Source: Candidatus Omnitrophota bacterium
GTDB taxonomy: Bacteria; Omnitrophota; Gorgyraeia; Gygaellales; Profunditerraquicolaceae
DNA: 64,000 bases
Reading direction: 5' to 3'
Assembly (NCBI GenBank): GCA_041650835.1
Contig: JBAZKL010000002.1
Span: 142,477 to 206,476, forward strand
Part shown: positions 1-64,000 of the stretch, piece after piece
Position numbering within the stretch: the first letter of the stretch is position 1
How the letters are laid out: each line of letters begins with the position of its first letter
The notes under the pieces: generated by a model
Told to the model about the DNA's origin: nothing
What the model saw: the letters and a program-made list of their open reading frames with translations, nothing else
Databases searched by the model: none
Position numbers and translations under genes: made by a program

Positions 1-633
1 CGGTTTGTTTTGATCTCCACCGATAAAGCGGTCAACCCGACATCTGTCATGGGAGCTACCAAAAGGATAGCGGAAATGCTCCTTCAGGCGAAATCAAAAA
101 AGAGCAGGACTAAATTCATGGCAGTCAGGTTTGGGAACGTGATCGGCTCTGACGGAAGCGTGGTGCCCCTGTTTAAGAAACAAATAGAAGAAGGCGGGCC
201 GGTCACGGTAACCGACCCTGAAGTAAAAAGGTATTTTATGAGCATCTCTGAGGCAGCCTCACTCGTCTTACAGGCAGGCGCCCTGGGTAAAGGAGGGGAA
301 ATATTCATCCTCGACATGGGTGAACAGGTCAAGATAGGCGACCTGGCAAAGAACCTCATCGCGCTTTCCGGCAGCGATGTCCCTATACAGTTCATCGGCC
401 TTCGCCCAGGCGAAAAACTCTATGAGGAAATGCTCTTGAATACCGAAAGCGATACGGTTACCAAGCATAATAAGATATATGTCACGAGATCTCCCGATTA
501 TAACCCTGCGAAATTACGCAAGAAAATAAAAGAGATGGAGCGTCTGGTGAAAACGTCCGATGTTAAAAAGACCATGCAGCTTATTTCTGAACTGGTGTCC
601 ACATATAAGCCTGCCAAAGATTCATTGATATGA
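1..633 (+). CDS. C-terminal part of a polysaccharide-biosynthesis nucleotide-sugar dehydratase/epimerase (CapD/PglF/WbpM-like). The 5' end is cut by the window edge.
   Basis: Open frame runs from the window start. The sequence shows C-terminal conserved blocks of the CapD/PglF family (FMAVRFGNV...[50 protein letters not shown]). Confidence 0.6.
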
Positions 634-634
634 T

Positions 635-1957
635 ATGGAAATAACAAGAGAAAAAACAGTCTTTTTCTGTGACCGGGCGCTGTTCGTCTGCGTATGCCTG
701 TTAATGGCGTGGCTTCCGGTTTCCTCCGGAGGAGTAGAAACCTGTGTTTGGTCAGGGGTATTCTTTTGGGTCATGAAAAAGGTTTACGGGTATAAAACTA
801 AAAATTTCCGGGGCGGATTGTTCCCTCAGACAATTTTGAACAATCCTTTGATCTTTTTTATCATGGCAAATGTGATATCGACTGTTTTTACGGTCAATCT
901 CGGTTTGTCCGTAAGAGGTTTACTGGGAAAAGAATTGAAATTTATCGCTGTCTACGTCATGGTCGTTGAGGCGATCAGTAGTTATAAACGCCTGGAACGG
1001 CTCTTAGTTATAGCTCTTATCACATCTGTCATCATCATTGCTGACGCGGGTATGCAGTATTTTTACGGGATGGATTTCCTGCGCAGGTATGTCTCAACTC
1101 AGATGCGCGCCAGCTTTCCTTCTACCAATGATTTCGCAGGTTGGCTTATTATAATGATCTTCCTGTTTTTGGGAGTTATTTTCGCAAAAAAGGTTTTTAC
1201 AAGAAAATTAAAGATTTTCGCGGGAGTTGCGGCATTCGCCATGCTGATTTGTCTGCTCGTGACATTTTCGCGCGGCGGCTGGATAGGGTTTTTTTTCGGA
1301 GGGCTTATATTCCTTGCGATAGTTTTGAAACATTGCCGGTTGAGGTCTAAAATGATCTTGTCAAGTGTTGTGACAGGTTTATTAGTCTTCACCTTATTTT
1401 TACCGCAGTCGGTGAAGAACAAAGTTGAAGCTGTCGGCAAAATCGACTTTAAGACAGGACTGACCATTATTGACCGTTTTAAGTCTATGGCTGATATGAA
1501 TTACGCGTCAAATGCCCACCGTATAAAGCTCTGGAACCAAGCGTTACAGGTGATCAGGGATTTTCCGGTAAGCGGATGCGGCTTAAATACATATTCTTAT
1601 TTTGTAAAGAAATACCCGAGTTTTATTGGAGGGAGCATGTATCCTCATAATTCCTTTTTACAGATGACGGCTGAAACCGGCTTTGTAGGGTTAATAATGT
1701 TTTTGGTGCTTCTGATAAGTTTTTTGATCGCGGGGTTCGGCCATATCGCTCGGAAAAACAGTTATTTGGTTTTAGGGTTGGTATCCGGCATTTTCGCGTT
1801 CTTAGTGCAAAGTTTCTTTGATACCAATCTGTACGCGCTTCAATTAGTGGTTTTGTTCTGGTATATGCTGGGATTGACTATCGCGGTAATGAGGATAGAG
1901 CAACGCGATGATCCCGGCTCTGTCGTACAAGGGCCGTCTTTTGTGAAAAATAATTAA
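635..1957 (+). CDS. O-antigen ligase / Wzy_C family polytopic membrane protein
   Basis: About 10 predicted TM helices and the Wzy_C hallmark ...TFSRGGWIGFFFGGLIFL.... It is tightly packed against flanking glycan genes. Confidence 0.6.
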   Translation: MEITREKTVFFCDRALFVCVCLLMAWLPVSSGGVETCVWSGVFFWVMKKVYGYKTKNFRGGLFPQTILNNPLIFFIMANVISTVFTVNLGLSVRGLLGKELKFIAVYVMVVEAISSYKRLERLLVIALITSVIIIADAGMQYFYGMDFLRRYVSTQMRASFPSTNDFAGWLIIMIFLFLGVIFAKKVFTRKLKIFAGVAAFAMLICLLVTFSRGGWIGFFFGGLIFLAIVLKHCRLRSKMILSSVVTGLLVFTLFLPQSVKNKVEAVGKIDFKTGLTIIDRFKSMADMNYASNAHRIKLWNQALQVIRDFPVSGCGLNTYSYFVKKYPSFIGGSMYPHNSFLQMTAETGFVGLIMFLVLLISFLIAGFGHIARKNSYLVLGLVSGIFAFLVQSFFDTNLYALQLVVLFWYMLGLTIAVMRIEQRDDPGSVVQGPSFVKNN

Positions 1958-1965
1958 ATTACAGG

Positions 1966-3366
1966 ATGATCGATCTATTATTAATTAAGCCGCTGAGTAA
2001 ATACAGCCTGCAATACACTCCTTCTTTAGGCATGGGATTTATTGCCGCCCATGTGCAGGCGTGTGGTTTTCAGGTACGGATCGTTGACGCTAATGTAAAA
2101 AAAATAACTCCCGCTGAATTGCCCAAACATTGCTCTTTAAAAGATTTCCGGCTCATCGGCCTCCAGGCGTATGATATGGACCTGCAGGAGGTAAAAGAAT
2201 ACATACAGTCCATTCAAAGTGCCGCTCCCGGAGTCCCGGTCATCGTAGGCGGGCCGGCGCCCTCCTCTAATCCTGAGTTTGTCCTTGAGTTCCTTAAAAC
2301 GGCCGATTTTCTGGCTGTGGGAGAAGGGGAGATCTCTCTCGAGAGGCTTTTAAAGGTGCTTAAACCCGGGGCCGTTAAATATCCTCTTTTTGAACATGTG
2401 CCCAACCTGGCCTGGAGGCAGGATGGCTCGATCCATTTGACGCCCCATGAATATGTCCAGGACCTCGATGCTATCGGGGCCCCCGACTGGGATGCCCTGG
2501 ATCCGGGTTTGTATAAAAACGCGGTGCATGGTTTTTTTTATCGCCGCCTTCCGGCGCTGCCGGTCATGGTATCACGGGGATGCCCGTTCCGTTGTTCGTT
2601 TTGCGGGAGCAGGAATATCACCGGATATAAAGTCCGCAGGCGAAGCCCGGAGTCGGTTGTCAATGAACTGGAGTATTTAAAACATACCTTTGGTTTACGC
2701 GAGTTCCAGGTGATCGACGATAATTTTACTTTTCCTCCGGAAGCGGCATTGGAATTCGCGCAGATGCTGATCGACCGGCGGCTTAACCTGTTATGGACCT
2801 GTCCTAACGGCTTACGGTTAGACACCTTAAATAAGAAATTGCTCCTGGCTATGAAACGTTCGGGATGCTATGAAGTTGCCGTCGGTATAGAATCGGGAGA
2901 CCCCGGGATTTTGAAGGATATGGGTAAGAACCTGTCTTTGGAAACAGTCGTTGAGAAGGTGGATCTTATTCATCAACAAGGGATACAGGTGGTCGGGTTC
3001 GTCATGGTCGGGTATCCGTTAGAAACTGAAAAGACGCTGCGTAAAACGCTCGATTTTCTGCTCTCTCTACCGCTGGTGCGCATTAGCTTGACGAGGTTTA
3101 TCCCTATGCTCGGCACGCCGATAAGCGAACGGCTGCTTGCGAAAGGCGAGATCAGCACCGCAACGATAGACCCGACAAAACAAAATTACAACTCTTTCAC
3201 CTATGTCCCGGCAGCGCTTACCGAAAGCAGGCTTCATTATTGGTACCGTTTTATTTTTTTGCGGTTTTCATTACGGCCGCGCATAATCTTTCATAATATA
3301 AGGAATATAAGATCATTCTCTCATGCAAGAATCATCTTTCAAAAGATCATCGGATTCTTTAAATAA
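1966..3366 (+). CDS. Cobalamin (B12)-binding radical SAM enzyme
   Basis: N-terminal Rossmann-like B12-binding region (LLIKP...GMGFIAAHVQACGFQVRIVD) followed by the radical SAM cluster motif VSRGCPFRCSFCGS. Confidence 0.75.
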   Translation: MIDLLLIKPLSKYSLQYTPSLGMGFIAAHVQACGFQVRIVDANVKKITPAELPKHCSLKDFRLIGLQAYDMDLQEVKEYIQSIQSAAPGVPVIVGGPAPSSNPEFVLEFLKTADFLAVGEGEISLERLLKVLKPGAVKYPLFEHVPNLAWRQDGSIHLTPHEYVQDLDAIGAPDWDALDPGLYKNAVHGFFYRRLPALPVMVSRGCPFRCSFCGSRNITGYKVRRRSPESVVNELEYLKHTFGLREFQVIDDNFTFPPEAALEFAQMLIDRRLNLLWTCPNGLRLDTLNKKLLLAMKRSGCYEVAVGIESGDPGILKDMGKNLSLETVVEKVDLIHQQGIQVVGFVMVGYPLETEKTLRKTLDFLLSLPLVRISLTRFIPMLGTPISERLLAKGEISTATIDPTKQNYNSFTYVPAALTESRLHYWYRFIFLRFSLRPRIIFHNIRNIRSFSHARIIFQKIIGFFK

Positions 3367-3409
3367 TTTGCCCGTTTCCGGCACCCGAAAGGTCAAAAAA
3401 GCCTTTTGT

Positions 3410-4906
3410 ATGGCAGCCGGCAGGGGAATACGCTTTCGGTCCTACAGCAGGGTGATCCCGAAGTCAATGCTTGTTATTGATTCAGAACCATTGATCTCCC
3501 GCAACATTCGGCTGCTTGACGAAGCGTTCGACCTGGACATAGTATACGTTCTTATCAGCCGCAAAAACGCTGTTATCCGTGAGTGCGTCAATAAAATGAC
3601 CCGCTTAAAATGCAAACTGGAGTTTATCGAGATCCCGGAAGAAAATGTTTCTCAGGGCCTCCTCGCCGGGTACGCCGCGATCGCAGCGTACCTTGATCCC
3701 TCGGAAGTCTTTGTTTCTGTTTTGGGAGATGAGTATTATGAAGGGACCGACCACCGGGGATTTGCCGAGTTCATCCAGAGCTGCCCTGATTTCTCGGTTT
3801 GCTGCGCCGTTAAGAGATATGTTTCTCCCGATGAGTATTTTAAAAATTATTCCGTTGATTTTCTCTCGGGATCGCAGGTTAAAGAGGTCCGTGAAAAACC
3901 GAAGAAAATAACCTCCGCGTATTTCGGTTTAGGAATGATCAGTGGAAAACGGGAGCTTCCTGAATTAGCTCAAAAGAAGCTCCAGGAGGGCAGCCCGGTT
4001 AATTTCATCGAGCTTTTAAACAGTATGCCCCAACAGGGCGCGGGGTGCTTACGGGGCTTTGAATTCCGGGGCGGCTACGTCAATATCAATACCCGCAGCG
4101 ATGTTTTTAAATTAAAAAGGTTCCTGAGGGAGAGCCGCTGGAAGACATTTTCTATTGATGTGATCATCCCCGCGTGGAATGAAGCGGAGTCTATCGCTTA
4201 TGTAGTCAAGGATTTTCTCCCGGTGTGCGGGAAGGTGATCGTTATGGACAATGCTTCAACTGACGGGACTGCCGATATCGCCCGCGCGGCAGGGGCGGTC
4301 GTATATTCCGAGAAGCTTGACGGTTATGGGGACGCTATAAAAAAAGGCATGGACCGGTCGCTTGCCGATATTATGTGTATTACGGAGGCCGACGGCACAT
4401 TCCGCGGTGAAGATATCGAAAAATTGCTTATGTATCTAAAGAACGCCGACGCTGTTATCGGCACCCGCACCTATTGGCAGTATGTCGAGTATGGCGCCAA
4501 CATGCCTTTTACGCAGCGTTTCGGGAACATGATCTTCGGTTCGATCATTACGCTGCTTTGGTGGAACCGCCGTTCGAGATTCACCGATGTAGGCTGCACT
4601 TTCCGTTGTTTGTGGAAAGATTCGTATCAAAGGATCGCTCACCGCCTGGTAGGCCGGGGGCCTGAGTTTTCACCGGAAATGATCATTGAATTGCTCAATA
4701 CCTGGCAAAGGGTGATCGAAGTACCGGTGCCGTATCACGCGCGCGTAATGGGAGAATCCAAGTTCTCTCACAGCTTTTTTGCTTCAGCAAAGACCGCCTG
4801 GAAGATGCTGAGGATAATCGTCTATAAACGATGGAAGGAATGGATGTTTACCTTGTTTGCCCTGAAATCGATGTATTTTAACTCCCAGGAAAGGCCGTCC
4901 GCATGA
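3410..4906 (+). CDS. Fusion protein: sugar-phosphate nucleotidyltransferase domain plus family-2 glycosyltransferase (polyprenol-phosphate sugar synthase, DPM1/ArnC-like)
   Basis: N-terminal MAAGRGIRF...P.SML nucleotidyltransferase signature. C-terminal IDVIIPAWNEAESI...VMDNASTDGT...GYGDAIKKG...ITEADGTF GT2 (DPM1-like) motifs. The ATG at 3410 is chosen because the upstream part of the 3323 ORF overlaps the preceding gene. Confidence 0.6.
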   Translation: MAAGRGIRFRSYSRVIPKSMLVIDSEPLISRNIRLLDEAFDLDIVYVLISRKNAVIRECVNKMTRLKCKLEFIEIPEENVSQGLLAGYAAIAAYLDPSEVFVSVLGDEYYEGTDHRGFAEFIQSCPDFSVCCAVKRYVSPDEYFKNYSVDFLSGSQVKEVREKPKKITSAYFGLGMISGKRELPELAQKKLQEGSPVNFIELLNSMPQQGAGCLRGFEFRGGYVNINTRSDVFKLKRFLRESRWKTFSIDVIIPAWNEAESIAYVVKDFLPVCGKVIVMDNASTDGTADIARAAGAVVYSEKLDGYGDAIKKGMDRSLADIMCITEADGTFRGEDIEKLLMYLKNADAVIGTRTYWQYVEYGANMPFTQRFGNMIFGSIITLLWWNRRSRFTDVGCTFRCLWKDSYQRIAHRLVGRGPEFSPEMIIELLNTWQRVIEVPVPYHARVMGESKFSHSFFASAKTAWKMLRIIVYKRWKEWMFTLFALKSMYFNSQERPSA

Positions 4907-6996
4907 TCATCCTGTTTGTGGAAGCGTTAATGGTTATCTTGAGCTCGTGGCTCCTGGCGCGTGAATATTTCGGTTTGCGGCTTTTAAGCGAATCAGTTAT
5001 TGTCTGTTTTATGCTCGGATTTGCCCAGATCGTTCTGGTAGAGCTGGGATGCGGCATTACGGGAAAACTTTATGTATATACTGTTTTTACGTCGCATCTG
5101 GCGGTTTTTGCCTTCGTTGTAATGCTCTATTTGAAAAAGAAAAGAACAACATTGGAAAAACCTGATATCGAGCCATTTTTGAAAAGCAATCTGCTGCTGT
5201 ACGCTTTGAGCGCCTTCGCGGCGTTCTTCCTGGTTAAAATATCCGTTAATTTGCTTAATCCTCCGTTAAGCCCTGACAGCCTGCAATTCCATCTGGCATT
5301 TCCCGCCGCCTGGATCACTCAGGGGAATTTAAACAGCCCGTTCTTTGTTTTCGGCGCAAGCCCTATTGTGAACCCCGGGTCATTGGAAACAGGGTCTCTT
5401 TCTTATTACCCTATTAACGCGCAGTTGTTTTATACTTGGCTCATGCTGCCTCTTCGCAACGCTTTCCTGGCGGATATAGGTGAAGCTCCGTTCTATATTA
5501 TCGGCATAGTAACGATATACGCGATATTGAAGCGCTATGGCATTGATAAGACAAGGGCTTTGTTAACCGGTTTCCTCTGGGCGCTTATCCCTAATATCCT
5601 GAAACAGCTGCGTACCGGCTCATTGATAGACGTTATTTGCGCGGTTTTGCTTTTGATGGTTTTTTATACGCTATTGTTGCTTAAAAAAGAATTGAGCGTT
5701 AAGCATGCTTTGCTCTTCGGGACCGCCCTGGGGCTTTTTATCGGTACCAAGATCATTAATTTTGTCTGGCTTATCGCTTTTATCCCTTTTATGGCTTATG
5801 TTTTGTTCGCTGCCGTAGGCGAAAAAAAACTTGCGTTCGGCCGCGCAGCCGCTATCTCGGCGGCGGCAGCGGGTATGGTGATCATCCTTGGCGGGTACGT
5901 CTATATAAAGAACTTCATTTATACCGGAAATCCTTTGTTTCCCGTCTCCGTGAAGATAGCGGGGAAGGCCCTTTTTAAAGGCTTGCTTGATAACGCCGGA
6001 TATAAGGCCCAAATAGCCCGCGGCGACCAGATAAATATCATGAAAGTCATTTTCCGGGAAGGCTTGGGGCTGCAATTCTTATTATTGATCCTTCCCTGTA
6101 CTGTCGCGCCGCTTATTTTTTTACGGTACCTTAAAACGAGGCTTAAGCCGTTTACTGAATATATCCTTTTGTTCCTTACTCCGTTAATGATGATAGTTTT
6201 ATATTTGGTTTTTATAAATATATCCTGGGTGAGGTATATTTTCCCGTATTTGACGCTGGGATTAGTAGTCGCGGTCATATTCGTAACCGCTTTACCCGGC
6301 GGCCATGCGTATTTGACTTTTGTGTCGTTCGTAGCCATTACCGCGGCATTATTCGAATTAGGAAAAGGCTCTGAGCTGGTTGTGTCTGTCGCGCTGACCA
6401 TCGCGTTAACGGCCGTGTTTATTTTTTACAAAAAACAGATCATTGTATTTTATAAAACCAGGGTTTTCGGTACAGTTTTTTTTGCGGCTGCCGGTACGGG
6501 TGCGCTCATCTTGTTTTTTGGGAACGCCCAATACGACCGGAATGAATTTACCAGGTACCCGCAGACTTTCAGTAAAAAAGAGTCCTGGCAGATCGATACG
6601 GGGAGAAGCTGGAAATGGCTTAACGAGCATTCCGGTGAGGGTGCCGGTATCGCCTACGCCGGCCGTTCGGAGTTTTATCCGCTTTTCGGTGATCACTTGA
6701 AAAACAGGGTAAGCTACATTTCGGTCAATGATAAAGAGATTACCCCGTATAATGATCCTGACGGCTCCTGCCGGCAGAAAAAGGATTACGCGGCATGGCG
6801 CAGAAATCTTCTCTCAAAAAAGGTCGACTATCTGTATACGGTACTTCCCTGCCCTGAAAACAGGGAAGTTGAGGATGCCGGCGCATTTCCGATAGAGGAC
6901 CAGTGGGCTGCCGGCCATCCTGAAGGTTTTCAGCTGGTGTTCAGTAACTCTTTGACGAGGATATATAAAGTAATAATGAACGAACGGTTAAATTGA
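4903..6996 (+). CDS. Large polytopic membrane glycosyltransferase of GT-C fold (ArnT/PMT-like)
   Basis: 697 aa with at least 12 TM segments in the N-terminal 500 aa and a soluble C-terminal domain. It directly follows and overlaps a polyprenol-phosphate-sugar synthase gene, the arrangement seen for ArnC-ArnT and DPM-PMT pairs. Assignment rests on architecture and context. Confidence 0.45.
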   Translation: MIILFVEALMVILSSWLLAREYFGLRLLSESVIVCFMLGFAQIVLVELGCGITGKLYVYTVFTSHLAVFAFVVMLYLKKKRTTLEKPDIEPFLKSNLLLYALSAFAAFFLVKISVNLLNPPLSPDSLQFHLAFPAAWITQGNLNSPFFVFGASPIVNPGSLETGSLSYYPINAQLFYTWLMLPLRNAFLADIGEAPFYIIGIVTIYAILKRYGIDKTRALLTGFLWALIPNILKQLRTGSLIDVICAVLLLMVFYTLLLLKKELSVKHALLFGTALGLFIGTKIINFVWLIAFIPFMAYVLFAAVGEKKLAFGRAAAISAAAAGMVIILGGYVYIKNFIYTGNPLFPVSVKIAGKALFKGLLDNAGYKAQIARGDQINIMKVIFREGLGLQFLLLILPCTVAPLIFLRYLKTRLKPFTEYILLFLTPLMMIVLYLVFINISWVRYIFPYLTLGLVVAVIFVTALPGGHAYLTFVSFVAITAALFELGKGSELVVSVALTIALTAVFIFYKKQIIVFYKTRVFGTVFFAAAGTGALILFFGNAQYDRNEFTRYPQTFSKKESWQIDTGRSWKWLNEHSGEGAGIAYAGRSEFYPLFGDHLKNRVSYISVNDKEITPYNDPDGSCRQKKDYAAWRRNLLSKKVDYLYTVLPCPENREVEDAGAFPIEDQWAAGHPEGFQLVFSNSLTRIYKVIMNERLN

Positions 6997-7047
6997 ACTT
7001 TTCGTTTTCCAAATAAAAGCGCGAACTGACTGCTTTTACGAAAGCAT

Positions 7048-8472
7048 ATGCGCGCAGAAAGAGAAAGACAAGTTATGAAGGTATTCCTTGTTTATCCTCC
7101 GTGCTCTGAGCTTAATTTAAAGGGTTATCCGCTCGGATTAGGTTATCTTGCCGCAGCTATGGGTAAACATTTTGATGTCAGCGTATTTAACTATAACGGC
7201 AGAGAGTTCCAACAGAGTATCCGCTCATTCTTACAGGAGATAAAAGCGGGGAAGCCCGATATCGTCGGGATATCGTTTAATTCCTTTAACCGCTGGGGCG
7301 CGTACCGGCTGATAAACCAGATTAAGCGCCTGGACTCAAAGATCAAGGTCGTTTTAGGCGGCGTTCACCCCTCGACGATGTTCGGGCAGGTGTTCCAATA
7401 CTTTTATAAAAATATCGATTTTATTATCCAGTCTGAGGGTGAAACAACGCTGGTAAAACTCTGTCAAGCTTTAGAAAAATCGGCTGATTTCACCGGCATA
7501 AGCGGTTTGGTTTACAAGACGGCCGACGGAAAGTTCAAGGCAAACCCGGTAACGGATATTGTCAAGAATATTGACGACCTGGCGATGCCGGATTATTCGT
7601 ATGCCGCGCAAGAAATAAGGAGAAAGGGGATCGCGTTCCTGATCTCTTCCCGGGGCTGCCCGGTGAATTGTTCGTTTTGTTCTACGTCATCGTTCTGGGG
7701 CCAGAATGTCCGCATGAATTCTCCTGAACGGATCGGCGCTGAAGTTGAAAGCGCGGTCCAGCGTGGAGCAAAAAAGATATTCTTTCATGATGACACCTTT
7801 AATTTGGGTATAGAGCGCACGATCAAGATCGCGGGCGTCTTAAAGAAATTTAATATCGAATATGCTATCCAGTGCAGGGTCACTCCTGTCAACGAGGAAA
7901 TGATCGCCGCGCTGGCGGATTCCGGATGCAGGCATATCACCTGGGGGGCGGAGAGCCTTTCCGAATCGATCCTTAATAACATCCATAAGAAGATCACCCG
8001 GGAGCAGGTGAAAAAAGCTTTTGACATATGCGCCGGCTTTACCGATAAACTTACAACTTCCGCTTTCTTTTGCGTCGGTACACCGGGGGAATCTGAAAAA
8101 ACGGTCGCTGAAACTCTCTCATACTTGAATAATTTTATCCGTTCAACCCACGGGCCGGGCGCGTCCATGCTTTACATTTTACCCGGGACTAAAATACACG
8201 CTGACCTGGTGAAGGCCCGGAAATTCGATGAGCGGATATGGCTTGAGAGCGGCTCGGTATATTATTATACCGGCGAGCATTCTATGAAGGTGCTCAACCG
8301 CTGGCGTAAAGCGATCAACCGCAGCGGCATCAGGATCCCGTATACTGCCGCTTATTTCTGGGATTCACTCTCTCAGAAAAATGCTCCCGAGGGAAAACCC
8401 GGGAATAATTTGTTTGCCAAAACAGTTAAAAAATTTAAAAGAGCCGTGAATCTATTACTGCGCCGGTATTAA
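7048..8472 (+). CDS. Cobalamin (B12)-binding radical SAM enzyme (second paralog)
   Basis: B12-binding N-terminal region (MKVFLVYPP...GLGYLAAAMGKHFDV) and CxxxCxxC motif SSRGCPVNCSFCS. Confidence 0.75.
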   Translation: MRAERERQVMKVFLVYPPCSELNLKGYPLGLGYLAAAMGKHFDVSVFNYNGREFQQSIRSFLQEIKAGKPDIVGISFNSFNRWGAYRLINQIKRLDSKIKVVLGGVHPSTMFGQVFQYFYKNIDFIIQSEGETTLVKLCQALEKSADFTGISGLVYKTADGKFKANPVTDIVKNIDDLAMPDYSYAAQEIRRKGIAFLISSRGCPVNCSFCSTSSFWGQNVRMNSPERIGAEVESAVQRGAKKIFFHDDTFNLGIERTIKIAGVLKKFNIEYAIQCRVTPVNEEMIAALADSGCRHITWGAESLSESILNNIHKKITREQVKKAFDICAGFTDKLTTSAFFCVGTPGESEKTVAETLSYLNNFIRSTHGPGASMLYILPGTKIHADLVKARKFDERIWLESGSVYYYTGEHSMKVLNRWRKAINRSGIRIPYTAAYFWDSLSQKNAPEGKPGNNLFAKTVKKFKRAVNLLLRRY

Positions 8473-8507
8473 CACCAATCCCGCAGTATTATTATTCGGA
8501 GAAGGAA

Positions 8508-9182
8508 ATGCCTGAACTTTCTGTTATCGTCCCGGTGTATAATGAAGCGACCATGATCGAGGGGATCATTAAAAAGATCATCGATATCCCGGTCGATAAA
8601 GAGATCATCGTCGTTGATGACGGCTCCTCAGACGGCACGGGAAAGATCTTAAGGTCGATCTCCTACCCTGGGGTTTTGATCATACATCACGGCACCAATC
8701 GCGGCAAGGGAGCTGCCGTCCTGACCGGTTTGGCTCACGCGCGCGGAGAATATTTGATCGTGCAAGACGCTGATTTCGAATATGATCCTCATGACTATTT
8801 AAAGTTGCTTGAACAGGCAAAGCTCGGGAAAGGCGACCTTATATTAGGGGCGCGTTTCATGAAAGGCTATTTTGGCATGGCTATCCCTAAAATGGGCAAC
8901 CGTTTATTGACCGGCCTCGTCAATCTTTTATTCGGAGTCAAATTAAATGATTGTTTTACCTGCTATAAGCTGATGCGCAGAGTAAGCATACTCGATCTTA
9001 ACCTTGTGTCGGGAAGCTTTGATATTGAGATCGAGATACTTGCTAAGGCCATAAAGAAAAAAATGCATATTTTTGAAGTGCCGATAACATACCGGCCGCG
9101 CACATATTCTCAAGGCAAGAAGATAAGGATACGGGACGGTTTGTGGGCGGTGGCAAGGATATTCAAGTTCCGTTTTAACTAA
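8508..9182 (+). CDS. Family-2 glycosyltransferase, polyprenol-phosphate glycosyltransferase type (DPM1/ArnC/GtrB-like)
   Basis: LSVIVPVYNEA...IIVVDDGSSDGT...NRGKGAAVLTGL..A.GEYLIVQDADFEYDP motifs. Confidence 0.7.
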   Translation: MPELSVIVPVYNEATMIEGIIKKIIDIPVDKEIIVVDDGSSDGTGKILRSISYPGVLIIHHGTNRGKGAAVLTGLAHARGEYLIVQDADFEYDPHDYLKLLEQAKLGKGDLILGARFMKGYFGMAIPKMGNRLLTGLVNLLFGVKLNDCFTCYKLMRRVSILDLNLVSGSFDIEIEILAKAIKKKMHIFEVPITYRPRTYSQGKKIRIRDGLWAVARIFKFRFN

Positions 9183-9195
9183 GAAAGAGGGCGCT

Positions 9196-10440
9196 ATGCT
9201 TAAAATGTTCGAACTTATCATTTATTGGTCGATTATTTTGATCCCGTTTTCCGTGGCAATTTCTACCGGGTTTTCCAATACGCTCCTCGGATTTTTAGCC
9301 TTCGGTTATTGCGGGAAAAAGTTTATGCTCCGTAAGCCCCCTTTTTGGAATACCCCTTTGAGCTGGGTCTATTTTTTGTTTGTGGCGGTAGCCTTGGCCT
9401 CAATAATGAATTCAAGCGCCCTTTTGTATCCGGCGAACCGTCAAGGTATCCTGAAACTTTTAAAATACGGGCTGATTTTCTTGATCTGCGCGGAGGAGAT
9501 ACGCAGCGTTGAGCATATCAAAAGGATCGTTCTGGGGCTTGTGTTCGCGGGGCTGCTGGTAAGCGTAGATGCGTTCTGGCAGCTTCGCGTGGGATGGGAT
9601 TTTGTTCATCATGAAGCCGTGCAATCATGTTTGATCAATTTACCCCGGCCCACCGGACCGTTCCCCAATCCGAATGTCATGGGTATTTTTCTCGGTTTGA
9701 TCGCCCCGCTCCCCCTTGGCCTGGGGCTTGCGTATTATTCGGGAAAAGAAAAGATCTCATGGTTCATCGTTTTCCTGTTCACGGCAATGGGGATTTATCT
9801 GACGCTTTCCCGCGGTTCTGGGCTGGGATTGTTCGTAAGCGCCTTTTTGCTTGCTGTCACATTAAGAAAAAAGGCCCTGGTTGTTTTTTTAGCGGGGATA
9901 TTGCTGGCTTACCCGTTAGTCATGCCCAAGAACATTAAAACCTGGGCTCAAAAGCGTAATTATAATCCACTGGTCTTCTTTTTTAATGAGGACCGTTTGA
10001 GCATGTACATGAATTCGATGAATATGATCAGCCGGCATCCATTTACAGGCGTAGGAATAAACACATATTCTCAGAATTACGGAAAATATAAGACAAAGAA
10101 AGCGGAAGACTACTGCGTTACCCCTGAATCCAGCTACGCTCAAAGTAATTTCTTTCAGATGGCAGGAGAGGTCGGCTTGGTCGGACTGGCGGTTTTCTTT
10201 TTATTCCTGGGTATTTTGTTTAACGGGCTTATACGCGCGTATAAACGATCAAATGATCCGTATTTAAAAGCGCTGTCCGTGTCATTGATCGCCTGCTTTA
10301 CCGCGTTTTTGGTCAATGGATTGACTGAATCAAGCCTGTATTATTCGCGGGTGGTGATCATGTTCTGGTATTTTGTGGGTATCTCGTTAGCTTTACGCAA
10401 ATTCAGGATTCCGGGAACACCACCGGCTCAAGAGGTATAA
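9196..10440 (+). CDS. O-antigen ligase / Wzy_C family membrane protein (second paralog)
   Basis: Polytopic membrane protein with Wzy_C motif LTLSRGSGLGLFVSAFLLAV and a C-terminal periplasmic loop. Confidence 0.6.
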   Translation: MLKMFELIIYWSIILIPFSVAISTGFSNTLLGFLAFGYCGKKFMLRKPPFWNTPLSWVYFLFVAVALASIMNSSALLYPANRQGILKLLKYGLIFLICAEEIRSVEHIKRIVLGLVFAGLLVSVDAFWQLRVGWDFVHHEAVQSCLINLPRPTGPFPNPNVMGIFLGLIAPLPLGLGLAYYSGKEKISWFIVFLFTAMGIYLTLSRGSGLGLFVSAFLLAVTLRKKALVVFLAGILLAYPLVMPKNIKTWAQKRNYNPLVFFFNEDRLSMYMNSMNMISRHPFTGVGINTYSQNYGKYKTKKAEDYCVTPESSYAQSNFFQMAGEVGLVGLAVFFLFLGILFNGLIRAYKRSNDPYLKALSVSLIACFTAFLVNGLTESSLYYSRVVIMFWYFVGISLALRKFRIPGTPPAQEV

Positions 10441-10477
10441 GGCTTAAGGCTTTCCTAAGGTTAGGGGGCGCGGGACT

Positions 10478-11476
10478 ATGGGGATAAAAAGAATAGTAGT
10501 ATTCCGTAATGACCGGTTTGGAGAATTTTTGTTGATAATTCCGGCGCTTGAGGCTTTAAAACGCATGTATCCCGGGGCATCACTTACGGTAGTGGCGCAT
10601 CCGTCGGTACAAGCGCTCGCCCGGATCATTCCGGGTATTAATGCGGTCATCGCCTGGGAAAACCGCAAGCATCGTTTTGTCGAAATAATTAAATTTGCTT
10701 TTGAGCTGAGAAGAGGACATTTTGACCTGGCAGTTATCTTTAACCCGATGAAGGAATCCCATCTGGTCACTTTTCTGGCAGGGATAAGCGAAAGATTAGG
10801 CTATAGAAGGAAATGGGGCGCATTATTAACTAAAAGCCTCACCGATACCAGGGATTCGGGATTGAAGCACGAAGTGGAATCTAATTGCGAATTACTGCAG
10901 TGTTTGGGTGCCGTGCCGAAAGATCACCGCCTTTCGCTTGAATTGGAGGAACGTTTGATCAATGATTTTCTCAAGGAATATCCTTTTGCCGGCTCCGGCA
11001 ACCTGGTTGTGATCCATCCCTGGACGAGCGACCCGGTTAAGCAGTGGCCGCCGGAGAATTTCAGCGCTTTGGTTGAAATGATAGGGGAAAAATTAGACGT
11101 AACAACGGTGCTTATCGGTGGGGAGCAAGAGCGGCTGAAGGATTTCACCTGGAAAACTAACTCCCGACAGAAGATCATTGACCTGACCGGCAAAACTACT
11201 CTTGTGCAATTGGCCGCGCTTTTAAAGAAATCCCGGCTGCTTGTTTCTGCTGACAGCGGCCCGGTGCACCTGGCCGCGAGCGTCGGCACTCCGGTAATAG
11301 CCCTTTTCCGTAACGATATTCCCGGCAAAAGCCCAAGGCGATGGGGGCCCTGGGGAAAGAACAATCGCGTTATCGCTCAACCGCGTATTAACGATATTAC
11401 TGTCGCGGAAGTTTTTGAGGCAGTGGAAGAAGAATTGAGATCGGATAAAGTATTCGAAGGTAATTTAAAAAATTAA
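10478..11476 (+). CDS. GT9 family ADP-heptose:LPS heptosyltransferase-like glycosyltransferase
   Basis: GT9 signature blocks: VVIHPWTSDPVKQWP..NF..L, LIGGEQE, DLTGKTTL.QLAALL..S.LLVSADSGPVHLAASVGTPVIALF. Confidence 0.75.
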   Translation: MGIKRIVVFRNDRFGEFLLIIPALEALKRMYPGASLTVVAHPSVQALARIIPGINAVIAWENRKHRFVEIIKFAFELRRGHFDLAVIFNPMKESHLVTFLAGISERLGYRRKWGALLTKSLTDTRDSGLKHEVESNCELLQCLGAVPKDHRLSLELEERLINDFLKEYPFAGSGNLVVIHPWTSDPVKQWPPENFSALVEMIGEKLDVTTVLIGGEQERLKDFTWKTNSRQKIIDLTGKTTLVQLAALLKKSRLLVSADSGPVHLAASVGTPVIALFRNDIPGKSPRRWGPWGKNNRVIAQPRINDITVAEVFEAVEEELRSDKVFEGNLKN

Positions 11477-11580
11477 AGTTTAAATAACAAAGGAAGGTTT
11501 AAGCCTAAAGATTAAATTATAAAATTCGTCCTTTAACCTTTTAATTTTCTTTGTTATTTAATCTTTATCCTTTAAACTTA
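11477..11580. repeat. Module-B intergenic palindromic element (copy 1 of 4). AT-rich imperfect inverted repeat.
   Basis: agtttaaataacaaaggaagg ... ctttgttatttaatctt...tttaaactt. The arms are reverse complements. It shares the core 'taaataacaaaggaa'...'ttaaatt(t)taaaatt'...'cctttgttattta' with copies at 13931, 56951 and 57227. Confidence 0.7.
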
Positions 11581-11584
11581 TTTT

Positions 11585-12670
11585 ATGATGGAAGCTAAAA
11601 AGATCGAAAAAATACTAGTCATCAATCCCTTCGGTATCGGGGATGTGCTTTTTACTACTCCGGTTGTCCGCGCACTCAGGGAGAATTTTCCTCAGGCGGT
11701 CATTGGATATTGGTGTAATGAACGCGTCAAAGAAGTTCTAAAGCACAACCAGAATATTAACATGATCTTTTCGCTTTCGCGCGGCGACCTGAAGCGCTTA
11801 TATAAAAAATCCAAGGTCCAGGCTGTTTTAAGGTTAATCCGGGTATTGACGGATATAAAGAGCCATTCTTTCGACGCCGTGATCGATTTTTCTTTAGATT
11901 ACCGTTACAGCTTTATGACCAGGATCTTAGGGATCAAAAAAAGGATCGGTTTTAATTATAAGAACCGGGGAAGGTTCTTAACGGATACGCTGCCTATTGA
12001 AACGTACAGCTCAAAGCATGTCGTGGATTTTTATTTGGATTTGCTGCGATTCTTGAATATTGAACCTCGAACAAAAGATTTAGACCTGAGCGTTTCCCCT
12101 GTTAATAACGTAAAGGGCAGGTATATCCTCAGCCGTCTTGGGATAAAGGAGAATGACACGGTCATCGGTATCGCCCCCGGAGCCGGGGCGAGTTGGGGTA
12201 AGGATGCGTCGTTTAAGCGCTGGCCTGCCATACGATTCACGCAATTAGCGGATAAGGTGGTCTCTGAACTCGGGGCTAAAGTCGTGATCCTGGGAGATGA
12301 GTCTGAACGGGACATCGCTGATTTTATCATGTATTCAATGAGGTATAAGGCCATTGACCTGGTAGGTAAGACAAATATCGAGGAGTTCATCGCGCTGATC
12401 AATAATGTCGATGTGCTTGTCGCTAATGACGGCGGGCCGCTCCACTGCGCGGTCGCCCTGGGCAAAAAAACAGTCGCGATATTCGGCCCGGTTGATGATG
12501 TCGTCTACGGCCCGTTCCCCAGGTCGGATAAACACATCGTTATTAAAAAAGACCTGCCGTGCAGGCCATGTTACCAAAAATTCAAACTCGGCGCCTGTGA
12601 GCGTGACAGGGCATGTATTAATATGATCTCAACTGAAGAAGTTTTTGAGGCGATAAGGAGGCTTGTGTGA
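11585..12670 (+). CDS. GT9 family heptosyltransferase-like glycosyltransferase (second paralog)
   Basis: ILVINPFGIGDVLFTTPV..., GIAPGAGASWGKD..KRWP, LVGKTN..EFIALINN.DVLVANDGGPLHCAVALGKKTVAIFGP. Confidence 0.7.
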   Translation: MMEAKKIEKILVINPFGIGDVLFTTPVVRALRENFPQAVIGYWCNERVKEVLKHNQNINMIFSLSRGDLKRLYKKSKVQAVLRLIRVLTDIKSHSFDAVIDFSLDYRYSFMTRILGIKKRIGFNYKNRGRFLTDTLPIETYSSKHVVDFYLDLLRFLNIEPRTKDLDLSVSPVNNVKGRYILSRLGIKENDTVIGIAPGAGASWGKDASFKRWPAIRFTQLADKVVSELGAKVVILGDESERDIADFIMYSMRYKAIDLVGKTNIEEFIALINNVDVLVANDGGPLHCAVALGKKTVAIFGPVDDVVYGPFPRSDKHIVIKKDLPCRPCYQKFKLGACERDRACINMISTEEVFEAIRRLV

Positions 12671-13794
12671 ATATCCCATTTTCAGATCTCGGCATTATCC
12701 ATAAAAAATTAAGAATACCTCTCAATAAAGCATTAGAACGCGTGATCGCGAGGGGAGACTTTATTCTCGGAGAAGATGTACGTTTGTTTGAACAGGAATT
12801 CGCATCCGTTTGCAACGCCCGTTACGGTATCGGCACAAGCTCCGGGACTGCCGCCTTATTCCTATCGCTGGTAAGTTTAGGGATTGGAGCGGGAGACGAG
12901 GTCATTGTGCCGGATTTTACCTTTATCGCTACCGCTTTTGCGGTAACCTATACGGGCGCGAAGCCGGTTTTTGCCGATATCGACGATGTTACCTACAATA
13001 TTGATGTTAAAAAGATCAAACATGCCCTTTCCCGAAAAACGAAAGCGATCATCCCCGTGCATTTATACGGGCAGCCTGCCGCGATGCGCCAGATCATGCA
13101 ATTAGCCGGAGAATATGATTTGAAGGTTATTGAGGACGCCGCTCAGGCGCACGGTGCGCTCTGCCAGGTTTCAGGAAAAAAGCTTTTGCCTGTCGGGTCG
13201 ATCGGCGATATCGGATGTTTTAGTTTTTATCCTTCTAAAAACCTCGGGGGATTTGGTGACGGGGGAATGATTGTTACCAATGATGAAGCCTTGTACCGTA
13301 AATTGCTCGTTTTACGGGATTGCGGAAGGATCTCAAAATACGAGCATGCGGTTGTCGGTTATAATTCGCGCTTAGACACGCTTCAAGCTGCGCTCTTGAG
13401 GGAAAAACTCAAATATCTTAACGCCTGGACCCGGTTACGCAAGGCAGCCGCGGAGCGCTATGACGCGATGTTAAAGGATGTGCCGGGAGTTATTATTCCC
13501 CGGGCAGTTGACCAGGCATCCCATGTGTATCACGTCTACGCGATACGGATCAAGAACAGGGATGCTGTAGTAAAGAAGCTCCAGGAGAAAGGTATCGGAG
13601 TGATCGTTCATTACCCGATCCCGCTGCATATGCAGAAAGTGTACGCGTCGTTGGGATACAAAAAAGGGGATTTCCCGGTGGCAGAACAGGTCTCCCGGGA
13701 GATCGTTTCTTTACCGCTGTATCCGTATATGAAACCCTCCCAGATCAAGTACGTTGTGCGCCAGATTCGGGCTGCGGTTGAAACAGCAGGTTAA
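12667..13794 (+). CDS. DegT/DnrJ/EryC1/StrS-family PLP-dependent sugar aminotransferase
   Basis: GTG start overlapping the upstream stop. Motifs GDEVIVPDFTFIATA, HLYGQPA and SFYPSKNLGGFGDGGMIVTND (PLP-lysine). Confidence 0.8.
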   Translation: MNIPFSDLGIIHKKLRIPLNKALERVIARGDFILGEDVRLFEQEFASVCNARYGIGTSSGTAALFLSLVSLGIGAGDEVIVPDFTFIATAFAVTYTGAKPVFADIDDVTYNIDVKKIKHALSRKTKAIIPVHLYGQPAAMRQIMQLAGEYDLKVIEDAAQAHGALCQVSGKKLLPVGSIGDIGCFSFYPSKNLGGFGDGGMIVTNDEALYRKLLVLRDCGRISKYEHAVVGYNSRLDTLQAALLREKLKYLNAWTRLRKAAAERYDAMLKDVPGVIIPRAVDQASHVYHVYAIRIKNRDAVVKKLQEKGIGVIVHYPIPLHMQKVYASLGYKKGDFPVAEQVSREIVSLPLYPYMKPSQIKYVVRQIRAAVETAG

Positions 13795-13930
13795 AGAAAA
13801 GTGATCGGTAAACAGGAAAGCCCGGGACGAGGTAATCCGAGGATACGGCGATCTGGGGACTGGGGCACCGGGGATCCGGCGAACTGATAGTTCGGGAAAA
13901 CGTTAAACTCGGGCTTAGGAATCATAAGTT

Positions 13931-14070
13931 AAGTTTAAAGTCTAAAGGATAAATAACAAAGGAAGATTAAAGGATTAAGGCTAAATTTTAAAATTACCTG
14001 CCTGCCGGCAGGCAGGAACCTTTAAACTTAAGTCTTCCTTTGATATTTAGACTTTAAACTTTAGACTTTT
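13931..14070. repeat. Module-B intergenic palindromic element (copy 2 of 4), with a central perfect 20-bp palindrome cctgcctgccggcaggcagg
   Basis: aagtttaaagtctaaaggataaataacaaaggaag...ctaaattttaaaatt...cttcctttgatatttagactttaaactttagac. It lies in a 334-bp gap between the DegT-type gene and a GT2 gene. Confidence 0.7.
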
Positions 14071-14127
14071 ACAAGAATACTATAGTTAAAAGAAATGAAT
14101 TATAACATTACCAATTAAGGAGGAATA

Positions 14128-14910
14128 ATGCCGGAAAAAATAAAGCTTTCAGTGGTAACGTTAACTAAAAACAGCCAGGAGATAATCGAGGATTGTTTGA
14201 AGAGCGTTGCCGGCTGGGTGGGAGAAATAATCATTGTAGATGATATGAGCACGGACCGTACTTTGGAGATCGTAAGGAAATATACCGATAAAGTTTCTGT
14301 CCGCAAATGGGACAAGGAAGGCCTCCACCGGAACCTGGCTTACGCGAAAGCATCCTATGATTATATATTAAGCCTTGATTCCGATGAGCGGGTGACTCCC
14401 GAACTCAGGGATGAAATAATCGCGATCTTTAAGGCAGGCCCGGAATTTAACGGGTACAATATCCCTCACCGTAATTTTATCGGCAGCTATTGGATACGCC
14501 ATGGAGGCTGGTATCCCAACGCTAAATTGAAGCTGTTCAAGAAATGTGAATTCAAGTACGAAGAGGAAGCGGAATATCATCCGCGCGCTTTCATGGAAGG
14601 AAAAACCTTTACGCTCAAGGGCGATATTATCCATTTTGCCTACCGGGATTTTAAGAACCTTTTTAGCAAATTAAACCATCAGACTGATTTTGAAGCCCGA
14701 AAGTGGCTGCGCGATAAGCGTAAGATGAGCTTCGGCCTGTGTATGGTGAAGATCTTTTCGCGTTTTATGAAATTTTATTTAGGCAAAAAAGGGCACAAAG
14801 ACGGTTTTATCGGATTTATGATGGCGCTCGCGTCTGGGCTCTATCAGATCATGGCTTACGCTAAATATTGGGAGGCTAAACAGAATGCCTTGCCCGCAAA
14901 GGAAAAATAA
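14128..14910 (+). CDS. Family-2 glycosyltransferase (LPS-core WaaE/KdtX-like)
   Basis: KLSVVTLTKNSQEIIEDCL.SV...IIVDDMSTD...LSLDSDERVTPEL. A strong RBS (AGGAGG) lies upstream. Confidence 0.7.
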   Translation: MPEKIKLSVVTLTKNSQEIIEDCLKSVAGWVGEIIIVDDMSTDRTLEIVRKYTDKVSVRKWDKEGLHRNLAYAKASYDYILSLDSDERVTPELRDEIIAIFKAGPEFNGYNIPHRNFIGSYWIRHGGWYPNAKLKLFKKCEFKYEEEAEYHPRAFMEGKTFTLKGDIIHFAYRDFKNLFSKLNHQTDFEARKWLRDKRKMSFGLCMVKIFSRFMKFYLGKKGHKDGFIGFMMALASGLYQIMAYAKYWEAKQNALPAKEK

Positions 14911-15484
14911 GCCCCGCCGGAATAAAAAGGCGGTTTTTATCGACCGAGACGGAGTTATTAACCGCTACCCGGGTGAGAACCGTTTTGTGGCATCCTGGAA
15001 GCAATTCCGCTTTCTTCCGGGGGCAAAGGGCGCGCTGCAGAAGCTTTCTGCCGCCGGTTATTTGGTTTTTATCGTTTCGAATCAATCGGGAGTCGCGCGC
15101 GGGCTTTATTCACAGGCCGTATTGGATGAAATAACATCCTTGATGCTCAAAGCGCTTGAAAGATCACGGGCATATATACAGCAAGTTTATTATTGCGTGC
15201 ACGGCCCGCACGACAGCTGTCACTGCCGTAAGCCTAAGCCGGGATTGATCAAAAAAGCGATGAAGGAATATGGCATTGGCAAGAAGGCCTTATCGGAATC
15301 GTTTTTTATCGGTGACAACATGGTTGATATTCAAACTGCCCAAACGGCCGGCTGTAAGTCGATCTTAGTCTTTTCAGGCAAGGAGAATGAGGGCAATAAA
15401 AAACTCTGGGTTGCGCAGCCTGATTTTACCGCGCGGGACCTTGCCTGTGCTGTCAAATTAATCCTACGCTCCACAACACTCTAA
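14885..15484 (+). CDS. gmhB: D-glycero-D-manno-heptose-1,7-bisphosphate phosphatase (HAD-IIIA)
   Basis: AVFIDRDGVIN (DxDGT/V nucleophile motif) and the Zn-binding C.H..(n)..C.C motif CVHGPHDSCHCRKPKPG. It is co-localised with heptosyltransferases. Confidence 0.7.
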   Translation: MPCPQRKNKPRRNKKAVFIDRDGVINRYPGENRFVASWKQFRFLPGAKGALQKLSAAGYLVFIVSNQSGVARGLYSQAVLDEITSLMLKALERSRAYIQQVYYCVHGPHDSCHCRKPKPGLIKKAMKEYGIGKKALSESFFIGDNMVDIQTAQTAGCKSILVFSGKENEGNKKLWVAQPDFTARDLACAVKLILRSTTL

Positions 15485-15488
15485 TATT

Positions 15489-16577
15489 ATGAAAGTCATC
15501 GTCGCTTATGCCGCAGCGGGCAGGGGTCACCAGCAGGCTGCAGAGGCGCTTCTTACGCATTGCAGAACCGCCTATAAAACCACGGATATTGAAGCTGTGG
15601 ATATCCTTAAGTTTACGAATCCTTTTTTCGATTTTTTGTATTCACGGGGTTACTATGTGGTGGCCAGCCACTTAGGTTTTCTTTGGCAGTTCTTTTTTTC
15701 CATAACCTACCAAGCTCCTATCCGCCGGCTGTTCAACAGGCTCAGCGCTTGGGGCGCGGTTAAATTTAAACGTTACCTTATTGAACGCAATCCCGACGTT
15801 ATTATCTCAACTCATTTCTTTCCGGCGGATATATCGGCCAGGCTTAAAGAAGAGAATAAAATAACATCGCGTTTAATGACCATAATTACTGATTTTGGCG
15901 TGCATCCGTTATGGGTAACCTCCGGCTGCGATGTTTACGTGGTTGCTTCTGAAGCTACAAAGCAGGAATTGCTTACCTTGGGTGTTAAGGGCGAAAAGAT
16001 CAAAGTATTCGGTATTCCCATCAGGGAGGGCTTTGGGCGCCGCTATCAACGGTCGAATCCACGCTTTAGCGTCTTACTTTTTACCGGGTCATTCGGTTTT
16101 TCTTTTATTGAAAAGATCGCTCTTGCACTCGCGGATAAGGTGCATCTTTGGGTGGTCTGCGGGAATAATGCCTCTTTGTATAACCGCTTGCGGAAAAAAA
16201 CACTTGCCGGTATCGAATTATTCGGGTTTACCGAAGAAATCCCCCGGATCATGGCTGAAGTCGATGTGGTCATAGCCAAGCCGGGCGGATTGAGCATCTC
16301 GGAAGCTTTAGCGAGTGACCGGCCGCTCATCTTCACCCGCGGCATTCCCGGGCAGGAATGCGCCAATGAACGTATCCTTCATGAATACGGATGCGCGTTA
16401 ACGCCGAAGAACTTATCTGAAATGCAGGAAGTGATACTTCAGCTTAAGGACGACCCCGATAAACTTGAGTCTTTACGCGCGCATATTCAGAAGATCAAAA
16501 AACCTTTATCTACTCAGGAGATACTCAGGTATGTTTGCGCAGGTGCATCTGGGACTGCCGATCGAAGGCCCCTTTGA
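15489..16577 (+). CDS. MGDG-synthase-like / GT28 glycosyltransferase (lipid or LPS glycosyltransferase)
   Basis: N-terminal MKVIVAYAAAGRGHQQAAEAL (MGDG_synth domain) and C-terminal Glyco_tran_28_C blocks (AKPGGLSISEALASDRPLIF). The 3' end overlaps the priA start by about 47 bp. Confidence 0.65.
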   Translation: MKVIVAYAAAGRGHQQAAEALLTHCRTAYKTTDIEAVDILKFTNPFFDFLYSRGYYVVASHLGFLWQFFFSITYQAPIRRLFNRLSAWGAVKFKRYLIERNPDVIISTHFFPADISARLKEENKITSRLMTIITDFGVHPLWVTSGCDVYVVASEATKQELLTLGVKGEKIKVFGIPIREGFGRRYQRSNPRFSVLLFTGSFGFSFIEKIALALADKVHLWVVCGNNASLYNRLRKKTLAGIELFGFTEEIPRIMAEVDVVIAKPGGLSISEALASDRPLIFTRGIPGQECANERILHEYGCALTPKNLSEMQEVILQLKDDPDKLESLRAHIQKIKKPLSTQEILRYVCAGASGTADRRPL

Positions 16578-18396
16578 TTATTCAGTACCCCTTGAGTTCC
16601 AACAGAAAATAAAACCCGGAAGCAGGGTGTTTGTCCATTTCCGGGCTAAGAAAATGGTCGGGTATGTGGTTGGTTTAAGTGATAAGACCGATATCCCCAG
16701 GGTAAAGCCTCTCTTAGGCTGTATAGACGATTTTCCCGTATTGAACCATGAACTATTAGCGCTGACCAGGGAGGTTTCAGAATATTATTGTTGTTCCTGG
16801 GGCGAAGCTATTGAAACTGCCCTTCCCCAGGGTTTACGTAAAGGTAAACTGTTACAACTATCCTGCGAAGTTCCTCTTGAAAGACAAGATCAGACTTCCC
16901 CTGCTTTAAAAGGGCAGGCTCAAGCGTCGACAATGATTATTCAGGACTGGGGAGGAAAGCTCCGGTGGGAACGCTATTGGGAAGCTCTGCAACCGGTATT
17001 AAAGAGAAAAGAAAGCGCCATCATCCTGGTGCCTGACGTAGACGCGGTAGCGCGGGCTCAAATCCTGGTAGCTGAGAAATTCCGTATTCCGGTAGGCGTC
17101 TTGTACCGCGATTGCCCCGCGGAGATGAGTGAATGGTTAAGAATCAAAGAAGGGGGCGTTCAAATTATTGTGGGCACCCGCTCCGCTGTTTTTGCCCCGG
17201 CACAGAACCTGGGGTTGATTATTGTCGATGAGGAACAGGACCAGGCATTTAAACAGGACCAGGTGCCTCATTATCACGCGCGCGATGCCGCGTTGATGCG
17301 CGCCGGGATGAGCCATGCGCGCTGTTTACTGGCAAGTAGTGCGCCTTCGTTAGAAAGCTTTTATTTGGCAGAAAAGGGCAAAGCCGAGTTCCTTCGTTTA
17401 GAAGAAAAAGAGGCTCCCCGGGTCAAGATCATCGATTTAAAGAATCTGCCCCTGTTTAACCGTAAAAAGGCGTTAGTCCTGACTTTATATGTACAGGATG
17501 CTATCGAGTCCGCGCTTGCGGCGGGGGAAAAAATACTTTTATTCATTAACCGCAAAGGGTTCGCTACATTTGCCGCCTGCCACCACTGCGGGGCTGTTTT
17601 AAAATGCCCGCGGTGCAATATCAATGTCGTCTATCATTATAAGAGTAATGTTTTATCGTGCCACTATTGCAATTATAAGATAAAACCTCCTGAGATCTGC
17701 CCCCAGTGCAATTCCGGTTATATAAAGTATTCCGGCGCAGGCGCCGAGAAAATAGAGAGCGAGCTTTGCAGGCTGTTTCCTCAAGCCGTGATCAAGCAAA
17801 TTGAAGAAGGAGAGGGATCCGATCTCACCATTGCCGATATCTTTGTGGCGTCGCAAGCGGTCCTTAAGTGTACGGTTGAGTCCTTCGGCATGGTTGTCGT
17901 GTTAGCTATCGACTATGAACTCAACCGTGTCGACTTCCGCGCGAGCGAAAAAACCTTTTCTCTCTTATCAAGCCTCTTGCGTTTATCCGCCAAGCAAATG
18001 CTTATACAGACAAGCCTGCCGCATCATTATTGTTTCGCGGCTTTAGAACAGAATAATCCCGCGCTTTTCTACGATGAAGAGCTTTCGATGCGCAAGCAAC
18101 TTGAATTTCCGCCTGTCCGGCACATGGGACTGGTCAAGATCCGCGGAAAAAATGAAGAGAAGGTCCAAACAACAAGCCAAAGCTTATTTACCCTCCTCCA
18201 GGAGAAAGCGGCGCAAAACGATGTCTCGGTCATATCGGTTAATCCCGGCGTGCACGTAAAGCTCCGGGGGAATTTTTACTGGCAGATCGTCCTGCACGCG
18301 GGGACGGCGCAGAAATTATCAAGCTTCCTTAAAAGTTCTTTAAAAAAGGTTTCACATTCTGGTATAATAGTGACTGTTGATATTGACCCCTGGTAA
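16531..18396 (+). CDS. priA: Primosomal protein N' (PriA) homolog with degenerate ATPase motifs
   Basis: Canonical N-terminus MFAQVHLGLPIEGPFDYSVP. Blocks IIVGTRSAVFAP and the Cys-rich zinc module CHHCG...CPRCN...CHYCN...CPQCN are present. The Walker A position reads QDWGGKLRW and Walker B reads DEEQD. Confidence 0.7.
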   Translation: MFAQVHLGLPIEGPFDYSVPLEFQQKIKPGSRVFVHFRAKKMVGYVVGLSDKTDIPRVKPLLGCIDDFPVLNHELLALTREVSEYYCCSWGEAIETALPQGLRKGKLLQLSCEVPLERQDQTSPALKGQAQASTMIIQDWGGKLRWERYWEALQPVLKRKESAIILVPDVDAVARAQILVAEKFRIPVGVLYRDCPAEMSEWLRIKEGGVQIIVGTRSAVFAPAQNLGLIIVDEEQDQAFKQDQVPHYHARDAALMRAGMSHARCLLASSAPSLESFYLAEKGKAEFLRLEEKEAPRVKIIDLKNLPLFNRKKALVLTLYVQDAIESALAAGEKILLFINRKGFATFAACHHCGAVLKCPRCNINVVYHYKSNVLSCHYCNYKIKPPEICPQCNSGYIKYSGAGAEKIESELCRLFPQAVIKQIEEGEGSDLTIADIFVASQAVLKCTVESFGMVVVLAIDYELNRVDFRASEKTFSLLSSLLRLSAKQMLIQTSLPHHYCFAALEQNNPALFYDEELSMRKQLEFPPVRHMGLVKIRGKNEEKVQTTSQSLFTLLQEKAAQNDVSVISVNPGVHVKLRGNFYWQIVLHAGTAQKLSSFLKSSLKKVSHSGIIVTVDIDPW

Positions 18397-18410
18397 CTAA
18401 AACTTAAACT

Positions 18411-19358
18411 ATGAACATTATATTCTTCGGAAGTTCGCATTTCGGCGTTGCAGCGTTAAAAGAAATTCTTCGTTCAGAGGTGAGCGTTTCTGCCGTGGTG
18501 ACTCAGCCGGATAAACCCAAAGGCCGGGGCATGCATGTCTCTTCGACCCTGGTCAAAGAGACTGCTCAGGCGGCAGGCATACCTGTCTTTCAACCGGTAC
18601 AGGTAAATGCCCTGGAATCGGTCCGGTTCATAAAGGGGTTAGACCCCGACCTTTTTATTGTTATCGCTTATGGGCAGATATTATCGCAGGAAATCTTAGA
18701 TATACCCCGGATCGCGTCGATTAACGCGCACGCGTCGCTTTTGCCGAAATACCGGGGAGCAGCGCCGATCAATTGGGCTATCATGAACGGCGAGAAAACA
18801 ACGGGAGTGAGCATTATTAAAATGGTCAGAAAAATGGATGCCGGGCCGCTCATCATAAAAAAGGAAGTCCCGATCTTAGAGGAACATACGGCGGTAAGCC
18901 TGGAAGAAGCATTATCCGCTTTGACCGCTCAGTTGATCCCCGAATCGATACGAATGATCGCCCGCCGGGATTACACGCTTATTCCCCAGGATGAATCAAA
19001 AGTGGTTCACGCACCCAAGCTGAAGAAGGAAAACGGCTTAATAGAGTGGCAGTCTACGGCTGAGGAGATACAAAACCATATCAGAGGGTGCCTTCCCTGG
19101 CCGGGAAGCTTCACCTATTACCGCTCGCAGATCCTCAAAATATATAAATCAGCGACAGTAGGGCCGTATTGCTTTGACCCTGTCCGCTTCGGATGCGGCA
19201 GTGTCGTGCATACCGAAAAAAAAGGGATCCTTGTCGCGACCGGCAGCGGTTGTATCCGTATTTTAGAATTACAGCTGCAGGGAAAGCGGATCATGAAAGC
19301 TGAGGAATTTATCGCGGGCCATAAAATCCAACCCGGCGAAGTATTCGGCAAAAAGTAG
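18411..19358 (+). CDS. fmt: Methionyl-tRNA formyltransferase
   Basis: MNIIFFGSS.F...NAHASLLPKYRGAAPINWAIMNGEKTTGVSIIKM... plus the C-terminal Fmt domain. Confidence 0.85.
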   Translation: MNIIFFGSSHFGVAALKEILRSEVSVSAVVTQPDKPKGRGMHVSSTLVKETAQAAGIPVFQPVQVNALESVRFIKGLDPDLFIVIAYGQILSQEILDIPRIASINAHASLLPKYRGAAPINWAIMNGEKTTGVSIIKMVRKMDAGPLIIKKEVPILEEHTAVSLEEALSALTAQLIPESIRMIARRDYTLIPQDESKVVHAPKLKKENGLIEWQSTAEEIQNHIRGCLPWPGSFTYYRSQILKIYKSATVGPYCFDPVRFGCGSVVHTEKKGILVATGSGCIRILELQLQGKRIMKAEEFIAGHKIQPGEVFGKK

Positions 19359-19386
19359 TTGCAAGCCTATTAAATTTTGATATAAT
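19359..19386 (+). promoter_or_regulatory. Sigma70-like promoter candidate upstream of the GalT-like gene
   Basis: TTGCAA at 19359-19364, 16-bp spacer, TATAAT at 19381-19386. Confidence 0.4.
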
Positions 19387-19456
19387 ATCTATCACTTGTT
19401 TTTCAACACCCTGCGTAAACAAAAGACATAATACCAGCACACAATTAAACAAAACC

Positions 19457-20485
19457 ATGCCTGAATTACGAAAAGATCCTGTTATCGGACGATGGGTGAT
19501 TATCGCCACTGAACGGGCACGCAAGCCCGACCAGTTTGCCGGCGCGCAAGTCGAAAACCGGGCGGAAAAACCTTGCCCTTTTTGTGAAGGTAAAGAATCG
19601 CAGACTTCCCCGGAAATTTACTCGGTCCGCCCAAAATTATCGGCTCCCAATACTCCGGGATGGGACTTGAGGGTTGTCCCCAGTGTTACGCCCTTCCTGC
19701 GCATTGAAGGCGATCTGGACCGCCGCGGCAAAGGCCTATACGATGTGATGAATGGCGTTGGCGCTCATGAGATCATCGTAGAGACCAACGCGCATATTGC
19801 CGGCATGGCTGACTTAAGCGTCGAACAGATCACTCAAGTGATCTCCTGTTATGTCGACAGGATCGTTGATCTGGAAAAAGATAAACGCTTTAAATACGCG
19901 CTGGTCTTTAAAAATTACGGATGGATCGCCGGAGGGGGGAGCGTAAAACATTCCCGTTCGCAGTTAATAGCTACGCCCGTCAATCCTAAACGCGTCAAGG
20001 AAGAACTCGTCGGCGCGCGGCATTACTATGAACTCCATGAGCGCTGCATTTTCTGCGATTTAATTAAACAGGAGCTTGATTCAAAAGAACGCCTTATTTT
20101 GGACGTTGACGGTTTTATCGCGATCACGCCGTTTGCCTCACGCTTTCCTTTCGAAGTGTGGATACTGCCTAAAAAGCATTCTTGCGATTTTGTGAATCTC
20201 GATATGCCCAGCCGCGGCAATCTGGCGCGGATCATGAAGGCGGTACTTTCAAAATTAAAAAAAGGATTAAATGACCCGGCATTTAACTACGTTTTACATA
20301 CCGCACCTTTTAAGCGGCAGAAGGGGGCGTATTGGAGAAGTATTGAGGATGATTATCACTGGCATATTGAAATTATGCCTTCATTAACTAAGGTTGCCGG
20401 CTTTGAATGGGGAACGGGTTTTTATATCTGTCCTATGCCGCCGGAAACCGCCGCAAAGTTTTTACGGGAAGTAAATGTCAGTTAG
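19457..20485 (+). CDS. GalT-family (galactose-1-phosphate uridylyltransferase / HIT-like) paralog with substituted active-site motif (H-S-R instead of H-P-H)
   Basis: Family blocks: DPVIGRWVIIATERARKP, CPFCEG (zinc CxxC), FKNYGWIAGG and the C-terminal FASRFPFEVWILPKKH. The nucleophile motif reads KHSRSQ where the family has HPHxQ. Confidence 0.7.
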   Translation: MPELRKDPVIGRWVIIATERARKPDQFAGAQVENRAEKPCPFCEGKESQTSPEIYSVRPKLSAPNTPGWDLRVVPSVTPFLRIEGDLDRRGKGLYDVMNGVGAHEIIVETNAHIAGMADLSVEQITQVISCYVDRIVDLEKDKRFKYALVFKNYGWIAGGGSVKHSRSQLIATPVNPKRVKEELVGARHYYELHERCIFCDLIKQELDSKERLILDVDGFIAITPFASRFPFEVWILPKKHSCDFVNLDMPSRGNLARIMKAVLSKLKKGLNDPAFNYVLHTAPFKRQKGAYWRSIEDDYHWHIEIMPSLTKVAGFEWGTGFYICPMPPETAAKFLREVNVS

Positions 20486-20894
20486 TATGCGTGAGCTGAC
20501 GCTAGATATTGTTAAAGTAGTTGCTCAAAATAGTGTGATAGTAACCCGCACCTCGTAAGCATGCGCAAAATTTCCTCATTTCCAAGAGGTGCGCAAAAAT
20601 TTCTTTTAAATTTTTGCGGTGCAACGTTGTGGGAAATGAGGAAATTTTATGCGCATACTCGGTGGGGTTTGCGGCAGAAAGCCGCATACCGGCGCAATAC
20701 CGCCGCAGTAAGCGGCGTACCCAGCCACACCAATTAGGCTGGGTGCTATCTGCGCCGGGTGACGCTGAATAAAGAATTAAGGTGCATGAAACAGGGAGTA
20801 ATGACCCGCACCTCGTAAACGCACGAGAAATTTCTTCGAAATTTCTTTCGTGCACTCGGTGGGGTTTCGCTGAATAAAGCTTTAAGGTGCTCAA
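20486..20894 (+). repeat. Family-C structured repeat array. It consists of about three tandem units, each with a hairpin and each ending in the boundary motif gct.aataaag.tttaaggtgc.
   Basis: Repeated 'ccgcacctcgtaa(g/a)c...' unit starts. Hairpins gcgcaaaatttcctcatttcc/ggaaatgaggaaattttatgcgc and cacgagaaatttcttc/gaaatttctttcgtg. An extra stem-loop cluster gcggcagaaagccgc, cggcgcaataccgccg, acccagcc(N11)ggctgggt. The boundary motif occurs 3 times, and the last copy supplies the AAGGTG RBS plus ATG of the downstream gene. Confidence 0.75.
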
Positions 20895-21914
20895 ATGTCA
20901 GAATTACGCAGAGATACGATAACAGGAAGATGGGTCATTGTTAATACCGACAGCCCCTCAAAACCATCCGATTATGAGCGGGAAGTCCAGGTTTTAAAAG
21001 GCGGCGTCTGCCCTTTTTGTTACGGAAACGAGTCTCAAACTCCTCCTGAGATCGTGGCTATAAGAGAGCCCAGTACTACGCCTAATTCTCCCGGCTGGCA
21101 GGTCCGTGTTGTTTCGAATAAATTCCCCGCCCTGCAAATAGAAGGTGATTTAGACCGCAGAGGATCAGGGATCTATGATATGTCTAACGGGATAGGCGCC
21201 CATGAAGTAGTTATTGAGACCCCGTATCATACCAAGGGGTTTTCCGATCTTTTAGAACTCGAAATAGAAAATGTTATTACGATGTGCATGCAGCGAACGC
21301 TCGATCTTTTAAAGGACAAGCGCTTTAAGTACATTATGATATTTAAGAATGTGGGTGCGGCCGCGGGCGCGTCAATGGAACATCCGCATACGCAGATCGT
21401 AGCGCTTCCTATGGTGCCCAAGAATGTGAAAGAAGAGATATTAGGCGCTCATAAATATTTTGAATACCGCGACCGGTGTTTGTATTGCGATATGCTGCGC
21501 CAGGAAGCACAGGATAAAGAGCGTATTGTGTCGGAAAACAAGCTTTTTATGGCGTTCTGCCCCTTTGTTTCGCGGTTTCCTTTTGAAATATGGATCGTTC
21601 CTAAAAGGCATAACAGTTTCTTTTGCCTGATGTCTTCAGACGAAAAAACGGCACTCGCGGCAATTATGAAAGATACCGTGGGAAAGCTCAAACATGTCTT
21701 CGGGGATCTAGCCTATAATTCTATTATACATTCCTCACCCTTGAATAGCGAGACCAGTATCGATAGTTATCATTGGCATATGGAATTCATGCCGAAATTG
21801 ACCCGCGTGGCGGGTTTCGAATGGGGGACAGGTTTTTATGTGGTACCGACGCCCCCTGAAGTTGCAGCGCAATATTTAAGAGAAGAAGAACCACAGCAAA
21901 CTAAAGTTGGTTAA
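20895..21914 (+). CDS. galT: Galactose-1-phosphate uridylyltransferase-family enzyme (intact His-Pro-His active site)
   Basis: DTITGRWVIVNTD...KP, CPFCYG, FKNVGAAAGASMEHPHTQIVALP (HPH nucleophile motif), FVSRFPFEIWIVPKRH. Confidence 0.75.
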   Translation: MSELRRDTITGRWVIVNTDSPSKPSDYEREVQVLKGGVCPFCYGNESQTPPEIVAIREPSTTPNSPGWQVRVVSNKFPALQIEGDLDRRGSGIYDMSNGIGAHEVVIETPYHTKGFSDLLELEIENVITMCMQRTLDLLKDKRFKYIMIFKNVGAAAGASMEHPHTQIVALPMVPKNVKEEILGAHKYFEYRDRCLYCDMLRQEAQDKERIVSENKLFMAFCPFVSRFPFEIWIVPKRHNSFFCLMSSDEKTALAAIMKDTVGKLKHVFGDLAYNSIIHSSPLNSETSIDSYHWHMEFMPKLTRVAGFEWGTGFYVVPTPPEVAAQYLREEEPQQTKVG

Positions 21915-21929
21915 ATATTACCAGCGTAA

Positions 21930-23012
<1,083 letters not shown>

Positions 23013-23040
23013 GAGGCAGTTTACGAAAGATACTATAAAA

Positions 23041-23069
23041 AAGGCGGAGGAAGATCTCCGCCTTTTTTA
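23041..23069 (+). terminator. Rho-independent terminator after gap
   Basis: aaggcggag-gaagat-ctccgcctt followed by a T-run (tttttt). Confidence 0.6.
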
Positions 23070-23099
23070 TTTATTCAACCTGGAATTACAACTAAAAGA

Positions 23100-25370
23100 A
23101 TGAATATTGTTTTAGCAGGCACGATTATACTTATAGGTTTAAGCGGGATTGTCGCCCAGATAGTTTTATTGCGCGAGTTATTGACGGCTTTTTACGGCAA
23201 TGAACTTATTATAGGCGTAATTTTCGCGAATTGGATTTTATGGGAATCTCTGGGCGTGATCTTATGCGCGCCGCTTGCCTGCCGGATGAAAAACGCCTTT
23301 AATCTATGTTGCGCTTTTTTACTGGCTTTCGCTTGCGCGTTTCCCGCTTCTGTTTTCATCACGCGCATTTTTAAAACGCTCGCCGGTATCTCCGTCGGTG
23401 AAGCGACAGGGTTTTCTGCCGTATTTCTGGCGACGCTTGCGGTTAATTCAATTACGGGTTTTCTTCACGGCGGATTATTCAGCTGCGCTTTAAAATTAAA
23501 CGCCCAATACCGCTCTCACCCGTCATTGGGCATTGCGAATGTTTACGCGTTGGAAACGGTGGGGACCCTTCTCGGAGGCATACTCTTAAGCTTCTTTTTT
23601 TTAGGACACTGGAACTCTTTTCAAACAGCTCACCTGATCGCTTTTGCTCATCTGAGCGCTGTAGTTATCATATGCGTATATTTCAACCGGGGCCGTTGCC
23701 GGCGTTATCTATTGGGCCTCACCCTGGGGTTGGGAATGCTTTTCTTGTCTGTGCCTGCCGATTTTATTCATAAACGCTCGCTCCATATCCAGTGGAAGGG
23801 CGTCGAAGTCCAGGAGTATAAGAATTCAGTTTACGGGAATATCATGGTAACCAAACGCCTCGGGCAACAAACAGTTTTTTATAATGGGATCCCCGCAATA
23901 GTAACGCCGGTCCCCGATATCGTTTCTCTTGAAGAATTCGCGCATTTCCCGCTGCTCCTGCATGAACAGCCGAAGAATATTTTGGTAATTAACGCTGCGG
24001 CGGGAGGTTTTATCCGCGAGATACTCAAACACGGTCCTGAACGGCTCGATTACCTGGAACTGGACCCGCAAGTCATTGCGATGCTAAAAAAATACCCTAC
24101 GGCTCTCACCGCGGAGGAATTATCAAACCAGCGCGTGCGTATATTCCCTGTTGACGGAAGATTTTTTATACGCACAACCACTACGAAGTATGATATTGTT
24201 TTGATCGGCGTCTCAGGGCCGGGGGATTTAAGTTCCAACCGTTTTTTTACGCTTGAATTCTTTGATCTGCTTAAGAAAACCGTAAATCCGAAAGCTATAA
24301 TCGCTTTTCGTTTACCCGGTTCACAAACATATTTCAGTAAAGAGCTCCTTGATTTGAATTCCTGCATTTATCAAGGGCTCAGAAGCGTTTTTCCCTGCGT
24401 GCGTGTTATTCCCGGTGATTTAACGCTCTATTGCGCTTCAACCGATAATACAATCCTGAGTTTGAACGCAGGGGACCTCATGCGCCGCTTTGAGGAGCGT
24501 TTTATACGCAGTCCGGTGATTTCATTGCCGTACCTAGGTTATCGCTTTAATGAAGCGTCTGAAAGAGATCTTTTGATAGCCCTGCAAAATACGGCTGCCG
24601 GAGAAAACCGGGATATGTTTCCGGTCGCCTTATATTATATGCAATCATTCTGGAATAAACAATTCTCGCCCGGACTGGTGAGGTTTTTCAGTTTATTGAG
24701 AGTATTTAATATGCGTACGGCTGCGGCGGTCATATTCTTGGGGTTAGCTTCAGCTTTATTGATCTTTCGTAAAAAACCGAAGAGCCTTCATGATTTATCC
24801 ATTCTCTATAGTATCGCTACAACAGGCTTTGCCGGAATGCTTTTAAACCTTATCCTGATCTTTACGTTTCAGGTGTATTACGGATTTATCTATCAATGGA
24901 TAGGGATATTAGTGGCAGTTTTTATGGCTGGCGCGGCAATGGGGAGTTTTGTAATGACGCGGGAGAGTGAGAGCCTTGAGAGATCACTCGGTCTTATGCG
25001 TTTTTTTGAAGGGGCTGTCCTTATGTTTTCTTTATTACTGGCATTTATTTTAAAAGAAAATTTTATGAATAGAGGGACCGCATATATGAGTTTTTTAACG
25101 CTTTTCCTGGTTTCAGGAATACTTGTCGGCGCGGAATTTCCCCTCGCCTGCCGGCTATTCCTTAAATCCTCTGAGCAGGCAAGCATGGCTGGCAGCGTGC
25201 TTTATTTTGTCGATCTGGCCGGAGGGTGGGCAGCAGGCTTACTGGGAGGTATTTTCTTTCTGCCGATTTTAGGAGTGTTTAAGAGCTGTGTGCTTTTGGC
25301 ACTCTTGAAGTTAAGCAGCCTGGTACTGCTTTTTCTATCGCGAACAAAAAATAACTATTCTACCTCGTAA
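23100..25370 (+). CDS. Fused polytopic membrane protein with a central spermidine-synthase-like (aminopropyltransferase fold) domain
   Basis: N- and C-terminal multi-TM regions. The central soluble domain has SpeE-like blocks (ILVINAAAGGFIREILKH, YLELDPQVI, DIVLIGVSGPGD) but lacks the acidic residues of the canonical GGGDGG and D-S-S-D motifs. Confidence 0.55.
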   Translation: MNIVLAGTIILIGLSGIVAQIVLLRELLTAFYGNELIIGVIFANWILWESLGVILCAPLACRMKNAFNLCCAFLLAFACAFPASVFITRIFKTLAGISVGEATGFSAVFLATLAVNSITGFLHGGLFSCALKLNAQYRSHPSLGIANVYALETVGTLLGGILLSFFFLGHWNSFQTAHLIAFAHLSAVVIICVYFNRGRCRRYLLGLTLGLGMLFLSVPADFIHKRSLHIQWKGVEVQEYKNSVYGNIMVTKRLGQQTVFYNGIPAIVTPVPDIVSLEEFAHFPLLLHEQPKNILVINAAAGGFIREILKHGPERLDYLELDPQVIAMLKKYPTALTAEELSNQRVRIFPVDGRFFIRTTTTKYDIVLIGVSGPGDLSSNRFFTLEFFDLLKKTVNPKAIIAFRLPGSQTYFSKELLDLNSCIYQGLRSVFPCVRVIPGDLTLYCASTDNTILSLNAGDLMRRFEERFIRSPVISLPYLGYRFNEASERDLLIALQNTAAGENRDMFPVALYYMQSFWNKQFSPGLVRFFSLLRVFNMRTAAAVIFLGLASALLIFRKKPKSLHDLSILYSIATTGFAGMLLNLILIFTFQVYYGFIYQWIGILVAVFMAGAAMGSFVMTRESESLERSLGLMRFFEGAVLMFSLLLAFILKENFMNRGTAYMSFLTLFLVSGILVGAEFPLACRLFLKSSEQASMAGSVLYFVDLAGGWAAGLLGGIFFLPILGVFKSCVLLALLKLSSLVLLFLSRTKNNYSTS

Positions 25371-25628
25371 GCATACGCAAAACTTCGGGATGCTTCTTTT
25401 ATGCAAAAGTGCCTGCTCACCCTCCTGCGCACTTTAAATTTACTATTAAATGCTGACGGCGTGCTTCGGAGGACTGCGCTCAATAAAGCTTTGAGGTGGA
25501 ACTACTCCGACTCATAAGAAGCGTGCCCACCCAAACAGCTAAACACTTCGGAAATTCTTCCGCTTCGCTCCATAATTTCCTCGTAGCTGTTTGAGTTTCG
25601 CTAGATAAAGCTTTAAGGTGCTCAAAAG
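25360..25628 (+). repeat. Family-C structured repeat (two units), beginning over the stop codon of the upstream gene
   Basis: ctacctcgtaagcatacgcaaaa...(hairpins)...gcgctcaataaagctttgaggtgg, then a second unit ending gctagataaagctttaaggtgctcaaaag. Shares unit-start and unit-end motifs with 20486-20894. Confidence 0.7.
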
Positions 25629-25722
25629 TCAATAAAAAGGGGAAAGAGCAGCTTTACATTCCTTAACAATTTTAGTAAAGTAATTAAACTAGAATAACGG
25701 ACAAAAAAAGGAGCGTTCAGGT

Positions 25723-26964
25723 ATGCAGCCGTATCCTGCGCTATCAGAAATCCAAGATTCTGAAAAAGATCCTTTTAAAGCATTTTTAAGCGACAGCCTG
25801 GAGAGTTGCTTAAAAACCGTTAATGCTCAATCAGGATCAATATTTTTGATCGATAAAAAGAACAAGGACAGGCTTTTTCTCGAAGTAGCCCGTAATAGAG
25901 AAGGCAAAATATTTGATAACGTAAAACTTCGCCTGGGTGAGCGTATAGTTGGTAAAGTCGCCCGGGACCGTAAGCCTCTTTTTATATCCGACCTTGACCG
26001 GGAGAAAGAATTTGAATCAATGCCCCGGTACCTGCATTACACCTCGAAATCACTCCTATCAGTTCCCCTGGAACACGCGCATGAGTTGATCGGCGTCGTT
26101 AATATTACCGATAAAATGAGCGGAGCGGCTTTTAGTCATACTGATTTTTCTAAGGTTTTAAGTATTGCGCGCGATCTAGGCGTTGCTACGGACATGCTTA
26201 AAGGATATTTGGAGCGCCTCAGGAAAGTGAATTTAAGCCTTTTGATGCAGCTTAATGATCTTAAAGGTGCCGTAGCGCGTGCAAATAAATACTGTACTCT
26301 GGGAAAGTTTTCGGGAGATATCCTGCATGCCATAAACGGCCCTCTCGACGGGATCATTCGCTACATTAACTTAGCGTACCACCAGTTAGAAAATGAGACT
26401 TCGGGAAAACGCTATTTAAAGAATGCTGCCGAAGGTTTGTCGAGGCTTACGAGAGTGGTAAATTCCATCGCAACCTTGAAACGGATGATCCCTGATGAAC
26501 CAACTACTGTTGATGTTACCCGGGAACTTAATAATTGCATCACTGCATTTAATAATGATTTTAAGCTAAGGCATATAAACTTTCAGGAATTCTTACTGCC
26601 CTGCGCATTACTGGTGCCGGATTTCGGGCTGAAACTCGTTTTTACCGGTATTATGCAGAATGCCGCCGAAGCGATGAAACAAGGGGGGATGGTAAATATT
26701 TATTCGCAAGTTCAAAGCGGATGCCTTGAGATCAGATTCACTGACTCCGGATGCGGCATCCCTGAAAGCCTGTTAAAAAAGGTCTTTGAGCCATTTTTTA
26801 CGACTAAAGCCGATGATGGCGCGTTGGGGATGGGTTTAACGGTCGCGCATGAAATAATACAAAAATATAAAGGTTCCATTTTCATTGAAAACATTCCCGC
26901 AGGAGGCACCTCTGTTACGGTATCGGTGCCCGTCGCGGCAAATTCTCTCCACGATAATGAGTAA
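25723..26964 (+). CDS. GAF-domain sensor histidine kinase (orphan; no response regulator adjacent)
   Basis: N-terminal GAF-like region. Candidate H-box near ILHAINGPLDGI. C-terminal HATPase_c blocks (N, G1 DSGCGIP, G2 GLGMGLTVAHEI). Confidence 0.6.
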   Translation: MQPYPALSEIQDSEKDPFKAFLSDSLESCLKTVNAQSGSIFLIDKKNKDRLFLEVARNREGKIFDNVKLRLGERIVGKVARDRKPLFISDLDREKEFESMPRYLHYTSKSLLSVPLEHAHELIGVVNITDKMSGAAFSHTDFSKVLSIARDLGVATDMLKGYLERLRKVNLSLLMQLNDLKGAVARANKYCTLGKFSGDILHAINGPLDGIIRYINLAYHQLENETSGKRYLKNAAEGLSRLTRVVNSIATLKRMIPDEPTTVDVTRELNNCITAFNNDFKLRHINFQEFLLPCALLVPDFGLKLVFTGIMQNAAEAMKQGGMVNIYSQVQSGCLEIRFTDSGCGIPESLLKKVFEPFFTTKADDGALGMGLTVAHEIIQKYKGSIFIENIPAGGTSVTVSVPVAANSLHDNE

Positions 26965-27109
26965 GCCCTTTAAGTAGCTCCCATGCCTGTGCACCGGCAT
27001 ATCGGATGAGCTATAGTAGTGAAATCCCATTCAAAAAAAGGGCTTACTCAGTTTCTCCCTCTAAGAAATATTATTTTTGCTCACCGTTTTCGATGCTCGG
27101 TTTTCGCCG

Positions 27110-27262
27110 GGCGGTTGCCGTTTAAGTCATCCTACCCGAATAATGATAACACCCCGCGCTAATCGCACCCAGCCTCATTGGAATGGCTGGGTATGCCGCT
27201 TTTCTGCGGCAGTATTGCGCGGGGTGTGCTGCTTTCTGCAGCACCGATTACCATTAATATAT
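27110..27262 (-). repeat. Family-C structured element in inverted orientation
   Basis: The reverse complement of 27150-27250 aligns base-by-base with 20676-20770 (tgcNgcagaaagcNgc...gcgcaatac.gccgcag.aaagcggc.tacccagcc...ggctgggtgc). Differences fall as compensatory pairs in stems (gcggc/gccgc versus gctgc/gcagc). Confidence 0.7.
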
Positions 27263-27291
27263 TTGACAACCATTCCAATTTATTATATATT
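27263..27291 (+). promoter_or_regulatory. Sigma70-like promoter candidate upstream of pgk
   Basis: TTGACA at 27263-27268, about 17-bp spacer, TATATT at 27286-27291. It lies about 90 bp upstream of the pgk ATG. Confidence 0.35.
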
Positions 27292-27382
27292 AAACAAACA
27301 TTCGGTTTTGCATGTTATTTATCCGCAATACGTATTCTTTCTGGAAATCGTTTAAGGATCAATTATAAAAAAGGAGCAACCG

Positions 27383-28564
27383 ATGAGTAAGAAAACAGTA
27401 AAAGACCTGGATTTAAAACAAAAAACAGTTTTAATGCGTGCCGATTTTAATGTTCCTCTTGACGCTGCTTTATCCATTACCGATGATACCCGTATCAGAG
27501 AGACGGTGCCGACTATAAAGTATATCCTGGAACAGGGGGCTCAAAAGATTGTATTAATGAGCCATCTGGGAAGGCCTGAAGGAAAACGCGTCGAGAAATA
27601 CAGCCTTAAACCTGTAGCCGCTCAGTTGGCTAAGCTTACCGGTGTCGCGGTAAAGATGCTCGATGATTCTACCGGTGAGGCGGTAAAGAATGAAGTTAAG
27701 GCCGCGAAAGAAAAGATCGTCCTTTTAGAAAACCTCCGTTTCCACGCGGAAGAAGAGGCTAATGATGAGGTTTTCGCGAAAAATCTCGCTTGCCTCGGTG
27801 ATGTTTTCGTCAATGATGCCTTTGGGACTGCGCATCGCGCGCATGCTTCCACTGCGGGGGTGACAAAATACCTGGAATCGGCCGCGGGATTCCTTTTGGA
27901 AAAAGAGATCATTTATTTGGGCAATGCCGTTCAAAACCCTCAAAAGCCTTTTGCCGTTATTTTAGGCGGCGCTAAAGTATCAGACAAGATCGGAGTAATT
28001 GAGAATTTACTTCCCAAATGCGATACGATCCTGATAGGCGGAGGCATGGCGTATACGTTCTTGAAAGCGCAAGGCAAATCGATCGGTAATTCAAAGCTTG
28101 AAAAAGATAAGCTCGGTTTAGCTAAGAGCCTGCTTGATAAAGCCGTCGCCATGAAAAAAGAGATCGTCTTGCCTGTTGACCATGTGGTTGTGGAAGCCGT
28201 TGACGCGAATGCAAAATCTGAAATAACCGGGGAATCTATTCCTGACGGCAAAATAGCCGTAGATATAGGGCCCAGGACTATCGAATTGTTCAAAAACAAA
28301 TTAAGGCCCGCAAAAACTATTGTTTGGAACGGGCCGTTAGGGATATTCGAAATGGACGCATTCAGTAAAGGCACGCAAGCTGTGGCTGAATTTATCGCGA
28401 CGCTTAAAACAACGAGTATAATCGGCGGCGGCGATACTGCCGCGGCTGTGGCGAAGTTCAAGCTGCAGGATACAATGACGCATATTTCGACCGGCGGGGG
28501 AGCAAGCCTGGAGTTTCTTGAAGGCAAAGTCCTTCCGGGAGTTGCCGCGTTAACCGACAAGTAA
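27383..28564 (+). CDS. pgk: Phosphoglycerate kinase
   Basis: Full-length PGK with conserved blocks (RADFNVP, MSHLGRP, GGGDTAAA, GGGASLE). Confidence 0.9.
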   Translation: MSKKTVKDLDLKQKTVLMRADFNVPLDAALSITDDTRIRETVPTIKYILEQGAQKIVLMSHLGRPEGKRVEKYSLKPVAAQLAKLTGVAVKMLDDSTGEAVKNEVKAAKEKIVLLENLRFHAEEEANDEVFAKNLACLGDVFVNDAFGTAHRAHASTAGVTKYLESAAGFLLEKEIIYLGNAVQNPQKPFAVILGGAKVSDKIGVIENLLPKCDTILIGGGMAYTFLKAQGKSIGNSKLEKDKLGLAKSLLDKAVAMKKEIVLPVDHVVVEAVDANAKSEITGESIPDGKIAVDIGPRTIELFKNKLRPAKTIVWNGPLGIFEMDAFSKGTQAVAEFIATLKTTSIIGGGDTAAAVAKFKLQDTMTHISTGGGASLEFLEGKVLPGVAALTDK

Positions 28565-28580
28565 CCTTGACCGGAGGTTT

Positions 28581-28808
28581 ATGAATAAAAAACAGTATTT
28601 CACCGCCTGGGTAATGGGGGCAGCGATCTCATTGATTTTGTTCTTTACCCCCAAAATCACGACCTGGCAGAATGGATTGCTTATTTTACGCCAGGATAAA
28701 GCGTTTCTGGCGCCGTTAGTTAATTGGAGCCTGGTCGGCTCCTATAGTCTGATAATACTTATTATCGGCGGTTTACTCATTTATTCTTTCCGGGACAAAA
28801 ATAAATAA
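28581..28808 (+). CDS. Small 2-TM membrane protein (hypothetical)
   Basis: 75 aa with two hydrophobic helices. Start and stop are coupled to neighbours inside the pgk-tpiA interval. Confidence 0.3.
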   Translation: MNKKQYFTAWVMGAAISLILFFTPKITTWQNGLLILRQDKAFLAPLVNWSLVGSYSLIILIIGGLLIYSFRDKNK

Positions 28809-29083
28809 TGAAGACCAATCGTTTAATCTTGATCGTATGCTTACTCGTGCTCATCTTAGGATGCGCTACTGCGGTAAAAAAAGATGCGCCTGCCGATTTA
28901 AGCGCGCAACTCTTGGAACTATCGGAAATTATCGCTAAGAAAGACGCGGTTATCTTGAAAAAAGAGGCTGAGATCATAGCGTTACAGAAATTATTGAACG
29001 ATAGCGCCGCAGAGATAAAAGACAGGGACTTAAAAATCGACGCGTTAAAGGGTAAATTGAAAGGTTTCGGTGTTTTTGAATAA
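28808..29083 (+). CDS. Small lipoprotein with coiled-coil region (hypothetical)
   Basis: Lipobox LILG|C after a hydrophobic signal peptide. The remainder is heptad-like (AEIIALQKLLNDSAAEIKDRDLKIDALKGKLK). Confidence 0.4.
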   Translation: MKTNRLILIVCLLVLILGCATAVKKDAPADLSAQLLELSEIIAKKDAVILKKEAEIIALQKLLNDSAAEIKDRDLKIDALKGKLKGFGVFE

Positions 29084-29184
29084 TTGCCGCGTGCTCCTTG
29101 CGATAAATGTCTTTTATTTGACAGCGAGCTATTTCTGGGGTATACTTATTTTCCTTGTTTGAATAATGCAGAAAGGCATAAACT

Positions 29185-29958
29185 ATGCGTAAAACCATTA
29201 TAGCCGGTAACTGGAAGATGTATAAAACGATCCCTGAGGCCATAGAATTGGCTAATGGACTGAAAAGAGAGCTTTTTGAGTTGGACGGCCAAACTATAGA
29301 AATTGTCCTTTGTCCGCCTTTTACCTCACTCAGTGAAGTTTCTGAAGTCACTCAGAATTCGAATATCAGTTCAGGGGCGCAAGATGTATTTTGGCAGGAA
29401 GAGGGCGCTTTTACGGGAGAGATTTCCTGTAAGATGCTTAAAGATGCCGGCGCTCATTTTGTGATCATCGGCCATTCCGAACGCAGGCAGTTCTTCGGCG
29501 AAACAAATGATTCGGTCAATAAGAAACTTAAGGCGGTATTAAAGAGCGGCCTTATCCCGATTGTCTGCGTTGGAGAAAGCCTTGCTGAGCGCGAGGCGGG
29601 TAAGACCTTTGATGTCCTTAATAGCCATGTGCAGAATGGATTAAAGGACATTACCAAAGATGAGATGACGCGCACGGTCATTGCGTATGAACCGGTTTGG
29701 GCTATCGGTACCGGCAAAACCGCTACACCGAAACAGGCACAGGAAGTTCATGAATATATCAGGGGATTATTGATTAAAATGTTCGATAAAGAGACAGCGG
29801 TAAGCGTGCGGATACAATATGGAGGAAGTGTAAAACCGGATAACATTACTGAATTAATGAATCAGCCGGATATTGACGGGGCTTTGGTAGGCGGGGCGAG
29901 CCTGACGGTTGAATCGTTCAGTGAAATAGTGAAACGGGCACAAAAGGTGAAAAAATGA
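29185..29958 (+). CDS. tpiA: Triosephosphate isomerase
   Basis: IAGNWKM, GHSERR, AYEPVWAIGTGKTAT, YGGSV motifs. Confidence 0.9.
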   Translation: MRKTIIAGNWKMYKTIPEAIELANGLKRELFELDGQTIEIVLCPPFTSLSEVSEVTQNSNISSGAQDVFWQEEGAFTGEISCKMLKDAGAHFVIIGHSERRQFFGETNDSVNKKLKAVLKSGLIPIVCVGESLAEREAGKTFDVLNSHVQNGLKDITKDEMTRTVIAYEPVWAIGTGKTATPKQAQEVHEYIRGLLIKMFDKETAVSVRIQYGGSVKPDNITELMNQPDIDGALVGGASLTVESFSEIVKRAQKVKK

Positions 29959-30413
29959 TGGGGTTAATTGTCGCGGTACACGTGATCGTTTGCATAACTT
30001 TGATCATCCTGGTTTTGATACAGCGGGGAAAAGGCGGAGGGTTGGTCGAGAGTTTTTCAGGGATCGAATCGATGTTAGGGACTAAGACTAATGCGTTCTT
30101 GACAAGATCGACTACCGTATTGTCGGTTATTTTCTTTCTAACCTGTCTAAGCCTGGCATTTTTGTCGGTAAAACAAAGCAAATCATTGATGCAGAATGCT
30201 CAAACAAAGTCTCAAGCGGTCAAGGCTGCCGACACAAAAGCCGCACCCGAACCGGCGCAAACTCAGGAAAAAGCTGTTCCCGTAACCCCTGCTGTTTCAG
30301 AAAAGCCTCAAAACCCGCAGGCGCCTGCGCAAGCAACAGCCGTTGAAGTACCGGTTCCTGCAACTAAAGCGGCGGTTGAGCAGGGAAAACAAGCTGCAGA
30401 GAAGACCCAATAG
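29955..30413 (+). CDS. secG: Preprotein translocase subunit SecG with an extended Ala/Pro/Gln-rich C-terminal tail
   Basis: N-terminal SecG core (HVIVCITLIILVLIQRGKGGG...GTKTNAFLTRSTTVLSVIFFLTCLSLAFL). The ATG overlaps the tpiA stop (ATGA). Confidence 0.7.
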   Translation: MMGLIVAVHVIVCITLIILVLIQRGKGGGLVESFSGIESMLGTKTNAFLTRSTTVLSVIFFLTCLSLAFLSVKQSKSLMQNAQTKSQAVKAADTKAAPEPAQTQEKAVPVTPAVSEKPQNPQAPAQATAVEVPVPATKAAVEQGKQAAEKTQ

Positions 30414-30425
30414 CATTTAAGGTAG

Positions 30426-32087
30426 ATGTTGCTTGGCTTAAAAGAAGAATTATACGGCATATTCCGCAAGTATCCTCTTGTGCGGCTGAAAATTTTTATT
30501 GAAAGGCTGTCATTTTTAATGATAGCCTTTTTTATTTACGGGGGAGCCCTCGCGCAAGATTACGGGGATGCTTATGTTGCCGGATCGATCGCCGACGCGC
30601 GGACCCTTATTCCTATCTTAGCATCTGATTCGGCGTCATCTGAAATATGCGGGATGATCTTTAACGGCCTGATCAAATACGATAAGGATGTCAGCCTTGT
30701 AGGCGACCTCGCGGAAAGTTGGGAGATACGCGATGAAGGATTGACGATCATTTTCCATTTACGTAAAAACGTCTCCTGGCATGATGGCGCGCCGTTTACC
30801 GCCGGAGATGTCGAATTCACCTATTCTAAACTGATCGATCCCGCGGTCAAAACTCCTTATAGCGGCGATTTTGAGCGGGTAGAGTCTTTGGAGGTCCTTG
30901 ACGACTATACCGTTAAAGTGAAATATAAAGAACCGTTCTCACCAGGCTTATCGAGCTGGGGGATGCCGATCATGCCGCGGCATCTTCTGGAAAAACAGGA
31001 TTTGAGCAATACTCCTTTCAGCCGGCATCCGGTAGGCACCGGCCCCTATATGTTTAAATCCTGGCGGCCCCAGGAGAAGATCGAGTTGGCATCAAATCAT
31101 GATTATTATGAGAAAAGGCCTTATATCGATCGCTCTATCAGCCGGGTCATTCCTGATGAGGCTACCATGTTCCTTGAACTGCAAACGCAAGGCATTGATT
31201 CTTGCGGCCTTACTCCGCTGCAATACCTGCGCCAGACCAATACCGCATTTTTCAAAAAGCATTTCCGAAAATTCAATCTGCCTAATTTTAGCTATGTTTA
31301 TTTAGGGTATAATCTGTCCAATCCTCTGTTCAGCGACCGGCGCGTCAGGCAGGCGTTCAATTACGCAGTTAATAAAAAAGAGGTCATTGATATGGCGCTT
31401 TTGGGGTTAGGCAGGCCGTTGACCGGCCCGTTCATCCCTGATTCCTGGGCATATGACCAATCTGTCAACGAAGCTGCATTTGACCGGAAAAAAGCAGGCG
31501 AGCTTCTTAAAGAAGCCGGATGGACCGATAACAACGCAGACGGCTGGATTGAAAAAGAAGGAAAGATCTTCGAGTTTACGATCATTACCAACCAGGGAAA
31601 CCAGGAGCGTATCAAAGTAGCAGAGATCATCCAGCGGCAGCTCGGCGGCATCGGCGTTAAGGTTAAGATAAAAGTCGTCGAATGGAGTGTTTTCCTGACG
31701 GAATTCATCAATAAAAAAAACTTTGAAGCGGTGCTCCTGGGATGGTCGCTTTCCCGGGATCCCGATAATTTCGACATTTTCCACTCCTCAAAGACAAGGG
31801 AGGGGGAGTTTAATTTTGTCGGGTACCGCAATCAAGAAGTTGATGGTCTGTTAGTTGAAGCCCGGAGAGTTTTCGACCAGGAGAAAAGAAGATCCTATTA
31901 TCATCAGGTACACCGGATCATTTATGATGATCAGCCCTATATGTTCCTGTATGCCCCGGATAATCTGTCGATCCTTAATGCCCGATTCAACGGGATAAAG
32001 CCTGCCCCTCTCGGTATAGGGTATAATTTTATTGACTGGTGGGTAAAAAAGCAGGACCAGAGATATAATAGAATGAGCAGCGAGTAA
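30426..32087 (+). CDS. ABC transporter substrate-binding protein, family 5 (oligopeptide/dipeptide/nickel type)
   Basis: SBP_bac_5 architecture, length about 550 aa, N-terminal signal/anchor. Followed by cognate permeases and ATPases. Confidence 0.75.
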   Translation: MLLGLKEELYGIFRKYPLVRLKIFIERLSFLMIAFFIYGGALAQDYGDAYVAGSIADARTLIPILASDSASSEICGMIFNGLIKYDKDVSLVGDLAESWEIRDEGLTIIFHLRKNVSWHDGAPFTAGDVEFTYSKLIDPAVKTPYSGDFERVESLEVLDDYTVKVKYKEPFSPGLSSWGMPIMPRHLLEKQDLSNTPFSRHPVGTGPYMFKSWRPQEKIELASNHDYYEKRPYIDRSISRVIPDEATMFLELQTQGIDSCGLTPLQYLRQTNTAFFKKHFRKFNLPNFSYVYLGYNLSNPLFSDRRVRQAFNYAVNKKEVIDMALLGLGRPLTGPFIPDSWAYDQSVNEAAFDRKKAGELLKEAGWTDNNADGWIEKEGKIFEFTIITNQGNQERIKVAEIIQRQLGGIGVKVKIKVVEWSVFLTEFINKKNFEAVLLGWSLSRDPDNFDIFHSSKTREGEFNFVGYRNQEVDGLLVEARRVFDQEKRRSYYHQVHRIIYDDQPYMFLYAPDNLSILNARFNGIKPAPLGIGYNFIDWWVKKQDQRYNRMSSE

Positions 32088-32114
32088 GCAGGTATCATTA
32101 AACGGAACAAGCGC

Positions 32115-33089
32115 ATGGGAACATATATTATAAGAAGGTTATTGGGAATAATTCCGCTGCTCTTGGGGATCACCTTGTTGAGTTTTTTTATGATCCATCT
32201 GGCTCCCGGAAAGCCCTCGGTCTTGCAAGAATCGATGAACCCGAAGATCTCTCTTGAAGTCAGGAACCGTTTGGAAAAACTTTACGGGCTGGATAAGCCG
32301 CTGCCGGCCCAGTACCTGCTTTGGTTGCAACGCTTGCTGAAGCTGGACTTTGGGCGTTCTTTGGGGGATGACCGGCCGGTCATAGAAAAAATAAACGAGC
32401 GTATACCGGTAACGTTGGCTATTAACTTCCTTTCGATGTTTTTTTTATTTCTTATCGCGGTACCGTTGGGCATCCAATGCGCCGTAAAACAGGGATCATT
32501 TTTCGATCATACCGCGACTTTTCTCCTTTTTTTATTTTTTGCCGCTCCCACATTCTGGCTGGCACTCCTGCTTATGCAATTCTTCGGAATAACGTTAGGG
32601 TGGCTTCCAATCTCAGGATTGAAATCACTTGATTATGATTATTTTAACTGGTGGCAGAAAATAGGGGATTTGTCCAGGCATTTGCTCCTGCCGGTAGCGG
32701 TTTCCGCGTTCGGAAGCCTCGCGGGGGTAAGCCGGTACATGCGGTCAAATATGATCGAAACTTTGCAGCAACCCTATATTTATACTGCCCGGGCCAAAGG
32801 ACTGCCTGAAGCCGTGGTGATCTATAAACACGCGTTACGTAACGCTATACTGCCTATTGTAACCATTATCGGCTTGTCAATACCCGGCCTTTTAGGCGGA
32901 AGCGTTATTTTTGAATCGATATTCGCATTGCCCGGGATTGGAAGACTCTTTTATGAGGCGGTCATGATGCGGGATTATCCCCTGATAATGGCAGAAGTTG
33001 TTTTAGGTGCGGTCCTTACCATGACGGGCAATCTCATAGCCGATATTGCTTACGCGTACGTAGATCCAAGGATCCGTTACAGGAAGTAA
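32115..33089 (+). CDS. ABC transporter permease (OppB/DppB-like)
   Basis: BPD_transp_1 with N-terminal OppB-type region and EAA-like loop ([12 protein letters not shown]...RNAILP). Confidence 0.8.
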
Positions 33090-33093
33090 AGGT

Positions 33094-33891
33094 ATGATGA
33101 ATAAAACATTGATTATCGGGGTTATACTTATCGGCTTCTTTACATTTATCGCGGTGCTGGCGCCCTTCCTGAGCCCGTATGACCCGTCAGAAATGAACCA
33201 GGCTCATATGCTCATGGCACCCTCAAGCGAGCACTGGTTGGGCACTGACAGCTTAGGCAGGGATATTTTAAGCAGGATGATGTATGGAGCGCGGATCTCT
33301 TTGACAATCGGCTTGATCGCTGTGGGGATCGCTACCATGCTCGGGCTTGTTTTAGGGGCAGTGGCAGGGTTTTACGGCGGATTTATCGATTCGATTATTA
33401 TGCGCTTTACCGATATCATGCTTTGTTTTCCGACTTTTTTCCTGCTTTTGGCGGCAGTGGCGTTCCTTGAATCATCGATTTTTAATATAATGGTAATAAT
33501 CGGTTTGACCAGCTGGATGGGTCCCGCGCGCCTTATCCGGGGAGAAATACTTTCTCTTAAAGAAAGAGAGTTTATACAGGCGGAACACGCCTTAGGAGCT
33601 TCTCACTATAGAATAATAGCTTTACATTTGATCCCTAATGCGCTCGCACCCGTGCTGGTTAACGCGACGTTAGGCATTGCCGCCGCTATACTTTTAGAGT
33701 CGGGTTTGAGTTTTCTCGGTTTAGGCGTGCAGCCCCCGGTCCCCAGTTGGGGAAATATCCTGATCGAATCGAAATCGACTCTCGGCATTGCCTGGTGGAT
33801 AACGCTTTTCCCCGGGGCGGCGATACTGTTGACCATCCTGGGATTTAATTTCATTGCCGAAGGATTAAAGCGAAAGTTCGGCGGAGTTTAA
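33094..33891 (+). CDS. ABC transporter permease (OppC/DppC-like)
   Basis: OppC-type N-terminus (HWLGTDSLGRDILSR) and an EAA loop (ALGASHYRIIALHLIPNALAP). Confidence 0.8.
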   Translation: MMNKTLIIGVILIGFFTFIAVLAPFLSPYDPSEMNQAHMLMAPSSEHWLGTDSLGRDILSRMMYGARISLTIGLIAVGIATMLGLVLGAVAGFYGGFIDSIIMRFTDIMLCFPTFFLLLAAVAFLESSIFNIMVIIGLTSWMGPARLIRGEILSLKEREFIQAEHALGASHYRIIALHLIPNALAPVLVNATLGIAAAILLESGLSFLGLGVQPPVPSWGNILIESKSTLGIAWWITLFPGAAILLTILGFNFIAEGLKRKFGGV

Positions 33892-33894
33892 TCA

Positions 33895-34689
33895 ATGGAC
33901 AATCTGTTAAAAATACGGGGCCTGAAGGTTAATTTTTATATAGGCGCGCAGGTCATTACCGCCGTTGATGGCCTTGACCTTGATATCGGCTGCAAAGAGG
34001 TTGTTGTTCTTGCCGGAGAATCGGGGTCAGGAAAGACCGTCTCAGCGCTGGCTGTTACGCGTATTTTACCTGCGAACGCCAGGGTGGAGGCAGGGAGCAT
34101 TATTTTTTCCGGCAGGGATTTATTGTCAATCGATGAGCAAGCTTTACGCGCTGTTCGAGGTAAAGATATCTCGTATGTATTCCAGGAGCCGGCAAGTTAT
34201 TTGAATCCCGTCTATACGATCGGCGGCCAGATCCAGGAGGCTGTCCGCTTGCATCAAAAAACGACAAAACAAGTTGCTGCCGCAGAAACACTGAGGTTAT
34301 TGGAAGAGGTCAAGATCACCGATCCCCGCAGGGTGGCATCCTCTTATCCACACCAGCTTTCAGGAGGGATGAATCAACGGGCGCTTATCGCTATGAGCCT
34401 GGCAAGCTGCCCTAAGCTTTTGATCGCCGATGAACCTACTACGGCGCTGGATGTCACCATTGAGGCTGAGATCCTTGCGCTCTTGACCACGCTTAAATCC
34501 AAACTCGGATTTTCGCTGCTTTTTATAACGCACAATCTTTCGATAGCCAGGCGCATCGCAGACCGGGTGGCAGTGATGTACCGCGGGAAGATGGTTGAAG
34601 AAGCGCCCTCCCAAGACATCTTTAAGGACCCAAAACATTTTCACACAAAAGAGCTTATCAGCGCTTACGAAAAGATCGGAAGGATCTAA
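33895..34689 (+). CDS. ABC transporter ATP-binding protein (OppD/DppD-like)
   Basis: Walker A GESGSGKT, signature LSGGMNQR, Walker B LLIADEPT. Confidence 0.85.
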   Translation: MDNLLKIRGLKVNFYIGAQVITAVDGLDLDIGCKEVVVLAGESGSGKTVSALAVTRILPANARVEAGSIIFSGRDLLSIDEQALRAVRGKDISYVFQEPASYLNPVYTIGGQIQEAVRLHQKTTKQVAAAETLRLLEEVKITDPRRVASSYPHQLSGGMNQRALIAMSLASCPKLLIADEPTTALDVTIEAEILALLTTLKSKLGFSLLFITHNLSIARRIADRVAVMYRGKMVEEAPSQDIFKDPKHFHTKELISAYEKIGRI

Positions 34690-34706
34690 ACTATCGTGAT
34701 TATTTT

Positions 34707-35465
34707 ATGGAAAGCATAGTCGAAGTAAAAAATATTTATAAGGATTTCAAGGTTGCAGGCGGCCTTTTGCCGAATGAAGCGGCAGTTGTGCATGCCCTCA
34801 AGGACGTCAGTTTTTCCATCAATGAATTTACCACGGTCGGGATCGCGGGGGAATCAGGATCGGGAAAAACGACTTTGGCTAAAATAATCTTAAAATTGAT
34901 CACCCCAACCCGGGGAGAAATAATTTTCCACGCGCAAAAGGTCCGTAATTTGCGCAAAGACGCGCAGATCATCTTCCAAAACCCTTATAACAGCTTGGAT
35001 CCGAAAATGCGCGTTTTTGACGCGGTCGCCGAGCCGCTTTTGATCCATGGGATACTGCCGCGCAAGGATATAAAAGGAAGGGTTTTTGAGTTAATGAAAA
35101 TGGTCGGGCTCCAGGAGAATATGTCGGGAAGGTTTCCCGCGGCTTTCTCCGGAGGACAACGGCAGCGGATCTGCATCGCGCGCGCCCTCGCGTGTGAACC
35201 GAAATTCCTCGTGCTCGATGAGCCGCTGTCAAGCCTCGACCTGACAATACAAGCTAAGCTTCTTGAACTTTTTCTTACGCTTAAAACAAAATTAAAATTG
35301 ACCTATTTGTTGATATCGCATAACCTGGCGGTCATAAAAAACATCACCGATGAAGTTATCATAATGCAGAACGGAAGGATCGTTGAACAGCAGTCTACAT
35401 CTGAAATCTTTTCGCGCCCGCGCAGCGCGTATACGCAAAAACTTCTTGACGCCGCGAGAGGCTGA
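34707..35465 (+). CDS. ABC transporter ATP-binding protein (OppF/DppF-like)
   Basis: Walker A GESGSGKTT, signature FSGGQRQR, Walker B LVLDEPLS. Confidence 0.85.
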   Translation: MESIVEVKNIYKDFKVAGGLLPNEAAVVHALKDVSFSINEFTTVGIAGESGSGKTTLAKIILKLITPTRGEIIFHAQKVRNLRKDAQIIFQNPYNSLDPKMRVFDAVAEPLLIHGILPRKDIKGRVFELMKMVGLQENMSGRFPAAFSGGQRQRICIARALACEPKFLVLDEPLSSLDLTIQAKLLELFLTLKTKLKLTYLLISHNLAVIKNITDEVIIMQNGRIVEQQSTSEIFSRPRSAYTQKLLDAARG

Positions 35466-35555
35466 AAATACGCGAGCCCTACGGCAGAAAACGGCACAAC
35501 GGTGTGAGATGATCTTTCAGGTAAAATTAACATGATAAAAAAAATAAAAAAAACA

Positions 35556-35584
35556 TTTGACAAATTCTAAATGTATGTTAAACT
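35556..35584 (+). promoter_or_regulatory. Sigma70-like promoter candidate for rplM-rpsI
   Basis: TTGACA at 35556-35561, 17-bp spacer, TAAACT at 35579-35584. Preceded by an A-rich UP-like tract. Confidence 0.4.
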
Positions 35585-35593
35585 TTTTATTCT

Positions 35594-36025
35594 ATGAAAA
35601 CAACCTACATTCCTAAAAAAGAAGATATCAAGAGAAAATGGTATTTGGTCGATGCCCAGGATAAAACCTTGGGCAGGATGGCTGCAAGGATTGCCAGTAT
35701 CCTTCGGGGTAAACACAAAGCGATGTATACTCCTCATTTGGACACAGGTGACGGAGTCATTGTTATCAATGCCGCCAAGGTCAAGGTCACCGGCAAAAAA
35801 TTACAGCAGAAAGTTTACCGCAGGTATTCAGGTTACCCGGACGGCTTACACGAAGTCGGGATGGATACTATGTTTGCCAAGAAGCCTGAAACAGTCGTAA
35901 AATTAGCGGTGAAGCGGATGCTCTCCCAAGGGCCATTGGGAAGAGAAATGTTTAAGAAGCTTAAAGTTTATGCTGATGATCAATATCCGCATAAAGCTCA
36001 AAAACCGGAACTACTCGAACTTTAA
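35594..36025 (+). CDS. rplM: 50S ribosomal protein L13
   Basis: KRKWYLVDAQDKTLGRMAARIASILRGKHK... canonical L13. Confidence 0.9.
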   Translation: MKTTYIPKKEDIKRKWYLVDAQDKTLGRMAARIASILRGKHKAMYTPHLDTGDGVIVINAAKVKVTGKKLQQKVYRRYSGYPDGLHEVGMDTMFAKKPETVVKLAVKRMLSQGPLGREMFKKLKVYADDQYPHKAQKPELLEL

Positions 36026-36034
36026 GGATATATA

Positions 36035-36427
36035 ATGGAACATATTACGAAAATCTTAGTTGGAAGGCGTAAAGAAGCGATAGCTCGTGTTTTCTTGACC
36101 CAGGGAAAAGGCACCATCATCGTCAATGATATGCCCTGCGATAAATATTTCTCTCGTGAGACCGACCGGATCATCATCAAACAGCCTTTGCGGGTCACGA
36201 ACACCCTGAACAAGTATGACGTGAGCGCCAATATTTGCGGCGGAGGGCTTGCGGGACAGGCAGGAGCGTTGCGCCATAGTATTTCAAGAGCGTTAGTTGC
36301 CGCTGAACCGGAATTGAAAGATTTATTGCGTAAGAACGGCTATTTAACCAGGGATCCCCGCATGAAGGAGCGCAAGAAATTCGGACAGAAGGGCGCTCGG
36401 AAACGCTTCCAGTGGACAAAGAGGTAA
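36035..36427 (+). CDS. rpsI: 30S ribosomal protein S9
   Basis: [10 protein letters not shown]...[19 protein letters not shown]...[25 protein letters not shown]. Confidence 0.9.
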
Positions 36428-36465
36428 TGGACTAAAAACAACAGATATAGATTCAGATCGTAAAG

Positions 36466-36497
36466 AATCCCGCTCGGAAGACGCGGGATTTTTTATT
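36466..36497 (+). terminator. Rho-independent terminator after rpsI
   Basis: aatcccgc-tcggaagac-gcgggatt followed by ttttttatttt. Confidence 0.7.
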
Positions 36498-36528
36498 TTA
36501 CGGGCGCTTTTTTCCGACGAGAAAATTC

Positions 36529-36557
36529 TTGACTACAGAATGGTTTTAATATAAAAT
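36529..36557 (+). promoter_or_regulatory. Sigma70-like promoter candidate for the arg operon, in an AT-rich region that could also hold an ArgR operator
   Basis: TTGACT at 36529-36534, 17-bp spacer, TAAAAT at 36552-36557. AT-rich semi-palindromic sequence atataaaatattaaacactataaatat lies downstream. Confidence 0.4.
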
Positions 36558-36613
36558 ATTAAACACTATAAATATCCCGCCGGAAAAGATAAATTCCCGG
36601 CAAAGGAGCGTCG

Positions 36614-37630
36614 ATGATTAATGTTGGTATTGCCGGTGCTACCGGCTATACGGGCGAAGAACTCATCTCTATTCTTTTAAAGCATCCCGAGGTCAGGATC
36701 GCCAATGTTTCCTCAAGTTCCGACCGGTTAAAGCCTATCTCCGAGATCATTCCTAAATTTTCAGGGCGTATCGGGCTTATGTGTAATAAGCTGAACGTCG
36801 ATTCGCTTATCAAGGATTGTGACCTCATCTTTCTGGCACTGCCGCATACGGTTTCCATGGAGATCGTCCCGAAATTATTGTTAGCGGGAAAGCGAGTGAT
36901 CGACTTAAGCGCCGATTATCGTTTTAAAGATACCGGCATATATGAACAGTACTATCGGGTTTCCCATAAAGACAGTTCAAACCTTAAAGCGGCAGTTTAT
37001 GGTTTACCGGAGCTCTACCGGCAGAAGATCAAGAGCGCCCGGCTTGTCGCTAATCCCGGGTGTTATCCGACTGCCGCGATTTTAGGCTTAGCGCCGGTCA
37101 TCGCGATAAATTCCATCGATACCGGTTCTATTATAATCGACGCTAAATCAGGCGTTTCCGGGGCAGGCAAGAAATTATCTCCCGAATATCTTTTTTCCGA
37201 GATTACCGATGATTTCCGCGCTTATAAAGTTAACGCGCATCAGCACGCGCCCGAGATAATCCAGGTATTGTCGAACCTCTCGAGAAAAAAAATAAGGCTT
37301 ATTTTCGTGCCTCATCTCTTGCCGTTAAAACGCGGGATACTCGAAACAATATATATTCGCACGAAGAACGCGAAGAAGATCACGCAGGACCTGCTTTCGC
37401 TGTACCGCAAGTTTTACCAGAAGGAACCGTTCGTCCGTGTCAAAGAGGAGGGTGTTTATCCTTCCCTTAAAGATGTCGCGGGGACAAATTTCTGCGATAT
37501 CGGGATTAAAGCCGATGGCGATACAGTTATTATTATTGCCGCTATCGATAATCTTTTAAAGGGTGCTTCAGGCCAGGCTGTCCAGAATTTGAATATCATG
37601 TACAAGTTCCCTGAAAGGACCGCATTATAA
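36614..37630 (+). CDS. argC: N-acetyl-gamma-glutamyl-phosphate reductase
   Basis: VGIAGATGYTGEEL, ANPGCYPTA (active-site Cys) motifs. Confidence 0.9.
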   Translation: MINVGIAGATGYTGEELISILLKHPEVRIANVSSSSDRLKPISEIIPKFSGRIGLMCNKLNVDSLIKDCDLIFLALPHTVSMEIVPKLLLAGKRVIDLSADYRFKDTGIYEQYYRVSHKDSSNLKAAVYGLPELYRQKIKSARLVANPGCYPTAAILGLAPVIAINSIDTGSIIIDAKSGVSGAGKKLSPEYLFSEITDDFRAYKVNAHQHAPEIIQVLSNLSRKKIRLIFVPHLLPLKRGILETIYIRTKNAKKITQDLLSLYRKFYQKEPFVRVKEEGVYPSLKDVAGTNFCDIGIKADGDTVIIIAAIDNLLKGASGQAVQNLNIMYKFPERTAL

Positions 37631-37643
37631 TCTTTTTAACCTT

Positions 37644-38810
37644 ATGATGAAAATATACAAGAAAGCTTTGCTTCCCGAAGGTTTTAGCGCCCACGGCCTT
37701 GCCTGCGGGCTTAAAAAATCAAAGAAGCCCGATCTGGCGCTCATCTACTCTCAGGTACCTGCTTGTGCCAGCGCCTGTTTTACTACCAATAAAATCCCGG
37801 CTGCGCCGGTCCTGCTGAACCGGGAGCATTTGAAGAAAGCCGGGCGGCACCAGGCGATAATCGTCAACAGCGGGAACGCGAATTGTTTTACCGGCGCAAG
37901 AGGGCTTGCGGCAGCGCAATGCACCGCGCGGATCTTCGCCGATGAATTGGGTATCGCAAAAGAAAGCGTATTAGTTAATTCTACGGGTATTATCGGAAAG
38001 CAGCTTTCTGTCGTAAAAATTAAAAAAGCCGCGCCTGAGCTGGTGCGCGGTTTGTCTGTGACGGGGATCACGCGGGCTTCCCGGGCTATTATGACTACGG
38101 ATACCTTCGTTAAAGAAGTAACCGTTGATCTTAAGGTCGGTAATAAGGCGGTCCGGTTATGCGGGATCGCAAAAGGAGCGGGAATGATCGCTCCCGACCT
38201 GGCAACGATGCTCGCGTTTATCACCACTGATGCCGCAATAACCCGCCGCGCGTTGGATAAAGCCCTAAGAACGGCGGTAGCGCATTCATTCAATTGTATT
38301 ACGGTTGACGGCTGTATGAGCACGAATGACACAGTCATAGTTTTGGCGAACGCTGCAAGTAAGAATAAGCTTATTGACCTTACATCTTCAGCCGCCGCGG
38401 GCAGTGGATCGAAGGATTTTAACCTGTTTTGCGAAGCCCTGCGCATTGTGTGCCAGGAATTAGCGCAGATGATAGTCCGTGATGCCGAAGGAGCGACAAA
38501 ATTCATCAGCATTCACGTTAAAAACGCACGGAATTTCCCTGACGCGCGCAAGTGCGCTTTAGCGATCGCTAATTCCAACTTGTTCAAAACAGCGATGTAT
38601 GGGTGTAATCCTAATTTCGGCAGGGTCGCCGCAAGCGTCGGGGCAAGCGGGATTGTCGTCACTGAAAAAGGCTTAAAAATAAAATTGGGCCCGCTCCAGA
38701 AAAAAAATATCCATGTGGAGGTGAACCTCTCTATGGGGAGCGCTGAAGCTACTATTTATACTTCAGACTTAAGCCCGGAGTATGTTTTGATAAACGCGGC
38801 GTATAATTAA
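37644..38810 (+). CDS. argJ: Bifunctional glutamate N-acetyltransferase / amino-acid acetyltransferase
   Basis: ArgJ family with the autoproteolytic ATML/T motif (DLATMLAFITTDA). Confidence 0.85.
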   Translation: MMKIYKKALLPEGFSAHGLACGLKKSKKPDLALIYSQVPACASACFTTNKIPAAPVLLNREHLKKAGRHQAIIVNSGNANCFTGARGLAAAQCTARIFADELGIAKESVLVNSTGIIGKQLSVVKIKKAAPELVRGLSVTGITRASRAIMTTDTFVKEVTVDLKVGNKAVRLCGIAKGAGMIAPDLATMLAFITTDAAITRRALDKALRTAVAHSFNCITVDGCMSTNDTVIVLANAASKNKLIDLTSSAAAGSGSKDFNLFCEALRIVCQELAQMIVRDAEGATKFISIHVKNARNFPDARKCALAIANSNLFKTAMYGCNPNFGRVAASVGASGIVVTEKGLKIKLGPLQKKNIHVEVNLSMGSAEATIYTSDLSPEYVLINAAYN

Positions 38811-38889
38811 GTGTTCTTTATAAAGGCTTACAGGAATAACCTGTACGATCTTATTAAGAGAACGCCAAACAAAGGAAAAAGAGTGTAAA

Positions 38890-39744
38890 ATGGAAGCTGC
38901 TATTAAGAAAGCGGATGTTTTGATTGAGGCTTTACCGTATATAAAGAAATTCCATAAAAAGATCGTAGTGATCAAATATGGAGGAAGTATTCTTGGAGAA
39001 GATAAGATCAGGAAAGGGGTGATAGAAGATATTATTTTCCTGAATTTTATGGGATTAAAGCCTGTTCTGGTCCACGGAGGCGGGCCGAATATCAGCGACC
39101 GCATCCGCTCTACCGGGAAAAAAAGCGAGTTTTTAGACGGCATGCGCGTCACTGACGAGGAGACGTTAAGGGTTGTTGAGGAGGAATTGCAGAAACTCAA
39201 TGATCAGATCGTATACGAGATCGGAGAATTAGGAGGAAAAGCTGTCGGATTGAACGGAAAAAATAATAAATTGGTCCTCGCCGAGAAAAAGAAAGCCAAG
39301 ATCGATTTAGGCCTTGTCGGTAATATTATCGGCATCAATACGCAGGTTGTCCTTGATGAATTAAGATCTGATTCCATCGTTGTCATTCTCCCGATGGGGG
39401 TCGGAAATGACGGGCTCACGTACAATGTGAACGCTGACGAAGCGGCCTCGCATATCTCCTGGTCGTTGAAAGCGGAGAAATTAGTCCTGCTCACCGACGT
39501 AAAAGGGATCATGCGTAACCCTGAAGACCCGAATTCTTTTCTTTCAACGCTCACCAGGGAGGAATCTATCGGGCTTATCCAGGAAAAGGTCGTCCAGAAA
39601 GGAATGATCCCTAAGGTTGACGCCTGTATCGGAGCGCTCAATAACGGGGTTAAACAAACGCATATTATCAACGCGCGGATACCCCACGCGTTATTATTAG
39701 AGGTGTTTACGGACCAGGGGATCGGCACTGAGATCATTAAATAA
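38890..39744 (+). CDS. argB: Acetylglutamate kinase
   Basis: VIKYGGS, LVHGGGP, NVNADEAA motifs. Confidence 0.9.
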   Translation: MEAAIKKADVLIEALPYIKKFHKKIVVIKYGGSILGEDKIRKGVIEDIIFLNFMGLKPVLVHGGGPNISDRIRSTGKKSEFLDGMRVTDEETLRVVEEELQKLNDQIVYEIGELGGKAVGLNGKNNKLVLAEKKKAKIDLGLVGNIIGINTQVVLDELRSDSIVVILPMGVGNDGLTYNVNADEAASHISWSLKAEKLVLLTDVKGIMRNPEDPNSFLSTLTREESIGLIQEKVVQKGMIPKVDACIGALNNGVKQTHIINARIPHALLLEVFTDQGIGTEIIK

Positions 39745-40977
39745 ATGAAACTTGAAGAAATATTTGAAACCTATAAGAACTGCATTATGCCGACCTACAC
39801 CAAGACTCCGTTAGTCTTCGTGAAAGGCAAAGGCTCCCGGCTCTGGGATATTCACAATGATTCTTATCTTGATTTCTTTCCTGGATGGGGAGTTTGTAAC
39901 CTCGGGCATTGCCATCCCAAGGTGATGTCCGCGGTCCGCGACCAGGTTTCTAAACTTATATTTGTCCCGAATAATTATTACACGGTACCTCAGGCGAAAT
40001 TGGCCAAAGAATTGAATATGCTCGCTCAACACCCCTTTAAGGTATTTTTTTGTAATTCCGGGGCGGAAGCCAATGAAGCCGCGATAAAGTTCAGCCGTAA
40101 GCACGCGGATGCCTCAAAAGCCTCCGGCGGTAAAAATGCCCTCAGTAATACCCTTGGGGGGGGGAGATTTGAAATTATTACTTTTAAGGATTCCTTCCAT
40201 GGAAGGACGTTAGGAGCGCTGGCAGCAACTGGACAGCCCAAATATCAGGCAGGCTTTGCGCCGCTTCCCGGAGGATTTAAAACAGTCGTTTATAATGACC
40301 TGACGGCGGTTAAAAACGCCTTAACTGAACATACGGTCGGCATCATGCTCGAACTTATTCAAGGCGAAGGAGGCATCAATATCGCCGAAAAGCATTTTGT
40401 CAGCGGTTTGAGGAAGCTCTGCGACGAACATAAACTTTTGTTGATCATCGATGAGGTCCAAACCGGCATAGGGCGCACGGGGAAATTGTTCGCCTACCAG
40501 CATTATGATATTATTCCTGATGTGGTGACTTTAGCAAAGGCTCTCGGGGGAGGTTTTCCTATCGGCGTTATGATGGCAAAGAAATCCATTGCCGACTGTT
40601 TGTCCGCAGGCACGCACGCATCCACATTCGGCGGGGGCGCGGTTATTTGTAAAGCGGCGCTTGCCGTATTAACGGCGCTGCGAAAGGAAAAATTACTGCA
40701 AAATGCCGTAAAAATGGGGAGTTACCTTCAGCAAGGGCTGCTTGAGTTAAAGTCCTCCAACCCGATGATCAAAGAGGTCAGAGGGATAGGCTTAATGTGG
40801 GGGATCCAGCTTGACCGGGAAGGTAAATCCGTAGTAGAAGGGTGTTTGAAGAAAAAACTGTTGATCAACTGTACCCATGACACTGTTTTACGCCTCATGC
40901 CTGCGTTGAATGTAACAAAGAAAGAGATCGATAAAGCGGTCTATATACTCGGCAGCGTGTTAAAAACTTTAAACTAA
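39745..40977 (+). CDS. argD: Acetylornithine aminotransferase (class III PLP aminotransferase)
   Basis: LIIDEVQTGIGRTGKLFA, TLAKALGGGFPIG (PLP-Lys) motifs. Confidence 0.8.
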   Translation: MKLEEIFETYKNCIMPTYTKTPLVFVKGKGSRLWDIHNDSYLDFFPGWGVCNLGHCHPKVMSAVRDQVSKLIFVPNNYYTVPQAKLAKELNMLAQHPFKVFFCNSGAEANEAAIKFSRKHADASKASGGKNALSNTLGGGRFEIITFKDSFHGRTLGALAATGQPKYQAGFAPLPGGFKTVVYNDLTAVKNALTEHTVGIMLELIQGEGGINIAEKHFVSGLRKLCDEHKLLLIIDEVQTGIGRTGKLFAYQHYDIIPDVVTLAKALGGGFPIGVMMAKKSIADCLSAGTHASTFGGGAVICKAALAVLTALRKEKLLQNAVKMGSYLQQGLLELKSSNPMIKEVRGIGLMWGIQLDREGKSVVEGCLKKKLLINCTHDTVLRLMPALNVTKKEIDKAVYILGSVLKTLN

Positions 40978-40986
40978 AAGGAAAGC

Positions 40987-41901
40987 ATGAAGAAAGATTT
41001 TATTACCATAGCAGATCTAAACAAAAAACAGGTCAATGATATTTTACTGTTAGCCGCGGATATTAAAAAACGGCCGCAGGATTTCACGGGGATTTTAAAA
41101 GGGAAGACCCTGGCTTTGATCTTTGAAAAACCCTCCAACCGTACCTATGTTTCTTTCCAGGTCGGCATGTATCAGCTGGGAGGTAATTCTATATACCTGG
41201 GCCCGGAGCATATTAAATTAGGAGTGAGAGAAACTGTTCATGACGTCGCTCAAACCTTAAGCAGGTATGTCAATTCGATCGTTTTACGCACCTTTGCCCA
41301 CAAGAACGTTATTGATATGGCGGCGCACGCAAGCGTCCCCGTTATTAACGGGTTATCCGACCTGTTGCATCCCTGCCAGGGATTGACCGATATTTTTACG
41401 GTTAAAGAGAAGGCCGGTAAATATAAGAACATAACCATGGCATATATCGGAGACGGAAATAATGTTTGCCATTCTTTGCTTCATTCATGCTCCAAGGTCG
41501 GGCTTAATTTACGTATTGCCACGCCTGCCGGATATGAACCCGAACCCGGTATTGTCAAACAATCCCTGGGCTTCGCAAAGGATTCAGGATCGCTCATCGA
41601 ACTGTTCACTGATCCTCAAAAAGCCGTCCGCGGTGCGGATGTGATTTACACTGATGTATGGGCCAGTATGGGGCAGGAGGAAGAAACAGCTCAAAGAAGG
41701 AAAATATTCGCCGAATTCCAGATTAACCAGGGGCTTGTTGCCCAGGCAAAGAAAAACGCCATTATCATGCACTGCCTGCCGGCCCATCGGGGAGATGAAA
41801 TTACTGACGGAGTCATTAACAGCAAGAATTCCGTGGTTTTCGACCAGGCTGAAAACAGGCTGCATGTTCAGAAAGCGATCTTAATCAAACTTTTAACTTA
41901 G
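40987..41901 (+). CDS. argF: Ornithine carbamoyltransferase-family protein with variant carbamoyl-phosphate motif (SNRTY instead of STRTR)
   Basis: IFEKPSNRTYVSF, HPCQ, DVWASMG, HCLPAHRGDE blocks. Sits between argD and argG. Confidence 0.7.
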   Translation: MKKDFITIADLNKKQVNDILLLAADIKKRPQDFTGILKGKTLALIFEKPSNRTYVSFQVGMYQLGGNSIYLGPEHIKLGVRETVHDVAQTLSRYVNSIVLRTFAHKNVIDMAAHASVPVINGLSDLLHPCQGLTDIFTVKEKAGKYKNITMAYIGDGNNVCHSLLHSCSKVGLNLRIATPAGYEPEPGIVKQSLGFAKDSGSLIELFTDPQKAVRGADVIYTDVWASMGQEEETAQRRKIFAEFQINQGLVAQAKKNAIIMHCLPAHRGDEITDGVINSKNSVVFDQAENRLHVQKAILIKLLT

Positions 41902-41968
41902 GAGAAACTGAGGCAGCGTGTTTTTTAAATGAACTTTAAAAAGCATCTTCCTTGAAAGCGTAAAACAC

Positions 41969-43150
41969 ATGAAAAAAGTAGTTTTGGCGTATTCCGGCGG
42001 GTTAGATACATCCTGTATTGTGCGTTGGTTATGTGATAGAGAGTTTGAAGTCATTTGTTTCGTCGCTGATCTGGGACAGGGCTTGGGTAAAGGCGAGAAT
42101 TTCGAAGAGATCGAAGCGCGCGCGCTCTCCGCGGGAGCTTCAAAAGTATATATAAAAGACCTCCAGGACGAATTTGTCGATGATTTTATCGTCCCTGCCC
42201 TTAAAGCGAACGCGATTTATGAAGGAAAATATTTGCTGGCGACCGCGCTCGGTAGGCCGCTCATCGCTAAATACCTGGTTGAGGTAGCGCATAAGGAGAA
42301 AGCCGGATTTGTCGCTCATGGGTGTACCGGTAAAGGCAACGACCAGGTCAGGCTGGAAGTTACCATAGGGATATTAGACCCGAAATTGGAGATCATAGCG
42401 CCGGTAAGAGAGTGGGAATTCAAGTCGCGTGAAGAAGAGATCGATTATGCCCTGGCTAACAATATCCCTATAGATGTCACCAAAAAGAAACCCTACAGTA
42501 TCGACAGGAATATCTGGGGCATCAGCATTGAAGCGGGTGTCCTTGAAGACCTCGAACAAGAGCCTCCTGAAGATGCCTATATGATAACCAAAAGCCCTTC
42601 ACAGGTATCGACGTACCCGAAATACATGGAAATCACCTTTGAAAAGGGAGTCCCCAGGAAACTTAACGGCAAGGCGCTCAAACTTAAAGCTATGATCGAA
42701 GAATTGAACCTTATCGGCGGACAGCATGGTATCGGGCGGTGTGATTCGGTGGAAAACAGGCTCGTGGGGATTAAATCCCGCGAAGTCTACGAGGCTCCGG
42801 CAGGGACAATTCTTTATACCGCTCACCGTGAATTAGAAAGCCTGGTTTTAGACCGGGAGTTAGCGCATTATAAGGAAATGATATCGCTTAAGTATTCGGA
42901 GCTTATATACTACGGCCTTTGGTATTCCCATTTAAAAGAGTCTTTAGACGGATTTATCAATTCCAGCCAGAAATATGTATCAGGAGCGATAAAATTAAGA
43001 TTATCCAAGGGTACCTGTGTCGCGGTAGGCAGGAGATCACCGTATTCTTTATACAAAAAAGAGCTCAGCACCTATGGGAAAGAAGATAAATTCAACCAAA
43101 AGTTAGCTGAAGGCTTTATTAAACTGTGGGCGATGCCGTATAAGAGATAG
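41969..43150 (+). CDS. argG: Argininosuccinate synthase
   Basis: VVLAYSGGLDTS (PP-loop) and full-length ArgG. Confidence 0.9.
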   Translation: MKKVVLAYSGGLDTSCIVRWLCDREFEVICFVADLGQGLGKGENFEEIEARALSAGASKVYIKDLQDEFVDDFIVPALKANAIYEGKYLLATALGRPLIAKYLVEVAHKEKAGFVAHGCTGKGNDQVRLEVTIGILDPKLEIIAPVREWEFKSREEEIDYALANNIPIDVTKKKPYSIDRNIWGISIEAGVLEDLEQEPPEDAYMITKSPSQVSTYPKYMEITFEKGVPRKLNGKALKLKAMIEELNLIGGQHGIGRCDSVENRLVGIKSREVYEAPAGTILYTAHRELESLVLDRELAHYKEMISLKYSELIYYGLWYSHLKESLDGFINSSQKYVSGAIKLRLSKGTCVAVGRRSPYSLYKKELSTYGKEDKFNQKLAEGFIKLWAMPYKR

Positions 43151-43155
43151 ACAAA

Positions 43156-43200
43156 AAGTCACAGGTCACAAGACACAAGTAGTCCATAGTCGATAGTCCA
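43156..43200. repeat. Module-A intergenic motif (gtcacaggtcacaagacaca...gtagtccatagtcgatagtcc), one of three copies
   Basis: Same motif pair as at 56818-56880 and 57094-57155 (aagtcacaag.cacagg...cacgtagtcgatagtctatagtcgatggtcc). Confidence 0.6.
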
Positions 43201-43307
43201 AGGCAAAAGAATATCTGGCGACAGGGGCACCCGGAGAACCAGGAAGTCAAGATTATGGCATCGGGGATAATAAAAGAAAATTAAAAGGTAAAAAAAGAGG
43301 TTTTATA

Positions 43308-44669
43308 ATGGCTAAGAAATTGTGGGGTGGAAGATTCAGTAAGCCGATCGACCCGTTAGTTGAAGCATTTACTCAGTCGATTCAATTTGATCATAAATTG
43401 GCTGAATGCGATGTTCTGGGTTCTATAGCCCATGTTACCATATTGAAAAAGGCCGGATTGCTTACTCAACCGGAAGCGTCGCGATTAATCCGCGGCCTCC
43501 AGGATATCCTGAAAATCATATATAAAAATAATTACAAACCCGATATGGCTGCGGAAGACGTGCATTCCGATATCCAGAATAAATTGCAGCATTCACTCGG
43601 GGATATAGTCTTAAAAATGCACACGGCCCGTTCGCGTAATGATCAAGTGGCGTTTGCCGCTAAATTGTATTGTAAATTAGTGCTGCAAAAGTCGATACTG
43701 GTTGAACTCGATACGCTCAAGGCAACTTTGCTTGCCTGCGGCAGCAAACATAAACAGTTGATAATCCCGGGATTCACTCATTTACAGCACGCGCAGCCGG
43801 TTTATTTGAAAGATTTTTTTAATGCCTACGCGATAATGCTCAAAAAAGACCTGGAGCGCCTGGGAACAATCAGCCGGAATATCCACTTGACGTTAGGGGC
43901 GGGAGCTTTGGCAGGTACGCCTATTCAGGCGGCTACGTATTCTCTCAAAGCCTCAGAATTTATGCAGGGCTACAGCGCAGGTTCAGACTTTAATATAAAA
44001 GCAACGGTCAATTCTCTTGAGAGCGTAAGCGACCGGGATTTTGTGATCGAAATAATCAGCGCTTTAGCGATCCTCGCGATGCATCTGTCGCGCTTAGCGG
44101 AAGACCTGATACTCTGGTCGACGAAGGAGTTCGATTTTGTGGAGCTTGATGACGCCTTTTGCACGGGCAGCTCGCTGATGCCGCAGAAAAAGAACCCTGA
44201 TGTATTGGAGCTGGTGCGCGGGTATGCCGGCCGGCTGAACGGGAACCTGGTAAGTGTATTAACGATGATGAAAGGGCTGCCCTTGACCTATAACCGGGAT
44301 ATGCAGTTGGATAAGGAGCCATTATTTAATTCCTTTGAAATAATTTCCGACGAATTAGAGGTCCTGGCAGGCCTTGTAAATACCCTGAAATTCAAAAAAG
44401 ACAAGATCGCCGCGCATCTTAAAGATGAATCCTTGTACGCCACCGACCTGGTGTATTACCTGGTTGATAAAAAGGTCCCCTTTAAACAAGCGCATACGAT
44501 CGTCGGCAAACTGATCCAATATTCGCTGGCGCACGGGATTGAAATTAAAGCGATGCCGGAAGATATTTTAAAGGAGTTTTCAGGGTCGTTAGTGAAAAGG
44601 GAAATAGTAAAGCTTTTTGATCCTTTGGTTTCGGTAAGATCCAAGAAATCGATACTCAGAAAAAAATAA
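43308..44669 (+). CDS. argH: Argininosuccinate lyase
   Basis: WGGRF N-terminus, fumarate-lyase signature GSSLMPQKKNPD. Confidence 0.9.
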   Translation: MAKKLWGGRFSKPIDPLVEAFTQSIQFDHKLAECDVLGSIAHVTILKKAGLLTQPEASRLIRGLQDILKIIYKNNYKPDMAAEDVHSDIQNKLQHSLGDIVLKMHTARSRNDQVAFAAKLYCKLVLQKSILVELDTLKATLLACGSKHKQLIIPGFTHLQHAQPVYLKDFFNAYAIMLKKDLERLGTISRNIHLTLGAGALAGTPIQAATYSLKASEFMQGYSAGSDFNIKATVNSLESVSDRDFVIEIISALAILAMHLSRLAEDLILWSTKEFDFVELDDAFCTGSSLMPQKKNPDVLELVRGYAGRLNGNLVSVLTMMKGLPLTYNRDMQLDKEPLFNSFEIISDELEVLAGLVNTLKFKKDKIAAHLKDESLYATDLVYYLVDKKVPFKQAHTIVGKLIQYSLAHGIEIKAMPEDILKEFSGSLVKREIVKLFDPLVSVRSKKSILRKK

Positions 44670-44679
44670 CCCGAGAGAA

Positions 44680-45942
44680 TTGACCATGCACGATTTTAAG
44701 GTTATTAAGAATAGCTTGTACTGCGAAGGGTTAAAGATAGAGGCTCTCGCCAGGCGCTTTGGAACCCCCCTCTATGTATATAGCCACCATACATTGATCG
44801 ACCATTACGCCAAGCTTTACGCGGCGTTCCGGCAGATCGACCCGCTGATCTGCTACTCGGTCAAAGCTAACTCAAATTTGTCTATTCTCAAAGCGCTTGT
44901 GTCTCGAGGCGCCGGCCTTGATATTGTATCCGGAGGAGAACTTTTTCGAGCGCTCAAAGTAGGGTGTCCCGCCGAAAGGATCGTTTACGCGTCTGTCGGC
45001 AAGACAAACCGCGAAATAGAGGACTCACTCAAAGCAGGCATTTTATTCTTTAATGTCGAAAGTTTACCGGAGTTGGAGAACATCAACCGTATCGCCTCAA
45101 AGCTCAACCGGCATACGCGCGTTGCCATACGCGTCAACCCCGACGTGGAACCTAAGACGCATAAATATATTACTACGGGAAAACTTACGAATAAATTCGG
45201 GATAGACCTGTTGACCGCTCATGATATTTTAGCGGTAAGAAGCCGATTCTCAAATCTTACGATTTCGGGGTTGCATATACATATCGGCTCGCAAATAACG
45301 GAAAGCGAATCGTTCGTCGCGGCAATAAACAAGATGGCCGCATTTATTGAAAAATTAAAACGTCAAGGCATTAACCTTGAGTATTTGAATATCGGCGGCG
45401 GGCTGGGTATTGTTTATGATAATGAATCGCCGCAGACAGCGGAAAAGTACGCGACAGAGATTTTACCTTTATTGAAACGGACCGGCCTTAAAATAATCAT
45501 GGAGCCCGGCAGGTTCATCGCCGGTAACGCGGGTATCCTGGTAGTCAAAGTTTTATACGTCAAAACTTCGCCTAAAAAGAAGTTCATTATAGTTGACGGC
45601 GGAATGAACGACCTGATCCGTCCATCGCTTTACGGGGCTTACCACCAGATCGTCCCGACGTCCGGGCCTCAACGCTCAGCAGTAACCGAAAAAGCTGATG
45701 TCGTCGGACCTATCTGTGAGTCAGGTGATTTTTTTGCCAAAGACAGAATGCTCCCGAGGGTTACCGAAGGCGATTTTTTAGCGGTAATGAGCGCCGGCGC
45801 CTATGGCTTCAGCATGTCGAGTAATTATAATTCCCGCTGCCGCGCGGCAGAGGTTATGGTAAAAGGCAAGCGCGCGCACCTGATACGCAAACGTGAGCGC
45901 TATTGCGATTTGACCGCGAACGAGGAGATCATTGCGTTATGA
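44680..45942 (+). CDS. lysA: Diaminopimelate decarboxylase
   Basis: TPLYVYS, YSVKANSN (PLP-Lys), GGGLG, CESGD motifs. Confidence 0.85.
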   Translation: MTMHDFKVIKNSLYCEGLKIEALARRFGTPLYVYSHHTLIDHYAKLYAAFRQIDPLICYSVKANSNLSILKALVSRGAGLDIVSGGELFRALKVGCPAERIVYASVGKTNREIEDSLKAGILFFNVESLPELENINRIASKLNRHTRVAIRVNPDVEPKTHKYITTGKLTNKFGIDLLTAHDILAVRSRFSNLTISGLHIHIGSQITESESFVAAINKMAAFIEKLKRQGINLEYLNIGGGLGIVYDNESPQTAEKYATEILPLLKRTGLKIIMEPGRFIAGNAGILVVKVLYVKTSPKKKFIIVDGGMNDLIRPSLYGAYHQIVPTSGPQRSAVTEKADVVGPICESGDFFAKDRMLPRVTEGDFLAVMSAGAYGFSMSSNYNSRCRAAEVMVKGKRAHLIRKRERYCDLTANEEIIAL

Positions 45943-46757
45943 TAAAACACCTGGAATTCACTAAAATGGTCGCTTCAGGCAATGACTTCGTTGTCATTGA
46001 GAACGACCAATCGCTGAAAAAAGACGATTTACAATCATTAGCGCGAGAGGTCTGCGACCGTAAATTCGGGGCCGGTGCCGACGGACTGCTCGTTCTGGAA
46101 AAATCGATCGTTGCGGACGTTAAAATGCGCATTTTCAATGCCGACGGGTCAGAAGCGGAAATGTGCGGTAATGGGGCGCGGTGTGTCGCCTGTTGGATAA
46201 GTACATCCCGGAAGATAAAGAACGGCGAGCTTAAGATCGAAACTAAAGCCGGATTGATCGAATCGGAGATAATCAACGATAATATCAGCGTTAAATTAAC
46301 TGATCCCCGGTCGGTTAAGCTTAACATCCTCTTGGACCTTGAAGGGCGGAAATTATACGTAAATTTTATAAATACCGGGGTCCCGCACGCGGTTATTTTC
46401 GTCGAGGGTTTGGACAAGATCGATGTAGAGGGGATCGGCAGGAAAATAAGGTCCCACGAACAATTCTCGCCCGCGGGCACTAATGTTAATTTCATAGAAC
46501 TTATTAATGAGAATTCCCTGAGGATACGCACGTACGAACGGGGAGTTGAGAATGAGACCCTGGCCTGCGGCACCGGCTCTGTAGCTGCCGCGCTTATTTT
46601 CGCGATGAAGACCGATGCGGTGGAAAAGATCTTTGTCCATACTCAAAGTAAAGAAGTTGTGGCCGTTTATTTCGACCGTGCCGGGGATGTCTTTAAAAAT
46701 GTCTGGCTTGAAGGTAAAGCAAGGGTGGTATTCCAGGGGCAGTTTGGATCTTTATAG
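45939..46757 (+). CDS. dapF: Diaminopimelate epimerase
   Basis: FTKMVASGNDFVVIEN, MCGNGARC, LACGTGS (both catalytic Cys). The ATG at 45939 overlaps the lysA stop (ATGA). Confidence 0.85.
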   Translation: MIKHLEFTKMVASGNDFVVIENDQSLKKDDLQSLAREVCDRKFGAGADGLLVLEKSIVADVKMRIFNADGSEAEMCGNGARCVACWISTSRKIKNGELKIETKAGLIESEIINDNISVKLTDPRSVKLNILLDLEGRKLYVNFINTGVPHAVIFVEGLDKIDVEGIGRKIRSHEQFSPAGTNVNFIELINENSLRIRTYERGVENETLACGTGSVAAALIFAMKTDAVEKIFVHTQSKEVVAVYFDRAGDVFKNVWLEGKARVVFQGQFGSL

Positions 46758-46766
46758 GAGGCGTTT

Positions 46767-47333
46767 ATGGTTCTCTACGTTCTATTAGGTGTTGCGGTGA
46801 TCGCCGGTATTTGGTTGGCTGGCGCGTACAATTTTCTCGTCGCCTTGAAAAACCAGATGCTGAACTGCTGGAAGCAGATCGATGTGCAGCTCAAACGAAG
46901 GTATGACCTGGTCCCGAATCTGGTTGAAACGGTCAAGGGAGTGATGAAATTCGAACAGGATACCTTTACCAAAGTCATTGAAGCAAGGAACAAAGCGGTT
47001 TCTTTACAAGGAGGCATCGCGGAAAAGGCGGCGCAGGAAAATATTTTGAGCGGGGCGCTGCGCCAGTTGTTCGCGTTAGTGGAGAATTATCCGCAGCTAA
47101 AATCAAATGAGAATGTTTCAAAATTGCAGGAAGAGCTGGCAGCGACTGAAAACAGGATCAGCGCGGCCCGGCAGGCATATAACGACAGTGCGACCAGGTT
47201 TAATATCGCGGTGCAAAGCTTTCCGCTCAATATAATAGCCGGAATGTTTAATTTCAAAGCCGCTGAGCTGTTCGAGGTATCCGATGTTAAGGAAAAAGAG
47301 GTCCCCAAGGTCGATCTCAATCTGAATAAATAA
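46767..47333 (+). CDS. LemA family membrane protein
   Basis: N-terminal TM followed by ...YNFLVALKNQMLNCWKQIDVQLKRRYDLVPNLVETVKG.... Confidence 0.7.
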   Translation: MVLYVLLGVAVIAGIWLAGAYNFLVALKNQMLNCWKQIDVQLKRRYDLVPNLVETVKGVMKFEQDTFTKVIEARNKAVSLQGGIAEKAAQENILSGALRQLFALVENYPQLKSNENVSKLQEELAATENRISAARQAYNDSATRFNIAVQSFPLNIIAGMFNFKAAELFEVSDVKEKEVPKVDLNLNK

Positions 47334-47363
47334 CACGGAGAATAATATATCAAGGAGAGTTAC

Positions 47364-48239
47364 ATGTTCAAAGGTTCGATGGTGGCTATAGTGACGCCGT
47401 TTAAAAACGGAAAAATAGATGAAAAAAAATTAAGGGAGCTGGTGGCTTTTCATATAAAGAATAAGACCTCCGCGCTTGTGCCGTGCGGTACAACAGGTGA
47501 ATCGGCGACACTATCATGGGCTGAACATGAGCGGGTCATCGAGGTCGTGATCGAATCCGCCGGGAAAATGATCCCCGTTATAGCGGGAACCGGTTCCAAT
47601 TCGACTGAAGAAGCGGTCATGCTTACCAAACAGGCCGCGAAATCAGGGGCTGACGCGACCCTTCATGTGGCTCCCTATTATAACCGGCCTACCCAAAAAG
47701 GCCTGTACCTGCATTTTAAAGCCGTTGCGGAATGCGCGGATATCCCGGTTATTTTGTATAATATCGCTTCCCGCACGGGAGTCAATATTGAACCGGAAAC
47801 GATCGCGAAATTGGCCCAGGATTGCAAAAATATCGTCGCGGTCAAAGAAGCTTCCGGCAATCTCGAGCAGATGGCACGTATTAAGCAGCTCTGCGGCGCC
47901 TCATTTGATGTCATATCCGGCGATGACGCGTTGACTTTGCCGCTTTTATCGATCGGCGGAACAGGAGTGATTTCAGTCGTCGCTAACATCGTGCCTAAAG
48001 AGGTAGCGAACCTGGTAAACGAATTTGAAAAAGGCAATATCAAAAGAGCTCAGGAGATCCATTACAAACTCCTGCCGTTAATCAAAGCCATGTTTATTGA
48101 AACAAATCCGATCCCGGTAAAGACGGCAATGGGCCTTTTAGGCTTATGCGGCCCTGACTTACGGTTACCTATGTGCGCGATGTCGCCTGATAATCTGGAA
48201 AAACTGAAAAAAGCCTTAAAAGACTACGGCTTATTATAA
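47364..48239 (+). CDS. dapA: 4-hydroxy-tetrahydrodipicolinate synthase
   Basis: GSMVAIVTPF, PCGTTGES, AVKEASGN (Schiff-base Lys) motifs. Confidence 0.85.
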   Translation: MFKGSMVAIVTPFKNGKIDEKKLRELVAFHIKNKTSALVPCGTTGESATLSWAEHERVIEVVIESAGKMIPVIAGTGSNSTEEAVMLTKQAAKSGADATLHVAPYYNRPTQKGLYLHFKAVAECADIPVILYNIASRTGVNIEPETIAKLAQDCKNIVAVKEASGNLEQMARIKQLCGASFDVISGDDALTLPLLSIGGTGVISVVANIVPKEVANLVNEFEKGNIKRAQEIHYKLLPLIKAMFIETNPIPVKTAMGLLGLCGPDLRLPMCAMSPDNLEKLKKALKDYGLL

Positions 48240-48283
48240 CTGCCGGTAACTTATTGCTCGTTACTGCTTATGGAGGCACCATG

Positions 48284-48994
48284 ATAAAATTAGGAATAGC
48301 CGGGGTCTGCGGAAAAATGGGCAGGCGTATATTTGATCTAGCCCAGCACGATAAAAATTTCGAAATAAGCCTTGCTTTGGAAAGAAAGGGGATACCGGAA
48401 ATAGGAAAAGAAGCCGGTAAGCTCAAGATCTCTTCCAGCCCGGACGGTATATTTTTGATCGATGTTTTGATCGATTTTACCGTCCCTGAAGCAAGTATCA
48501 ATCTTCTCGATTACGCGGCTAAATACCGTAAGGCGCTTGTTTTAGGGACGACCGGTTTTAGCGTGGAACAGGTTCAGAAAATAGAGGAGATCGCGCGCGT
48601 GATCCCCGTGGTATTCTCACCGAACATGTCTGTAGGAGTTAACGTGTTATTTTGCATGCTTCCTGAGATCGCCAAACGACTGGGTGCGGATTATACTATT
48701 GAGATAGTAGAGGCTCACCATAAGTGGAAAAAAGATGCGCCTTCGGGAACGGCAAAAAAAATGATGCAGGTATTAAAAGACGCATCCGGCAGAGAGATCC
48801 CCGCGCATTCCATTCGTTTAGGGGATATTATCGGAGACCATACCGTGATCTTTTGCGGCAATTCAGAACGCATTGAAATTAAACATCAGGCGCACACGCG
48901 GGACCTTTTTGTTTTAGGAGCGCTGAGAGCCGCTGCCTGGATCGCGGGGAAACCGGCGGGGTTGTACTCGATGCAGGATGTCCTGCTCAAGTAA
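48284..48994 (+). CDS. dapB: 4-hydroxy-tetrahydrodipicolinate reductase
   Basis: IKLGIAGVCGKMGRRI, VIDFTVPEA, EAHHKWKKDAPSGTA motifs. Internal ATG chosen over the 48254 ORF start. Confidence 0.8.
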   Translation: MKLGIAGVCGKMGRRIFDLAQHDKNFEISLALERKGIPEIGKEAGKLKISSSPDGIFLIDVLIDFTVPEASINLLDYAAKYRKALVLGTTGFSVEQVQKIEEIARVIPVVFSPNMSVGVNVLFCMLPEIAKRLGADYTIEIVEAHHKWKKDAPSGTAKKMMQVLKDASGREIPAHSIRLGDIIGDHTVIFCGNSERIEIKHQAHTRDLFVLGALRAAAWIAGKPAGLYSMQDVLLK

Positions 48995-49016
48995 TTTCAC
49001 GGATAAGGAGTTTGTT

Positions 49017-50051
49017 ATGGACGAGCAATTACTGAAAAAAATCATTAATTCCGCGGGAGTTTCCGGCTATGAAAAAGAAACCGCCGCGATCATGCAGGAT
49101 GAACTTAAGAAGAGCTGTCGGGATGTGCGCATAGACTTGTTCGGTAATGTGATCGCCCGAAAAGGCAAGGGGACAAAAAAGATCATGCTAGCTGCGCATA
49201 TGGATGAGATCGGACTCGTCGTAAAGCATATCGCTAAAGACGGCTATTTAAGCTTCATAAAGATCGGAGGCATCGACGACAAGGTCCTCGTCGGGCAGCG
49301 GGTTATCGTTAAATCTAAAAAAGGGGATTGTTTCGGCATAATCGGCATTAAACCTCCTCATTTGACCAAGGAAGAAGAAAAGAACAAACCGATGAAATAC
49401 GAAGACATGTTCATTGACATCGGCTGTTCCACTAAAGAAGACGCCGAAAAGAAAGTTGCGGTCGCCGACGCGGTGATCTTTGAACCGAACGCGGGTGTCT
49501 TAAACGGGAAATTGTTTTACGGTAAGGCTATCGACAACCGTATCGGCTGTTATTGCCTGCTCAAGATCATGGAAAAATTAAAAGTGGACGCAGAGGTGTT
49601 CGCGGTCGCAACTACCCAGGAAGAAGTAGGCTTAAAAGGAGCGCGGACCGCCTCATTTAAACTTGACCCCGATTTTGCGATCGCGATCGACACGACCTGC
49701 GCGGGAGATACGCCTCATATCCGGGAAAGGGAGTCTTCGTTAAAATTGGGAGGCGGTGCCGCTATTACGATCATGGAAGCCGGAGGTCGGGGAATAATCG
49801 TATCTGAAAAGATCCGGGACTTATTCATTGAAACCGCGAAAAAGAGTAAAATAAAATACCAGGTCGATATCCTGGAAGGCGGAATGACCGACGGCGCAAT
49901 GATCTATATGAACCGTGAAGGAGTTTTGACCGGCGTTTTAAGCATCCCTACCCGGTATGTTCATTCTCCTACGGGGGTGTTCCATACGGATGACGCGCAG
50001 GCAGTGATCGACTTATGCGTCAAAGTTGTCGAGAATTTTGTTAAAAGTTAA
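49017..50051 (+). CDS. M42 family metallopeptidase (glutamyl aminopeptidase / FrvX-like)
   Basis: GVSGYE, AAHMDEIGLVVKHI, DNRIGCY, AVATTQEEVGLKGA blocks. Start chosen at MDEQLL. Confidence 0.7.
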   Translation: MDEQLLKKIINSAGVSGYEKETAAIMQDELKKSCRDVRIDLFGNVIARKGKGTKKIMLAAHMDEIGLVVKHIAKDGYLSFIKIGGIDDKVLVGQRVIVKSKKGDCFGIIGIKPPHLTKEEEKNKPMKYEDMFIDIGCSTKEDAEKKVAVADAVIFEPNAGVLNGKLFYGKAIDNRIGCYCLLKIMEKLKVDAEVFAVATTQEEVGLKGARTASFKLDPDFAIAIDTTCAGDTPHIRERESSLKLGGGAAITIMEAGGRGIIVSEKIRDLFIETAKKSKIKYQVDILEGGMTDGAMIYMNREGVLTGVLSIPTRYVHSPTGVFHTDDAQAVIDLCVKVVENFVKS

Positions 50052-50081
50052 GGCTTGACGGGGCGAACGAAGGGGGCTTGA

Positions 50082-51242
50082 ATGGAATTTGAAATATCAA
50101 AACGACTGACTCAATTACCTGCGTACCTTTTCCTTGAAATTGATAAGGCCAAACGGCTCGCTCGGCAGGAAGGAAGGGATGTAATCGACTTAGGGATCGG
50201 TGATCCCGATCAGCCTACGCCCAAATTCATCATCAAAGCGTTGTACAAAGCGGCCCAGGACCCGGTGAACCACCGCTACGCCCTTGACCAGGGTATGCCG
50301 GCGCTGCGCCAAGCGATCGGTAAATGGTATAAAACTCGCTTTAAAGTTTCACTTGAGCCGGACAGCGAAATATTACCGCTTATCGGCTCTAAAGAAGGGA
50401 TCGCTCATTTTCCTTTGGCATTCTTGAACCAGGGCGATTATTCTTTAGTGCCTGACCCCTGTTATCCCCCGTATAAAGGCGGCACCATTTTCGCGGGAGG
50501 AAAGCCCTATTTGCTCCCGCTCCTTGAACAGAACGGCTTCTTGTTTGATCTAAAGAAAATTCCCGCGACTATCAGGAAAAAAGCAAAGTTACTGTATATG
50601 AATTATCCCAATAATCCTACCGGCGCTACGGGTGAAGCCGATTTCTACAAAAAAGTAGTTGATTTCGCCCATAAACATAAGATCATTGTTATTTCCGACC
50701 TCGCTTACTCAGAGATCGCCTATGACGGATATAAACCCAAGAGTTTCCTTGAAATAGACGGCGCGCGTGAAGTCGGCATAGAATTCCATTCGCTTTCTAA
50801 AACCTGCAATATGACCGGCTGGCGTATCGGCTGGGCCTGCGGCAATAAGAAACTCGTCGGTGCTTTAGCTAAAGTTAAATCTAATATTGATTCAGGGATA
50901 TTTTCCGCGATCCAGGTTGCCGGAGTAATAGCGCTGGAAGGCCTCAATGAACATATTGAACATATGTGCCAGTTGTACCAGGCCCGCAGGGATATACTCG
51001 TATCAGGATTGGCCGGGTTAGGCTGGGAGCTCAAGAAACCGCGCGCTACATTTTATCTGTGGGCTAAAATACCCGGAAAAAACAAATCAATCGATTTCGC
51101 GCAAGACATCCTGAAAAAAACCGATATTGTGGCCACTCCCGGAGTAGGTTTCGGACAATACGGAGAAGGATATATCCGCTTCGCGCTTACCGTAAATAAA
51201 GAACGGATGAAAGAAGCGGTGGAAAGGTTAAAGTCACTATGA
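50082..51242 (+). CDS. dapL: LL-diaminopimelate aminotransferase-type class I aminotransferase (DapL pathway)
   Basis: N-terminal RLTQLPAYLFLEIDKAKR...DVIDLGIGDPDQPTP matches the DapL family start. SKTCNMTGWRIGWA carries the PLP-Lys. The cluster holds dapA, dapB, dapF and lysA but no dapD, dapC or dapE. Confidence 0.55.
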   Translation: MEFEISKRLTQLPAYLFLEIDKAKRLARQEGRDVIDLGIGDPDQPTPKFIIKALYKAAQDPVNHRYALDQGMPALRQAIGKWYKTRFKVSLEPDSEILPLIGSKEGIAHFPLAFLNQGDYSLVPDPCYPPYKGGTIFAGGKPYLLPLLEQNGFLFDLKKIPATIRKKAKLLYMNYPNNPTGATGEADFYKKVVDFAHKHKIIVISDLAYSEIAYDGYKPKSFLEIDGAREVGIEFHSLSKTCNMTGWRIGWACGNKKLVGALAKVKSNIDSGIFSAIQVAGVIALEGLNEHIEHMCQLYQARRDILVSGLAGLGWELKKPRATFYLWAKIPGKNKSIDFAQDILKKTDIVATPGVGFGQYGEGYIRFALTVNKERMKEAVERLKSL

Positions 51243-51820
51243 TACGCTGCTATATCGGCATAGGATCTAATCTCGGTGACCGATTGTATAATATTCAGTC
51301 CGCGGTCAAAAAGGTCATGATGCTCGACTTTACCCGCGTGAGAAAGCTCTCGACCATTATTACCAGCCCTCCCCAGGGAGGGCCTTTAGGGCAAGGACCT
51401 TATTTGAATGCGGTATTAGAGATAGATACGCAACTTACGCCGTATCGGCTTTTACAGGAGCTTCAAAAAGTAGAATCATCACTCGGCAGGATCCGCACGG
51501 TTAAAGACGCGCCCCGGATCATTGATCTGGATATCCTTACCTATGGCGATGTTTGCATGAATGAAGAAGCGCTCTGTATCCCCCATCCCAGAATTCCGGA
51601 AAGGGATTTTGTCTTGATACCGTTACGGGAGATCGCCCCTGTTGAAGTCATGGATTTTATCAATCGCCCCAATCTGCCCCGGAAATCAAGAAAGAAAACG
51701 CTTAAATCGCCGGTTAAGAAAGTTAAAAAGAAAAAACAGGTAAAAAGTAAAAAGGTGGCGCCGTCACGCAAGGCAAAACCGAAGAAAAAACTAAAGCATA
51801 AAGCCCAAAAAAGGTCTTAA
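51239..51820 (+). CDS. folK: 2-amino-4-hydroxy-6-hydroxymethyldihydropteridine pyrophosphokinase with a roughly 45-aa lysine-rich C-terminal tail
   Basis: YIGIGSNLGDR, IDLDILTYGD HPPK blocks. The tail reads KSRKKTLKSPVKKVKKKKQVKSKKVAPSRKAKPKKKLKHKAQKRS. Confidence 0.8.
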   Translation: MIRCYIGIGSNLGDRLYNIQSAVKKVMMLDFTRVRKLSTIITSPPQGGPLGQGPYLNAVLEIDTQLTPYRLLQELQKVESSLGRIRTVKDAPRIIDLDILTYGDVCMNEEALCIPHPRIPERDFVLIPLREIAPVEVMDFINRPNLPRKSRKKTLKSPVKKVKKKKQVKSKKVAPSRKAKPKKKLKHKAQKRS

Positions 51821-51824
51821 GCTT

Positions 51825-52685
51825 ATGAAAATCGTTCGCAGGCCGCAGACGCTGCAGAAGATACTTTTTGAGTTAAAAAGAAAAAACAAACCCATTGGCT
51901 TTGTTCCGACGATGGGAGCGCTGCACGCGGGCCACTTAAGCCTCATGCAGGCGGCGCGAAAAGAAAACTCGATCCTGGTCGTCAGTATTTTTGTAAATCC
52001 ATCGCAATTCGGCCCGCATGAAGATTTAAAACGTTACCCGCGGCCGTTAAAGCGGGACCTGGCGCTTTGCCGGGCATCCGGAGTTGATTTTGTTTTCTTA
52101 CCTTCCCCCGATGATATCTATCCTAAAGGCTTTTCAACGTATGTTACCGTGGAAGGGTTAAGCGGCCTTCTGTGCGGTAAATCGCGCCAAAACCATTTTC
52201 GCGGGGTCTCAACCATTGTGGCAAAACTCTTCAATATTGTTTGTCCCACGAGCGCTTACTTTGGCCAAAAAGATGCCCAGCAGGCAGCCATTATAAAACG
52301 AATGATAATAGATTTAAATATTCCCGTCAAGCTTAAGGTCCTGCCGATCGTCAGAGAAACAGGAGGATTGGCCTTAAGCTCCCGGAATATATATTTGAAT
52401 CATGCCGAGAGAGAAGACGCGCTTGTTCTAAGCCAATCGCTTGATATGGCGAAACAGGCAGTCCAAAAAGGGCAGAAAAACTCAAGCTACATTGTTAACC
52501 GGGTAAAAAAATTCATACAAAATAAAGGGACCGTTCGCATCGATTATGCCGAGGTCGTTGATCCGGAGGATCTTTTACCGGTAAAAAACATCACTCACCC
52601 CAGCCTGTTAGCTGTGGCAGCCACGATCGGAAAGACCCGATTGATCGATAACACGGTATTAAAGCCCAAAAAAGGGACTTTTTAA
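51825..52685 (+). CDS. panC: Pantoate--beta-alanine ligase
   Basis: GFVPTMGALHAGHLSLM, FGQKDAQQ motifs. Confidence 0.85.
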   Translation: MKIVRRPQTLQKILFELKRKNKPIGFVPTMGALHAGHLSLMQAARKENSILVVSIFVNPSQFGPHEDLKRYPRPLKRDLALCRASGVDFVFLPSPDDIYPKGFSTYVTVEGLSGLLCGKSRQNHFRGVSTIVAKLFNIVCPTSAYFGQKDAQQAAIIKRMIIDLNIPVKLKVLPIVRETGGLALSSRNIYLNHAEREDALVLSQSLDMAKQAVQKGQKNSSYIVNRVKKFIQNKGTVRIDYAEVVDPEDLLPVKNITHPSLLAVAATIGKTRLIDNTVLKPKKGTF

Positions 52686-52687
52686 GA

Positions 52688-53512
52688 ATGAAAAAGAAGA
52701 TAACCATCGGTATAGTCGGCTGCGGCGCTATCGGCACATCATTGGCTCTGTCAATAACCAGGGATTTTAGCCGGGAAATGCGCGTATCCGCGGTTTATGA
52801 TACCGATACCGCCAAAAAAGATCTTCTGTCAAAAACAATTTCCATGAAAAAACGGCTCAGCGCTCGCAGCCTCACCGATCTGATCGATAAGTCTGATCTG
52901 GTCATTGAAGCTTCATCCGCCCGTTGCTCCTGGGATATAGCGCAAAAAGTTTTAAAGCGCGGCCGTGATATTATGATCATGAGTATTGGCGGGGTACTCC
53001 CGTACTATAAGGAATTAAGCGCTTTGGCGAAGAAATACGCGCGCAAGGTTTATTTGCCCAGCGGAGCGCTTTCCGGCATTGACGGGATCAAAGCTTCTTC
53101 CGGAGCAAGGATCCTTTCGGTTACCCTCACAACGACCAAACATCCGTTATCGTTCACCGGAAACGCGTATGTGGAGGATTCCGGAATTGACCTGAAAAAG
53201 ATAAAAAAAGACACGGTGCTTTTTTCCGGTAACGCTCAAAGCGCGGTAAAATATTTTCCTCAAAATATCAACGTCGCCGCTATCGTCAGTATCGCAGGCA
53301 TCGGCCCCTATAGGACAAAAGTGCGTATTGTCGCTTCGCCTGCTTCGAAAAGAAACATTCATGAGGTCGCTGTTGAGTCCGCGGCGGGAAAGATCCTGGC
53401 GCGCACGGAGAACCTGCTTCACCCGGATAATCCTAAAACAAGCTATTTAGCGGTGCTCTCGGCGTATGCCGCTTTAAAACAGATCATTGACCCGGTGAAA
53501 ATCGGGACATAA
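52688..53512 (+). CDS. nadX: L-aspartate dehydrogenase
   Basis: IGIVGCGAIG N-terminus. C-terminal blocks FPQNINVAA, NIHEV, HPDNPKTS match Thermotoga-type NadX. Confidence 0.7.
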   Translation: MKKKITIGIVGCGAIGTSLALSITRDFSREMRVSAVYDTDTAKKDLLSKTISMKKRLSARSLTDLIDKSDLVIEASSARCSWDIAQKVLKRGRDIMIMSIGGVLPYYKELSALAKKYARKVYLPSGALSGIDGIKASSGARILSVTLTTTKHPLSFTGNAYVEDSGIDLKKIKKDTVLFSGNAQSAVKYFPQNINVAAIVSIAGIGPYRTKVRIVASPASKRNIHEVAVESAAGKILARTENLLHPDNPKTSYLAVLSAYAALKQIIDPVKIGT

Positions 53513-53514
53513 TT

Positions 53515-53545
53515 TCATGCCTCGTTCAAGGTCCGGGAGGCATGA
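53515..53545 (+). terminator. Hairpin directly after nadX (9-bp stem, weak T tract)
   Basis: tcatgcctc-(N13)-gaggcatga immediately 3' of the stop codon. Confidence 0.35.
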
Positions 53546-53584
53546 ATGATTCAAAATAAAAAAAAGAAGGGAGGTGAAAATAAT

Positions 53585-53830
53585 ATGGCAGAAAAAGTCG
53601 CAAAGGTCGGTATCAAAAGAGAAAAAGGCTACCTTTACTACGTCGATAAGCAGGGTGACGTTTCTTGCGCTAAAATGGCAAGAGGCAAAGAAAAGGGAGG
53701 AAAGCCTAAGAAAGTCTCGAAATGCGGTATCAAAAGAAAAGAAGGATACCTTTATTTCGTTGATAAGCAAGGCGATGTTTCTTGCGCCAAAATGAAAAGA
53801 GGCGGCAAGAAGAAATCAAAGAAGAAATAA
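53585..53830 (+). CDS. Small (81 aa) lysine-rich protein made of two tandem copies of a roughly 35-aa module
   Basis: MAEKVAKVGIKREKGYLYYVDKQGDVSCAKMARGKEKGGKPKKVSKCGIKRKEGYLYFVDKQGDVSCAKMKRGGKKKSKKK. Strong RBS GGGAGGTG 7 nt upstream of the ATG at 53585. The two modules are 80% identical. Confidence 0.5.
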   Translation: MAEKVAKVGIKREKGYLYYVDKQGDVSCAKMARGKEKGGKPKKVSKCGIKRKEGYLYFVDKQGDVSCAKMKRGGKKKSKKK

Positions 53831-53840
53831 TTGTCAGGCG

Positions 53841-53897
53841 ATACTGCCCTCTAACAAATGAATAATGTTAATTATTATCATAGTTAGAGGGCAGTAT
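53841..53897. promoter_or_regulatory. Perfect 15-bp inverted repeat (atactgccctctaac / gttagagggcagtat) with a 27-nt AT-rich loop, between the small protein gene and uvrA
   Basis: Arms at 53841-53855 and 53883-53897 are exact reverse complements. No downstream U-tract, so operator or processing hairpin is more likely than an intrinsic terminator. Confidence 0.5.
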
Positions 53898-53937
53898 TGT
53901 TAAAGGCGCTTTTGGAATATCACCAGGCGGTAACTCA

Positions 53938-56772
53938 ATGGACACGAATAACAGCCAACCGAATATCGTAATCCGGGGAGCTAAGGAGCATAATTTAAAG
54001 AATATCGACCTTGTGCTTCCGCGCAATAAACTGATCATTGTCACCGGTTTATCCGGCTCCGGAAAATCGAGCCTTGCCTTTGATACTATTTACGCGGAAG
54101 GCCAGCGCCGCTATGTCGAGAGCCTCTCAAGCTATGCCCGCCAGTTCCTGGAGCAACTGCAAAAACCCGATGTTGAATATATCGAAGGTTTGTCCCCGGC
54201 CATATCCATTGAACAGCGCACTGCCGGAGGAAACCCGCGTTCAACAGTGGGGACCCAAACCGAGATCTACGATTATCTGCGCTTGCTTTTTGCGCGGGTA
54301 GGAACGGTCACCTGTAGCCGGTGCGGGCAACCAATAGAAAAACAGTCTTCGCAGGAAATAGTAGAACGCATCCTTAATCAGTTTAACGGCCGCTCAATAC
54401 ATATCCTTGCCCCTCTGGTTAAAGGTAAAAAGGGCGAATATAAGGACATTGCCGCCCAGATCCAGAAAGCGGGTTTCATCCGCTGCCGCATCGACGCAGT
54501 CACGTATGAATTGCCCGCAAAGATCAAACTCGAGAAATATAAGATCCATACTATTGAAATCGTAGTCGACCGCCTGAGTATTAAGCCTGAAATTAAAACG
54601 CGGCTCACTGATTCTATAGAGACCGCCCTGAGAGTGGGAAAAGGCCTGGTCATAATACATGAATCAGGCGCTGATGCGAATAAACAAAAGAAACAACCGG
54701 AAGATCTGCTTTTGAGCGAACAATATTCCTGCGCGCGTTGCGGGATCGATATCCCTGAAGTTGAGCCGCGCATTTTTTCTTTTAATTCTCCTTACGGGGC
54801 ATGCCCTGAATGCCATGGGTTGGGCATCAAGCTGGAATTTGACATTGACCTGCTGATCCCTGATAAGAAAAAATCGATCAATGAAGGCGCGATCGAAGCT
54901 TGGAAAAGGGGCGGAAAAGGATATATTCTGTATTACCGCTGGCTGTTACGCGAATTATCCAGGCAGATGAAGTTCAGCCTCGATACCCCTTTTAAGAAGC
55001 TCAGTAAACAGGTGCAAAAAGCTATTTTGTTCGGGACTGACATTATTGCCGGCAATAAGCCGTTTGAAGGCATCGTGCCGCACCTCGAACGCTTATTTAA
55101 CCAGACAGACAGCGATTACTTGAAAGAGGAAATTTCCCGTTTTATGTCCAGCCTCCCCTGCCCCTATTGCAAGGGCGCCCGGCTGAAAAAAGAAAGCCTT
55201 GCGGTCTATATAGCGGGTAAAAATATCTGGGATGTCACGCGCATGTCTATCAGCGATTGTTACGCTTTCTTTTTAAATTTACGTTTAACGGAAAAACAAA
55301 AGCTTATCAGCCATCAGGTGATCAAAGAGATCACGCAAAGGCTGAAATTTTGTATAGATGTAGGATTGGATTACCTGACACTCGAGAGAAAGAACGCCAC
55401 GCTTTCCGGCGGGGAAGCGCAGCGGGTGCGCCTGGCAACTCAGGTCGGTTCAGGTTTGGTAGGAGTCCTGTATATTCTTGATGAACCAAGCATAGGCCTG
55501 CATCCCCGGGATACCGCGCGGCTTATTTCGACGCTTACAACCCTGCGAGACCTGGGCAATACGGTGATCGTGGTCGAACACGAAGAATCAACTATCAGAG
55601 CGGCTGATTTCATCGTTGACCTGGGGCCAGGCGCGGGCAGGCACGGCGGAGAAATCATGTTTGCCGGGACAATGGATGAATTATTGTCCGGCTCACAAAC
55701 ATTAACCGCGAAATATTTAAGAAAAGAATTAAATATTCTCCCCCCCAAGGTCCGCCGGCCCTGGCAAAAACCGAAATGCCTTGAGATCACCGGCGCGCGA
55801 GAGAACAACTTAAAGAGCATTACGGTACAGTTCCCTTTTGGGCTTTTTAGTTGCGTGACCGGCGTGTCCGGATCAGGCAAGTCGACTTTGATAAATGAGA
55901 TACTGTATAAAGGTTTAGCGAAATCTTTATACGCCTCCAAGGATAAACCGGGACTGCACGATTCGATCAAAGGCGTTGAATACCTGGATAAAGTGATCAT
56001 GGTCGACCAGTCCCCCATCGGCAGGACGCCCCGGTCGAACCCGGCGACATATACGGGGATATTCAGCCATATCCGCGACATATTTTCCAGCCTTCCTGAA
56101 GCGCGCCTGCGGGGATACCGCCCGGGGAGGTTTTCATTTAATGTAAAAGGCGGCCGTTGTGAATCTTGCTCCGGAGACGGTACTAAAAAAATAGAAATGC
56201 ATTTCTTACCCGATATCTACGTTAAATGCGATGTTTGTAAAGGAAGGCGTTTTAATGACGCGACTTTAGAAGTAAAATATAAAGGCAAATCCATAGCCGA
56301 TGTCCTGGAGATGACGGTAGAGGAGGGGTTAGCGTTATTTACCAATATCCCGAAGATCCAAGAAACGCTGGCGACCTTATATGACGTCGGCCTCGGGTAT
56401 ATCGAACTCGGACAGGCTGCTACCACCCTTTCAGGCGGCGAAGCCCAGCGCGTCAAGCTTTCTTCCGAGCTCAGCCGGCGTTCAACCGGCAAAACGCTTT
56501 ATATATTAGATGAGCCCACTACCGGGTTGCATTTCGCTGATGTAGAGAAGCTCATAGGCGTGTTACAAAAATTAGTCGATAAAGGCAATACCGTGATCGT
56601 GATCGAACATAATCTTGAAGTAATAAAATGCGCTGATTATATTATTGACTTGGGCCCGGAAGGGGGGCAAAAGGGCGGAGAGATTGTTGCCCGGGGTACT
56701 CCTGAAGAAGTCATGGCCCAGCCTGATTCTTTTACCGCCCAATACTTAAAAAAGGCATTGAAGAGCAGGTGA
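53938..56772 (+). CDS. uvrA: Excinuclease ABC subunit A
   Basis: GLSGSGKSSLAFDTIYAEGQRRY, two ABC modules, zinc-finger Cys clusters, 944 aa. Confidence 0.9.
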   Translation: MDTNNSQPNIVIRGAKEHNLKNIDLVLPRNKLIIVTGLSGSGKSSLAFDTIYAEGQRRYVESLSSYARQFLEQLQKPDVEYIEGLSPAISIEQRTAGGNPRSTVGTQTEIYDYLRLLFARVGTVTCSRCGQPIEKQSSQEIVERILNQFNGRSIHILAPLVKGKKGEYKDIAAQIQKAGFIRCRIDAVTYELPAKIKLEKYKIHTIEIVVDRLSIKPEIKTRLTDSIETALRVGKGLVIIHESGADANKQKKQPEDLLLSEQYSCARCGIDIPEVEPRIFSFNSPYGACPECHGLGIKLEFDIDLLIPDKKKSINEGAIEAWKRGGKGYILYYRWLLRELSRQMKFSLDTPFKKLSKQVQKAILFGTDIIAGNKPFEGIVPHLERLFNQTDSDYLKEEISRFMSSLPCPYCKGARLKKESLAVYIAGKNIWDVTRMSISDCYAFFLNLRLTEKQKLISHQVIKEITQRLKFCIDVGLDYLTLERKNATLSGGEAQRVRLATQVGSGLVGVLYILDEPSIGLHPRDTARLISTLTTLRDLGNTVIVVEHEESTIRAADFIVDLGPGAGRHGGEIMFAGTMDELLSGSQTLTAKYLRKELNILPPKVRRPWQKPKCLEITGARENNLKSITVQFPFGLFSCVTGVSGSGKSTLINEILYKGLAKSLYASKDKPGLHDSIKGVEYLDKVIMVDQSPIGRTPRSNPATYTGIFSHIRDIFSSLPEARLRGYRPGRFSFNVKGGRCESCSGDGTKKIEMHFLPDIYVKCDVCKGRRFNDATLEVKYKGKSIADVLEMTVEEGLALFTNIPKIQETLATLYDVGLGYIELGQAATTLSGGEAQRVKLSSELSRRSTGKTLYILDEPTTGLHFADVEKLIGVLQKLVDKGNTVIVIEHNLEVIKCADYIIDLGPEGGQKGGEIVARGTPEEVMAQPDSFTAQYLKKALKSR

Positions 56773-56817
56773 GGGAGTGTTATAGTAACACGCATACTGT
56801 CTCAGGTTTCAGGCCGC

Positions 56818-57379
56818 AAGTCACAAGACACAGGGCGCATGACACACGTAGTCGATAGTCTATAGTCGATGGTCCATAGTTATAGGTTGTGGTTAAGGTT
56901 AAGATGTTAGTTTGGTTGTTAGGTCAAGGATTGGGTAATTGAACGTTAATGATAAAGTTTAAAGCTCAAATAACAAAGGAAATCCAAAGAATAAAGGTTA
57001 AATTTTAAAATTAAACCTTGAACCTTAAACCTTCCTTTGTTATTTATCCTTTAGACTTTAGATTTAACTTGTCATACCTAACTGCCAATAATTAAGTCAC
57101 AAGTCACAGGTCGCATGACACACGTAGTCGATAGTCTATAGTCGATGGTCCGTAGTTATAGGTTGTGGTTAAGGTTAAGATGTTAGTTTGGTTGTTAGGT
57201 CAAGGATTGGGTAATTGAACGTTAATGATAAAGTTTAAAGCTCAAATAACAAAGGAAATCCAAAGAATAAAGGTTAAATTTTAAAATTAAACCTTGAACC
57301 TTAAACCTTCCTTTGTTATTTATCCTTTAGACTTTAGATTTAACTTGTCATACCTAACTGCCAATAATTAAGTCACAAG
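56818..57379. repeat. Tandem direct duplication, 2 x 276 bp plus an 11-bp start of a third unit. Each unit carries one module-A and one module-B element.
   Basis: Units 56818-57093 and 57094-57369 are about 98% identical (e.g. aagtcacaagAcacagggcgc versus aagtcacaagTcacaggtcgc). A third unit restarts at 57370 (aagtcacaagt) and stops. Confidence 0.9.
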
Positions 57380-57410
57380 TATTAGTCAAAATTAACAATA
57401 CAATAATTAC

Positions 57411-59915
57411 ATGAAAGAATTTCAGACTAAAAATCTTAAAAAGAACTTGATCCTGTGCAGTATAATTATTCTATTTATGCTCTTTCCCCAAAGCTATTGC
57501 GGCGCGCAAACCATTGACCAGAACGTTAAGGAAGAAGAGAGCATCTTTATTGCCCAGAAGGCTATTGAAGACGGTTTTTATGACGTCGCTCTATCTCTCT
57601 TGGAGCGTTTTCTTGCGCAATATCCTTCTTCGCCGCGAAAGGCGGAAGTCAACCTTCTCATGGGAGAGTGTTATTTTCATCAAAGCAAGTTTCTTGACGC
57701 ACTCGGTAAATTCAATGAACTCCTGAATCAACCGCTGGCAGGCGATATCCAGGACGCAGTTTTGTACTGGATCGCCGAAGTCCATTTCCGGGGAAACAAT
57801 TACCGTAAAGCGGCCGTTTATTATCAGTCAGTGATCGATAAATTCCCGAAATCGCCATACCTGGTAGCTTCATATTATTCGTTAGGATGGTGCTTATTCC
57901 AGGACCAGAAGTACAAAGAAGCCTTAGAATATTTCGGTATCATTGAAACAAAATATCCTCATGACCAGCATGTCCCCGACGCGGCTTTTAAGATCGTCGA
58001 ATGCCTCTACAACCTTAAAGATTACACGCGGGTAAAAGAAAAGGCAAAAGCTTATCTTAAGGTTTATTCGAAAGACAACGTTCGAACCGCGTATTTTTAT
58101 TTCTATTTGGCGGAGGCTGATTATTATCTTAATAATTTCAGTGACGCGATGGATGAATATTCGAAAGTGCTTGCTAAAACTACCGATGAAAAGACCAAAG
58201 CTGTTTCTCTCCTGGGGATGGCTTGGTCGGTTCTGCGGTTAAAGCAATATGAACAGGCGCAAACGATATTCTCTTCTATCAAAAGCGAAAACCTCGAAAA
58301 AAGAAGTATCGATGTCTTGCTGCTGGGAAAGGCTATACTTAACTTTGAGTTGAAGAATTTTCCTGAAGCAAAGATCATATATGAATCGCTGATTAATACT
58401 ACCGAAGACCCCGCGGTATTATTACAGGCATATTTGGGAAAAGCGGACTCGCTCTATAACCTCGGAGAATTTAAAGCCGCAGAAGCTTTTTATAAGGCCG
58501 GATTGAATAAGGCTTCCGAGCAGCCGGCCGCAGGGGAAATAACGGACAAGCTCCATTACGGCCTTGCGTGGACCTTCTTTAAAGAAGGAGAATTCAAAGA
58601 AGCCATTAAAGAATTTCAAAAGATCGCCACGCAAAGCGCGGATCAGATCGTTAAAATAAGCGCGCTCTGCCAGATCGGTGACGCTTACCAGGACTCGGGA
58701 GATTACGCGAAAGCCCAGGACGCCTACGACAGTATTCTAAAAGGCTATCCCGACAGCCTTTATAACGATTACGTCCAGTACCAATTAGGCCTTACCCAGC
58801 TCAAAACTGCCGCCTATGAAGGGGCTATAATGAGTTTTTTAAGCCTCAAAAAGAATTTTCCCAAATCAAAATTAATCGACGACGCCTCATACGCGCTGGG
58901 CTTAGCGTATTTCCAGAAGCAGGATTACCGTTCAAGCAAAGAGATATTCGAAACCTTCATCGCTGATTTTAAGGACAGCCCTATGCATGCCCAGGCGATG
59001 TATTTATTAGGGAGCAGTTTATTTAATTTAGAGGAATTTTCCGCCGCGATTGAAGCTTTTAAGAACATCCTGCGGGCCTACAGCCAGGATGCCGAGCTTT
59101 GCCAGAAGGCTGAATACGAAATAGCCGATTGCTATTATCAGATGGGCAACGAACCCGAGGCCATGTCACGCTTCAAGGCACTACGGACAAAATATCCCGA
59201 CTCGACCCTGACTGCGGAGATCATGTGGTGGCTGGGAGAGTATTATTACCGGCACAATGATCTAAATTTGGCAGGCAGGTATTTTTCATCGTTGATCAGC
59301 GATTTTCCGAAAAGCAATTTGATCAACGACGCGTATTACGTGCTGGGGTCCATATATGTTGAACAACAGAAATACCGGGACGCGATGGAAAATTTTCAAA
59401 AAGTCATCGATTCGGGGGCGCCTGACCTATCAGGGCAGGCTTATATCGCTATCGCCGATATATATGCGAATCAGGAAAAAACAGAGAAGGCTTTCAACGC
59501 CTATAGGGAGATCTCGGATAAATTCCCCCATTTACGTAACCTGGTATTCCCAAAAATCGCCGATTTGCTGGGTAAAGAAAAAAAGTTTAAAGAAGCGGTT
59601 GACTATTACGAGAAAAGTTTAGAGCTCGTCCCCGCGCGCGAAACAGCCCAGATCATGTTTAAAATAGCTGAAGCCTGGCAGGCGCAGGGCGACTTCAGCC
59701 GCGCTGTGGAGAGCTACCTGAAAGTCACGTATCTGCACGCGGATAATACCGCTTTAGTCGTAAAATCGCTGCTGCGTGCCGCCCAGATCCATGAAGACAA
59801 GCCGGATATCGACCAAGCGAGGAAGTTCTATCAAAGAATAGCGGAAATGAATGTCCCTGAAGCAAAATTCGCGCGGGAAAAATTAGAGGCTCTCAAACCC
59901 GCACGGAAACAATAA
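57411..59915 (+). CDS. Large secreted tetratricopeptide-repeat (TPR) protein
   Basis: N-terminal signal peptide (LILCSIIILFMLFPQSYCGAQT), then about 20 TPR-like 34-aa repeats (recurring W/Y..A...Y...G.Y..A...F patterns). Confidence 0.7.
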   Translation: MKEFQTKNLKKNLILCSIIILFMLFPQSYCGAQTIDQNVKEEESIFIAQKAIEDGFYDVALSLLERFLAQYPSSPRKAEVNLLMGECYFHQSKFLDALGKFNELLNQPLAGDIQDAVLYWIAEVHFRGNNYRKAAVYYQSVIDKFPKSPYLVASYYSLGWCLFQDQKYKEALEYFGIIETKYPHDQHVPDAAFKIVECLYNLKDYTRVKEKAKAYLKVYSKDNVRTAYFYFYLAEADYYLNNFSDAMDEYSKVLAKTTDEKTKAVSLLGMAWSVLRLKQYEQAQTIFSSIKSENLEKRSIDVLLLGKAILNFELKNFPEAKIIYESLINTTEDPAVLLQAYLGKADSLYNLGEFKAAEAFYKAGLNKASEQPAAGEITDKLHYGLAWTFFKEGEFKEAIKEFQKIATQSADQIVKISALCQIGDAYQDSGDYAKAQDAYDSILKGYPDSLYNDYVQYQLGLTQLKTAAYEGAIMSFLSLKKNFPKSKLIDDASYALGLAYFQKQDYRSSKEIFETFIADFKDSPMHAQAMYLLGSSLFNLEEFSAAIEAFKNILRAYSQDAELCQKAEYEIADCYYQMGNEPEAMSRFKALRTKYPDSTLTAEIMWWLGEYYYRHNDLNLAGRYFSSLISDFPKSNLINDAYYVLGSIYVEQQKYRDAMENFQKVIDSGAPDLSGQAYIAIADIYANQEKTEKAFNAYREISDKFPHLRNLVFPKIADLLGKEKKFKEAVDYYEKSLELVPARETAQIMFKIAEAWQAQGDFSRAVESYLKVTYLHADNTALVVKSLLRAAQIHEDKPDIDQARKFYQRIAEMNVPEAKFAREKLEALKPARKQ

Positions 59916-59946
59916 TTTAACGATACAAGGATTGAAAGGGTAGCGC

Positions 59947-60579
59947 ATGGACCTGTACAGAATGAGTCTTTGGAGCTTATTTTCGGCCGGAGGGCCTTTA
60001 ATGTGGCCGATAGTGATATGTTCTGTTTTTGGAGCGGCGATCGTTATGGAAAAATTCTGGTATCTCCATAAAATAACGATTGATTCCCAATCTTTTTTAG
60101 ACAATATCCTGGAAAAGATAAAAAGGCACCAGATACAGGAAGCGTTGCTGCTTTGTGACAAGCAAGAGACTCCCGTAGCGCATATCCTTAAAGCAGGGAT
60201 CTTGAAATATGACCGGCCGCGGCCGCAGATAAAAGAAGCGATAGAAGATGCCTCATTATATGAGATCCCGAAATTGGAAAAAAACCTTTCAGCGTTAGCA
60301 ACTATCGCGCATATTTGCCCCTTATTGGGGCTCCTGGGGACGGTTACCGGCTTAGTCAGATGCTTTCAGCTCATTCAGGCAAAATCCACGGTTTTAACGC
60401 CTGTTTCACCCGCCGACCTGGCGGGAGGGATTTGGGAAGCTTTACTAACGACTATCGCAGGCCTTGTTGTCGCTATCCCGGCTTATGTCATGTATAATTA
60501 TTTGGTCAGCCGCATTAACAATGCTATCCTTGAAATGGAGCGCTCAGCGACGGAACTCGTCAATTTCCTGACTGAATAG
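59947..60579 (+). CDS. MotA/TolQ/ExbB proton-channel family protein
   Basis: 3 TM helices. Conserved C-terminal block AHICPLLGLLGTVTGL...AGGIWEALLTTIAGLVVAIPA. Confidence 0.75.
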   Translation: MDLYRMSLWSLFSAGGPLMWPIVICSVFGAAIVMEKFWYLHKITIDSQSFLDNILEKIKRHQIQEALLLCDKQETPVAHILKAGILKYDRPRPQIKEAIEDASLYEIPKLEKNLSALATIAHICPLLGLLGTVTGLVRCFQLIQAKSTVLTPVSPADLAGGIWEALLTTIAGLVVAIPAYVMYNYLVSRINNAILEMERSATELVNFLTE

Positions 60580-60594
60580 CGCTAAAAAGGGGAA

Positions 60595-60999
60595 ATGAAA
60601 TTCAGAAGACATGTTGAATTTGAGCACGGGCTCAAACAGATCGACATAGCGCCGCTCATCGATATCATTTTCTTGCTTTTGATCTTTTTTATGCTGACTT
60701 CAAGCTTTATCCTTCAGCCGGGTATACCGGTAAAGCTCTCCAAAGCCGTAACAAGCGAAGCACTGCGCCGGGTGAATCTAGTCATAAACCTCACTTTTGA
60801 AGACAGGGTCTATTGTAACGCAGACGAGATAAAACTTCCGCAGGAGCTTAAAGGTTTACTTGCCCGCGCGGCACGGGAAAATACGCCTGTTTTGATCAAG
60901 GCCGATCAACGCGCTTCACTGGGTAAGGTGGTAGAGATTTGGGATATGGCACGCCAAACGGGTGTTACTGTCATTAATATCGCTACTGACCGGCAATGA
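60595..60999 (+). CDS. ExbD/TolR biopolymer transport protein
   Basis: IDIAPLIDIIFLLLIFFMLTSSF N-terminal TM plus periplasmic domain. Confidence 0.75.
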   Translation: MKFRRHVEFEHGLKQIDIAPLIDIIFLLLIFFMLTSSFILQPGIPVKLSKAVTSEALRRVNLVINLTFEDRVYCNADEIKLPQELKGLLARAARENTPVLIKADQRASLGKVVEIWDMARQTGVTVINIATDRQ

Positions 61000-61700
61000 T
61001 CAGCTATACTTCTCAACGCCATAAACCGCCGGCTTTTCATTTATTCGGCTCGCGGAAATTCCTTTTATTCCACGGAAACCTCGGAAGAACGGTCGCTATT
61101 TCTTTTTTAAGCCATATTGCTTTATTCGGGCTCTTTAGCTTCTCTTTTGGCACCCGGATGCCGGATACGTGGAGACCTGATGTAAGTTTTCTCGGTTCGA
61201 TCCTGCTGCCAACCGATGTTGCTATTCCCGGAAATCATCCTCAAACCGGGATTATTGAAAGTATATTCTCAAAGAAAACAGCATCCGGTTTTTTGAAGGC
61301 TCAACCCGGTTCTTTTTTAACACAGCCTGCGTATGAACCTAAACCGGCTTTGGCCCATCAGCTTTCGTTGAAAAAATGCAGCTTCTCATATCATGCGGCC
61401 GCCAAAACAGGCAGGCATATTTTAAAAGACCATGATATTATGTTTTATCCGCTTTTACCGCAGCATTTCATGTTATATTTTCAAGACAGGCAAAGCGCCC
61501 ATATGGAGCTATTATGTAAAGCCGGCAAAGTACAAAAACCAAGCTCAATTATTATAAAGCGCAAAGTTTCTTCGGGCAACCTTGAAGTTGACTTGCTGAC
61601 AATGCGTTATATCGGGCATTATCTTTTTATCCAGCAGCGCCATTTCATCGAAGATACGTGGCAAACTATTAAGATCGACCTTTCTGCGGAAACCAAGTAA
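60996..61700 (+). CDS. Single-pass membrane protein in the TonB/TolA position (divergent; no Pro-rich spacer or recognisable TonB C-terminal domain)
   Basis: ATGA overlap with the exbD-like stop. One TM helix (VAISFLSHIALFGLFSFSFG) then about 180 aa periplasmic region. Call is by position only. Confidence 0.3.
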   Translation: MISYTSQRHKPPAFHLFGSRKFLLFHGNLGRTVAISFLSHIALFGLFSFSFGTRMPDTWRPDVSFLGSILLPTDVAIPGNHPQTGIIESIFSKKTASGFLKAQPGSFLTQPAYEPKPALAHQLSLKKCSFSYHAAAKTGRHILKDHDIMFYPLLPQHFMLYFQDRQSAHMELLCKAGKVQKPSSIIIKRKVSSGNLEVDLLTMRYIGHYLFIQQRHFIEDTWQTIKIDLSAETK

Positions 61701-61717
61701 CCGTTTAGCTGATTACC

Positions 61718-61939
61718 ATGATACGAATAGATTTTTCTCTTGCTATAACCTTTTATCTTCTCCTGCCGCTGGCCGTTATTTTTATCTTATGGCTTAAGAG
61801 GGTCAAACATAAAGAAAAAGACCTTTTTCTTAATCCGAAATTCATATGGTTTTGTTCGATCTGTACCTATACGTATATTAATACCAAAGAGGCAAAAATC
61901 TCAACGTGTCCTCGCTGTGGAAGTTTCAACGCCGCTTGA
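61718..61939 (+). CDS. Small membrane protein with C-terminal CxxC...CxxC zinc-ribbon (hypothetical)
   Basis: TM helix (AITFYLLLPLAVIFILWL) then FCSICTY...CPRCGS. Confidence 0.3.
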   Translation: MIRIDFSLAITFYLLLPLAVIFILWLKRVKHKEKDLFLNPKFIWFCSICTYTYINTKEAKISTCPRCGSFNAA

Positions 61940-62006
61940 GCCGTGATAGCCGAGGATTACTGACGAATTTTCTTGCGTCGCGCGGAATGAGGAATGAAGA
62001 TTTTAG

Positions 62007-62035
62007 TTGACCGTTGATACATTTGTATTTATAAT
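62007..62035 (+). promoter_or_regulatory. Near-consensus sigma70 promoter
   Basis: TTGACC at 62007-62012, 17-bp spacer, TATAAT at 62030-62035. Followed by RBS GGAGGAGG and the ATG at 62065. Confidence 0.55.
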
Positions 62036-62064
62036 TATGGCATACTATTAATGGAGGAGGACCT

Positions 62065-62271
62065 ATGATTACAGAAATCGGCATTATAGCAGGCGAGATT
62101 TGGCATTATCTGGACCAGCATGGAGAAGTCGATTTAAACGTTTTGATAAAAAGCATAGACAAACCCAGGGACGAAGTCTTAATGAGCCTGGGATGGCTTG
62201 CTCGTGAAGGGCACGTTGTATTACAGAAACTGAACAATGAATATAAAGCCGCTTTGAGAAAGAATGCTTAA
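62065..62271 (+). CDS. Small soluble protein (68 aa), possibly winged-helix-like (hypothetical)
   Basis: Strong RBS. Sequence MITEIGIIAGEIWHYLDQHGEVDLNVLIKSI.....LMSLGWLAREGHVVL. Translationally coupled to the next ORF (overlap 62264-62271). Confidence 0.35.
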   Translation: MITEIGIIAGEIWHYLDQHGEVDLNVLIKSIDKPRDEVLMSLGWLAREGHVVLQKLNNEYKAALRKNA

Positions 62272-62623
62272 GCTGCATCCCCGGAACAAGAGAGGTGTCG
62301 TTATATTGATTGTTTTAGTGACCTTGATGATCGTTACTGCGTTAAGCCAGGTGGTTTTGACGATCATTTTAAACCAGGCGAGGCTTACGCACCATCAGGT
62401 AAGCAGGGTCCGGGCATATTATGCGAATTTAGCGGCAATGAATTTAGCCCGGGAAAGCCTGCGGTTGGGATATTGGGCAACCGGCACATATACGCTTTGC
62501 GCTTCCGGTTGCACGGTAGATGACCCGAATATTCCCTATAGAGTAACCATTACCATAGGCGCCGCAAATGCTTCTACCGGCGTCCGCCAAATTACCCTGT
62601 CCACAGATTACACCTATCCTTAA
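62264..62623 (+). CDS. Pseudopilin-like protein (GspK-type N-terminus KRGVVILIVLVTLMIV without Glu+5)
   Basis: N-terminal hydrophobic segment resembling minor pseudopilins. A PilM gene lies downstream. Weak. Confidence 0.3.
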   Translation: MLKLHPRNKRGVVILIVLVTLMIVTALSQVVLTIILNQARLTHHQVSRVRAYYANLAAMNLARESLRLGYWATGTYTLCASGCTVDDPNIPYRVTITIGAANASTGVRQITLSTDYTYP

Positions 62624-62898
62624 TTAATCGTTATCCTGGTTTAAAGCCTGCGCGATATTTTCTTTTCACATTTATAATTAAGGCACGTTGAATAAACGCG
62701 CCTTAATTCATCATTATTAAGAATTTATTATAAATTAAGTAAGTTTATTATAGTTAGCATAACTTTGTTATACTATTATCTCCGTCGGAAAACCTACCAA
62801 AAGTAACTATGAGTAAGTTTAAGTAAAAAAACAGTTGACAAAGCTGATCTGTTATGTTTTAATGTTAACCATTATGAAAGATCAAAGAAGGTAGAAGT

Positions 62899-63087
62899 AT
62901 GACGCGATTAATGAACATAGACGAGTTAGCTGATTATCTGCGATTACAAAAACAGACGATTTATAACTGGCTGTCCCAGGGTAAACTTTCCGGGATAAAA
63001 GTCGGCGGCGTCTGGAGGTTCAGCCGTAAGGATGTCGATAATTGGCTTCGCAGTAGAAAAACAACTTCACGGACAGGGGATAAATAA
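62899..63087 (+). CDS. Excisionase/MerR-family helix-turn-helix DNA-binding protein
   Basis: MNIDELADYLRLQKQTIYNWLSQGKLSGIKVGGVWRFSRKDVDNWL, an HTH_17-type motif. Promoter-like TTGACA...TTTAAT lies upstream at about 62834-62862. Confidence 0.5.
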   Translation: MTRLMNIDELADYLRLQKQTIYNWLSQGKLSGIKVGGVWRFSRKDVDNWLRSRKTTSRTGDK

Positions 63088-64000
63088 TGGGCGCTTCTGC
63101 TGGTATATATTTTGGGCCTCGCGATATAAGTGTTGTTGAAGTCGCAGGGAAGAAAATCCTCAATACGATTAAGATCTCCCGCGCGAGCCTGTCTTCCAAC
63201 ACCGCGGAAGATAAGGTCCCCGAGGAAATCAAAATGATCGCCTTGCTCAAAGATGAGTTCAGGAAAAGCAAGGTTTCTGCCAAAAAATTCGACCTGGTTT
63301 TATCCGGTAACACTCTGGTCATACGCACCTTTGAGATCCCGATGCTTCCCCGTGATGAAATCTATAGCGCGGTAACCTTTGAAGCCAAGAAATATATCCC
63401 CTTCAAGCTGGAAGAATTGGTCTTCGATTATTATTTGTCCGTCGACCATGTTTCAAAAAAGAACATGGTACTGTTGGTCGGCATAAAAAGGGACACGCTT
63501 GAGCAATACTTCGCGATGTTTAAACAGCTCAATCTTGACATTCATTCGATTGAGTATTCCGCGTTCAGCGCTGTGCGCCTGTTAAAGATGGCAGGAGTGA
63601 AAGAAAAAGGCATTTCGGTCGTGATCAATCTCGACAGCGTTGAAAATGATGAGGTCAACTTTATTGTCCTGCAGGATGGTTTTCCCCTGTTTTGCCGCGA
63701 CATTACCTTAAAAAACGATTTCGATCAAGCGGCGCCAACTGACGCGCCTCAAGAGAACACCGTCGATGTAGAAAAGATAAAAGCGGAGCTGCGCGTTTCT
63801 ATAGATTTTTACAATCGGAAATTCCCCACAAAAAATATCGATAATGTATATTTTCTTGCCAATGAAGAACTCCGTGAACCGTTAGAATCGATAGCGCAGG
63901 AAAAGAATATCGCCTCCCGTTTCATAGACCAAAGGGTCATCCTTGGAAAGTCGGCGCCGTTCTCCCTGGCGGTATTAAAGGCATTTGCCGGAGCTTTATA
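63087..64000 (+). CDS. pilM: Type IV pilus assembly protein PilM (3' truncated by window edge)
   Basis: GIYFGPRDISVVEV..., FEAKKYIPFKLEELVFDY (PilM signature EA..YIPF.LEE), actin-like ATPase fold blocks. The ATG overlaps the upstream stop (TAATG). Confidence 0.7.
   Translation, partial: MGASAGIYFGPRDISVVEVAGKKILNTIKISRASLSSNTAEDKVPEEIKMIALLKDEFRKSKVSAKKFDLVLSGNTLVIRTFEIPMLPRDEIYSAVTFEAKKYIPFKLEELVFDYYLSVDHVSKKNMVLLVGIKRDTLEQYFAMFKQLNLDIHSIEYSAFSAVRLLKMAGVKEKGISVVINLDSVENDEVNFIVLQDGFPLFCRDITLKNDFDQAAPTDAPQENTVDVEKIKAELRVSIDFYNRKFPTKNIDNVYFLANEELREPLESIAQEKNIASRFIDQRVILGKSAPFSLAVLKAFAGAL

Follow-up and report, generated by a model that had tools for sequence, protein, structure and literature searches.

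The pairing of a GT2-family enzyme that synthesizes a polyprenyl-phosphate-linked sugar (Pol-P-sugar) with a GT-C membrane glycosyltransferase is a well known type of system. It is represented by ArnC-ArnT (GT2 and GT83), by Dpm1-PMT (GT2 and GT39), and by the GtrA/GtrB/Gtr*, CsbB/YfhO, GacI/GacL and GT136 systems, which share the same logic of a Pol-P-sugar synthase and a GT-C enzyme acting after export. In the GT136 pentofuranose system the donor-synthesis enzyme is a phosphatase::PPPRS fusion (ORF15; PMC11127046), which sets a precedent for fusing consecutive steps of a donor pathway. Here we analyze a stretch of 64,000 nucleotides from a Candidatus Omnitrophota bacterium (the window), in which two coupled genes probably constitute a donor-synthesis and transfer pair of the ArnC-ArnT or GtrB-Gtr type, placing a sugar first on a lipid carrier and then on an envelope glycan. 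The conceptual gain over the known systems is incremental; what is unusual here is the fused first enzyme and the unannotated family of the membrane transferase.

The first gene encodes a sugar-1-phosphate nucleotidyltransferase fused to a DPM1/ArnC-like GT2. Its reading frame is open from the first ATG at 3323 to 4906 (+), corresponding to 527 aa, and residues of the fusion are numbered from that ATG throughout. In an alignment of 40 fusion homologues with 36–73% identity, the N-termini lie about 12 residues ahead of the MAAGRG motif. This fits better with TTG 3368, which is therefore the likelier start and would place the gene at 3368..4906. ATG 3410 (M30), the start assumed in an earlier sequence-only reading of this DNA, is too far downstream and probably wrong, because the fold would be truncated by deletion of beta-strand 1 (residues 26–30, KAFCM), which precedes the G-x-G-x-R loop. 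The AF2 model of the fusion has pLDDT 87.1 and pTM 0.83, with residues 1–20 disordered. Both domains pass their Pfam cutoffs within a single ORF, in agreement with the fusion proposed earlier, and 396 matches have the same two-domain architecture. These homologues, together with more than 120 full-length homologues of the adjacent membrane protein (39–100% identity), indicate that the two genes are real and not chance ORFs. The two-domain enzyme is present in Omnitrophota, Desulfobacterota, Cyanobacteriota and Acidobacteriota, and no description of a nucleotidyltransferase fused to a donor-synthase GT2 was found in the literature searched.

The nucleotidyltransferase domain occupies residues ~26–262 (3398..4108, +), as delimited by invariant positions in the alignment, profile matches to the PDB and Foldseek. 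Pfam NTP_transferase matches residues 27–205 with 32.6 bits against a cutoff of 21.2, the N-terminal half of the fusion profile aligns with RmlA (3hl3, E 5e-24) and GalU (3juj, E 7e-22), and Foldseek with the corresponding part of the model recovers RmlA, UGPase, GMPPB and ST0452. The G-x-G-x-R...K loop on which the earlier domain assignment hinged is present (G33-R-G35-I-R37...K47) and invariant in the 40 sequences, as are G135-D136-E137, E191-K192-P193 and N254/N256. The fusion thus has in common with RmlA/GalU/GlmU-type enzymes the loop, the GD(E) and EKP motifs and a matching fold, and differs from them by the attached GT2. As a lead only, we take N254/N256 to stand at the position of the second metal ligand of GlmU. 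The base-reading segment of RmlA is not conserved across the fusion family, so the nucleotide and the sugar are not assignable from it.

The GT2 domain (residues ~278–483) and a long C-terminal amphipathic helix (residues 485–522) follow at 4154..4903 (+), as judged from the same alignment, the PDB profile, Foldseek and NCBIfam. Pfam Glycos_transf_2 matches residues 280–395 with 60.6 bits against a cutoff of 23.3. Invariant motifs are D309-N-x-S-x-D314, G334-Y-G-D337 and E355-A-D357 in the first half of the domain, the last of these standing in place of DxD, and F-T-D422-V-G-C425 and R474-x-x-G477-x-S479-K480 in the second. The C-terminal half of the fusion profile aligns with DPMS (5mlz, E 3e-18, chain residues 19–235) and with ArnC (9hwj/9bhc/8vxh, ArnC residues 8–214), and both alignments extend over the entire catalytic domain, through the interface-helix region and the R-x-x-G-x-S-K segment. 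Foldseek with this part of the model finds ArnC (9asc) and DPMS (5mlz). A GT-A domain, a DxD equivalent and an alignment that takes in the C-terminal acceptor/interface-helix region identify the domain as being of the Pol-P-sugar synthase type, which bears out its earlier classification as DPM1/ArnC-like. Its scores against NCBIfam equivalogs all fall below cutoff (AglJ 92 vs 325; DPhHxTase 62.7 vs 375; PpgS 60.5 vs 370; ArnC 24.4 vs 529). The domain has no hydrophobic C-terminal TM segment, just the amphipathic helix. The C-terminal anchors of ArnC and GtrB consist of two TM helices and that of PfDPMS of four; an anchor-less GT2 is compatible with TM-less enzymes of the DPM1 type.

The second gene (4903..6996, +) encodes a polytopic membrane protein of 697 aa, comprising a GT-C membrane domain (residues 1–555, 4903..6567) and an alpha/beta soluble C-terminal domain (residues 556–697, 6568..6996), both delimited by the AF2 model and conservation and the former also by Foldseek against the PDB. 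No sequence match to the protein was found in Pfam, NCBIfam or the PDB, and PMT or PMT_2 are not reached even at E ≤ 10. Its AF2 model has pLDDT 87.6 and pTM 0.90, and the top 34 Foldseek matches in the PDB are all GT-C enzymes, the best being STT3 (6ezn_F, E 6e-6) and ArnT (5f15, E 4e-5); others are DPY19, AglB, PglB, Pmt4, AftA, Emb, PimE and ALG3. The TM-scores are modest (0.30–0.50), with ArnT giving the best target-normalised value (0.50). Transporters come up only as noise (E > 0.4, probability < 0.1) and were rejected as an identity; the protein models as a GT-C enzyme, as had been predicted, and as neither a transporter nor a polymerase. A profile of the family reaches distant relatives at E 1e-52 to 1e-95, named GT39 at NCBI, among which P0344, P0282, P0269 and P0311 pass the Pfam PMT_2 or PMT cutoffs, and PMT_2 is found below threshold in 2 of 40 close homologues (best E 7e-5). 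Since the protein itself fails PMT_2 while distant relatives pass, its homology to that family is transitive and does not amount to direct membership. The wider GT-C family has ~5,800 cluster representatives at 50% identity; no Pfam or NCBIfam model covers the clade that holds the 697-aa protein.

The sequence-only reading gave this protein at least 12 TM helices, which is right as to its polytopic nature but too low, as we count ~16, consisting of three extra N-terminal helices and a 13-TM core followed by the soluble domain of ~140 aa. Topology and sidedness are deduced from the AF2 helices and the positive-inside rule. The predicted first periplasmic loop (residues 119–194) contains juxtamembrane helices and carries D125, H130, W137 and D191, and D243, K283, E386 and R444 are placed at the ends of helices on the predicted periplasmic side. 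The protein thus has a polytopic core whose first TM helix is followed by a long extracytoplasmic loop with a conserved acidic residue, as expected of GT-C enzymes with the GT-C_A-type fold. D125 is conserved in at least 90% of sequences even in an alignment reaching 21–59% identity and is a candidate catalytic base. The C-terminal domain is highly conserved, with W632 invariant and A584, G587, L594, G596, E665, W668 and F676 conserved at 90% or above. It is predicted to lie on the periplasmic side and, by analogy with ArnT, PglB and PMT, is probably a candidate acceptor-binding domain.

The two genes share the ATGA at 4903..4906 (+), where the ATG of the GT-C gene (4903–4905) overlaps the TGA of the fusion (4904–4906), exactly as read earlier; such an overlap is a signal for translational coupling. 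The same arrangement occurs at locus L010, with overlapping stop-to-stop frames. To place this in context, 31 Omnitrophota loci, the window and locus L003 were surveyed, with 35 genes of the GT-C family in all (28 orthologues and 7 paralogues). A Pol-P-sugar-synthase-type GT2 is the immediate same-strand neighbour of 25 of the 35 (18/28 orthologues and 7/7 paralogues), in keeping with the likeness to ArnC-ArnT and Dpm1-Pmt gene order that had been suggested; the other 10 of 28 orthologues have no adjacent GT2. The adjacent GT2s are of three non-orthologous forms. The nucleotidyltransferase fusion is found in only 3 of the 28 orthologue loci (the window, L010 and L037), it is replaced by a GtrB/ArnC-like GT2 with two C-terminal TM helices in three sister loci (L012, L016 and L018), and soluble DPM1-like enzymes adjoin 12 orthologues and all 7 paralogues. 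The conserved partner of the GT-C gene is the GT2 and not the nucleotidyltransferase fusion. The adjacency speaks indirectly for a lipid-phosphate-linked sugar as the donor of the GT-C. A fusion homologue with 39% identity, from an unrelated lineage, precedes a GT-C protein of 860 aa that belongs to the same superfamily (E 3e-21), and in some genomes the membrane proteins beside the fusion have no similarity to the 697-aa GT-C that can be detected.

These results lead us to propose that the N-terminal domain of the fusion would convert NTP and a sugar-1-phosphate to an NDP-sugar, and that the GT2 domain, bound by amphipathic helices to the cytoplasmic side of the membrane, would move the sugar onto polyprenyl (undecaprenyl) monophosphate, possibly with channelling between the two domains. 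The lipid-linked sugar would then be flipped to the periplasmic face, a step for which no gene was identified in the window, and the GT-C enzyme would use it as donor to modify an envelope glycan. A hydrophobicity scan of all ORFs of at least 80 aa in the 64-kb window found no flippase of the GtrA, SMR, MATE or Wzx type, its matches being only two Wzy_C genes, the GT-C, a spermidine-synthase membrane protein, SecG, OppB/C and ExbB. The missing flippase counts against the proposed pair, as do the lack of TM helices in the fusion, the sub-cutoff NCBIfam scores, the failure of the GT-C to match Pfam, NCBIfam or the PDB directly by sequence, its modest TM-scores with oligosaccharyltransferases as the best matches, the 10 orthologues that have no GT2 beside them, and the fusions that adjoin dissimilar membrane proteins.

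The acceptor is most likely the LPS core or O-chain, because the genes are flanked by heptosyltransferases (GT9b passes the heptosyltransferase II cutoff), a GmhB-like HAD phosphatase and O-antigen-ligase-like genes (the two of the Wzy_C family). One Wzy_C gene (9196-10440) is paired with a preceding stand-alone DPM1-like GT2 of 224 aa without TM helices (8508..9182, +), already recognized in the sequence-only reading and supported by its ORF and a Pfam GT2 match of 120 bits; its best NCBIfam matches, AglJ, PpgS and dolichyl-P hexose transferase, are all below cutoffs. Directly upstream of the fusion lies a gene for a B12-binding radical SAM enzyme (1966..3366, +; Pfam B12-binding and Radical_SAM), whose orthologue is restricted in the survey to the three fusion-carrying loci. 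A second such gene, assigned by Pfam, occupies 7048..8472 (+; the public gene call starts at 7075), and 14 loci, window included, have an orthologue of it (phmmer 520–936 bits) downstream of their orthologue-type GT-C. It is conceivable, at rather long odds, that the fusion and the always-preceding radical SAM enzyme make and activate an unusual (e.g., C-methylated) sugar, for which the cell would have no other route of nucleotide activation, and load it directly onto Und-P within a single polypeptide, that the 697-aa protein represents a new CAZy GT-C family, with a largely Omnitrophota-specific close clade, that installs this sugar on LPS, and that the three extra N-terminal TM helices or a neighbouring Wzy_C protein might replace a flippase.

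We consider it unlikely that the pair works by the donor mechanism proposed above but on a protein acceptor, with PMT-like O-glycosylation of Ser/Thr-rich envelope proteins in place of LPS. The nearest sequence family, PMT_2/GT39, consists of protein O-mannosyltransferases, and the fold matches include Pmt4 and DPY19, but genes of the LPS type (GT9 heptosyltransferases, GmhB-like, Wzy_C) dominate the island, and the GT-C protein has no MIR or TPR domain, its C-terminal domain being a small alpha/beta fold. PMT_2 also takes in ArnT-like lipid and glycan transferases.

Doubtful, too, is the notion that the fusion GT2 works in the cytoplasm as an ordinary glycosyltransferase, with either a soluble acceptor (as for GpgS) or a growing Und-PP-glycan as its substrate, and lies beside the GT-C only because both serve one pathway. 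AglJ-like GT2s are hard to tell from other GT2s by sequence, the NCBIfam Pol-P-synthase models all score far below cutoff, the fusion has no TM anchor, and the N-terminal half of the GT2 domain also matches GpgS/MpgS. However, the GpgS matches to the GT2 cover the first ~80 residues only, ending at about profile position 335, whereas DPMS and ArnC alone align over the whole domain and are also recovered by Foldseek; the stop/start overlap with the GT-C and the substitution by bona fide GtrB/ArnC-type GT2s in three sister loci likewise argue against this notion.

Oligosaccharyltransferases take Und-PP- or Dol-PP-oligosaccharide donors. It is improbable that the GT-C is such an oligosaccharyltransferase- or ligase-like enzyme, moving a preassembled Und-PP-linked oligosaccharide en bloc to protein or lipid, with the fusion supplying just NDP-sugar or a cytoplasmic glycosylation step for that oligosaccharide: its best Foldseek matches are STT3, AglB and PglB, and genes for an initiating Glycos_transf_4 enzyme and for a PglF-like dehydratase, which build Und-PP-linked glycans, are present in the island, but neither the WWDYG motif of GT66 oligosaccharyltransferases nor any WWD or W-x-D occurs anywhere in the 697 aa, the Pol-P-monosaccharide user ArnT scores nearly equally, the PMT_2/GT39 relatives use Pol-P-monosaccharide donors, the conserved neighbour is a Pol-P-sugar-synthase-type GT2 in all its three forms, and the en bloc role is already filled by the two ligase-like Wzy_C genes.

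The proposed donor-synthesis and transfer pair offers a concrete, testable function for a large family whose membrane proteins are called "hypothetical", and for a widespread two-domain enzyme. If the fusion does convert sugar-1-P, NTP and Und-P to Und-P-sugar, a single compact protein would suffice to generate the donor, which would be of use in glycoengineering, and the pair would open a first way to study how Omnitrophota, for which we know of no cultured representatives for biochemistry, modify their envelope glycans.

As for Dpm1-PMT, the fusion GT2 resembles DPM1 and shares with the human enzyme the absence of TM helices. It is 24% identical over 250 columns to Pyrococcus DPMS, which, as do ArnC and GtrB, has TM helices. 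The GT-C resembles PMT through its distant relatives and differs in having no MIR domain and no recognised D-E pair in loop 1, where the single conserved D125 is followed by His130. The GT-C enzymes Gtr*, YfhO and GT136 belong to other families, three-component periplasmic systems have a dedicated flippase gene, in contrast to the window, and ORF15 fuses a phosphatase where the present fusion has a nucleotidyltransferase. Relative to ArnC-ArnT, the window GT-C begins with three additional TM helices and gives no sequence-level match to ArnT or GT83 models, the GT2 bears an N-terminal nucleotidyltransferase in addition to lacking the two TM helices of ArnC, and equivalents of ArnA, ArnD and ArnE/F are absent here. 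Common to both systems are a GT2 gene of the Pol-P-sugar-synthase type beside a GT-C with a 13-TM core and a periplasmic C-terminal domain (predicted here), and the LPS context; the structural matches include both ArnC and ArnT, and the DegT-like / GT2 / GT-C order of sister loci recalls arnB-arnC-arnT.

The first ~16.5 kb of the window form an envelope-glycan gene array in which all genes are co-directional. It opens with the C-terminus of a PglF-like dehydratase, followed by a Wzy_C protein (635–1957), the B12-binding radical SAM enzyme rSAM1 (1966–3366), a nucleotidyltransferase::GT2 fusion (3323/3368–4906, plus strand), a 697-aa membrane protein directly downstream of it (4903–6996, plus strand; here GT-C), and a second B12-binding radical SAM enzyme, rSAM2 (7048/7075–8472). 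Next come a small stand-alone DPM1-like GT2 (8508–9182), which the sequence-only reading had placed correctly, and a second Wzy_C protein, O-antigen-ligase-like and IctB-like (9196–10440). Two GT9 heptosyltransferase-like genes (the second scoring 142.7 bits, above the heptosyltransferase II cutoff of 134.6), a DegT/PseC-like aminotransferase, a further GT2, a GmhB-like HAD phosphatase (160.7 bits, below the cutoff of 178) and an MGDG-synthase-like glycosyltransferase complete the array, beyond which lie PriA, Fmt and housekeeping genes. The fusion, the GT-C and the stand-alone GT2 are conserved, real genes for which homologues were found.

Just outside the glycan island there are two tandem GalT-like paralogues (UDP-glucose--hexose-1-phosphate uridylyltransferase, DUF4921/DUF4931; 19457–20485 and 20895–21914), which could serve in sugar-1-phosphate/NDP-sugar interconversion. 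A polytopic 756-aa membrane protein (23100–25370), in the middle of which lies a spermidine-synthase domain, resembles an 868-aa protein of Desulfatibacillum alkenivorans (locus L006, 2988–5594), which shares a cluster with a fusion homologue and is separated from it by two ~710-aa unannotated 14-TM proteins.

The fusion of a nucleotidyltransferase to a GT2, and the overlap of its stop with the next start, both hold as originally described. Pfam NTP_transferase (residues 27–205, numbered from ATG 3323) and Glycos_transf_2 (residues 280–395) both score above their gathering thresholds, and the ATG of the GT-C gene (4903–4905) overlaps the TGA of the fusion (4904–4906). The start originally assigned, ATG 3410 (M30), lies too far downstream and cuts into the Rossmann-like fold, because beta-strand 1 (KAFCM, residues 26–30) immediately precedes G33-R-G35-I-R37 in both the domain alignment and the AF2 model. 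Residues 1–20 are disordered in that model, and several homologues begin ~12 residues ahead of 'MAAGRG', which fits TTG 3368, one base past the rSAM1 stop. ATG 3323, which would overlap rSAM1, could conceivably be the true start.

Conservation was assessed in an alignment of 40 fusion sequences (A2), 36–73% identical to the window protein. The triphosphate loop and its lysine (G33, G35, R37, K47) are invariant, so the G-x-G-x-R...K signature is present, as are D136/E137 of the GDE motif, E191/K192 of EKP, and N254/N256; we take the latter position to match the second metal ligand of GlmU, as a lead rather than a test. In the GT2 domain the invariant residues are D309-N-x-S-x-D314, G334-Y-G-D337, E355-A-D357 (the DxD equivalent) and, towards the C-terminus, D422-x-G424-C425 and R474/G477/S479/K480. 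When the A2 profile was compared with the PDB, the N-terminal half matched RmlA (3hl3, E 5e-24) and GalU, while the C-terminal half matched dolichol-phosphate mannose synthase from Pyrococcus (5mlz, residues 19–235 of the chain, E 3e-18) and ArnC (9hwj, 9bhc and 8vxh, residues 8–214); alignments with glucosyl-3-phosphoglycerate synthases reached no further than ~80 residues into the GT2 domain. Foldseek searches with the AF2 model (pLDDT 87.1, pTM 0.83) returned RmlA, UGPase, GMPPB and ST0452 for the nucleotidyltransferase half and ArnC and DPMS for the GT2 half. The fusion has no TM helix; its long, amphipathic C-terminal helix (485–522) and a conserved 'F-G-x-I-I-T-L-L-W-W-N-R' helix presumably provide membrane association.

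All NCBIfam equivalog models score far under their cutoffs, which places the fusion outside every named orthologue group. Ahead of the invariant G112-L113, the segment that reads the base varies among members of the A2 family, and therefore the pocket residues do not justify a sugar or nucleotide assignment. Proteins of this architecture are found widely, with 396 hits that extend to Desulfatibacillum, Cyanobacteriota and Acidobacteriota, and the literature searched yielded no characterised nucleotidyltransferase::Pol-P-GT2 (Pol-P, polyprenol phosphate) fusion.

The GT-C protein is 100% identical to a public Candidatus Omnitrophota MAG entry annotated 'hypothetical protein', and neither the single sequence nor profiles from two family alignments (A1 and the broader A3) gave a meaningful sequence match in Pfam, NCBIfam or the PDB. 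A halorhodopsin match (E 0.004) is attributable to TM bias. The AF2 model built from a 40-sequence alignment (pLDDT 87.6, pTM 0.90) identified the fold: the top 34 Foldseek PDB ranks are all GT-C enzymes, in agreement with the fold first proposed. The matches include yeast and human STT3, DPY19, AglB, PglB, Pmt4, AftA, EmbA/B/C, PimE and ALG3, as well as ArnT (5f15, E 4e-5, target-normalised TM 0.50). The fold search rules out a transporter, an O-antigen polymerase or a ligase, with transporters appearing in the list only at E>0.4 and probability <0.1. An STT3-type oligosaccharyltransferase shares the fold and was rejected, as the protein has no WWDYG motif.

At E<=1e-3, an exhaustive profile search gathered 5,839 cluster representatives. 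Pfam PMT_2, or in one instance PMT, is passed by members found at E 1e-52 to 1e-95, and two of these bear the NCBI name 'glycosyltransferase family 39 protein'; the window GT-C is thus a divergent offshoot of the PMT_2/GT39-GT83-like GT-C assemblage, one overlooked by current models.

Topology was derived from the AF2 helices and the positive-inside rule. TM-parity counting alone was inconsistent, and was reconciled only once helices 172–192 had been assigned to loop 1 as juxtamembrane segments and that rule had been applied. The predicted arrangement comprises three extra N-terminal TMs, a 13-TM core with its first loop (119–194) in the periplasm, and a C-terminal alpha/beta domain (556–697), likewise periplasmic. 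Residues at least 90% conserved even at 21–25% identity (D125, H130, W137, D243, K283 and R444, and from the C-terminal domain W632, E665 and W668) all fall on the predicted periplasmic side. D125, just past the first core TM, would occupy the position of the GT-C_A catalytic Asp. The sequence searches of Pfam, NCBIfam and the PDB also gave a weak profile match to ALG9 (E 0.0025) around the 'RY.FP' motif at R444; this invariant R444-Y-x-F-P (window 6208–6243, residues ~436–447), at a periplasmic helix end, aligns with the 'HKEERFLFP' region of ALG9. ALG9 is a GT22 GT-C of the other structural class, and the likeness may reflect a shared lipid-phosphate-binding motif or chance.

Genomic context was surveyed in 31 loci, one genome per species, to which the window and L003 were added. 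By family content all 31 are Omnitrophota MAGs, although some record titles name other taxa: L009, L014, L019, L027, L031 and L032 carry clear orthologues (39–80% identity) under the titles 'uncultured Planctomycetales' or 'Bacteroidales' bacterium, which are likely mislabels, as their gene content matches the Omnitrophota loci. Adjacency was scored as an immediate neighbour on the same strand, for GT-C genes with available flanks. A Pol-P-sugar-synthase-type GT2 directly adjoins orthologue-type GT-C in 18 of 28 genes. The neighbour is the nucleotidyltransferase fusion in three loci (the window, L010 and L037), in three others (L012, L016 and L018) a 314–324-aa GT2 that has two TM helices in its C-terminal part and, as is typical of GtrB/ArnC, a '...GEYIG...' tail, and a soluble DPM1-like GT2 of 234–270 aa in 12. 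Such a GT2 is also immediately downstream of paralogue-type GT-C genes wherever downstream sequence exists (7/7). Of the computational arguments for dependence of the GT-C on a Pol-P-sugar donor, this exchange of the neighbour among three non-orthologous GT2 forms is the strongest, and it shows that the conserved partner is the GT2, not the nucleotidyltransferase.

Beyond this clade, the gene after the fusion homologue P0237 (39% identity) encodes an 860-aa protein of the same GT-C superfamily (E 3e-21). In Desulfatibacillum the fusion adjoins two 14-TM proteins without detectable relation to GT-C; for this ~710-aa pair, taken from D. alkenivorans, hhalign gave a probability of 0.2% and the broad HMM no match, so these proteins are either not of the family or have diverged beyond telling. 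The window has a single copy of the GT-C family. Many Omnitrophota possess a second, paralogous GT-C (L003 15004–17070; L012 14190–16262; L013, L026, L033, L038 and L039; ~29% identical in L038/L039), each followed by its own ~235-aa GT2.

Other neighbours recur as well. An rSAM1 orthologue is found only in the three fusion-bearing loci (the window, L010 6983–8461 and L037 2964–4418), always directly upstream, and an rSAM2 orthologue lies downstream of GT-C in 14 loci, the window among them (520–936 bits between loci). A 238-aa class-I SAM methyltransferase, absent from the window, often intervenes between GT-C and rSAM2 (in L012, methyltransferase 12081–12797 and rSAM2 12815–14212). Modification of the sugar, or of the product, by these enzymes is a speculative possibility. 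In L011, L016, L021, L026, L031, L035 and L036, one gene order recurs in the ~2–5 kb upstream of GT-C (GT-C itself at ~10000): an RfbH/DegT-like PLP enzyme (437–450 aa), a 237-aa GT2, in some loci one or two further genes, and then GT-C. The order resembles arnB-arnC-arnT, which suggests transfer of an amino or deoxy sugar in the sister lineages. The small DPM1-like GT2 (8508–9182) and the Wzy_C gene (9196–10440) stay adjacent in most Omnitrophota loci examined. Such a tie between a Pol-P-monosaccharide-synthase-type GT2 and a WaaL/Wzy-like protein is unexpected, and the two may be a second donor/transferase pair.

From the domain identities, motif conservation, fold and gene adjacency observed here we infer the chemical steps, lipid, sugar and acceptor of a possible pathway. 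The N-terminal domain of the fusion would convert NTP and sugar-1-P to NDP-sugar, and the GT2 domain would make Und-P-sugar (Und-P, undecaprenyl phosphate) at the cytoplasmic face, conceivably with channelling between the two. A flippase would move Und-P-sugar across the membrane; a hydrophobicity scan with Pfam searches of candidates found no GtrA-, SMR-, MATE- or Wzx-like flippase within the 64-kb window. GT-C would then transfer the sugar to an envelope glycan at the periplasmic face, the acceptor probably being LPS core or O-chain.

The GT-C fold, the GT2 identity and the GT2/GT-C adjacency support the original interpretation of a donor synthase acting with a transferase. In its putative function the window pair would follow the logic of ArnC-ArnT, GtrB-Gtr* and Dpm1-PMT, and direct tests placed it outside GT83, GT39 and GT66. 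It offers a testable function for a large unannotated GT-C family and for a widespread uncharacterised fusion enzyme, though the surprise to specialists is small. The three-component systems, which PMC11127046 reviews and extends, offer a further parallel, and that paper also documents a fused donor-synthesis enzyme. The window pair differs from all of these in three ways: its nucleotidyltransferase::GT2 architecture, a GT-C from an unmodelled clade that has a C-terminal domain of its own and three extra TMs, and the lack of a linked flippase. It is best regarded as a variant of an already known type of system.

Follow-up and report, generated by a model that had tools for sequence, protein, structure and literature searches.

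The DNA analysed here (the window) is a 64-kb stretch of a Candidatus Omnitrophota MAG that carries two tandem genes for GalT-like proteins, P1 and P2, upstream of a gene for GAPDH (Table 1). Both open reading frames have the coordinates and lengths (342 and 339 aa) given in an earlier sequence-only reading of this DNA, and its estimate of about 45% identity between the two products is close to the 48% over 338 aa obtained by BLASTP (E = 5e-126). Support for the promoter-like site in front of P1 is weak; the consensus scan found seven such sites in the region and 4.7 were expected. Between P1 and P2, a scan for intrinsic terminators gave nothing convincing, and Pfam annotation found no galK, galE or glycogen genes in the window.

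Table 1. Features of the P1-P2 locus; positions are those of the window.
Feature	Position	Strand	Description	Basis
Promoter-like site TTGCAA, 16 nt, TG-TATAAT	19359..19386	+	within the fmt-P1 intergenic gap of 98 nt	consensus scan 10/12, extended -10
P1	19457..20485	+	GalT-like / At5g18200-like HIT protein, 342 aa, without nucleophile His; proposed non-catalytic subunit	ORF, Pfam, PDB 1Z84
P1 R-A-R-K-P	19514..19528	+	equivalent of E. coli GalT Arg28...Arg31-Pro32; trans-acting phosphate-binding motif, retained	translation
P1 K-H-S-R-S-Q	19946..19963	+	Zn-ligand His165 and Gln169 kept, nucleophile position is Arg167	translation; alignments to 1Z84, 1HXQ
P1 T-K-V-A-G-F-E-W-G-T-G	20387..20419	+	sugar-binding loop given to the partner's site in class-I GalTs	translation
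Structured spacer, 409 nt	20486..20894	+	two copies of a hairpin repeat; 3' end gives the AAGGTG ribosome-binding site of P2	repeats, RNA fold
P2	20895..21914	+	GalT-like / At5g18200-like HIT protein, 339 aa, cis active site complete; proposed catalytic subunit	ORF, Pfam, TIGR00209, 1Z84
P2 T-D-S-P-S-K-P	20946..20966	+	degenerate counterpart of the Arg28/Arg31 motif	translation
P2 E-H-P-H-T-Q	21378..21395	+	nucleophile His165; His in 61/61 orthologues	translation, alignment
GAPDH	21945..23012	+	conserved neighbour 3' of P2, first gene of the gap-pgk-tpi set	Pfam Gp_dh_N/C

Both proteins are of the class-I GalT/At5g18200 type, which is branch III of the HIT superfamily by Pfam architecture. P1 scored 33.7 against PF01087 (cut-off 22.1) and 46.4 against PF02744 (cut-off 29.2), and the corresponding scores of P2 were 50.9 and 56.3. 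The cut-off of 102.1 for TIGR00209 (galT_1) was exceeded by P2 (126.8) and not reached by P1 (98.3); against PRK11720 the pair scored 141 and 117, both below the cut-off of 448. The best PDB match was 1Z84 (At5g18200) for P1, over its full length (residues 2-341, E = 2.6e-68), and also for P2 (residues 3-330, E = 4.7e-65), with 223-234 bits versus 74-85 bits for class-I GalT structures; the 1Z84 match makes the fold of the monomer clear. Pfam and the 1Z84 matches thus support the earlier placement of both genes in the GalT family. The zinc CxxC (CPFCEG and CPFCYG) and the C-terminal blocks RFPFEVWILPKKH and RFPFEIWIVPKRH that it had listed are present on translation, and its FKN.G..AGG block is exact in P1 (FKNYGWIAGG), but P2 reads AGA at the end (FKNVGAAAGA).

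P2 has the H-x-H-x-Q feature and P1 does not (H-S-R-S-Q); P2 therefore belongs to the family as an enzyme, P1 only as a homologue. The nucleophile column is the same in three independent alignments. In HMMER alignments, P1 Arg167 lies opposite His186, the nucleophile of At5g18200 (PDB 1Z84, motif S-H-S-H-S-Q), and the H186G mutant 2H39 falls in this column too; in MAFFT alignments with E. coli GalT, Arg167 lies opposite His166. The E. coli GalT sequence used is 100% identical to 1HXQ_A, and the E. coli numbering was confirmed. No histidine of P1 thus occupies the nucleophile position, and the reported absence of the nucleophile in P1 and canonical motif in P2 agree with both translation and alignment. 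The Ser in place of Pro, which had been counted as a second anomaly of P1, is normal for the clade, because At5g18200 itself has H-S-H and the position after the first His is P, G, N, S, D or A in P2 orthologues. All 120 nearest database homologues of P1 have H-[STA]-[RK]-S-Q. Because Arg or Lys is kept in these 120 and in all 61 genomes with both paralogues complete, the loss of His in P1 is neither chance nor a sequencing error.

The gene order Fmt-P1-P2-GAPDH is kept in 80 genomes. P1 is intact in all 80 loci, which lie across the phylum, P2 adjoins it wherever the contig permits, and GAPDH is the 3' neighbour of P2 wherever the contig is long enough. One exception to the pairing is a P1-type gene (P0126, in L090) that has no P2 beside it. 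In a set of 44 genomes, P1 surpasses the other genes of the locus in conservation, with a mean pairwise identity of 71% (GAPDH 69%, P2 66%, Fmt 50%). In the consensus alignments, the positions conserved to at least 90% number 179 in P1 and 137 in P2. These sequences indicate that P1 is under purifying selection, so that the H>R paralogue is a conserved gene of related genomes and no pseudogene. Loss of catalytic residues, purifying selection and constant co-occurrence with an active paralogue, the features expected of a pseudoenzyme partner, are all found in P1. The distance matrices of P1 and P2 correlate with r = 0.90 in the set of 44 genomes, and with a partial r of 0.81 when GAPDH and Fmt are controlled for, versus partial r values of -0.08 to 0.42 for the remaining gene pairs, although a mirror-tree correlation may be inflated between paralogues under like constraints.

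P1 and P2 overlap or are separated by at most 5 nt in 48 of 64 genomes, with stop/start overlaps among them, and in most genomes the two genes are translationally coupled. The spacer of the window, with a predicted RNA fold of -165 kcal/mol (z = -8.6), is common only to the closest relative (L001) and is a lineage-specific insertion outside the conserved system. Rfam gave no match at gathering thresholds in the whole window, and the spacer is therefore no known riboswitch or leader. The suggestion that the pair is co-regulated through this structured array (family C in the sequence-only reading) does not fit its restriction to one relative or the close spacing of the genes elsewhere.

To our knowledge, every class-I GalT-type enzyme characterised so far, human GALT and plant ADP-glucose phosphorylase included, has been described as a homodimer whose two shared sites are equivalent. 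In class-I GalTs and At5g18200, the pocket is completed by the neighbouring subunit (bioRxiv 10.64898/2026.09.13.751320). Human Arg48, which corresponds to E. coli Arg28, enters the active site from the opposite chain, and the hexose-1-P site consists of Lys334-Gln346 of one chain together with Gln188 and Asn173 of the other (PMC5081055). UDP-Glc is in contact with Arg28, Arg31, Gly159 and Ser161 in E. coli GalT (PMC5081055); Ser161 recognises the attacked alpha-phosphate (bioRxiv 10.64898/2026.09.13.751320), and F312', V314', Y316' and E317' are supplied by the neighbouring subunit (PMC5081055; bioRxiv 10.64898/2026.09.13.751320). The opposite-chain assignment is explicit in this literature for Arg28 only, and that of Arg31 is deduced from its adjacency.

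These residues were mapped, in E. coli GalT numbering, in the 61 genomes in which both P1 and P2 are complete. The Arg28 equivalent is Arg in every P1 and in only three P2 proteins (His in 32, Asn in 10, Asp in 6 and Ser in 3). Among the 134 H-x-H representatives that stand for the wider family, 112 carry Arg there. At the Arg31 equivalent, P1 has Arg (57) or Lys (4), and P2 has Lys in 40 genomes and Ala, Gly, Ser or Thr in the others. The opposite pattern is seen at the residues of the nucleophile-bearing chain. P2 has Asn at the Asn77 equivalent and Phe or Tyr at the Phe79 equivalent in 61/61, Ser (57) or Thr (4) at Ser161 and His at His166 in 61/61; the same positions in P1 are Ser (58/61), Ala, Ser or Thr, Gly (46/61), and Arg (59) or Lys (2). 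The structural Zn site, formed by the equivalents of Cys52, Cys55, His115 and His164, is invariant in all 61 genomes in both paralogues, and P1 retains all eight metal ligands as well as Asn153, Gly159 and Gln168. Because MAFFT mapping of E. coli residues 296-323 was unreliable, the G-F-E loop was defined by its motif and not by E. coli numbers; in the consensus of the 61 paired genomes its AGFEWGTGFY segment is at least 90% conserved in both families. The former active-site region of P1 (FKNyGw.aGgg...H.RSQlIATPVnPKRVKEEL) is largely conserved to at least 90%. P1 alone has two further conserved features, the inserted residues GYW at 291-293 and a glycine-rich loop that is longer by one residue.

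The deeper lineages and a natural fusion carry the same asymmetry to a greater extreme. The P1-type clade was delimited on a star-like NJ tree of 136 representatives, which served this purpose only. RxxRP and AGFE are present without exception in its deep members (from L082, L090, L091 and L092), whereas the cis sites of these proteins have decayed, with Ser at the nucleophile position and, in L091, loss of CxxC and of the Zn-ligand His. The loop is shortened or degenerate in these proteins, but their genes have been kept next to an H-x-H partner. The P2-type partners keep HxHxQ and N-K-F, and their sugar loops are degraded (SGIE in L082, SEFD in L091). In L081, P1 and P2 form a single fused gene (P0121) followed by GAPDH-PGK-TIM. 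The dead N-module of this protein keeps ERAKRP, the C-half Zn site, LTRVAGFEWGTG and the AGFE core and has lost CxxC and HxH, and its C-module has EHPHTQ and lacks the entire N-terminal Arg segment.

The patterns in sequence, conservation, synteny and gene fusion make it likely, in our judgement, that P1 and P2 act as an obligate heterodimer, a HIT-type nucleotidyltransferase with a single active site made up from both chains, and probably a phosphorylase or transferase of NDP-glucose. A homodimeric At5g18200-like enzyme (ADP-glucose phosphorylase) would have given rise to P1 and P2 by tandem duplication. In class-I GalT-type dimers, one chain contributes a cis set to each active site, comprising the nucleophile in HxHxQ, Asn77/Phe79 for nucleoside binding and the alpha-phosphate residue Ser161. 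The other contributes a trans set, comprising the Arg28/Arg31 motif near the N-terminus and the G-[FY]-E sugar loop near the C-terminus. P2 still has the cis set, and its trans Arg motif has decayed; in P1 the trans set is retained and the cis set is gone, with His replaced by Arg/Lys, Asn by Ser, Phe by Ala/Ser/Thr and Ser by Gly. Since each paralogue has lost the opposite half of the shared site, they are most likely functional only as a mixed pair, whose single catalytic site would combine the cis residues of P2 with the trans residues of P1. P1 would then be non-catalytic yet indispensable, and the Arg at its old nucleophile position would face a P2 segment stripped of its own Arg. P1:P1 homodimers may also be disfavoured, by analogy with the clash between Q188R and Arg48' in the human enzyme. 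In the lineage of the window, the AGFEWGTGFY sugar loop of P2 is fully intact, so that active P2 homodimers could form here. The earlier suggestion of a regulatory pseudoenzyme partner in a shared-site dimer is favoured as far as partnership goes, by reciprocal loss, coupled adjacency, fusion and correlated evolution, but the word regulatory is not; we infer a non-catalytic partner that is structurally required.

The old active-site loop of P1, Arg167 included, is conserved beyond a purely structural need, and the pocket may have a role. In the lineage of the window it has kept Asn153, Gly159, the Zn-ligand His and Gln169, has gained a near-invariant Arg/Lys, has lost the nucleoside-binding residues and is still served by the intact sugar loop of P2. 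We tentatively put forward that a pocket of this profile binds a sugar phosphate or phosphate and not a nucleotide, and that this second site is an allosteric sensor (for instance of glucose-1-P, a glycolytic intermediate or Pi) that controls the one catalytic site of an NDP-glucose phosphorylase encoded at the front of the gap operon, or else has a new His-independent chemistry. Such a sensor site in P1 would be a mode of regulation new to HIT enzymes.

We regard it as unlikely that P1 and P2 are functionally independent, P2 being an ordinary homodimeric GalT or NDP-glucose phosphorylase and P1 a non-enzymatic ligand-binding or regulatory protein, kept together only by ancestral duplication and operon structure. 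P2 of the window does have every cis residue, an intact sugar loop and a score above the TIGR00209 cut-off, and the wider family includes His-less proteins (P0129, P0143, P0131) without an adjacent partner and certain stand-alone H-x-H proteins without the Arg28 equivalent. Independence, however, does not account for P1 keeping exactly the trans-acting elements that P2 loses, and a physical complex is what the fusion, the stop/start overlaps and the partial r of 0.81 suggest. Moreover, the stand-alone His-less relatives (the three above and P0144) have, unlike P1, also lost the trans Arg pair; they therefore represent a different system, and the pairing rule is limited to the Omnitrophota clade. 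As for the stand-alone H-x-H representatives, the Arg28 equivalent is missing in about 14 of 126. A general rule that an H-x-H protein without it always lies beside a dead paralogue is contradicted by P0122, which has no paralogue nearby, and loss of Arg28 alone is therefore no proof of partner dependence.

It is improbable that P1, whether homodimeric or paired with P2, is itself an enzyme, with the Arg/Lys helping phosphate or a sugar phosphate to attack a nucleotide sugar directly by single displacement, or with a non-nucleotide phosphoester as substrate. The very strong conservation of P1, its remodelled pocket and invariably basic residue included, would suit such an activity, as would the metal ligands, Asn153, Gly159 and Gln168 that it retains and the insertion and glycine-rich loop residue of its own. 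Against it, the nucleoside holders Asn77 and Phe79 and the attacked-phosphate Ser161 have been exchanged for small residues, and the partner's trans Arg that would serve a P1 site is gone. The deeper P1-type proteins, moreover, have Ser and a degenerate loop, and the dead module of the fusion lacks the entire site, and these genes still persist. The changed nucleotidyl-transfer chemistry proposed from sequence is for these reasons the less likely option. The reading of P1 as a duplicate that lost its activity recently, or as an artefact of alignment, has nothing in its favour except the missing His. It is refuted by the homologue motif (H-x-[RK] in 120/120), the concurring alignments, the intact ORFs across the phylum and the top rank of P1 in conservation within the locus, and is given next to no credence here.

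For the heterodimer that we favour, the reaction would most likely be NDP-glucose + phosphate (or hexose-1-P) <-> NDP + glucose-1-P, tying alpha-glucan or nucleotide-sugar pools to glycolysis. ADP-glucose phosphorolysis of the At5g18200 kind goes through a His186-AMP intermediate, and of the two paralogues only P2 has this His. Near relatives of the pair are fused to the glycogen synthase GT5 (P0165) and to GH57 (P0180, P0223), the one line of indirect support for ADP-glucose phosphorolysis by the pair. The P1-P2 pair heads the gap(-pgk-tpi) cluster, and this conserved place, together with the fusions, points to a connection not yet characterised in Omnitrophota between glycolysis and pools of nucleotide-glucose or alpha-glucan. 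A 2024 review of prokaryotic alpha-glucan enzymes contained no match for 'ADP-glucose phosphorylase' or 'histidine triad', and the literature searched held no description of a His-less GalT-like partner.

Among known systems, At5g18200 (PDB 1Z84, 2H39) shares with P1 and P2 two Zn sites (CxxC + His + His, twice), the HxHxQ region, RAKRP and the GGFE loop, all alignable, and its H-S-H begins with the His-Ser of P1. It is, however, a homodimer with two equivalent sites (bioRxiv 10.64898/2026.09.13.751320), whereas the diverged paralogues P1 and P2 each keep only half of the shared-site residues, and their substrate is a predicted one. Class-I GalTs (E. coli 1HXP/1HXQ, human GALT 5IN3) are alike in fold, ping-pong nucleophile position and two-chain active site, but are homodimeric and more distant in bits, and no galK or galE lies near P1-P2. 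A dead paralogue pairing with a live one has a precedent within the HIT superfamily, since in birds the HIT-motif-less Asw/Wpkci-8 (HINTW) heterodimerises with active Hint, according to the account in PMC1386693 (citing Pace and Brenner, 2003, PMC153458). Asw belongs to the Hint branch, is eukaryotic, and is a proposed dominant suppressor of Hint, whereas P1 is predicted to be required through its trans residues.

A catalytic subunit and a paralogue with little or no activity also form hetero-oligomers that make or handle ADP-glucose in GlgC/GlgD of Bacillota and in the small and large subunits of plant ADP-glucose pyrophosphorylase. These differ from P1/P2 in having an unrelated nucleotidyltransferase/left-handed beta-helix fold and pyrophosphorylase chemistry. 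The GalT monomer is itself a fused pair of HIT-like half-domains with the active motif in one only, and so resembles P1/P2 in duplication followed by loss of one active site. That duplication is ancient and within one chain, whereas the one proposed here is between chains and phylum-specific, with a graded series still visible. With HIT1 and HIT2 subdomains in each GalT-type monomer (bioRxiv 10.64898/2026.09.13.751320), only one of the four HIT-like units of a P1:P2 pair would still have a live site.

If true, a phylum-wide heterodimer with a single live site would give this HIT branch a new quaternary arrangement. It would also offer a clean natural case of a shared-site homodimer turned into an obligate heterodimer by complementary loss after duplication, with the stages still extant in related genomes, from intact-looking sites through decayed sites to a fused gene. 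Many P1 orthologues are named 'galactose-1-phosphate uridylyltransferase' in databases, a label whose canonical mechanism is impossible for P1.

The upstream GalT-like paralogue, P1, lacks the nucleophilic histidine of the family, and the downstream paralogue, P2, carries it. This claim of the sequence-only reading was borne out by translation and by both HMMER and MAFFT alignments. P1 and P2 share 48% identity across 338 residues (E = 5e-126), and both GalT Pfam domains score above threshold in each of them. Arg167 of P1 is placed by HMMER opposite His186 of 1Z84, the residue changed to Gly in 2H39, and by MAFFT opposite His166 of E. coli GalT (the reference sequence used for mapping is identical to 1HXQ_A). 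The Ser that replaces Pro in the P1 motif, earlier treated as an oddity, is unremarkable: the At5g18200 motif is likewise H-S-H, and the residue varies among P2 orthologues.

Coordinates of the features discussed in the window and in the related loci L001 and L091
Feature	Sequence	Position	Strand	Remark
P1	window	19457-20485	+	ORF, 342 aa
K-H-S-R-S-Q of P1	window	19946-19963	+	translation
P1-P2 spacer	window	20486-20894		409 nt, two hairpin-repeat copies
P2	window	20895-21914	+	ORF, 339 aa, adjacent to P1
E-H-P-H-T-Q of P2	window	21378-21395	+	translation
GAPDH gene	window	21945-23012		3' of P2
Region of two genes splitting gap-pgk-tpi	window	23100-26964		
Hairpin-repeat fragment	window	25362-25382		intergenic, upstream of another gene
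Hairpin-repeat fragment	window	25595-25625		intergenic, upstream of another gene
Hairpin-repeat fragment	window	27165-27220	-	intergenic, upstream of another gene
Hairpin-repeat family	L001	5024-5300		
Hairpin-repeat family	L001	7596-7637		
P1-type and P2-type proteins	L091	4001-6020		cysteines of both CxxC zinc sites lost in both

The altered motif is shared by the closest homologues. P1 matches a protein of a Candidatus Omnitrophota MAG with 100% identity, all 120 nearest P1 homologues (75-84% identical) read H-[STA]-[RK]-S-Q, and a scan of species-representative genomes recovered 80 loci, nearly all labelled Omnitrophota, with the order PriA-Fmt-P1-P2-GAPDH at each of them wherever the contig reaches far enough. 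Among the 44 genomes in which all four genes are complete, P1 averages 71% pairwise identity, P2 66%, GAPDH 69% and Fmt 50%, and 179 positions are at least 90% conserved in P1, compared with 137 in P2. P1 is therefore more constrained than its catalytic-looking sibling. The possibility that P1 is a pseudogene is excluded by this stronger constraint and by its intactness in 80/80 loci. Many P1 orthologues are named “galactose-1-phosphate uridylyltransferase” or “UDPglucose--hexose-1-phosphate uridylyltransferase” despite the missing nucleophile, which is a systematic mis-annotation.

Class-I GalTs and At5g18200 are homodimers with inter-subunit active sites, and their pocket is complete only with the neighbouring chain (bioRxiv 10.64898/2026.09.13.751320). 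In human GALT one chain contributes Lys334-Gln346 to the hexose-1-phosphate site and the other contributes Gln188 and Asn173, while Arg48, the equivalent of E. coli Arg28, is supplied by the opposite chain; UDP-glucose contacts in the E. coli enzyme include Arg28, Arg31, Gly159 and Ser161 (PMC5081055), of which Ser161 recognises the attacked alpha-phosphate (bioRxiv 10.64898/2026.09.13.751320). We mapped these residues, in cis (serving the chain's own site) or in trans (given to the site of the partner), onto P1 and P2.

Active-site equivalents in an alignment of the 61 genomes with both P1 and P2 complete (E. coli numbering; counts follow residues; the sugar-loop row is the family consensus)
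Residue	Role	P1	P2
His166	cis, nucleophile	Arg 59, Lys 2	His 61
Asn77	cis, nucleoside binding	Ser 58	Asn 61
Phe79	cis, nucleoside binding	Ala, Ser or Thr	Phe or Tyr 61
Ser161	cis, alpha-phosphate	Gly 46	Ser 57, Thr 4
Arg28	trans	Arg 61	Arg 3, His 32, Asn 10, Asp 6, Ser 3
Arg31	trans	Arg 57, Lys 4	Lys 40, rest Ala/Gly/Ser/Thr
G-F-E sugar loop	trans	AGFEWGTGFY, at least 90% conserved	AGFEWGTGFY, at least 90% conserved

In this alignment P1 has lost its cis elements and kept its trans elements, and P2 has done the opposite for the Arg motif. Each paralogue thus has what the other lacks, and the sole complete site would be the one that joins the cis residues of P2 to the trans residues of P1. The loss of Arg28 in P2 is unusual, since Arg occupies the equivalent position in 112 of 134 wider-family representatives with H-x-H; some stand-alone H-x-H proteins also lack it. 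The sugar loop of P2 is still intact in the window's lineage, and P2 homodimers could therefore still form there. The P1 pocket is conserved beyond the need of a passive role, so this second site may have a ligand-sensing or catalytic function.

The two genes are also linked in other ways that favour a composite site. They overlap or lie at most 5 nt apart in 48/64 genomes (e.g., with TAATG stop/start overlaps), which suggests that their translation is coupled. Pairwise-distance matrices of P1 and P2 correlate with r = 0.90 (44 genomes), and the partial correlation is 0.81 once GAPDH and Fmt are removed; for the remaining pairs of genes the values run from -0.08 to 0.42. For the human Q188R variant, a clash with the Arg48 that the other chain supplies has been suggested (PMC5081055). 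By analogy, Arg167 in a P1:P1 homodimer would face the invariant Arg20 of the second P1, and in a P1:P2 pairing its counterpart would be a His, Asn, Asp or Ser of P2; we infer possible negative design against P1:P1 pairing.

The P1-type clade was extended by a HMMER search of 1.84 billion representatives. Its divergent members carry Arg (P0125, P0130) or Ser (P0126, P0154) at the nucleophile position, and the order Fmt-P1type-P2type was found at three of these four loci; no P2 was found at the locus of P0126. Every P1-type protein aligned keeps RxxRP and AGFE, with cis-site decay of varying degree, and every P2-type partner aligned keeps HxHxQ and N-K-F. The P2-type sugar loop is degraded in two lineages (SGIE in L082, SEFD in L091). 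In L091 the P1-type protein no longer has CxxC or the Zn-ligand His. The former CxxC sites of the L091 pair read ISFTE and SPFIYE, and RCIFSD and RSVYGD; its P2-type protein keeps E-H-A-H-S-Q despite the lost zinc-site cysteines. The fold may not depend on zinc in this pair.

Gene fusion classically points to physical association, and the top match of the same search, P0121 (locus L081), is a 599-aa protein in which a P1-type and a P2-type module are naturally fused through a short Ser/Lys linker. Its N-module retains ERAKRP, the C-half Zn site and LTRVAGFEWGTG, and lacks CxxC and HxH; its C-module has EHPHTQ and begins at CPFC, and so is without the whole N-terminal Arg segment. This layout is as expected from a single composite site. 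Another protein, P0163, is a fusion of two H-x-H modules, and covalent dimers of the GalT-like fold are therefore viable.

Loss of the nucleophile is seen elsewhere in the family. About one tenth of the 150 nearest family representatives have Val, Ile, Tyr, Cys, Leu or Arg in place of the His, among them P0129 (L083), P0143 (L085), P0131 (L087), P0144 (L088), P0158, P0188, P0199, P0206, P0248, P0255 and P0258. In the contexts examined they are stand-alone (e.g., near type III pantothenate kinase and Usp, or acetate kinase), and the trans Arg pair is likewise gone. Because they are unpaired and have lost this Arg pair, they represent a phenomenon separate from P1. Loss of the nucleophile has thus happened repeatedly within the GalT-like family. 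Dead-paralogue partners are a known theme, with the avian Asw/Hint pair as a precedent in the HIT superfamily (PMC1386693); the literature searched gave no report of a heteromeric GalT or At5g18200-type enzyme, or of a His-less P1-type clade.

The closest characterised enzyme to both proteins is an ADP-glucose phosphorylase, Arabidopsis At5g18200 (1Z84), which matches P1 with 234 bits and P2 with 223 bits; E. coli GalT reaches only 74-85 bits, far below these scores. P2 is above the TIGR00209 cut-off and P1 below it. Natural fusions of H-x-H modules, in near relatives to a GT5 glycogen/starch synthase (P0165) and to GH57 domains (P0180, P0223) and in P0163 to a second H-x-H module, suggest a place in alpha-glucan metabolism for the bacterial At5g18200-like enzymes. 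The 64-kb window contains no genes of glycogen metabolism or of the Leloir pathway. The gap gene always follows the P1-P2 pair, and the GAPDH-PGK-TIM-SecG genes (gap-pgk-tpi, then secG) lie downstream of the P0121 fusion in L081. Based on the likeness to ADP-glucose phosphorylase, the GT5 and GH57 fusions and the position before gap, we favour as the probable function an NDP-glucose/phosphate (or hexose-1-phosphate) nucleotidyl transfer that would tie glucan or nucleotide-sugar pools to glycolysis.

The earlier proposal that the pair is co-regulated through the spacer between P1 and P2 does not hold for the system as a whole: the spacer is common only to the window and its 94%-identical relative L001, an unrelated insert occupies the same position in L003, and most genomes lack it wholly. 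It folds far more stably than shuffled sequence (z = -8.6). Its repeats consist of GTAACCCGCACCTCGTAA, a variable hairpin, ACTCGGTGGGGTTT and then GCTGAATAAAGnnTTAAGGTGC, and the 3' end of the repeat forms an AAGGTG ribosome-binding site immediately before the start codon; Rfam gave no match for this intergenic family. The spacer is a lineage-specific repeat insertion and no conserved regulatory part of the P1-P2 pair.

The GAPDHs of the window and of L001 share 94% identity, and the one in the window is at most 57% identical to the same-position GAPDHs of 42 other Omnitrophota genomes, which are all interlinked at more than 62% identity; in the window's lineage gap looks to have been replaced in place by a divergent type. 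Two genes split the gap-pgk-tpi set in the window: one encodes a multi-pass membrane protein of 756 aa that carries a spermidine/spermine-synthase domain, the other a GAF and HATPase_c protein. In L081, gap, pgk, tpi and secG lie next to one another. The window has 50 non-overlapping ORFs of 150 aa or more, all of them on the plus strand, and cumulative GC skew rises monotonically. The gene order runs from LPS/polysaccharide genes through priA, fmt, the P1-P2 pair and glycolysis to an oligopeptide ABC transporter, arginine and lysine biosynthesis, uvrA and a TPR protein.

Follow-up and report, generated by a model that had tools for sequence, protein, structure and literature searches.

Structured mosaic repeats fill the spacer between two GalT-like genes in Candidatus Omnitrophota

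Two GalT-like genes (galT1 and galT2) of a Candidatus Omnitrophota bacterium are separated by 409 nt that are composed of three module types: a hairpin (M1), an A/U-rich motif (M2) and a hairpin cluster (M3). These modules belong to a family of structured mosaic repeats which is previously undescribed and kin in kind to BIME and BOX elements. The explanation we favor, with slightly better than even confidence, is that they are lineage-specific interspersed repeats which would be co-transcribed in operons, the hairpins punctuating the mRNA and M2 donating a Shine-Dalgarno sequence. Regarding its range, the family is best read as belonging to a narrow group within Candidatus Omnitrophota, where it would have invaded a galT1-galT2 spacer of ancestrally 13-27 nt.

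Modules of the galT1-galT2 spacer

The sequence of the spacer (20486-20894 of the window, i.e. of the whole 64,000-nt stretch of DNA analysed) matches the description given in an earlier note, here called the sequence-only reading. An assembly artefact can be excluded, because an ENA assembly has the identical spacer and an independent Logan assembly contains the final 56 nt of it. The spacer has direct repeats (39, 30 and 29 nt) as well as a perfect inverted repeat of 17 nt, and a 451-nt region folds at -178.8 kcal/mol compared with -128.6 ± 6.0 kcal/mol for shuffles (z = -8.35), which bears out the earlier view that the spacer is not random sequence. A remnant of a galT duplication was considered as its origin and rejected, since neither galT1 nor galT2 resembles the spacer in its coding sequence.

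The modules are arranged in the order degenerate M2, M1a, M3, M2, linker, M1b, M2 and ATG of galT2 (Table 1). The sequence-only reading had counted at least three units with a common start. Only two begin with ACCCGCACCTCGTAA, at 20544 and 20804 (likewise, the spacer holds n = 2 ccgcacctcgtaa units), and a third, truncated relative is part of a second array further downstream (25362-25382). The boundary motif, said to occur three times in the spacer, is present in two clear copies, with matches at 20764 and 20869; for the degenerate copy, the evidence consists of partial repeats (D5 and D6). Within the 64-kb window, this motif is matched four times (20764, 20869, 25478 and 25600) where 0.02 matches would be expected by chance.

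Table 1. Positions of family modules and neighboring features in the window, with identity of the spacer parts to the orthologous array of the sister species L010
Feature	Position	Strand	Evidence and remarks	Identity to L010
Promoter-like site	19359-19386		precedes galT1	
galT1	19457-20485		GalT-like (Pfam)	
5' junction	20487..20540	+	begins 1 nt past galT1 stop; degenerate M2-like segment (~20497-20530) and weakly conserved linker	58% (without degenerate M2)
M1a, long form	20543..20672	+	covariance model R1, 81 bits; fold -58.9 kcal/mol, z = -6.8	90%
M1a lower helix	20544-20552 / 20661-20668			
Palindrome nested in M1a apical loop	~20578-20638		61 nt	
M3 cluster	20669..20764	+	model R2, 63 bits; fold -55.9 kcal/mol, z = -6.7	93%
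M3 P0	20671-20685		GCGGC-AGAAA-GCCGC	
M3 P1	20689-20695 / 20752-20758		CCGGCGC / GCGCCGG; encloses P2 and P3	
M3 P2	20701-20717			
M3 P3	20720-20743		loop ACACCAATTA	
M2 (beta)	20760..20788	+	TGACGCTGAATAAAGAATTAAGGTGCATG; nhmmer E = 6.5e-6; carries AGGTG; weakly structured, A/U-rich	85%
Linker M2/M1b	20789..20802	+	poorly conserved	64%
M1b, short form	20803..20869	+	R1, 84.7 bits; fold -27.2 kcal/mol, z = -3.9	97% (63/65)
M1b lower helix	20804-20812 / 20858-20865			
M2 (gamma)	20865..20894	+	TTTCGCTGAATAAAGCTTTAAGGTGCTCAA; nhmmer E = 1.5e-9	92%
AAGGTG	20884-20889		inside last M2 copy; 5 nt 5' of galT2 ATG	
galT2	20895-21914		GalT-like (Pfam)	
Terminator	23035-23070		strong, bidirectional; follows gap	
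Second array	25362..25625	+	spacer between 756-aa gene and histidine kinase gene	
M1 5' fragment	25362-25382		overlaps stop codon; truncated relative ctACCTCGTAAGCATaCGCAAAA	
M2	25475-25500		inside stem-loop	
Further hairpin module	~25537-25594			
M2	25596-25625			
Second full M3 copy	27146..27244	-	antisense to flanking genes; fold -58.5 kcal/mol, z = -7.7	
Promoter-like site	27263-27291		strong; for pgk, with the second M3 copy just upstream	

M1 is a self-contained two-part hairpin of 25 bp, 67-130 nt in length. Its lower helix (ACCCgCACC / GGTGGGGT), which has a bulged base and a 2x2 internal loop, is topped by a GU/AC mini-helix, a 4-nt bulge (AARC), a 6-bp helix, a 2-nt 3' bulge and an A/T-rich upper helix. 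The lower helix and the internal loops are invariant in sequence, with invariant flanks at both ends (5', CACCTCGTAA(G/A)C; 3', ACTCGGTGG), whereas the 6-bp helix and the upper helix covary. The tip can grow by nested palindromes, as seen in the apical loop of M1a. M3 is a cluster of two to four small G+C-rich hairpins, and CCRAUUA-like loop motifs recur in P1, P3 and related hairpins.

Covariation, on which the sequence-only reading had made its structured module family depend, was found for both hairpin types. In the alignment of 13 M1 copies, 98.8% of cells are paired and both sides are changed in 14 of 25 pairs; none of 500 shuffles was as good, and sliding the partners destroyed the signal. 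The M1 covariance model further gives 69-95 bits for sense-strand matches compared with 12-27 bits for antisense ones. In case of M3, the core of seven copies is 100% paired and includes three compensatory pairs, with P0 occurring as GCGGC/GCCGC, GCCGC/GCGGC, GACGC/GCGTC and, in the antisense copy, GCTGC/GCAGC. Wobble pairs were tried as a guide to the folded strand and proved uninformative (4 U.G vs 2 A.C).

M2 is about 27 nt long, A/U-rich and weakly structured, with the consensus (TTT/TGA)CGCTRRAYAAAGCTTTAAGGTGCTCAA, and ends in AGGUG. Its predicted mean unpaired probability is 0.4-0.64, compared with 0.20-0.26 for M1. M2 is only moderately unpaired in these predictions, and in some arrays it pairs with the 5' strand of M1. 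With its AAGGTG, the last M2 copy supplies the Shine-Dalgarno sequence of galT2, as the sequence-only reading had proposed. We also considered whether P0 (5-bp stem, AGAAA loop) and M2 (..GCUUUAA..) could be boxB/boxA antitermination sites and rejected this, since the similarity amounts to about 7 nt and arrays are also located outside operon leaders.

Upstream of galT1 lies a promoter-like site, and downstream of gap a strong terminator of the bidirectional type. No strong promoter-like site was found inside the array, and no M1- or M3-based terminator in 20486-20894, where just a chance 5-bp stem at 20812-20827 came up. Neither M1 nor M3 forms the G+C-rich hairpin with U-tract of an intrinsic terminator, M1 being followed only by UUU(C/G). 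Given the promoter-like site before galT1, the terminator after gap and the lack of an M1 or M3 terminator in between, the array would be transcribed within a galT1-galT2-gap mRNA.

Dispersal and conservation of the modules

Beyond this spacer, module copies were found ahead of unrelated genes at no fewer than 10 intergenic sites. Using the covariance model, 13 M1 copies were located in 9 loci across ~117 kb of DNA, with near-identical copies of M1 subtype II at non-orthologous loci. A metagenome scan for two M1 anchors yielded 8 contigs in which M1 and M2 occur together next to different flanking genes. In these metagenome contigs, M2-M1-M2 arrays, often together with M3 and additional hairpin modules, are situated in front of unrelated genes or separate two of them. 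Array sites lie between response regulator and redoxin-PCD genes, sugar transferase and Wza-like exporter genes, a promoter and a CBS protein gene, GNAT and acyl-CoA dehydrogenase genes, nitroreductase and an unknown gene, and the 756-aa and histidine kinase genes, as well as upstream of DnaK (dnaK). A genome-collection scan with the pattern TRACCCGCACCTCGTAARC returned one real match (L010) and 7 chance matches; the pattern was too strict in two flanking bases, because most copies have TTACCC or ATACCC. An M1 scan of viral contigs gave no matches. A P1-like match in the L020 contig (5272-5282) was discarded as a chance hit without hairpin.

The grammar of the arrays is fixed: hairpin module, M2, linker and next hairpin module, with module number being variable and additions nested. 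Arrays begin directly past the upstream stop codon and end at the start codon or at GGAGG directly after M2, the latter combination (CTCAAGGAGG) being found in three unrelated loci. In one contig (L020), the array starts ~10 nt after an extended -10 box and would therefore constitute the entire 5' UTR. In several cases a contig breaks off within an array, which is typical of sequence present in multiple copies.

Two further places in the window carry family modules (Table 1). For the second array, the orthologous spacer in a related contig (L025) differs in module content. The second full M3 copy, with P0 GCTGC/GCAGC, P1 CCCGCGC/GCGCGGG, P2 and P3, is 87.5% identical to 20692-20746 over 56 nt and shows compensatory differences in P0 and P1. 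This copy is antisense to its flanking genes. M1, M2 and M3 share one strand within every array, and in 10 of 11 distinct loci the modules have the orientation of the flanking genes (p ~0.006 in a one-sided binomial test). Sense orientation does not prove an RNA role, as a single-stranded-DNA element with a preference for one replication strand would look alike; almost all genes of the window are encoded by the plus strand, and its GC skew stays positive over the full length, so that gene orientation and replication direction are inseparable.

A GalT2 protein identical to that of the window is annotated in a Candidatus Omnitrophota MAG. The gene order priA-fmt-galT1-galT2-gap-(spermidine-synthase-like) is kept in three related genomes, with GalT2 being 73-78% identical, and in these three more distant relatives the galT1-galT2 spacers measure 13, 17 and 27 nt. 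Because relatives with the same order have 13-27-nt spacers, the array represents a lineage-specific gain. The sister species L010 (GTDB MAG JBAZTA01), at ~85% DNA identity to the window over galT and gap, carries an orthologous array of 271 nt (M1a', short M3, M2, M1b, M2, ATG). Three clean indels, each the size of a module (31, 61 and 45 nt), distinguish it from the array of the window. The 31-nt segment absent from L010 is precisely the degenerate M2, the 61-nt segment is the palindrome nested in the apical loop of M1a, and the 45-nt segment corresponds to P2 and P3 nested in the P1 loop. L010 has an additional M3 variant and M2 directly at the ATG of the gene after next, a place without modules in the window. 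The histidine-kinase gene that is flanked by family modules in the window is absent from L010 and L003.

At four-fold degenerate sites, the window and L010 are 54% identical in galT1 and 49% in galT2 (together 138/267, ~52%), and the linkers and 5' junction reach 58-64%; the modules are far better conserved (Table 1). Since the layout is common to both while neutral sites are ~50% diverged, it predates the split of the two species. That the modules are held nearly constant in place argues for function or continuous homogenisation. As an additional observation, identity across species exceeds what pure structural constraint would predict, even in the freely covarying upper helix of M1b. The idea of a structured module family thus stands on covariation and dispersed copies, while the regulated galT2 leader that the sequence-only reading had also proposed does not hold up in view of the 13-27-nt spacers in relatives and the unrelated genes served elsewhere.

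Comparison with known repeats and rival explanations

In our literature search, no description of intergenic repeats or structured RNAs from Omnitrophota was found. At gathering scores, Rfam gave no family for the window or for 8 related loci, with noise alone at E <= 10, and neither a REP signature nor a CRISPR pattern was detected, in accordance with the sequence-only reading, in which the element was not recognised as any described riboswitch, REP or CRISPR repeat. In case of CRISPR, what separates the M2 copies (M1 and M3) is no unique spacer but conserved sequence of the family that is also present at other loci, M2 itself varies from copy to copy, and no cas genes are located nearby. For attC sites, R''/R' core sites (RYYYAAC ... 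GTTRRRY) with pairing outward from AAC/GTT and an array beside intI are characteristic. Here, M1 ends in (A/T)ACCC...GGGGTTT(C/G)(G/C), its 7-mers are off consensus, the helix runs inward from AAC/GTT, and the flanking genes are housekeeping genes in conserved order.

The closest likeness is to REP/BIME elements of enterobacteria and pseudomonads and to BOX elements of Streptococcus. With the former, the family shares a dispersed, extragenic mosaic build of palindromic units with short conserved linkers, a putatively transcribed location between co-directional operon genes, and lineage specificity; stable hairpins are common to both, and those of REP/BIME are known to affect mRNA stability or attenuation. 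The REP/BIME unit is a short (20-40 bp) G+C-rich imperfect palindrome (PMC2817692, PMC3733652) with a conserved GTAG or CGTC tag at one foot (PMC3733652), successive palindromes in a BIME alternate in orientation (PMC2817692), and >100 copies per genome occur together with an associated RAYT (Y1 transposase) (PMC2817692, PMC3733652). In contrast, the Omnitrophota modules are all directly oriented, GTAG/CTAC or CGTC/GACG is lacking at the feet of the M1, P0 and P1 stems, and the family includes an unstructured Shine-Dalgarno-bearing module. P0 (15 nt) and P1 (~25-45 nt) are G+C-rich units, whereas M1 has 67-130 nt and an A/T-rich top. No RAYT transposase is, to our knowledge, known for the Omnitrophota family.

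BOX elements are composite, strongly base-paired when transcribed and co-transcribed with their neighbors, have no proven family function, and in large copies create spurious ORFs on both strands (PMC3049150). The resemblance to boxA-boxBn-boxC lies in a fixed module order, variable module number and strong pairing, and is one of architecture only, not of homology. We know of no evident similarity between BOX consensus sequences and the Omnitrophota modules, and the host phylum differs. BOX elements have terminal inverted repeats similar to those of an IS element; no such IS-like repeats were found here. Nor are BOX elements, as far as we know, credited with supplying the downstream ribosome-binding site. 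Further, cross-species conservation of the Omnitrophota modules by far exceeds that of neutral sites. Relative to known repeats, the family is set apart by growth through nested hairpins and by a Shine-Dalgarno module that abuts start codons.

Early mRNA of phage T7 carries intercistronic RNase III sites, and the Correia (nemis) elements of Neisseria, a kind of MITE that inserts in either orientation, have terminal inverted repeats of 26 bp and TA duplications. Both share with M1, a coaxial helix of ~25 bp, the long hairpins with internal loops in polycistronic transcripts; RNase III cleavage, which alters what becomes of the neighboring cistrons, is a property of theirs, and there is no sequence similarity to the Omnitrophota family. 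The geometry of M1 (8 + 2 + 6 + 8-9 bp with conserved internal loops) fits an RNase III-type hairpin of at least 20 bp of coaxial double-stranded RNA. More generally, co-transcribed repeats are reported to attenuate, to stabilise or to be cleaved, as for BIME, ERIC (RNase E), Correia (RNase III) and BOX, and Correia elements donate expression signals to neighboring genes (PMC3049150).

Among the rival explanations, a non-autonomous and selfish element acting at the DNA level (MITE, REP/REPIN or IS200/IS605-derived kind) is plausible, though less likely than the favored one. Here, single-stranded DNA hairpins would be recognised by a transposase encoded elsewhere, and RNA effects, including Shine-Dalgarno donation, would be by-products filtered by selection. 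The presence or absence of modules and the module-sized indels at orthologous sites, together with palindromes nested in loops, are what such an element would leave behind, yet neither target-site duplications nor a constant target were found at M1, M3 or array borders. The M1 base is invariant in sequence, as a recognition site would be, and is also the sole candidate terminal inverted repeat (lower helix, 9/8 nt, with bulge); however, no transposase is present among the 18 window ORFs scanned (ten small ORFs and eight neighboring genes). The near-identical M1 subtype II copies at non-orthologous loci and the breaking of contigs in arrays fit as well, and orientation may just follow the replication strand, but GTAG/CGTC tags and alternating orientation are lacking. 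A MITE would further be at odds with the absence of a duplicated flank and with one orientation in 10/11 loci; in L010, the array has taken the place of the native spacer as far as the ATG. The idea of M2 as a long target duplication was rejected, M2 copies being only slightly more similar within arrays than between arrays (0.795 vs 0.749, permutation p = 0.07), which is no more than suggestive. Position and conservation also speak against a selfish element: arrays always end exactly at a Shine-Dalgarno sequence or ATG, and modules remain 85-97% identical to L010 while linkers have decayed, which indicates long-term constraint in place and is hard to explain for non-functional DNA. The sequence-only reading had named transposon ends with target-site duplications as the finding that would make this a mobile repeat instead of an RNA; a dispersed repeat it is, while no such ends or duplications were found.

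The remaining explanations place the function in RNA or protein. We regard a cis-regulatory leader dedicated to galT2 (riboswitch, RNA thermometer or attenuator) as very improbable. In such a leader, the 5' strand of M1 (GCACCU) would pair alternately with its own 3' strand or with AGGUGC of M2 and thereby gate translation. The segments GCACCUCGUAAGC (M1 5') and GCUUUAAGGUGC (M2) are indeed complementary, and the predicted fold of the L021 array has this pairing in place of the lower M1 helix, but in the predicted fold of the window M1 closes on itself and leaves the Shine-Dalgarno sequence free. No covariation between M2 and the M1 5' strand was found; both are nearly invariant, and at the single variable position the G/A variant of M1 (GUAAGC/GUAAAC) is unmatched by a change in neighboring M2 copies. 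One array does precede dnaK, yet modules also precede functionally unrelated genes, the array is missing from the same operon in relatives, and Rfam gave no match. Discrete trans-acting small RNAs from M1 and M3, either as independent sRNA genes or as stable processed fragments, appear quite improbable to us: the hairpins are very stable, conserved and covarying, with recurring CCRAUUA-like loop motifs and one M3 copy antisense between genes, but no promoter-like site or terminator flanks individual modules, these are packed end to end between coding genes, and no target complementarity was identified. That the spacer encodes protein is hardly credible. The 130-aa minus-strand ORF exists, as do short plus-strand ORFs ending in ...TRTS* (20475-20558 and, with 10 codons, 20787-20819), two of which terminate at a TAA inside M1. 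The earlier judgement that the predicted ORFs lack coding support was confirmed: neither the 130-aa ORF nor the short ones have a Pfam match, the orthologous L010 array leaves only fragments of 20-42 aa of the former, the short ORFs are not conserved there (one counterpart reads ATG AAT TAG), and the 31- and 61-nt indels together with stop codons break every ORF.

Proposed role and significance

Under the favored explanation of co-transcribed mosaic repeats, the array would be carried on the galT1-galT2-gap mRNA, where its stable hairpins would fold autonomously. They would act as intercistronic or 5'-UTR punctuation, serving as exonuclease barriers and/or processing sites for a double-strand RNase, and would uncouple the two cistrons. 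An insertion of ~400 nt into a 13-27-nt spacer is expected to abolish translational coupling, so that galT2 would need a Shine-Dalgarno sequence from M2. As a comparatively open, A/U-rich landing pad, M2 would allow independent ribosome entry and provide this sequence.

A more far-reaching version, to which we give little credence at present, is that M1, M2 and M3, rather than being passive repeats, serve in cis in a system of post-transcriptional "operon punctuation" that extends across the clade. A dedicated RNA-binding protein or RNase could then dock or cleave at the M1 base, which is invariant in sequence, M2 could be a portable ribosome landing pad, and arrays could be mobile RBS/insulator cassettes that make coupled gene pairs independently translated. 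Strand-specific spread may have occurred via an RNA or single-stranded-DNA intermediate.

In conclusion, we have characterized a repeat family in an uncultured and poorly understood phylum that allows covariance models to be built and, given its strong covariation and cross-species constraint, is a good target for study. The family also calls for caution in annotation, given the spurious ORF of 130 aa that it generates and the metagenome contigs that break in its arrays. It provides a natural example of a repeat that fills a whole intercistronic spacer and replaces the native RBS of an essential-pathway gene. If the modules act at the DNA level, they point to an unidentified mobilising enzyme. 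If they act at the RNA level, they would be natural counterparts of the hairpin-plus-standard-RBS insulators of synthetic biology and would reveal a lineage-wide layer of operon regulation.

Repeats and gene layout of the window

Nearly all genes across the window (1-64000) are encoded by the plus strand. Each of the eight 8-kb bins has a positive GC skew, and no tRNA genes were found in the entire 64 kb. Besides the modular hairpin repeats of family C, we observed a second and distinct repeat family consisting of long A/T-rich imperfect palindromes (AAAGTTTAAATAACAAAGGAA...TTCCTTTGTTATTTA) at four intergenic sites, with a start codon positioned directly at the end of one of the four copies. 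The window further contains short-period, word-like repeats (GTCACAAGACACAGG... and AGTCGATAGTCTATAGTCGATGGTCCATAG...). Larger direct repeats were found in two spacers, namely a 287-nt tandem duplication with 99% identity upstream of the 834-aa gene and a pair of 79-nt repeats with 85% identity upstream of the 944-aa gene.

Positions of repeats and genes in the window and in related loci (L-numbers)
Feature	Sequence	Positions
A/T-rich imperfect palindromes	Window	11481-11580; 13926-14068; 56953-57070; 57229-57346
Short-period repeats	Window	43156-43200; 56818-56940; 57094-57216
287-nt tandem duplication	Window	56818-57104 / 57094-57380
79-nt direct repeat pair	Window	53608-53686 / 53725-53803
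GAF histidine-kinase gene	Window	25723-26964
M1-like fragment	Window	25353-25382
TAA stop, 756-aa gene	Window	25368-25370
Extra hairpin module	Window	25537-25594
Extra hairpin module	L023	about 5140-5200
49-nt tandem units	L003	12545-12705
Short M3 copy (minus strand)	L019	7223-7274
AAGACC(C/G)GGTCTT pair	L019	69-118; 3979-4028; 6762-6811
AAGACC(C/G)GGTCTT pair	L024	3666-3716
124-aa 23S_rRNA_IVP gene	L006, L007	5441-5815

Hairpins, palindromes and an inserted gene in related loci

Immediately 5' of pgk, L003 carries three 49-nt units in tandem, each containing a hairpin (CACCGGCG...CGCCGGTG) which, when read on the minus strand, is similar to P1 (ACCGGCGTAAT) of the M3 hairpin cluster. These P1-like hairpins are antisense to the genes, as is the M3 copy that lies upstream of pgk in the window. 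In L019, a short M3 copy overlaps the final codons of a 644-aa gene and is followed by a palindrome and a terminator-like hairpin. A further dispersed module is formed by two AAGACC(C/G)GGTCTT palindromes spaced about 37 nt apart, which occupies three intergenic sites on the single 9-kb contig L019 and in some cases lies within family-C arrays. Only in the relative represented by L006 and L007 are priA and fmt separated by an inserted gene, which encodes a 124-aa four-helix-bundle protein of the 23S_rRNA_IVP family.

The histidine-kinase gene and its flanking arrays

The GAF histidine-kinase gene of the window is bordered by family-C arrays on both sides. It was also found in L025 and is missing from the equivalent position in L003 and the sister species L010, where the 755/770-aa gene is directly followed by pgk. 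An extra hairpin module (AGCTAARCACTTCGGAAATTCTTCCGCTTCGCTYCATAATTTCCTCGTAGCT) is present within arrays at two separate loci, one in the window and one in L023. The TAA that terminates the 756-aa spermidine-synthase-like gene falls within an M1-like fragment (ACCTCGTAAGCATACGCAAAA), so the 3' end of this coding sequence appears to have been reshaped by the repeat.
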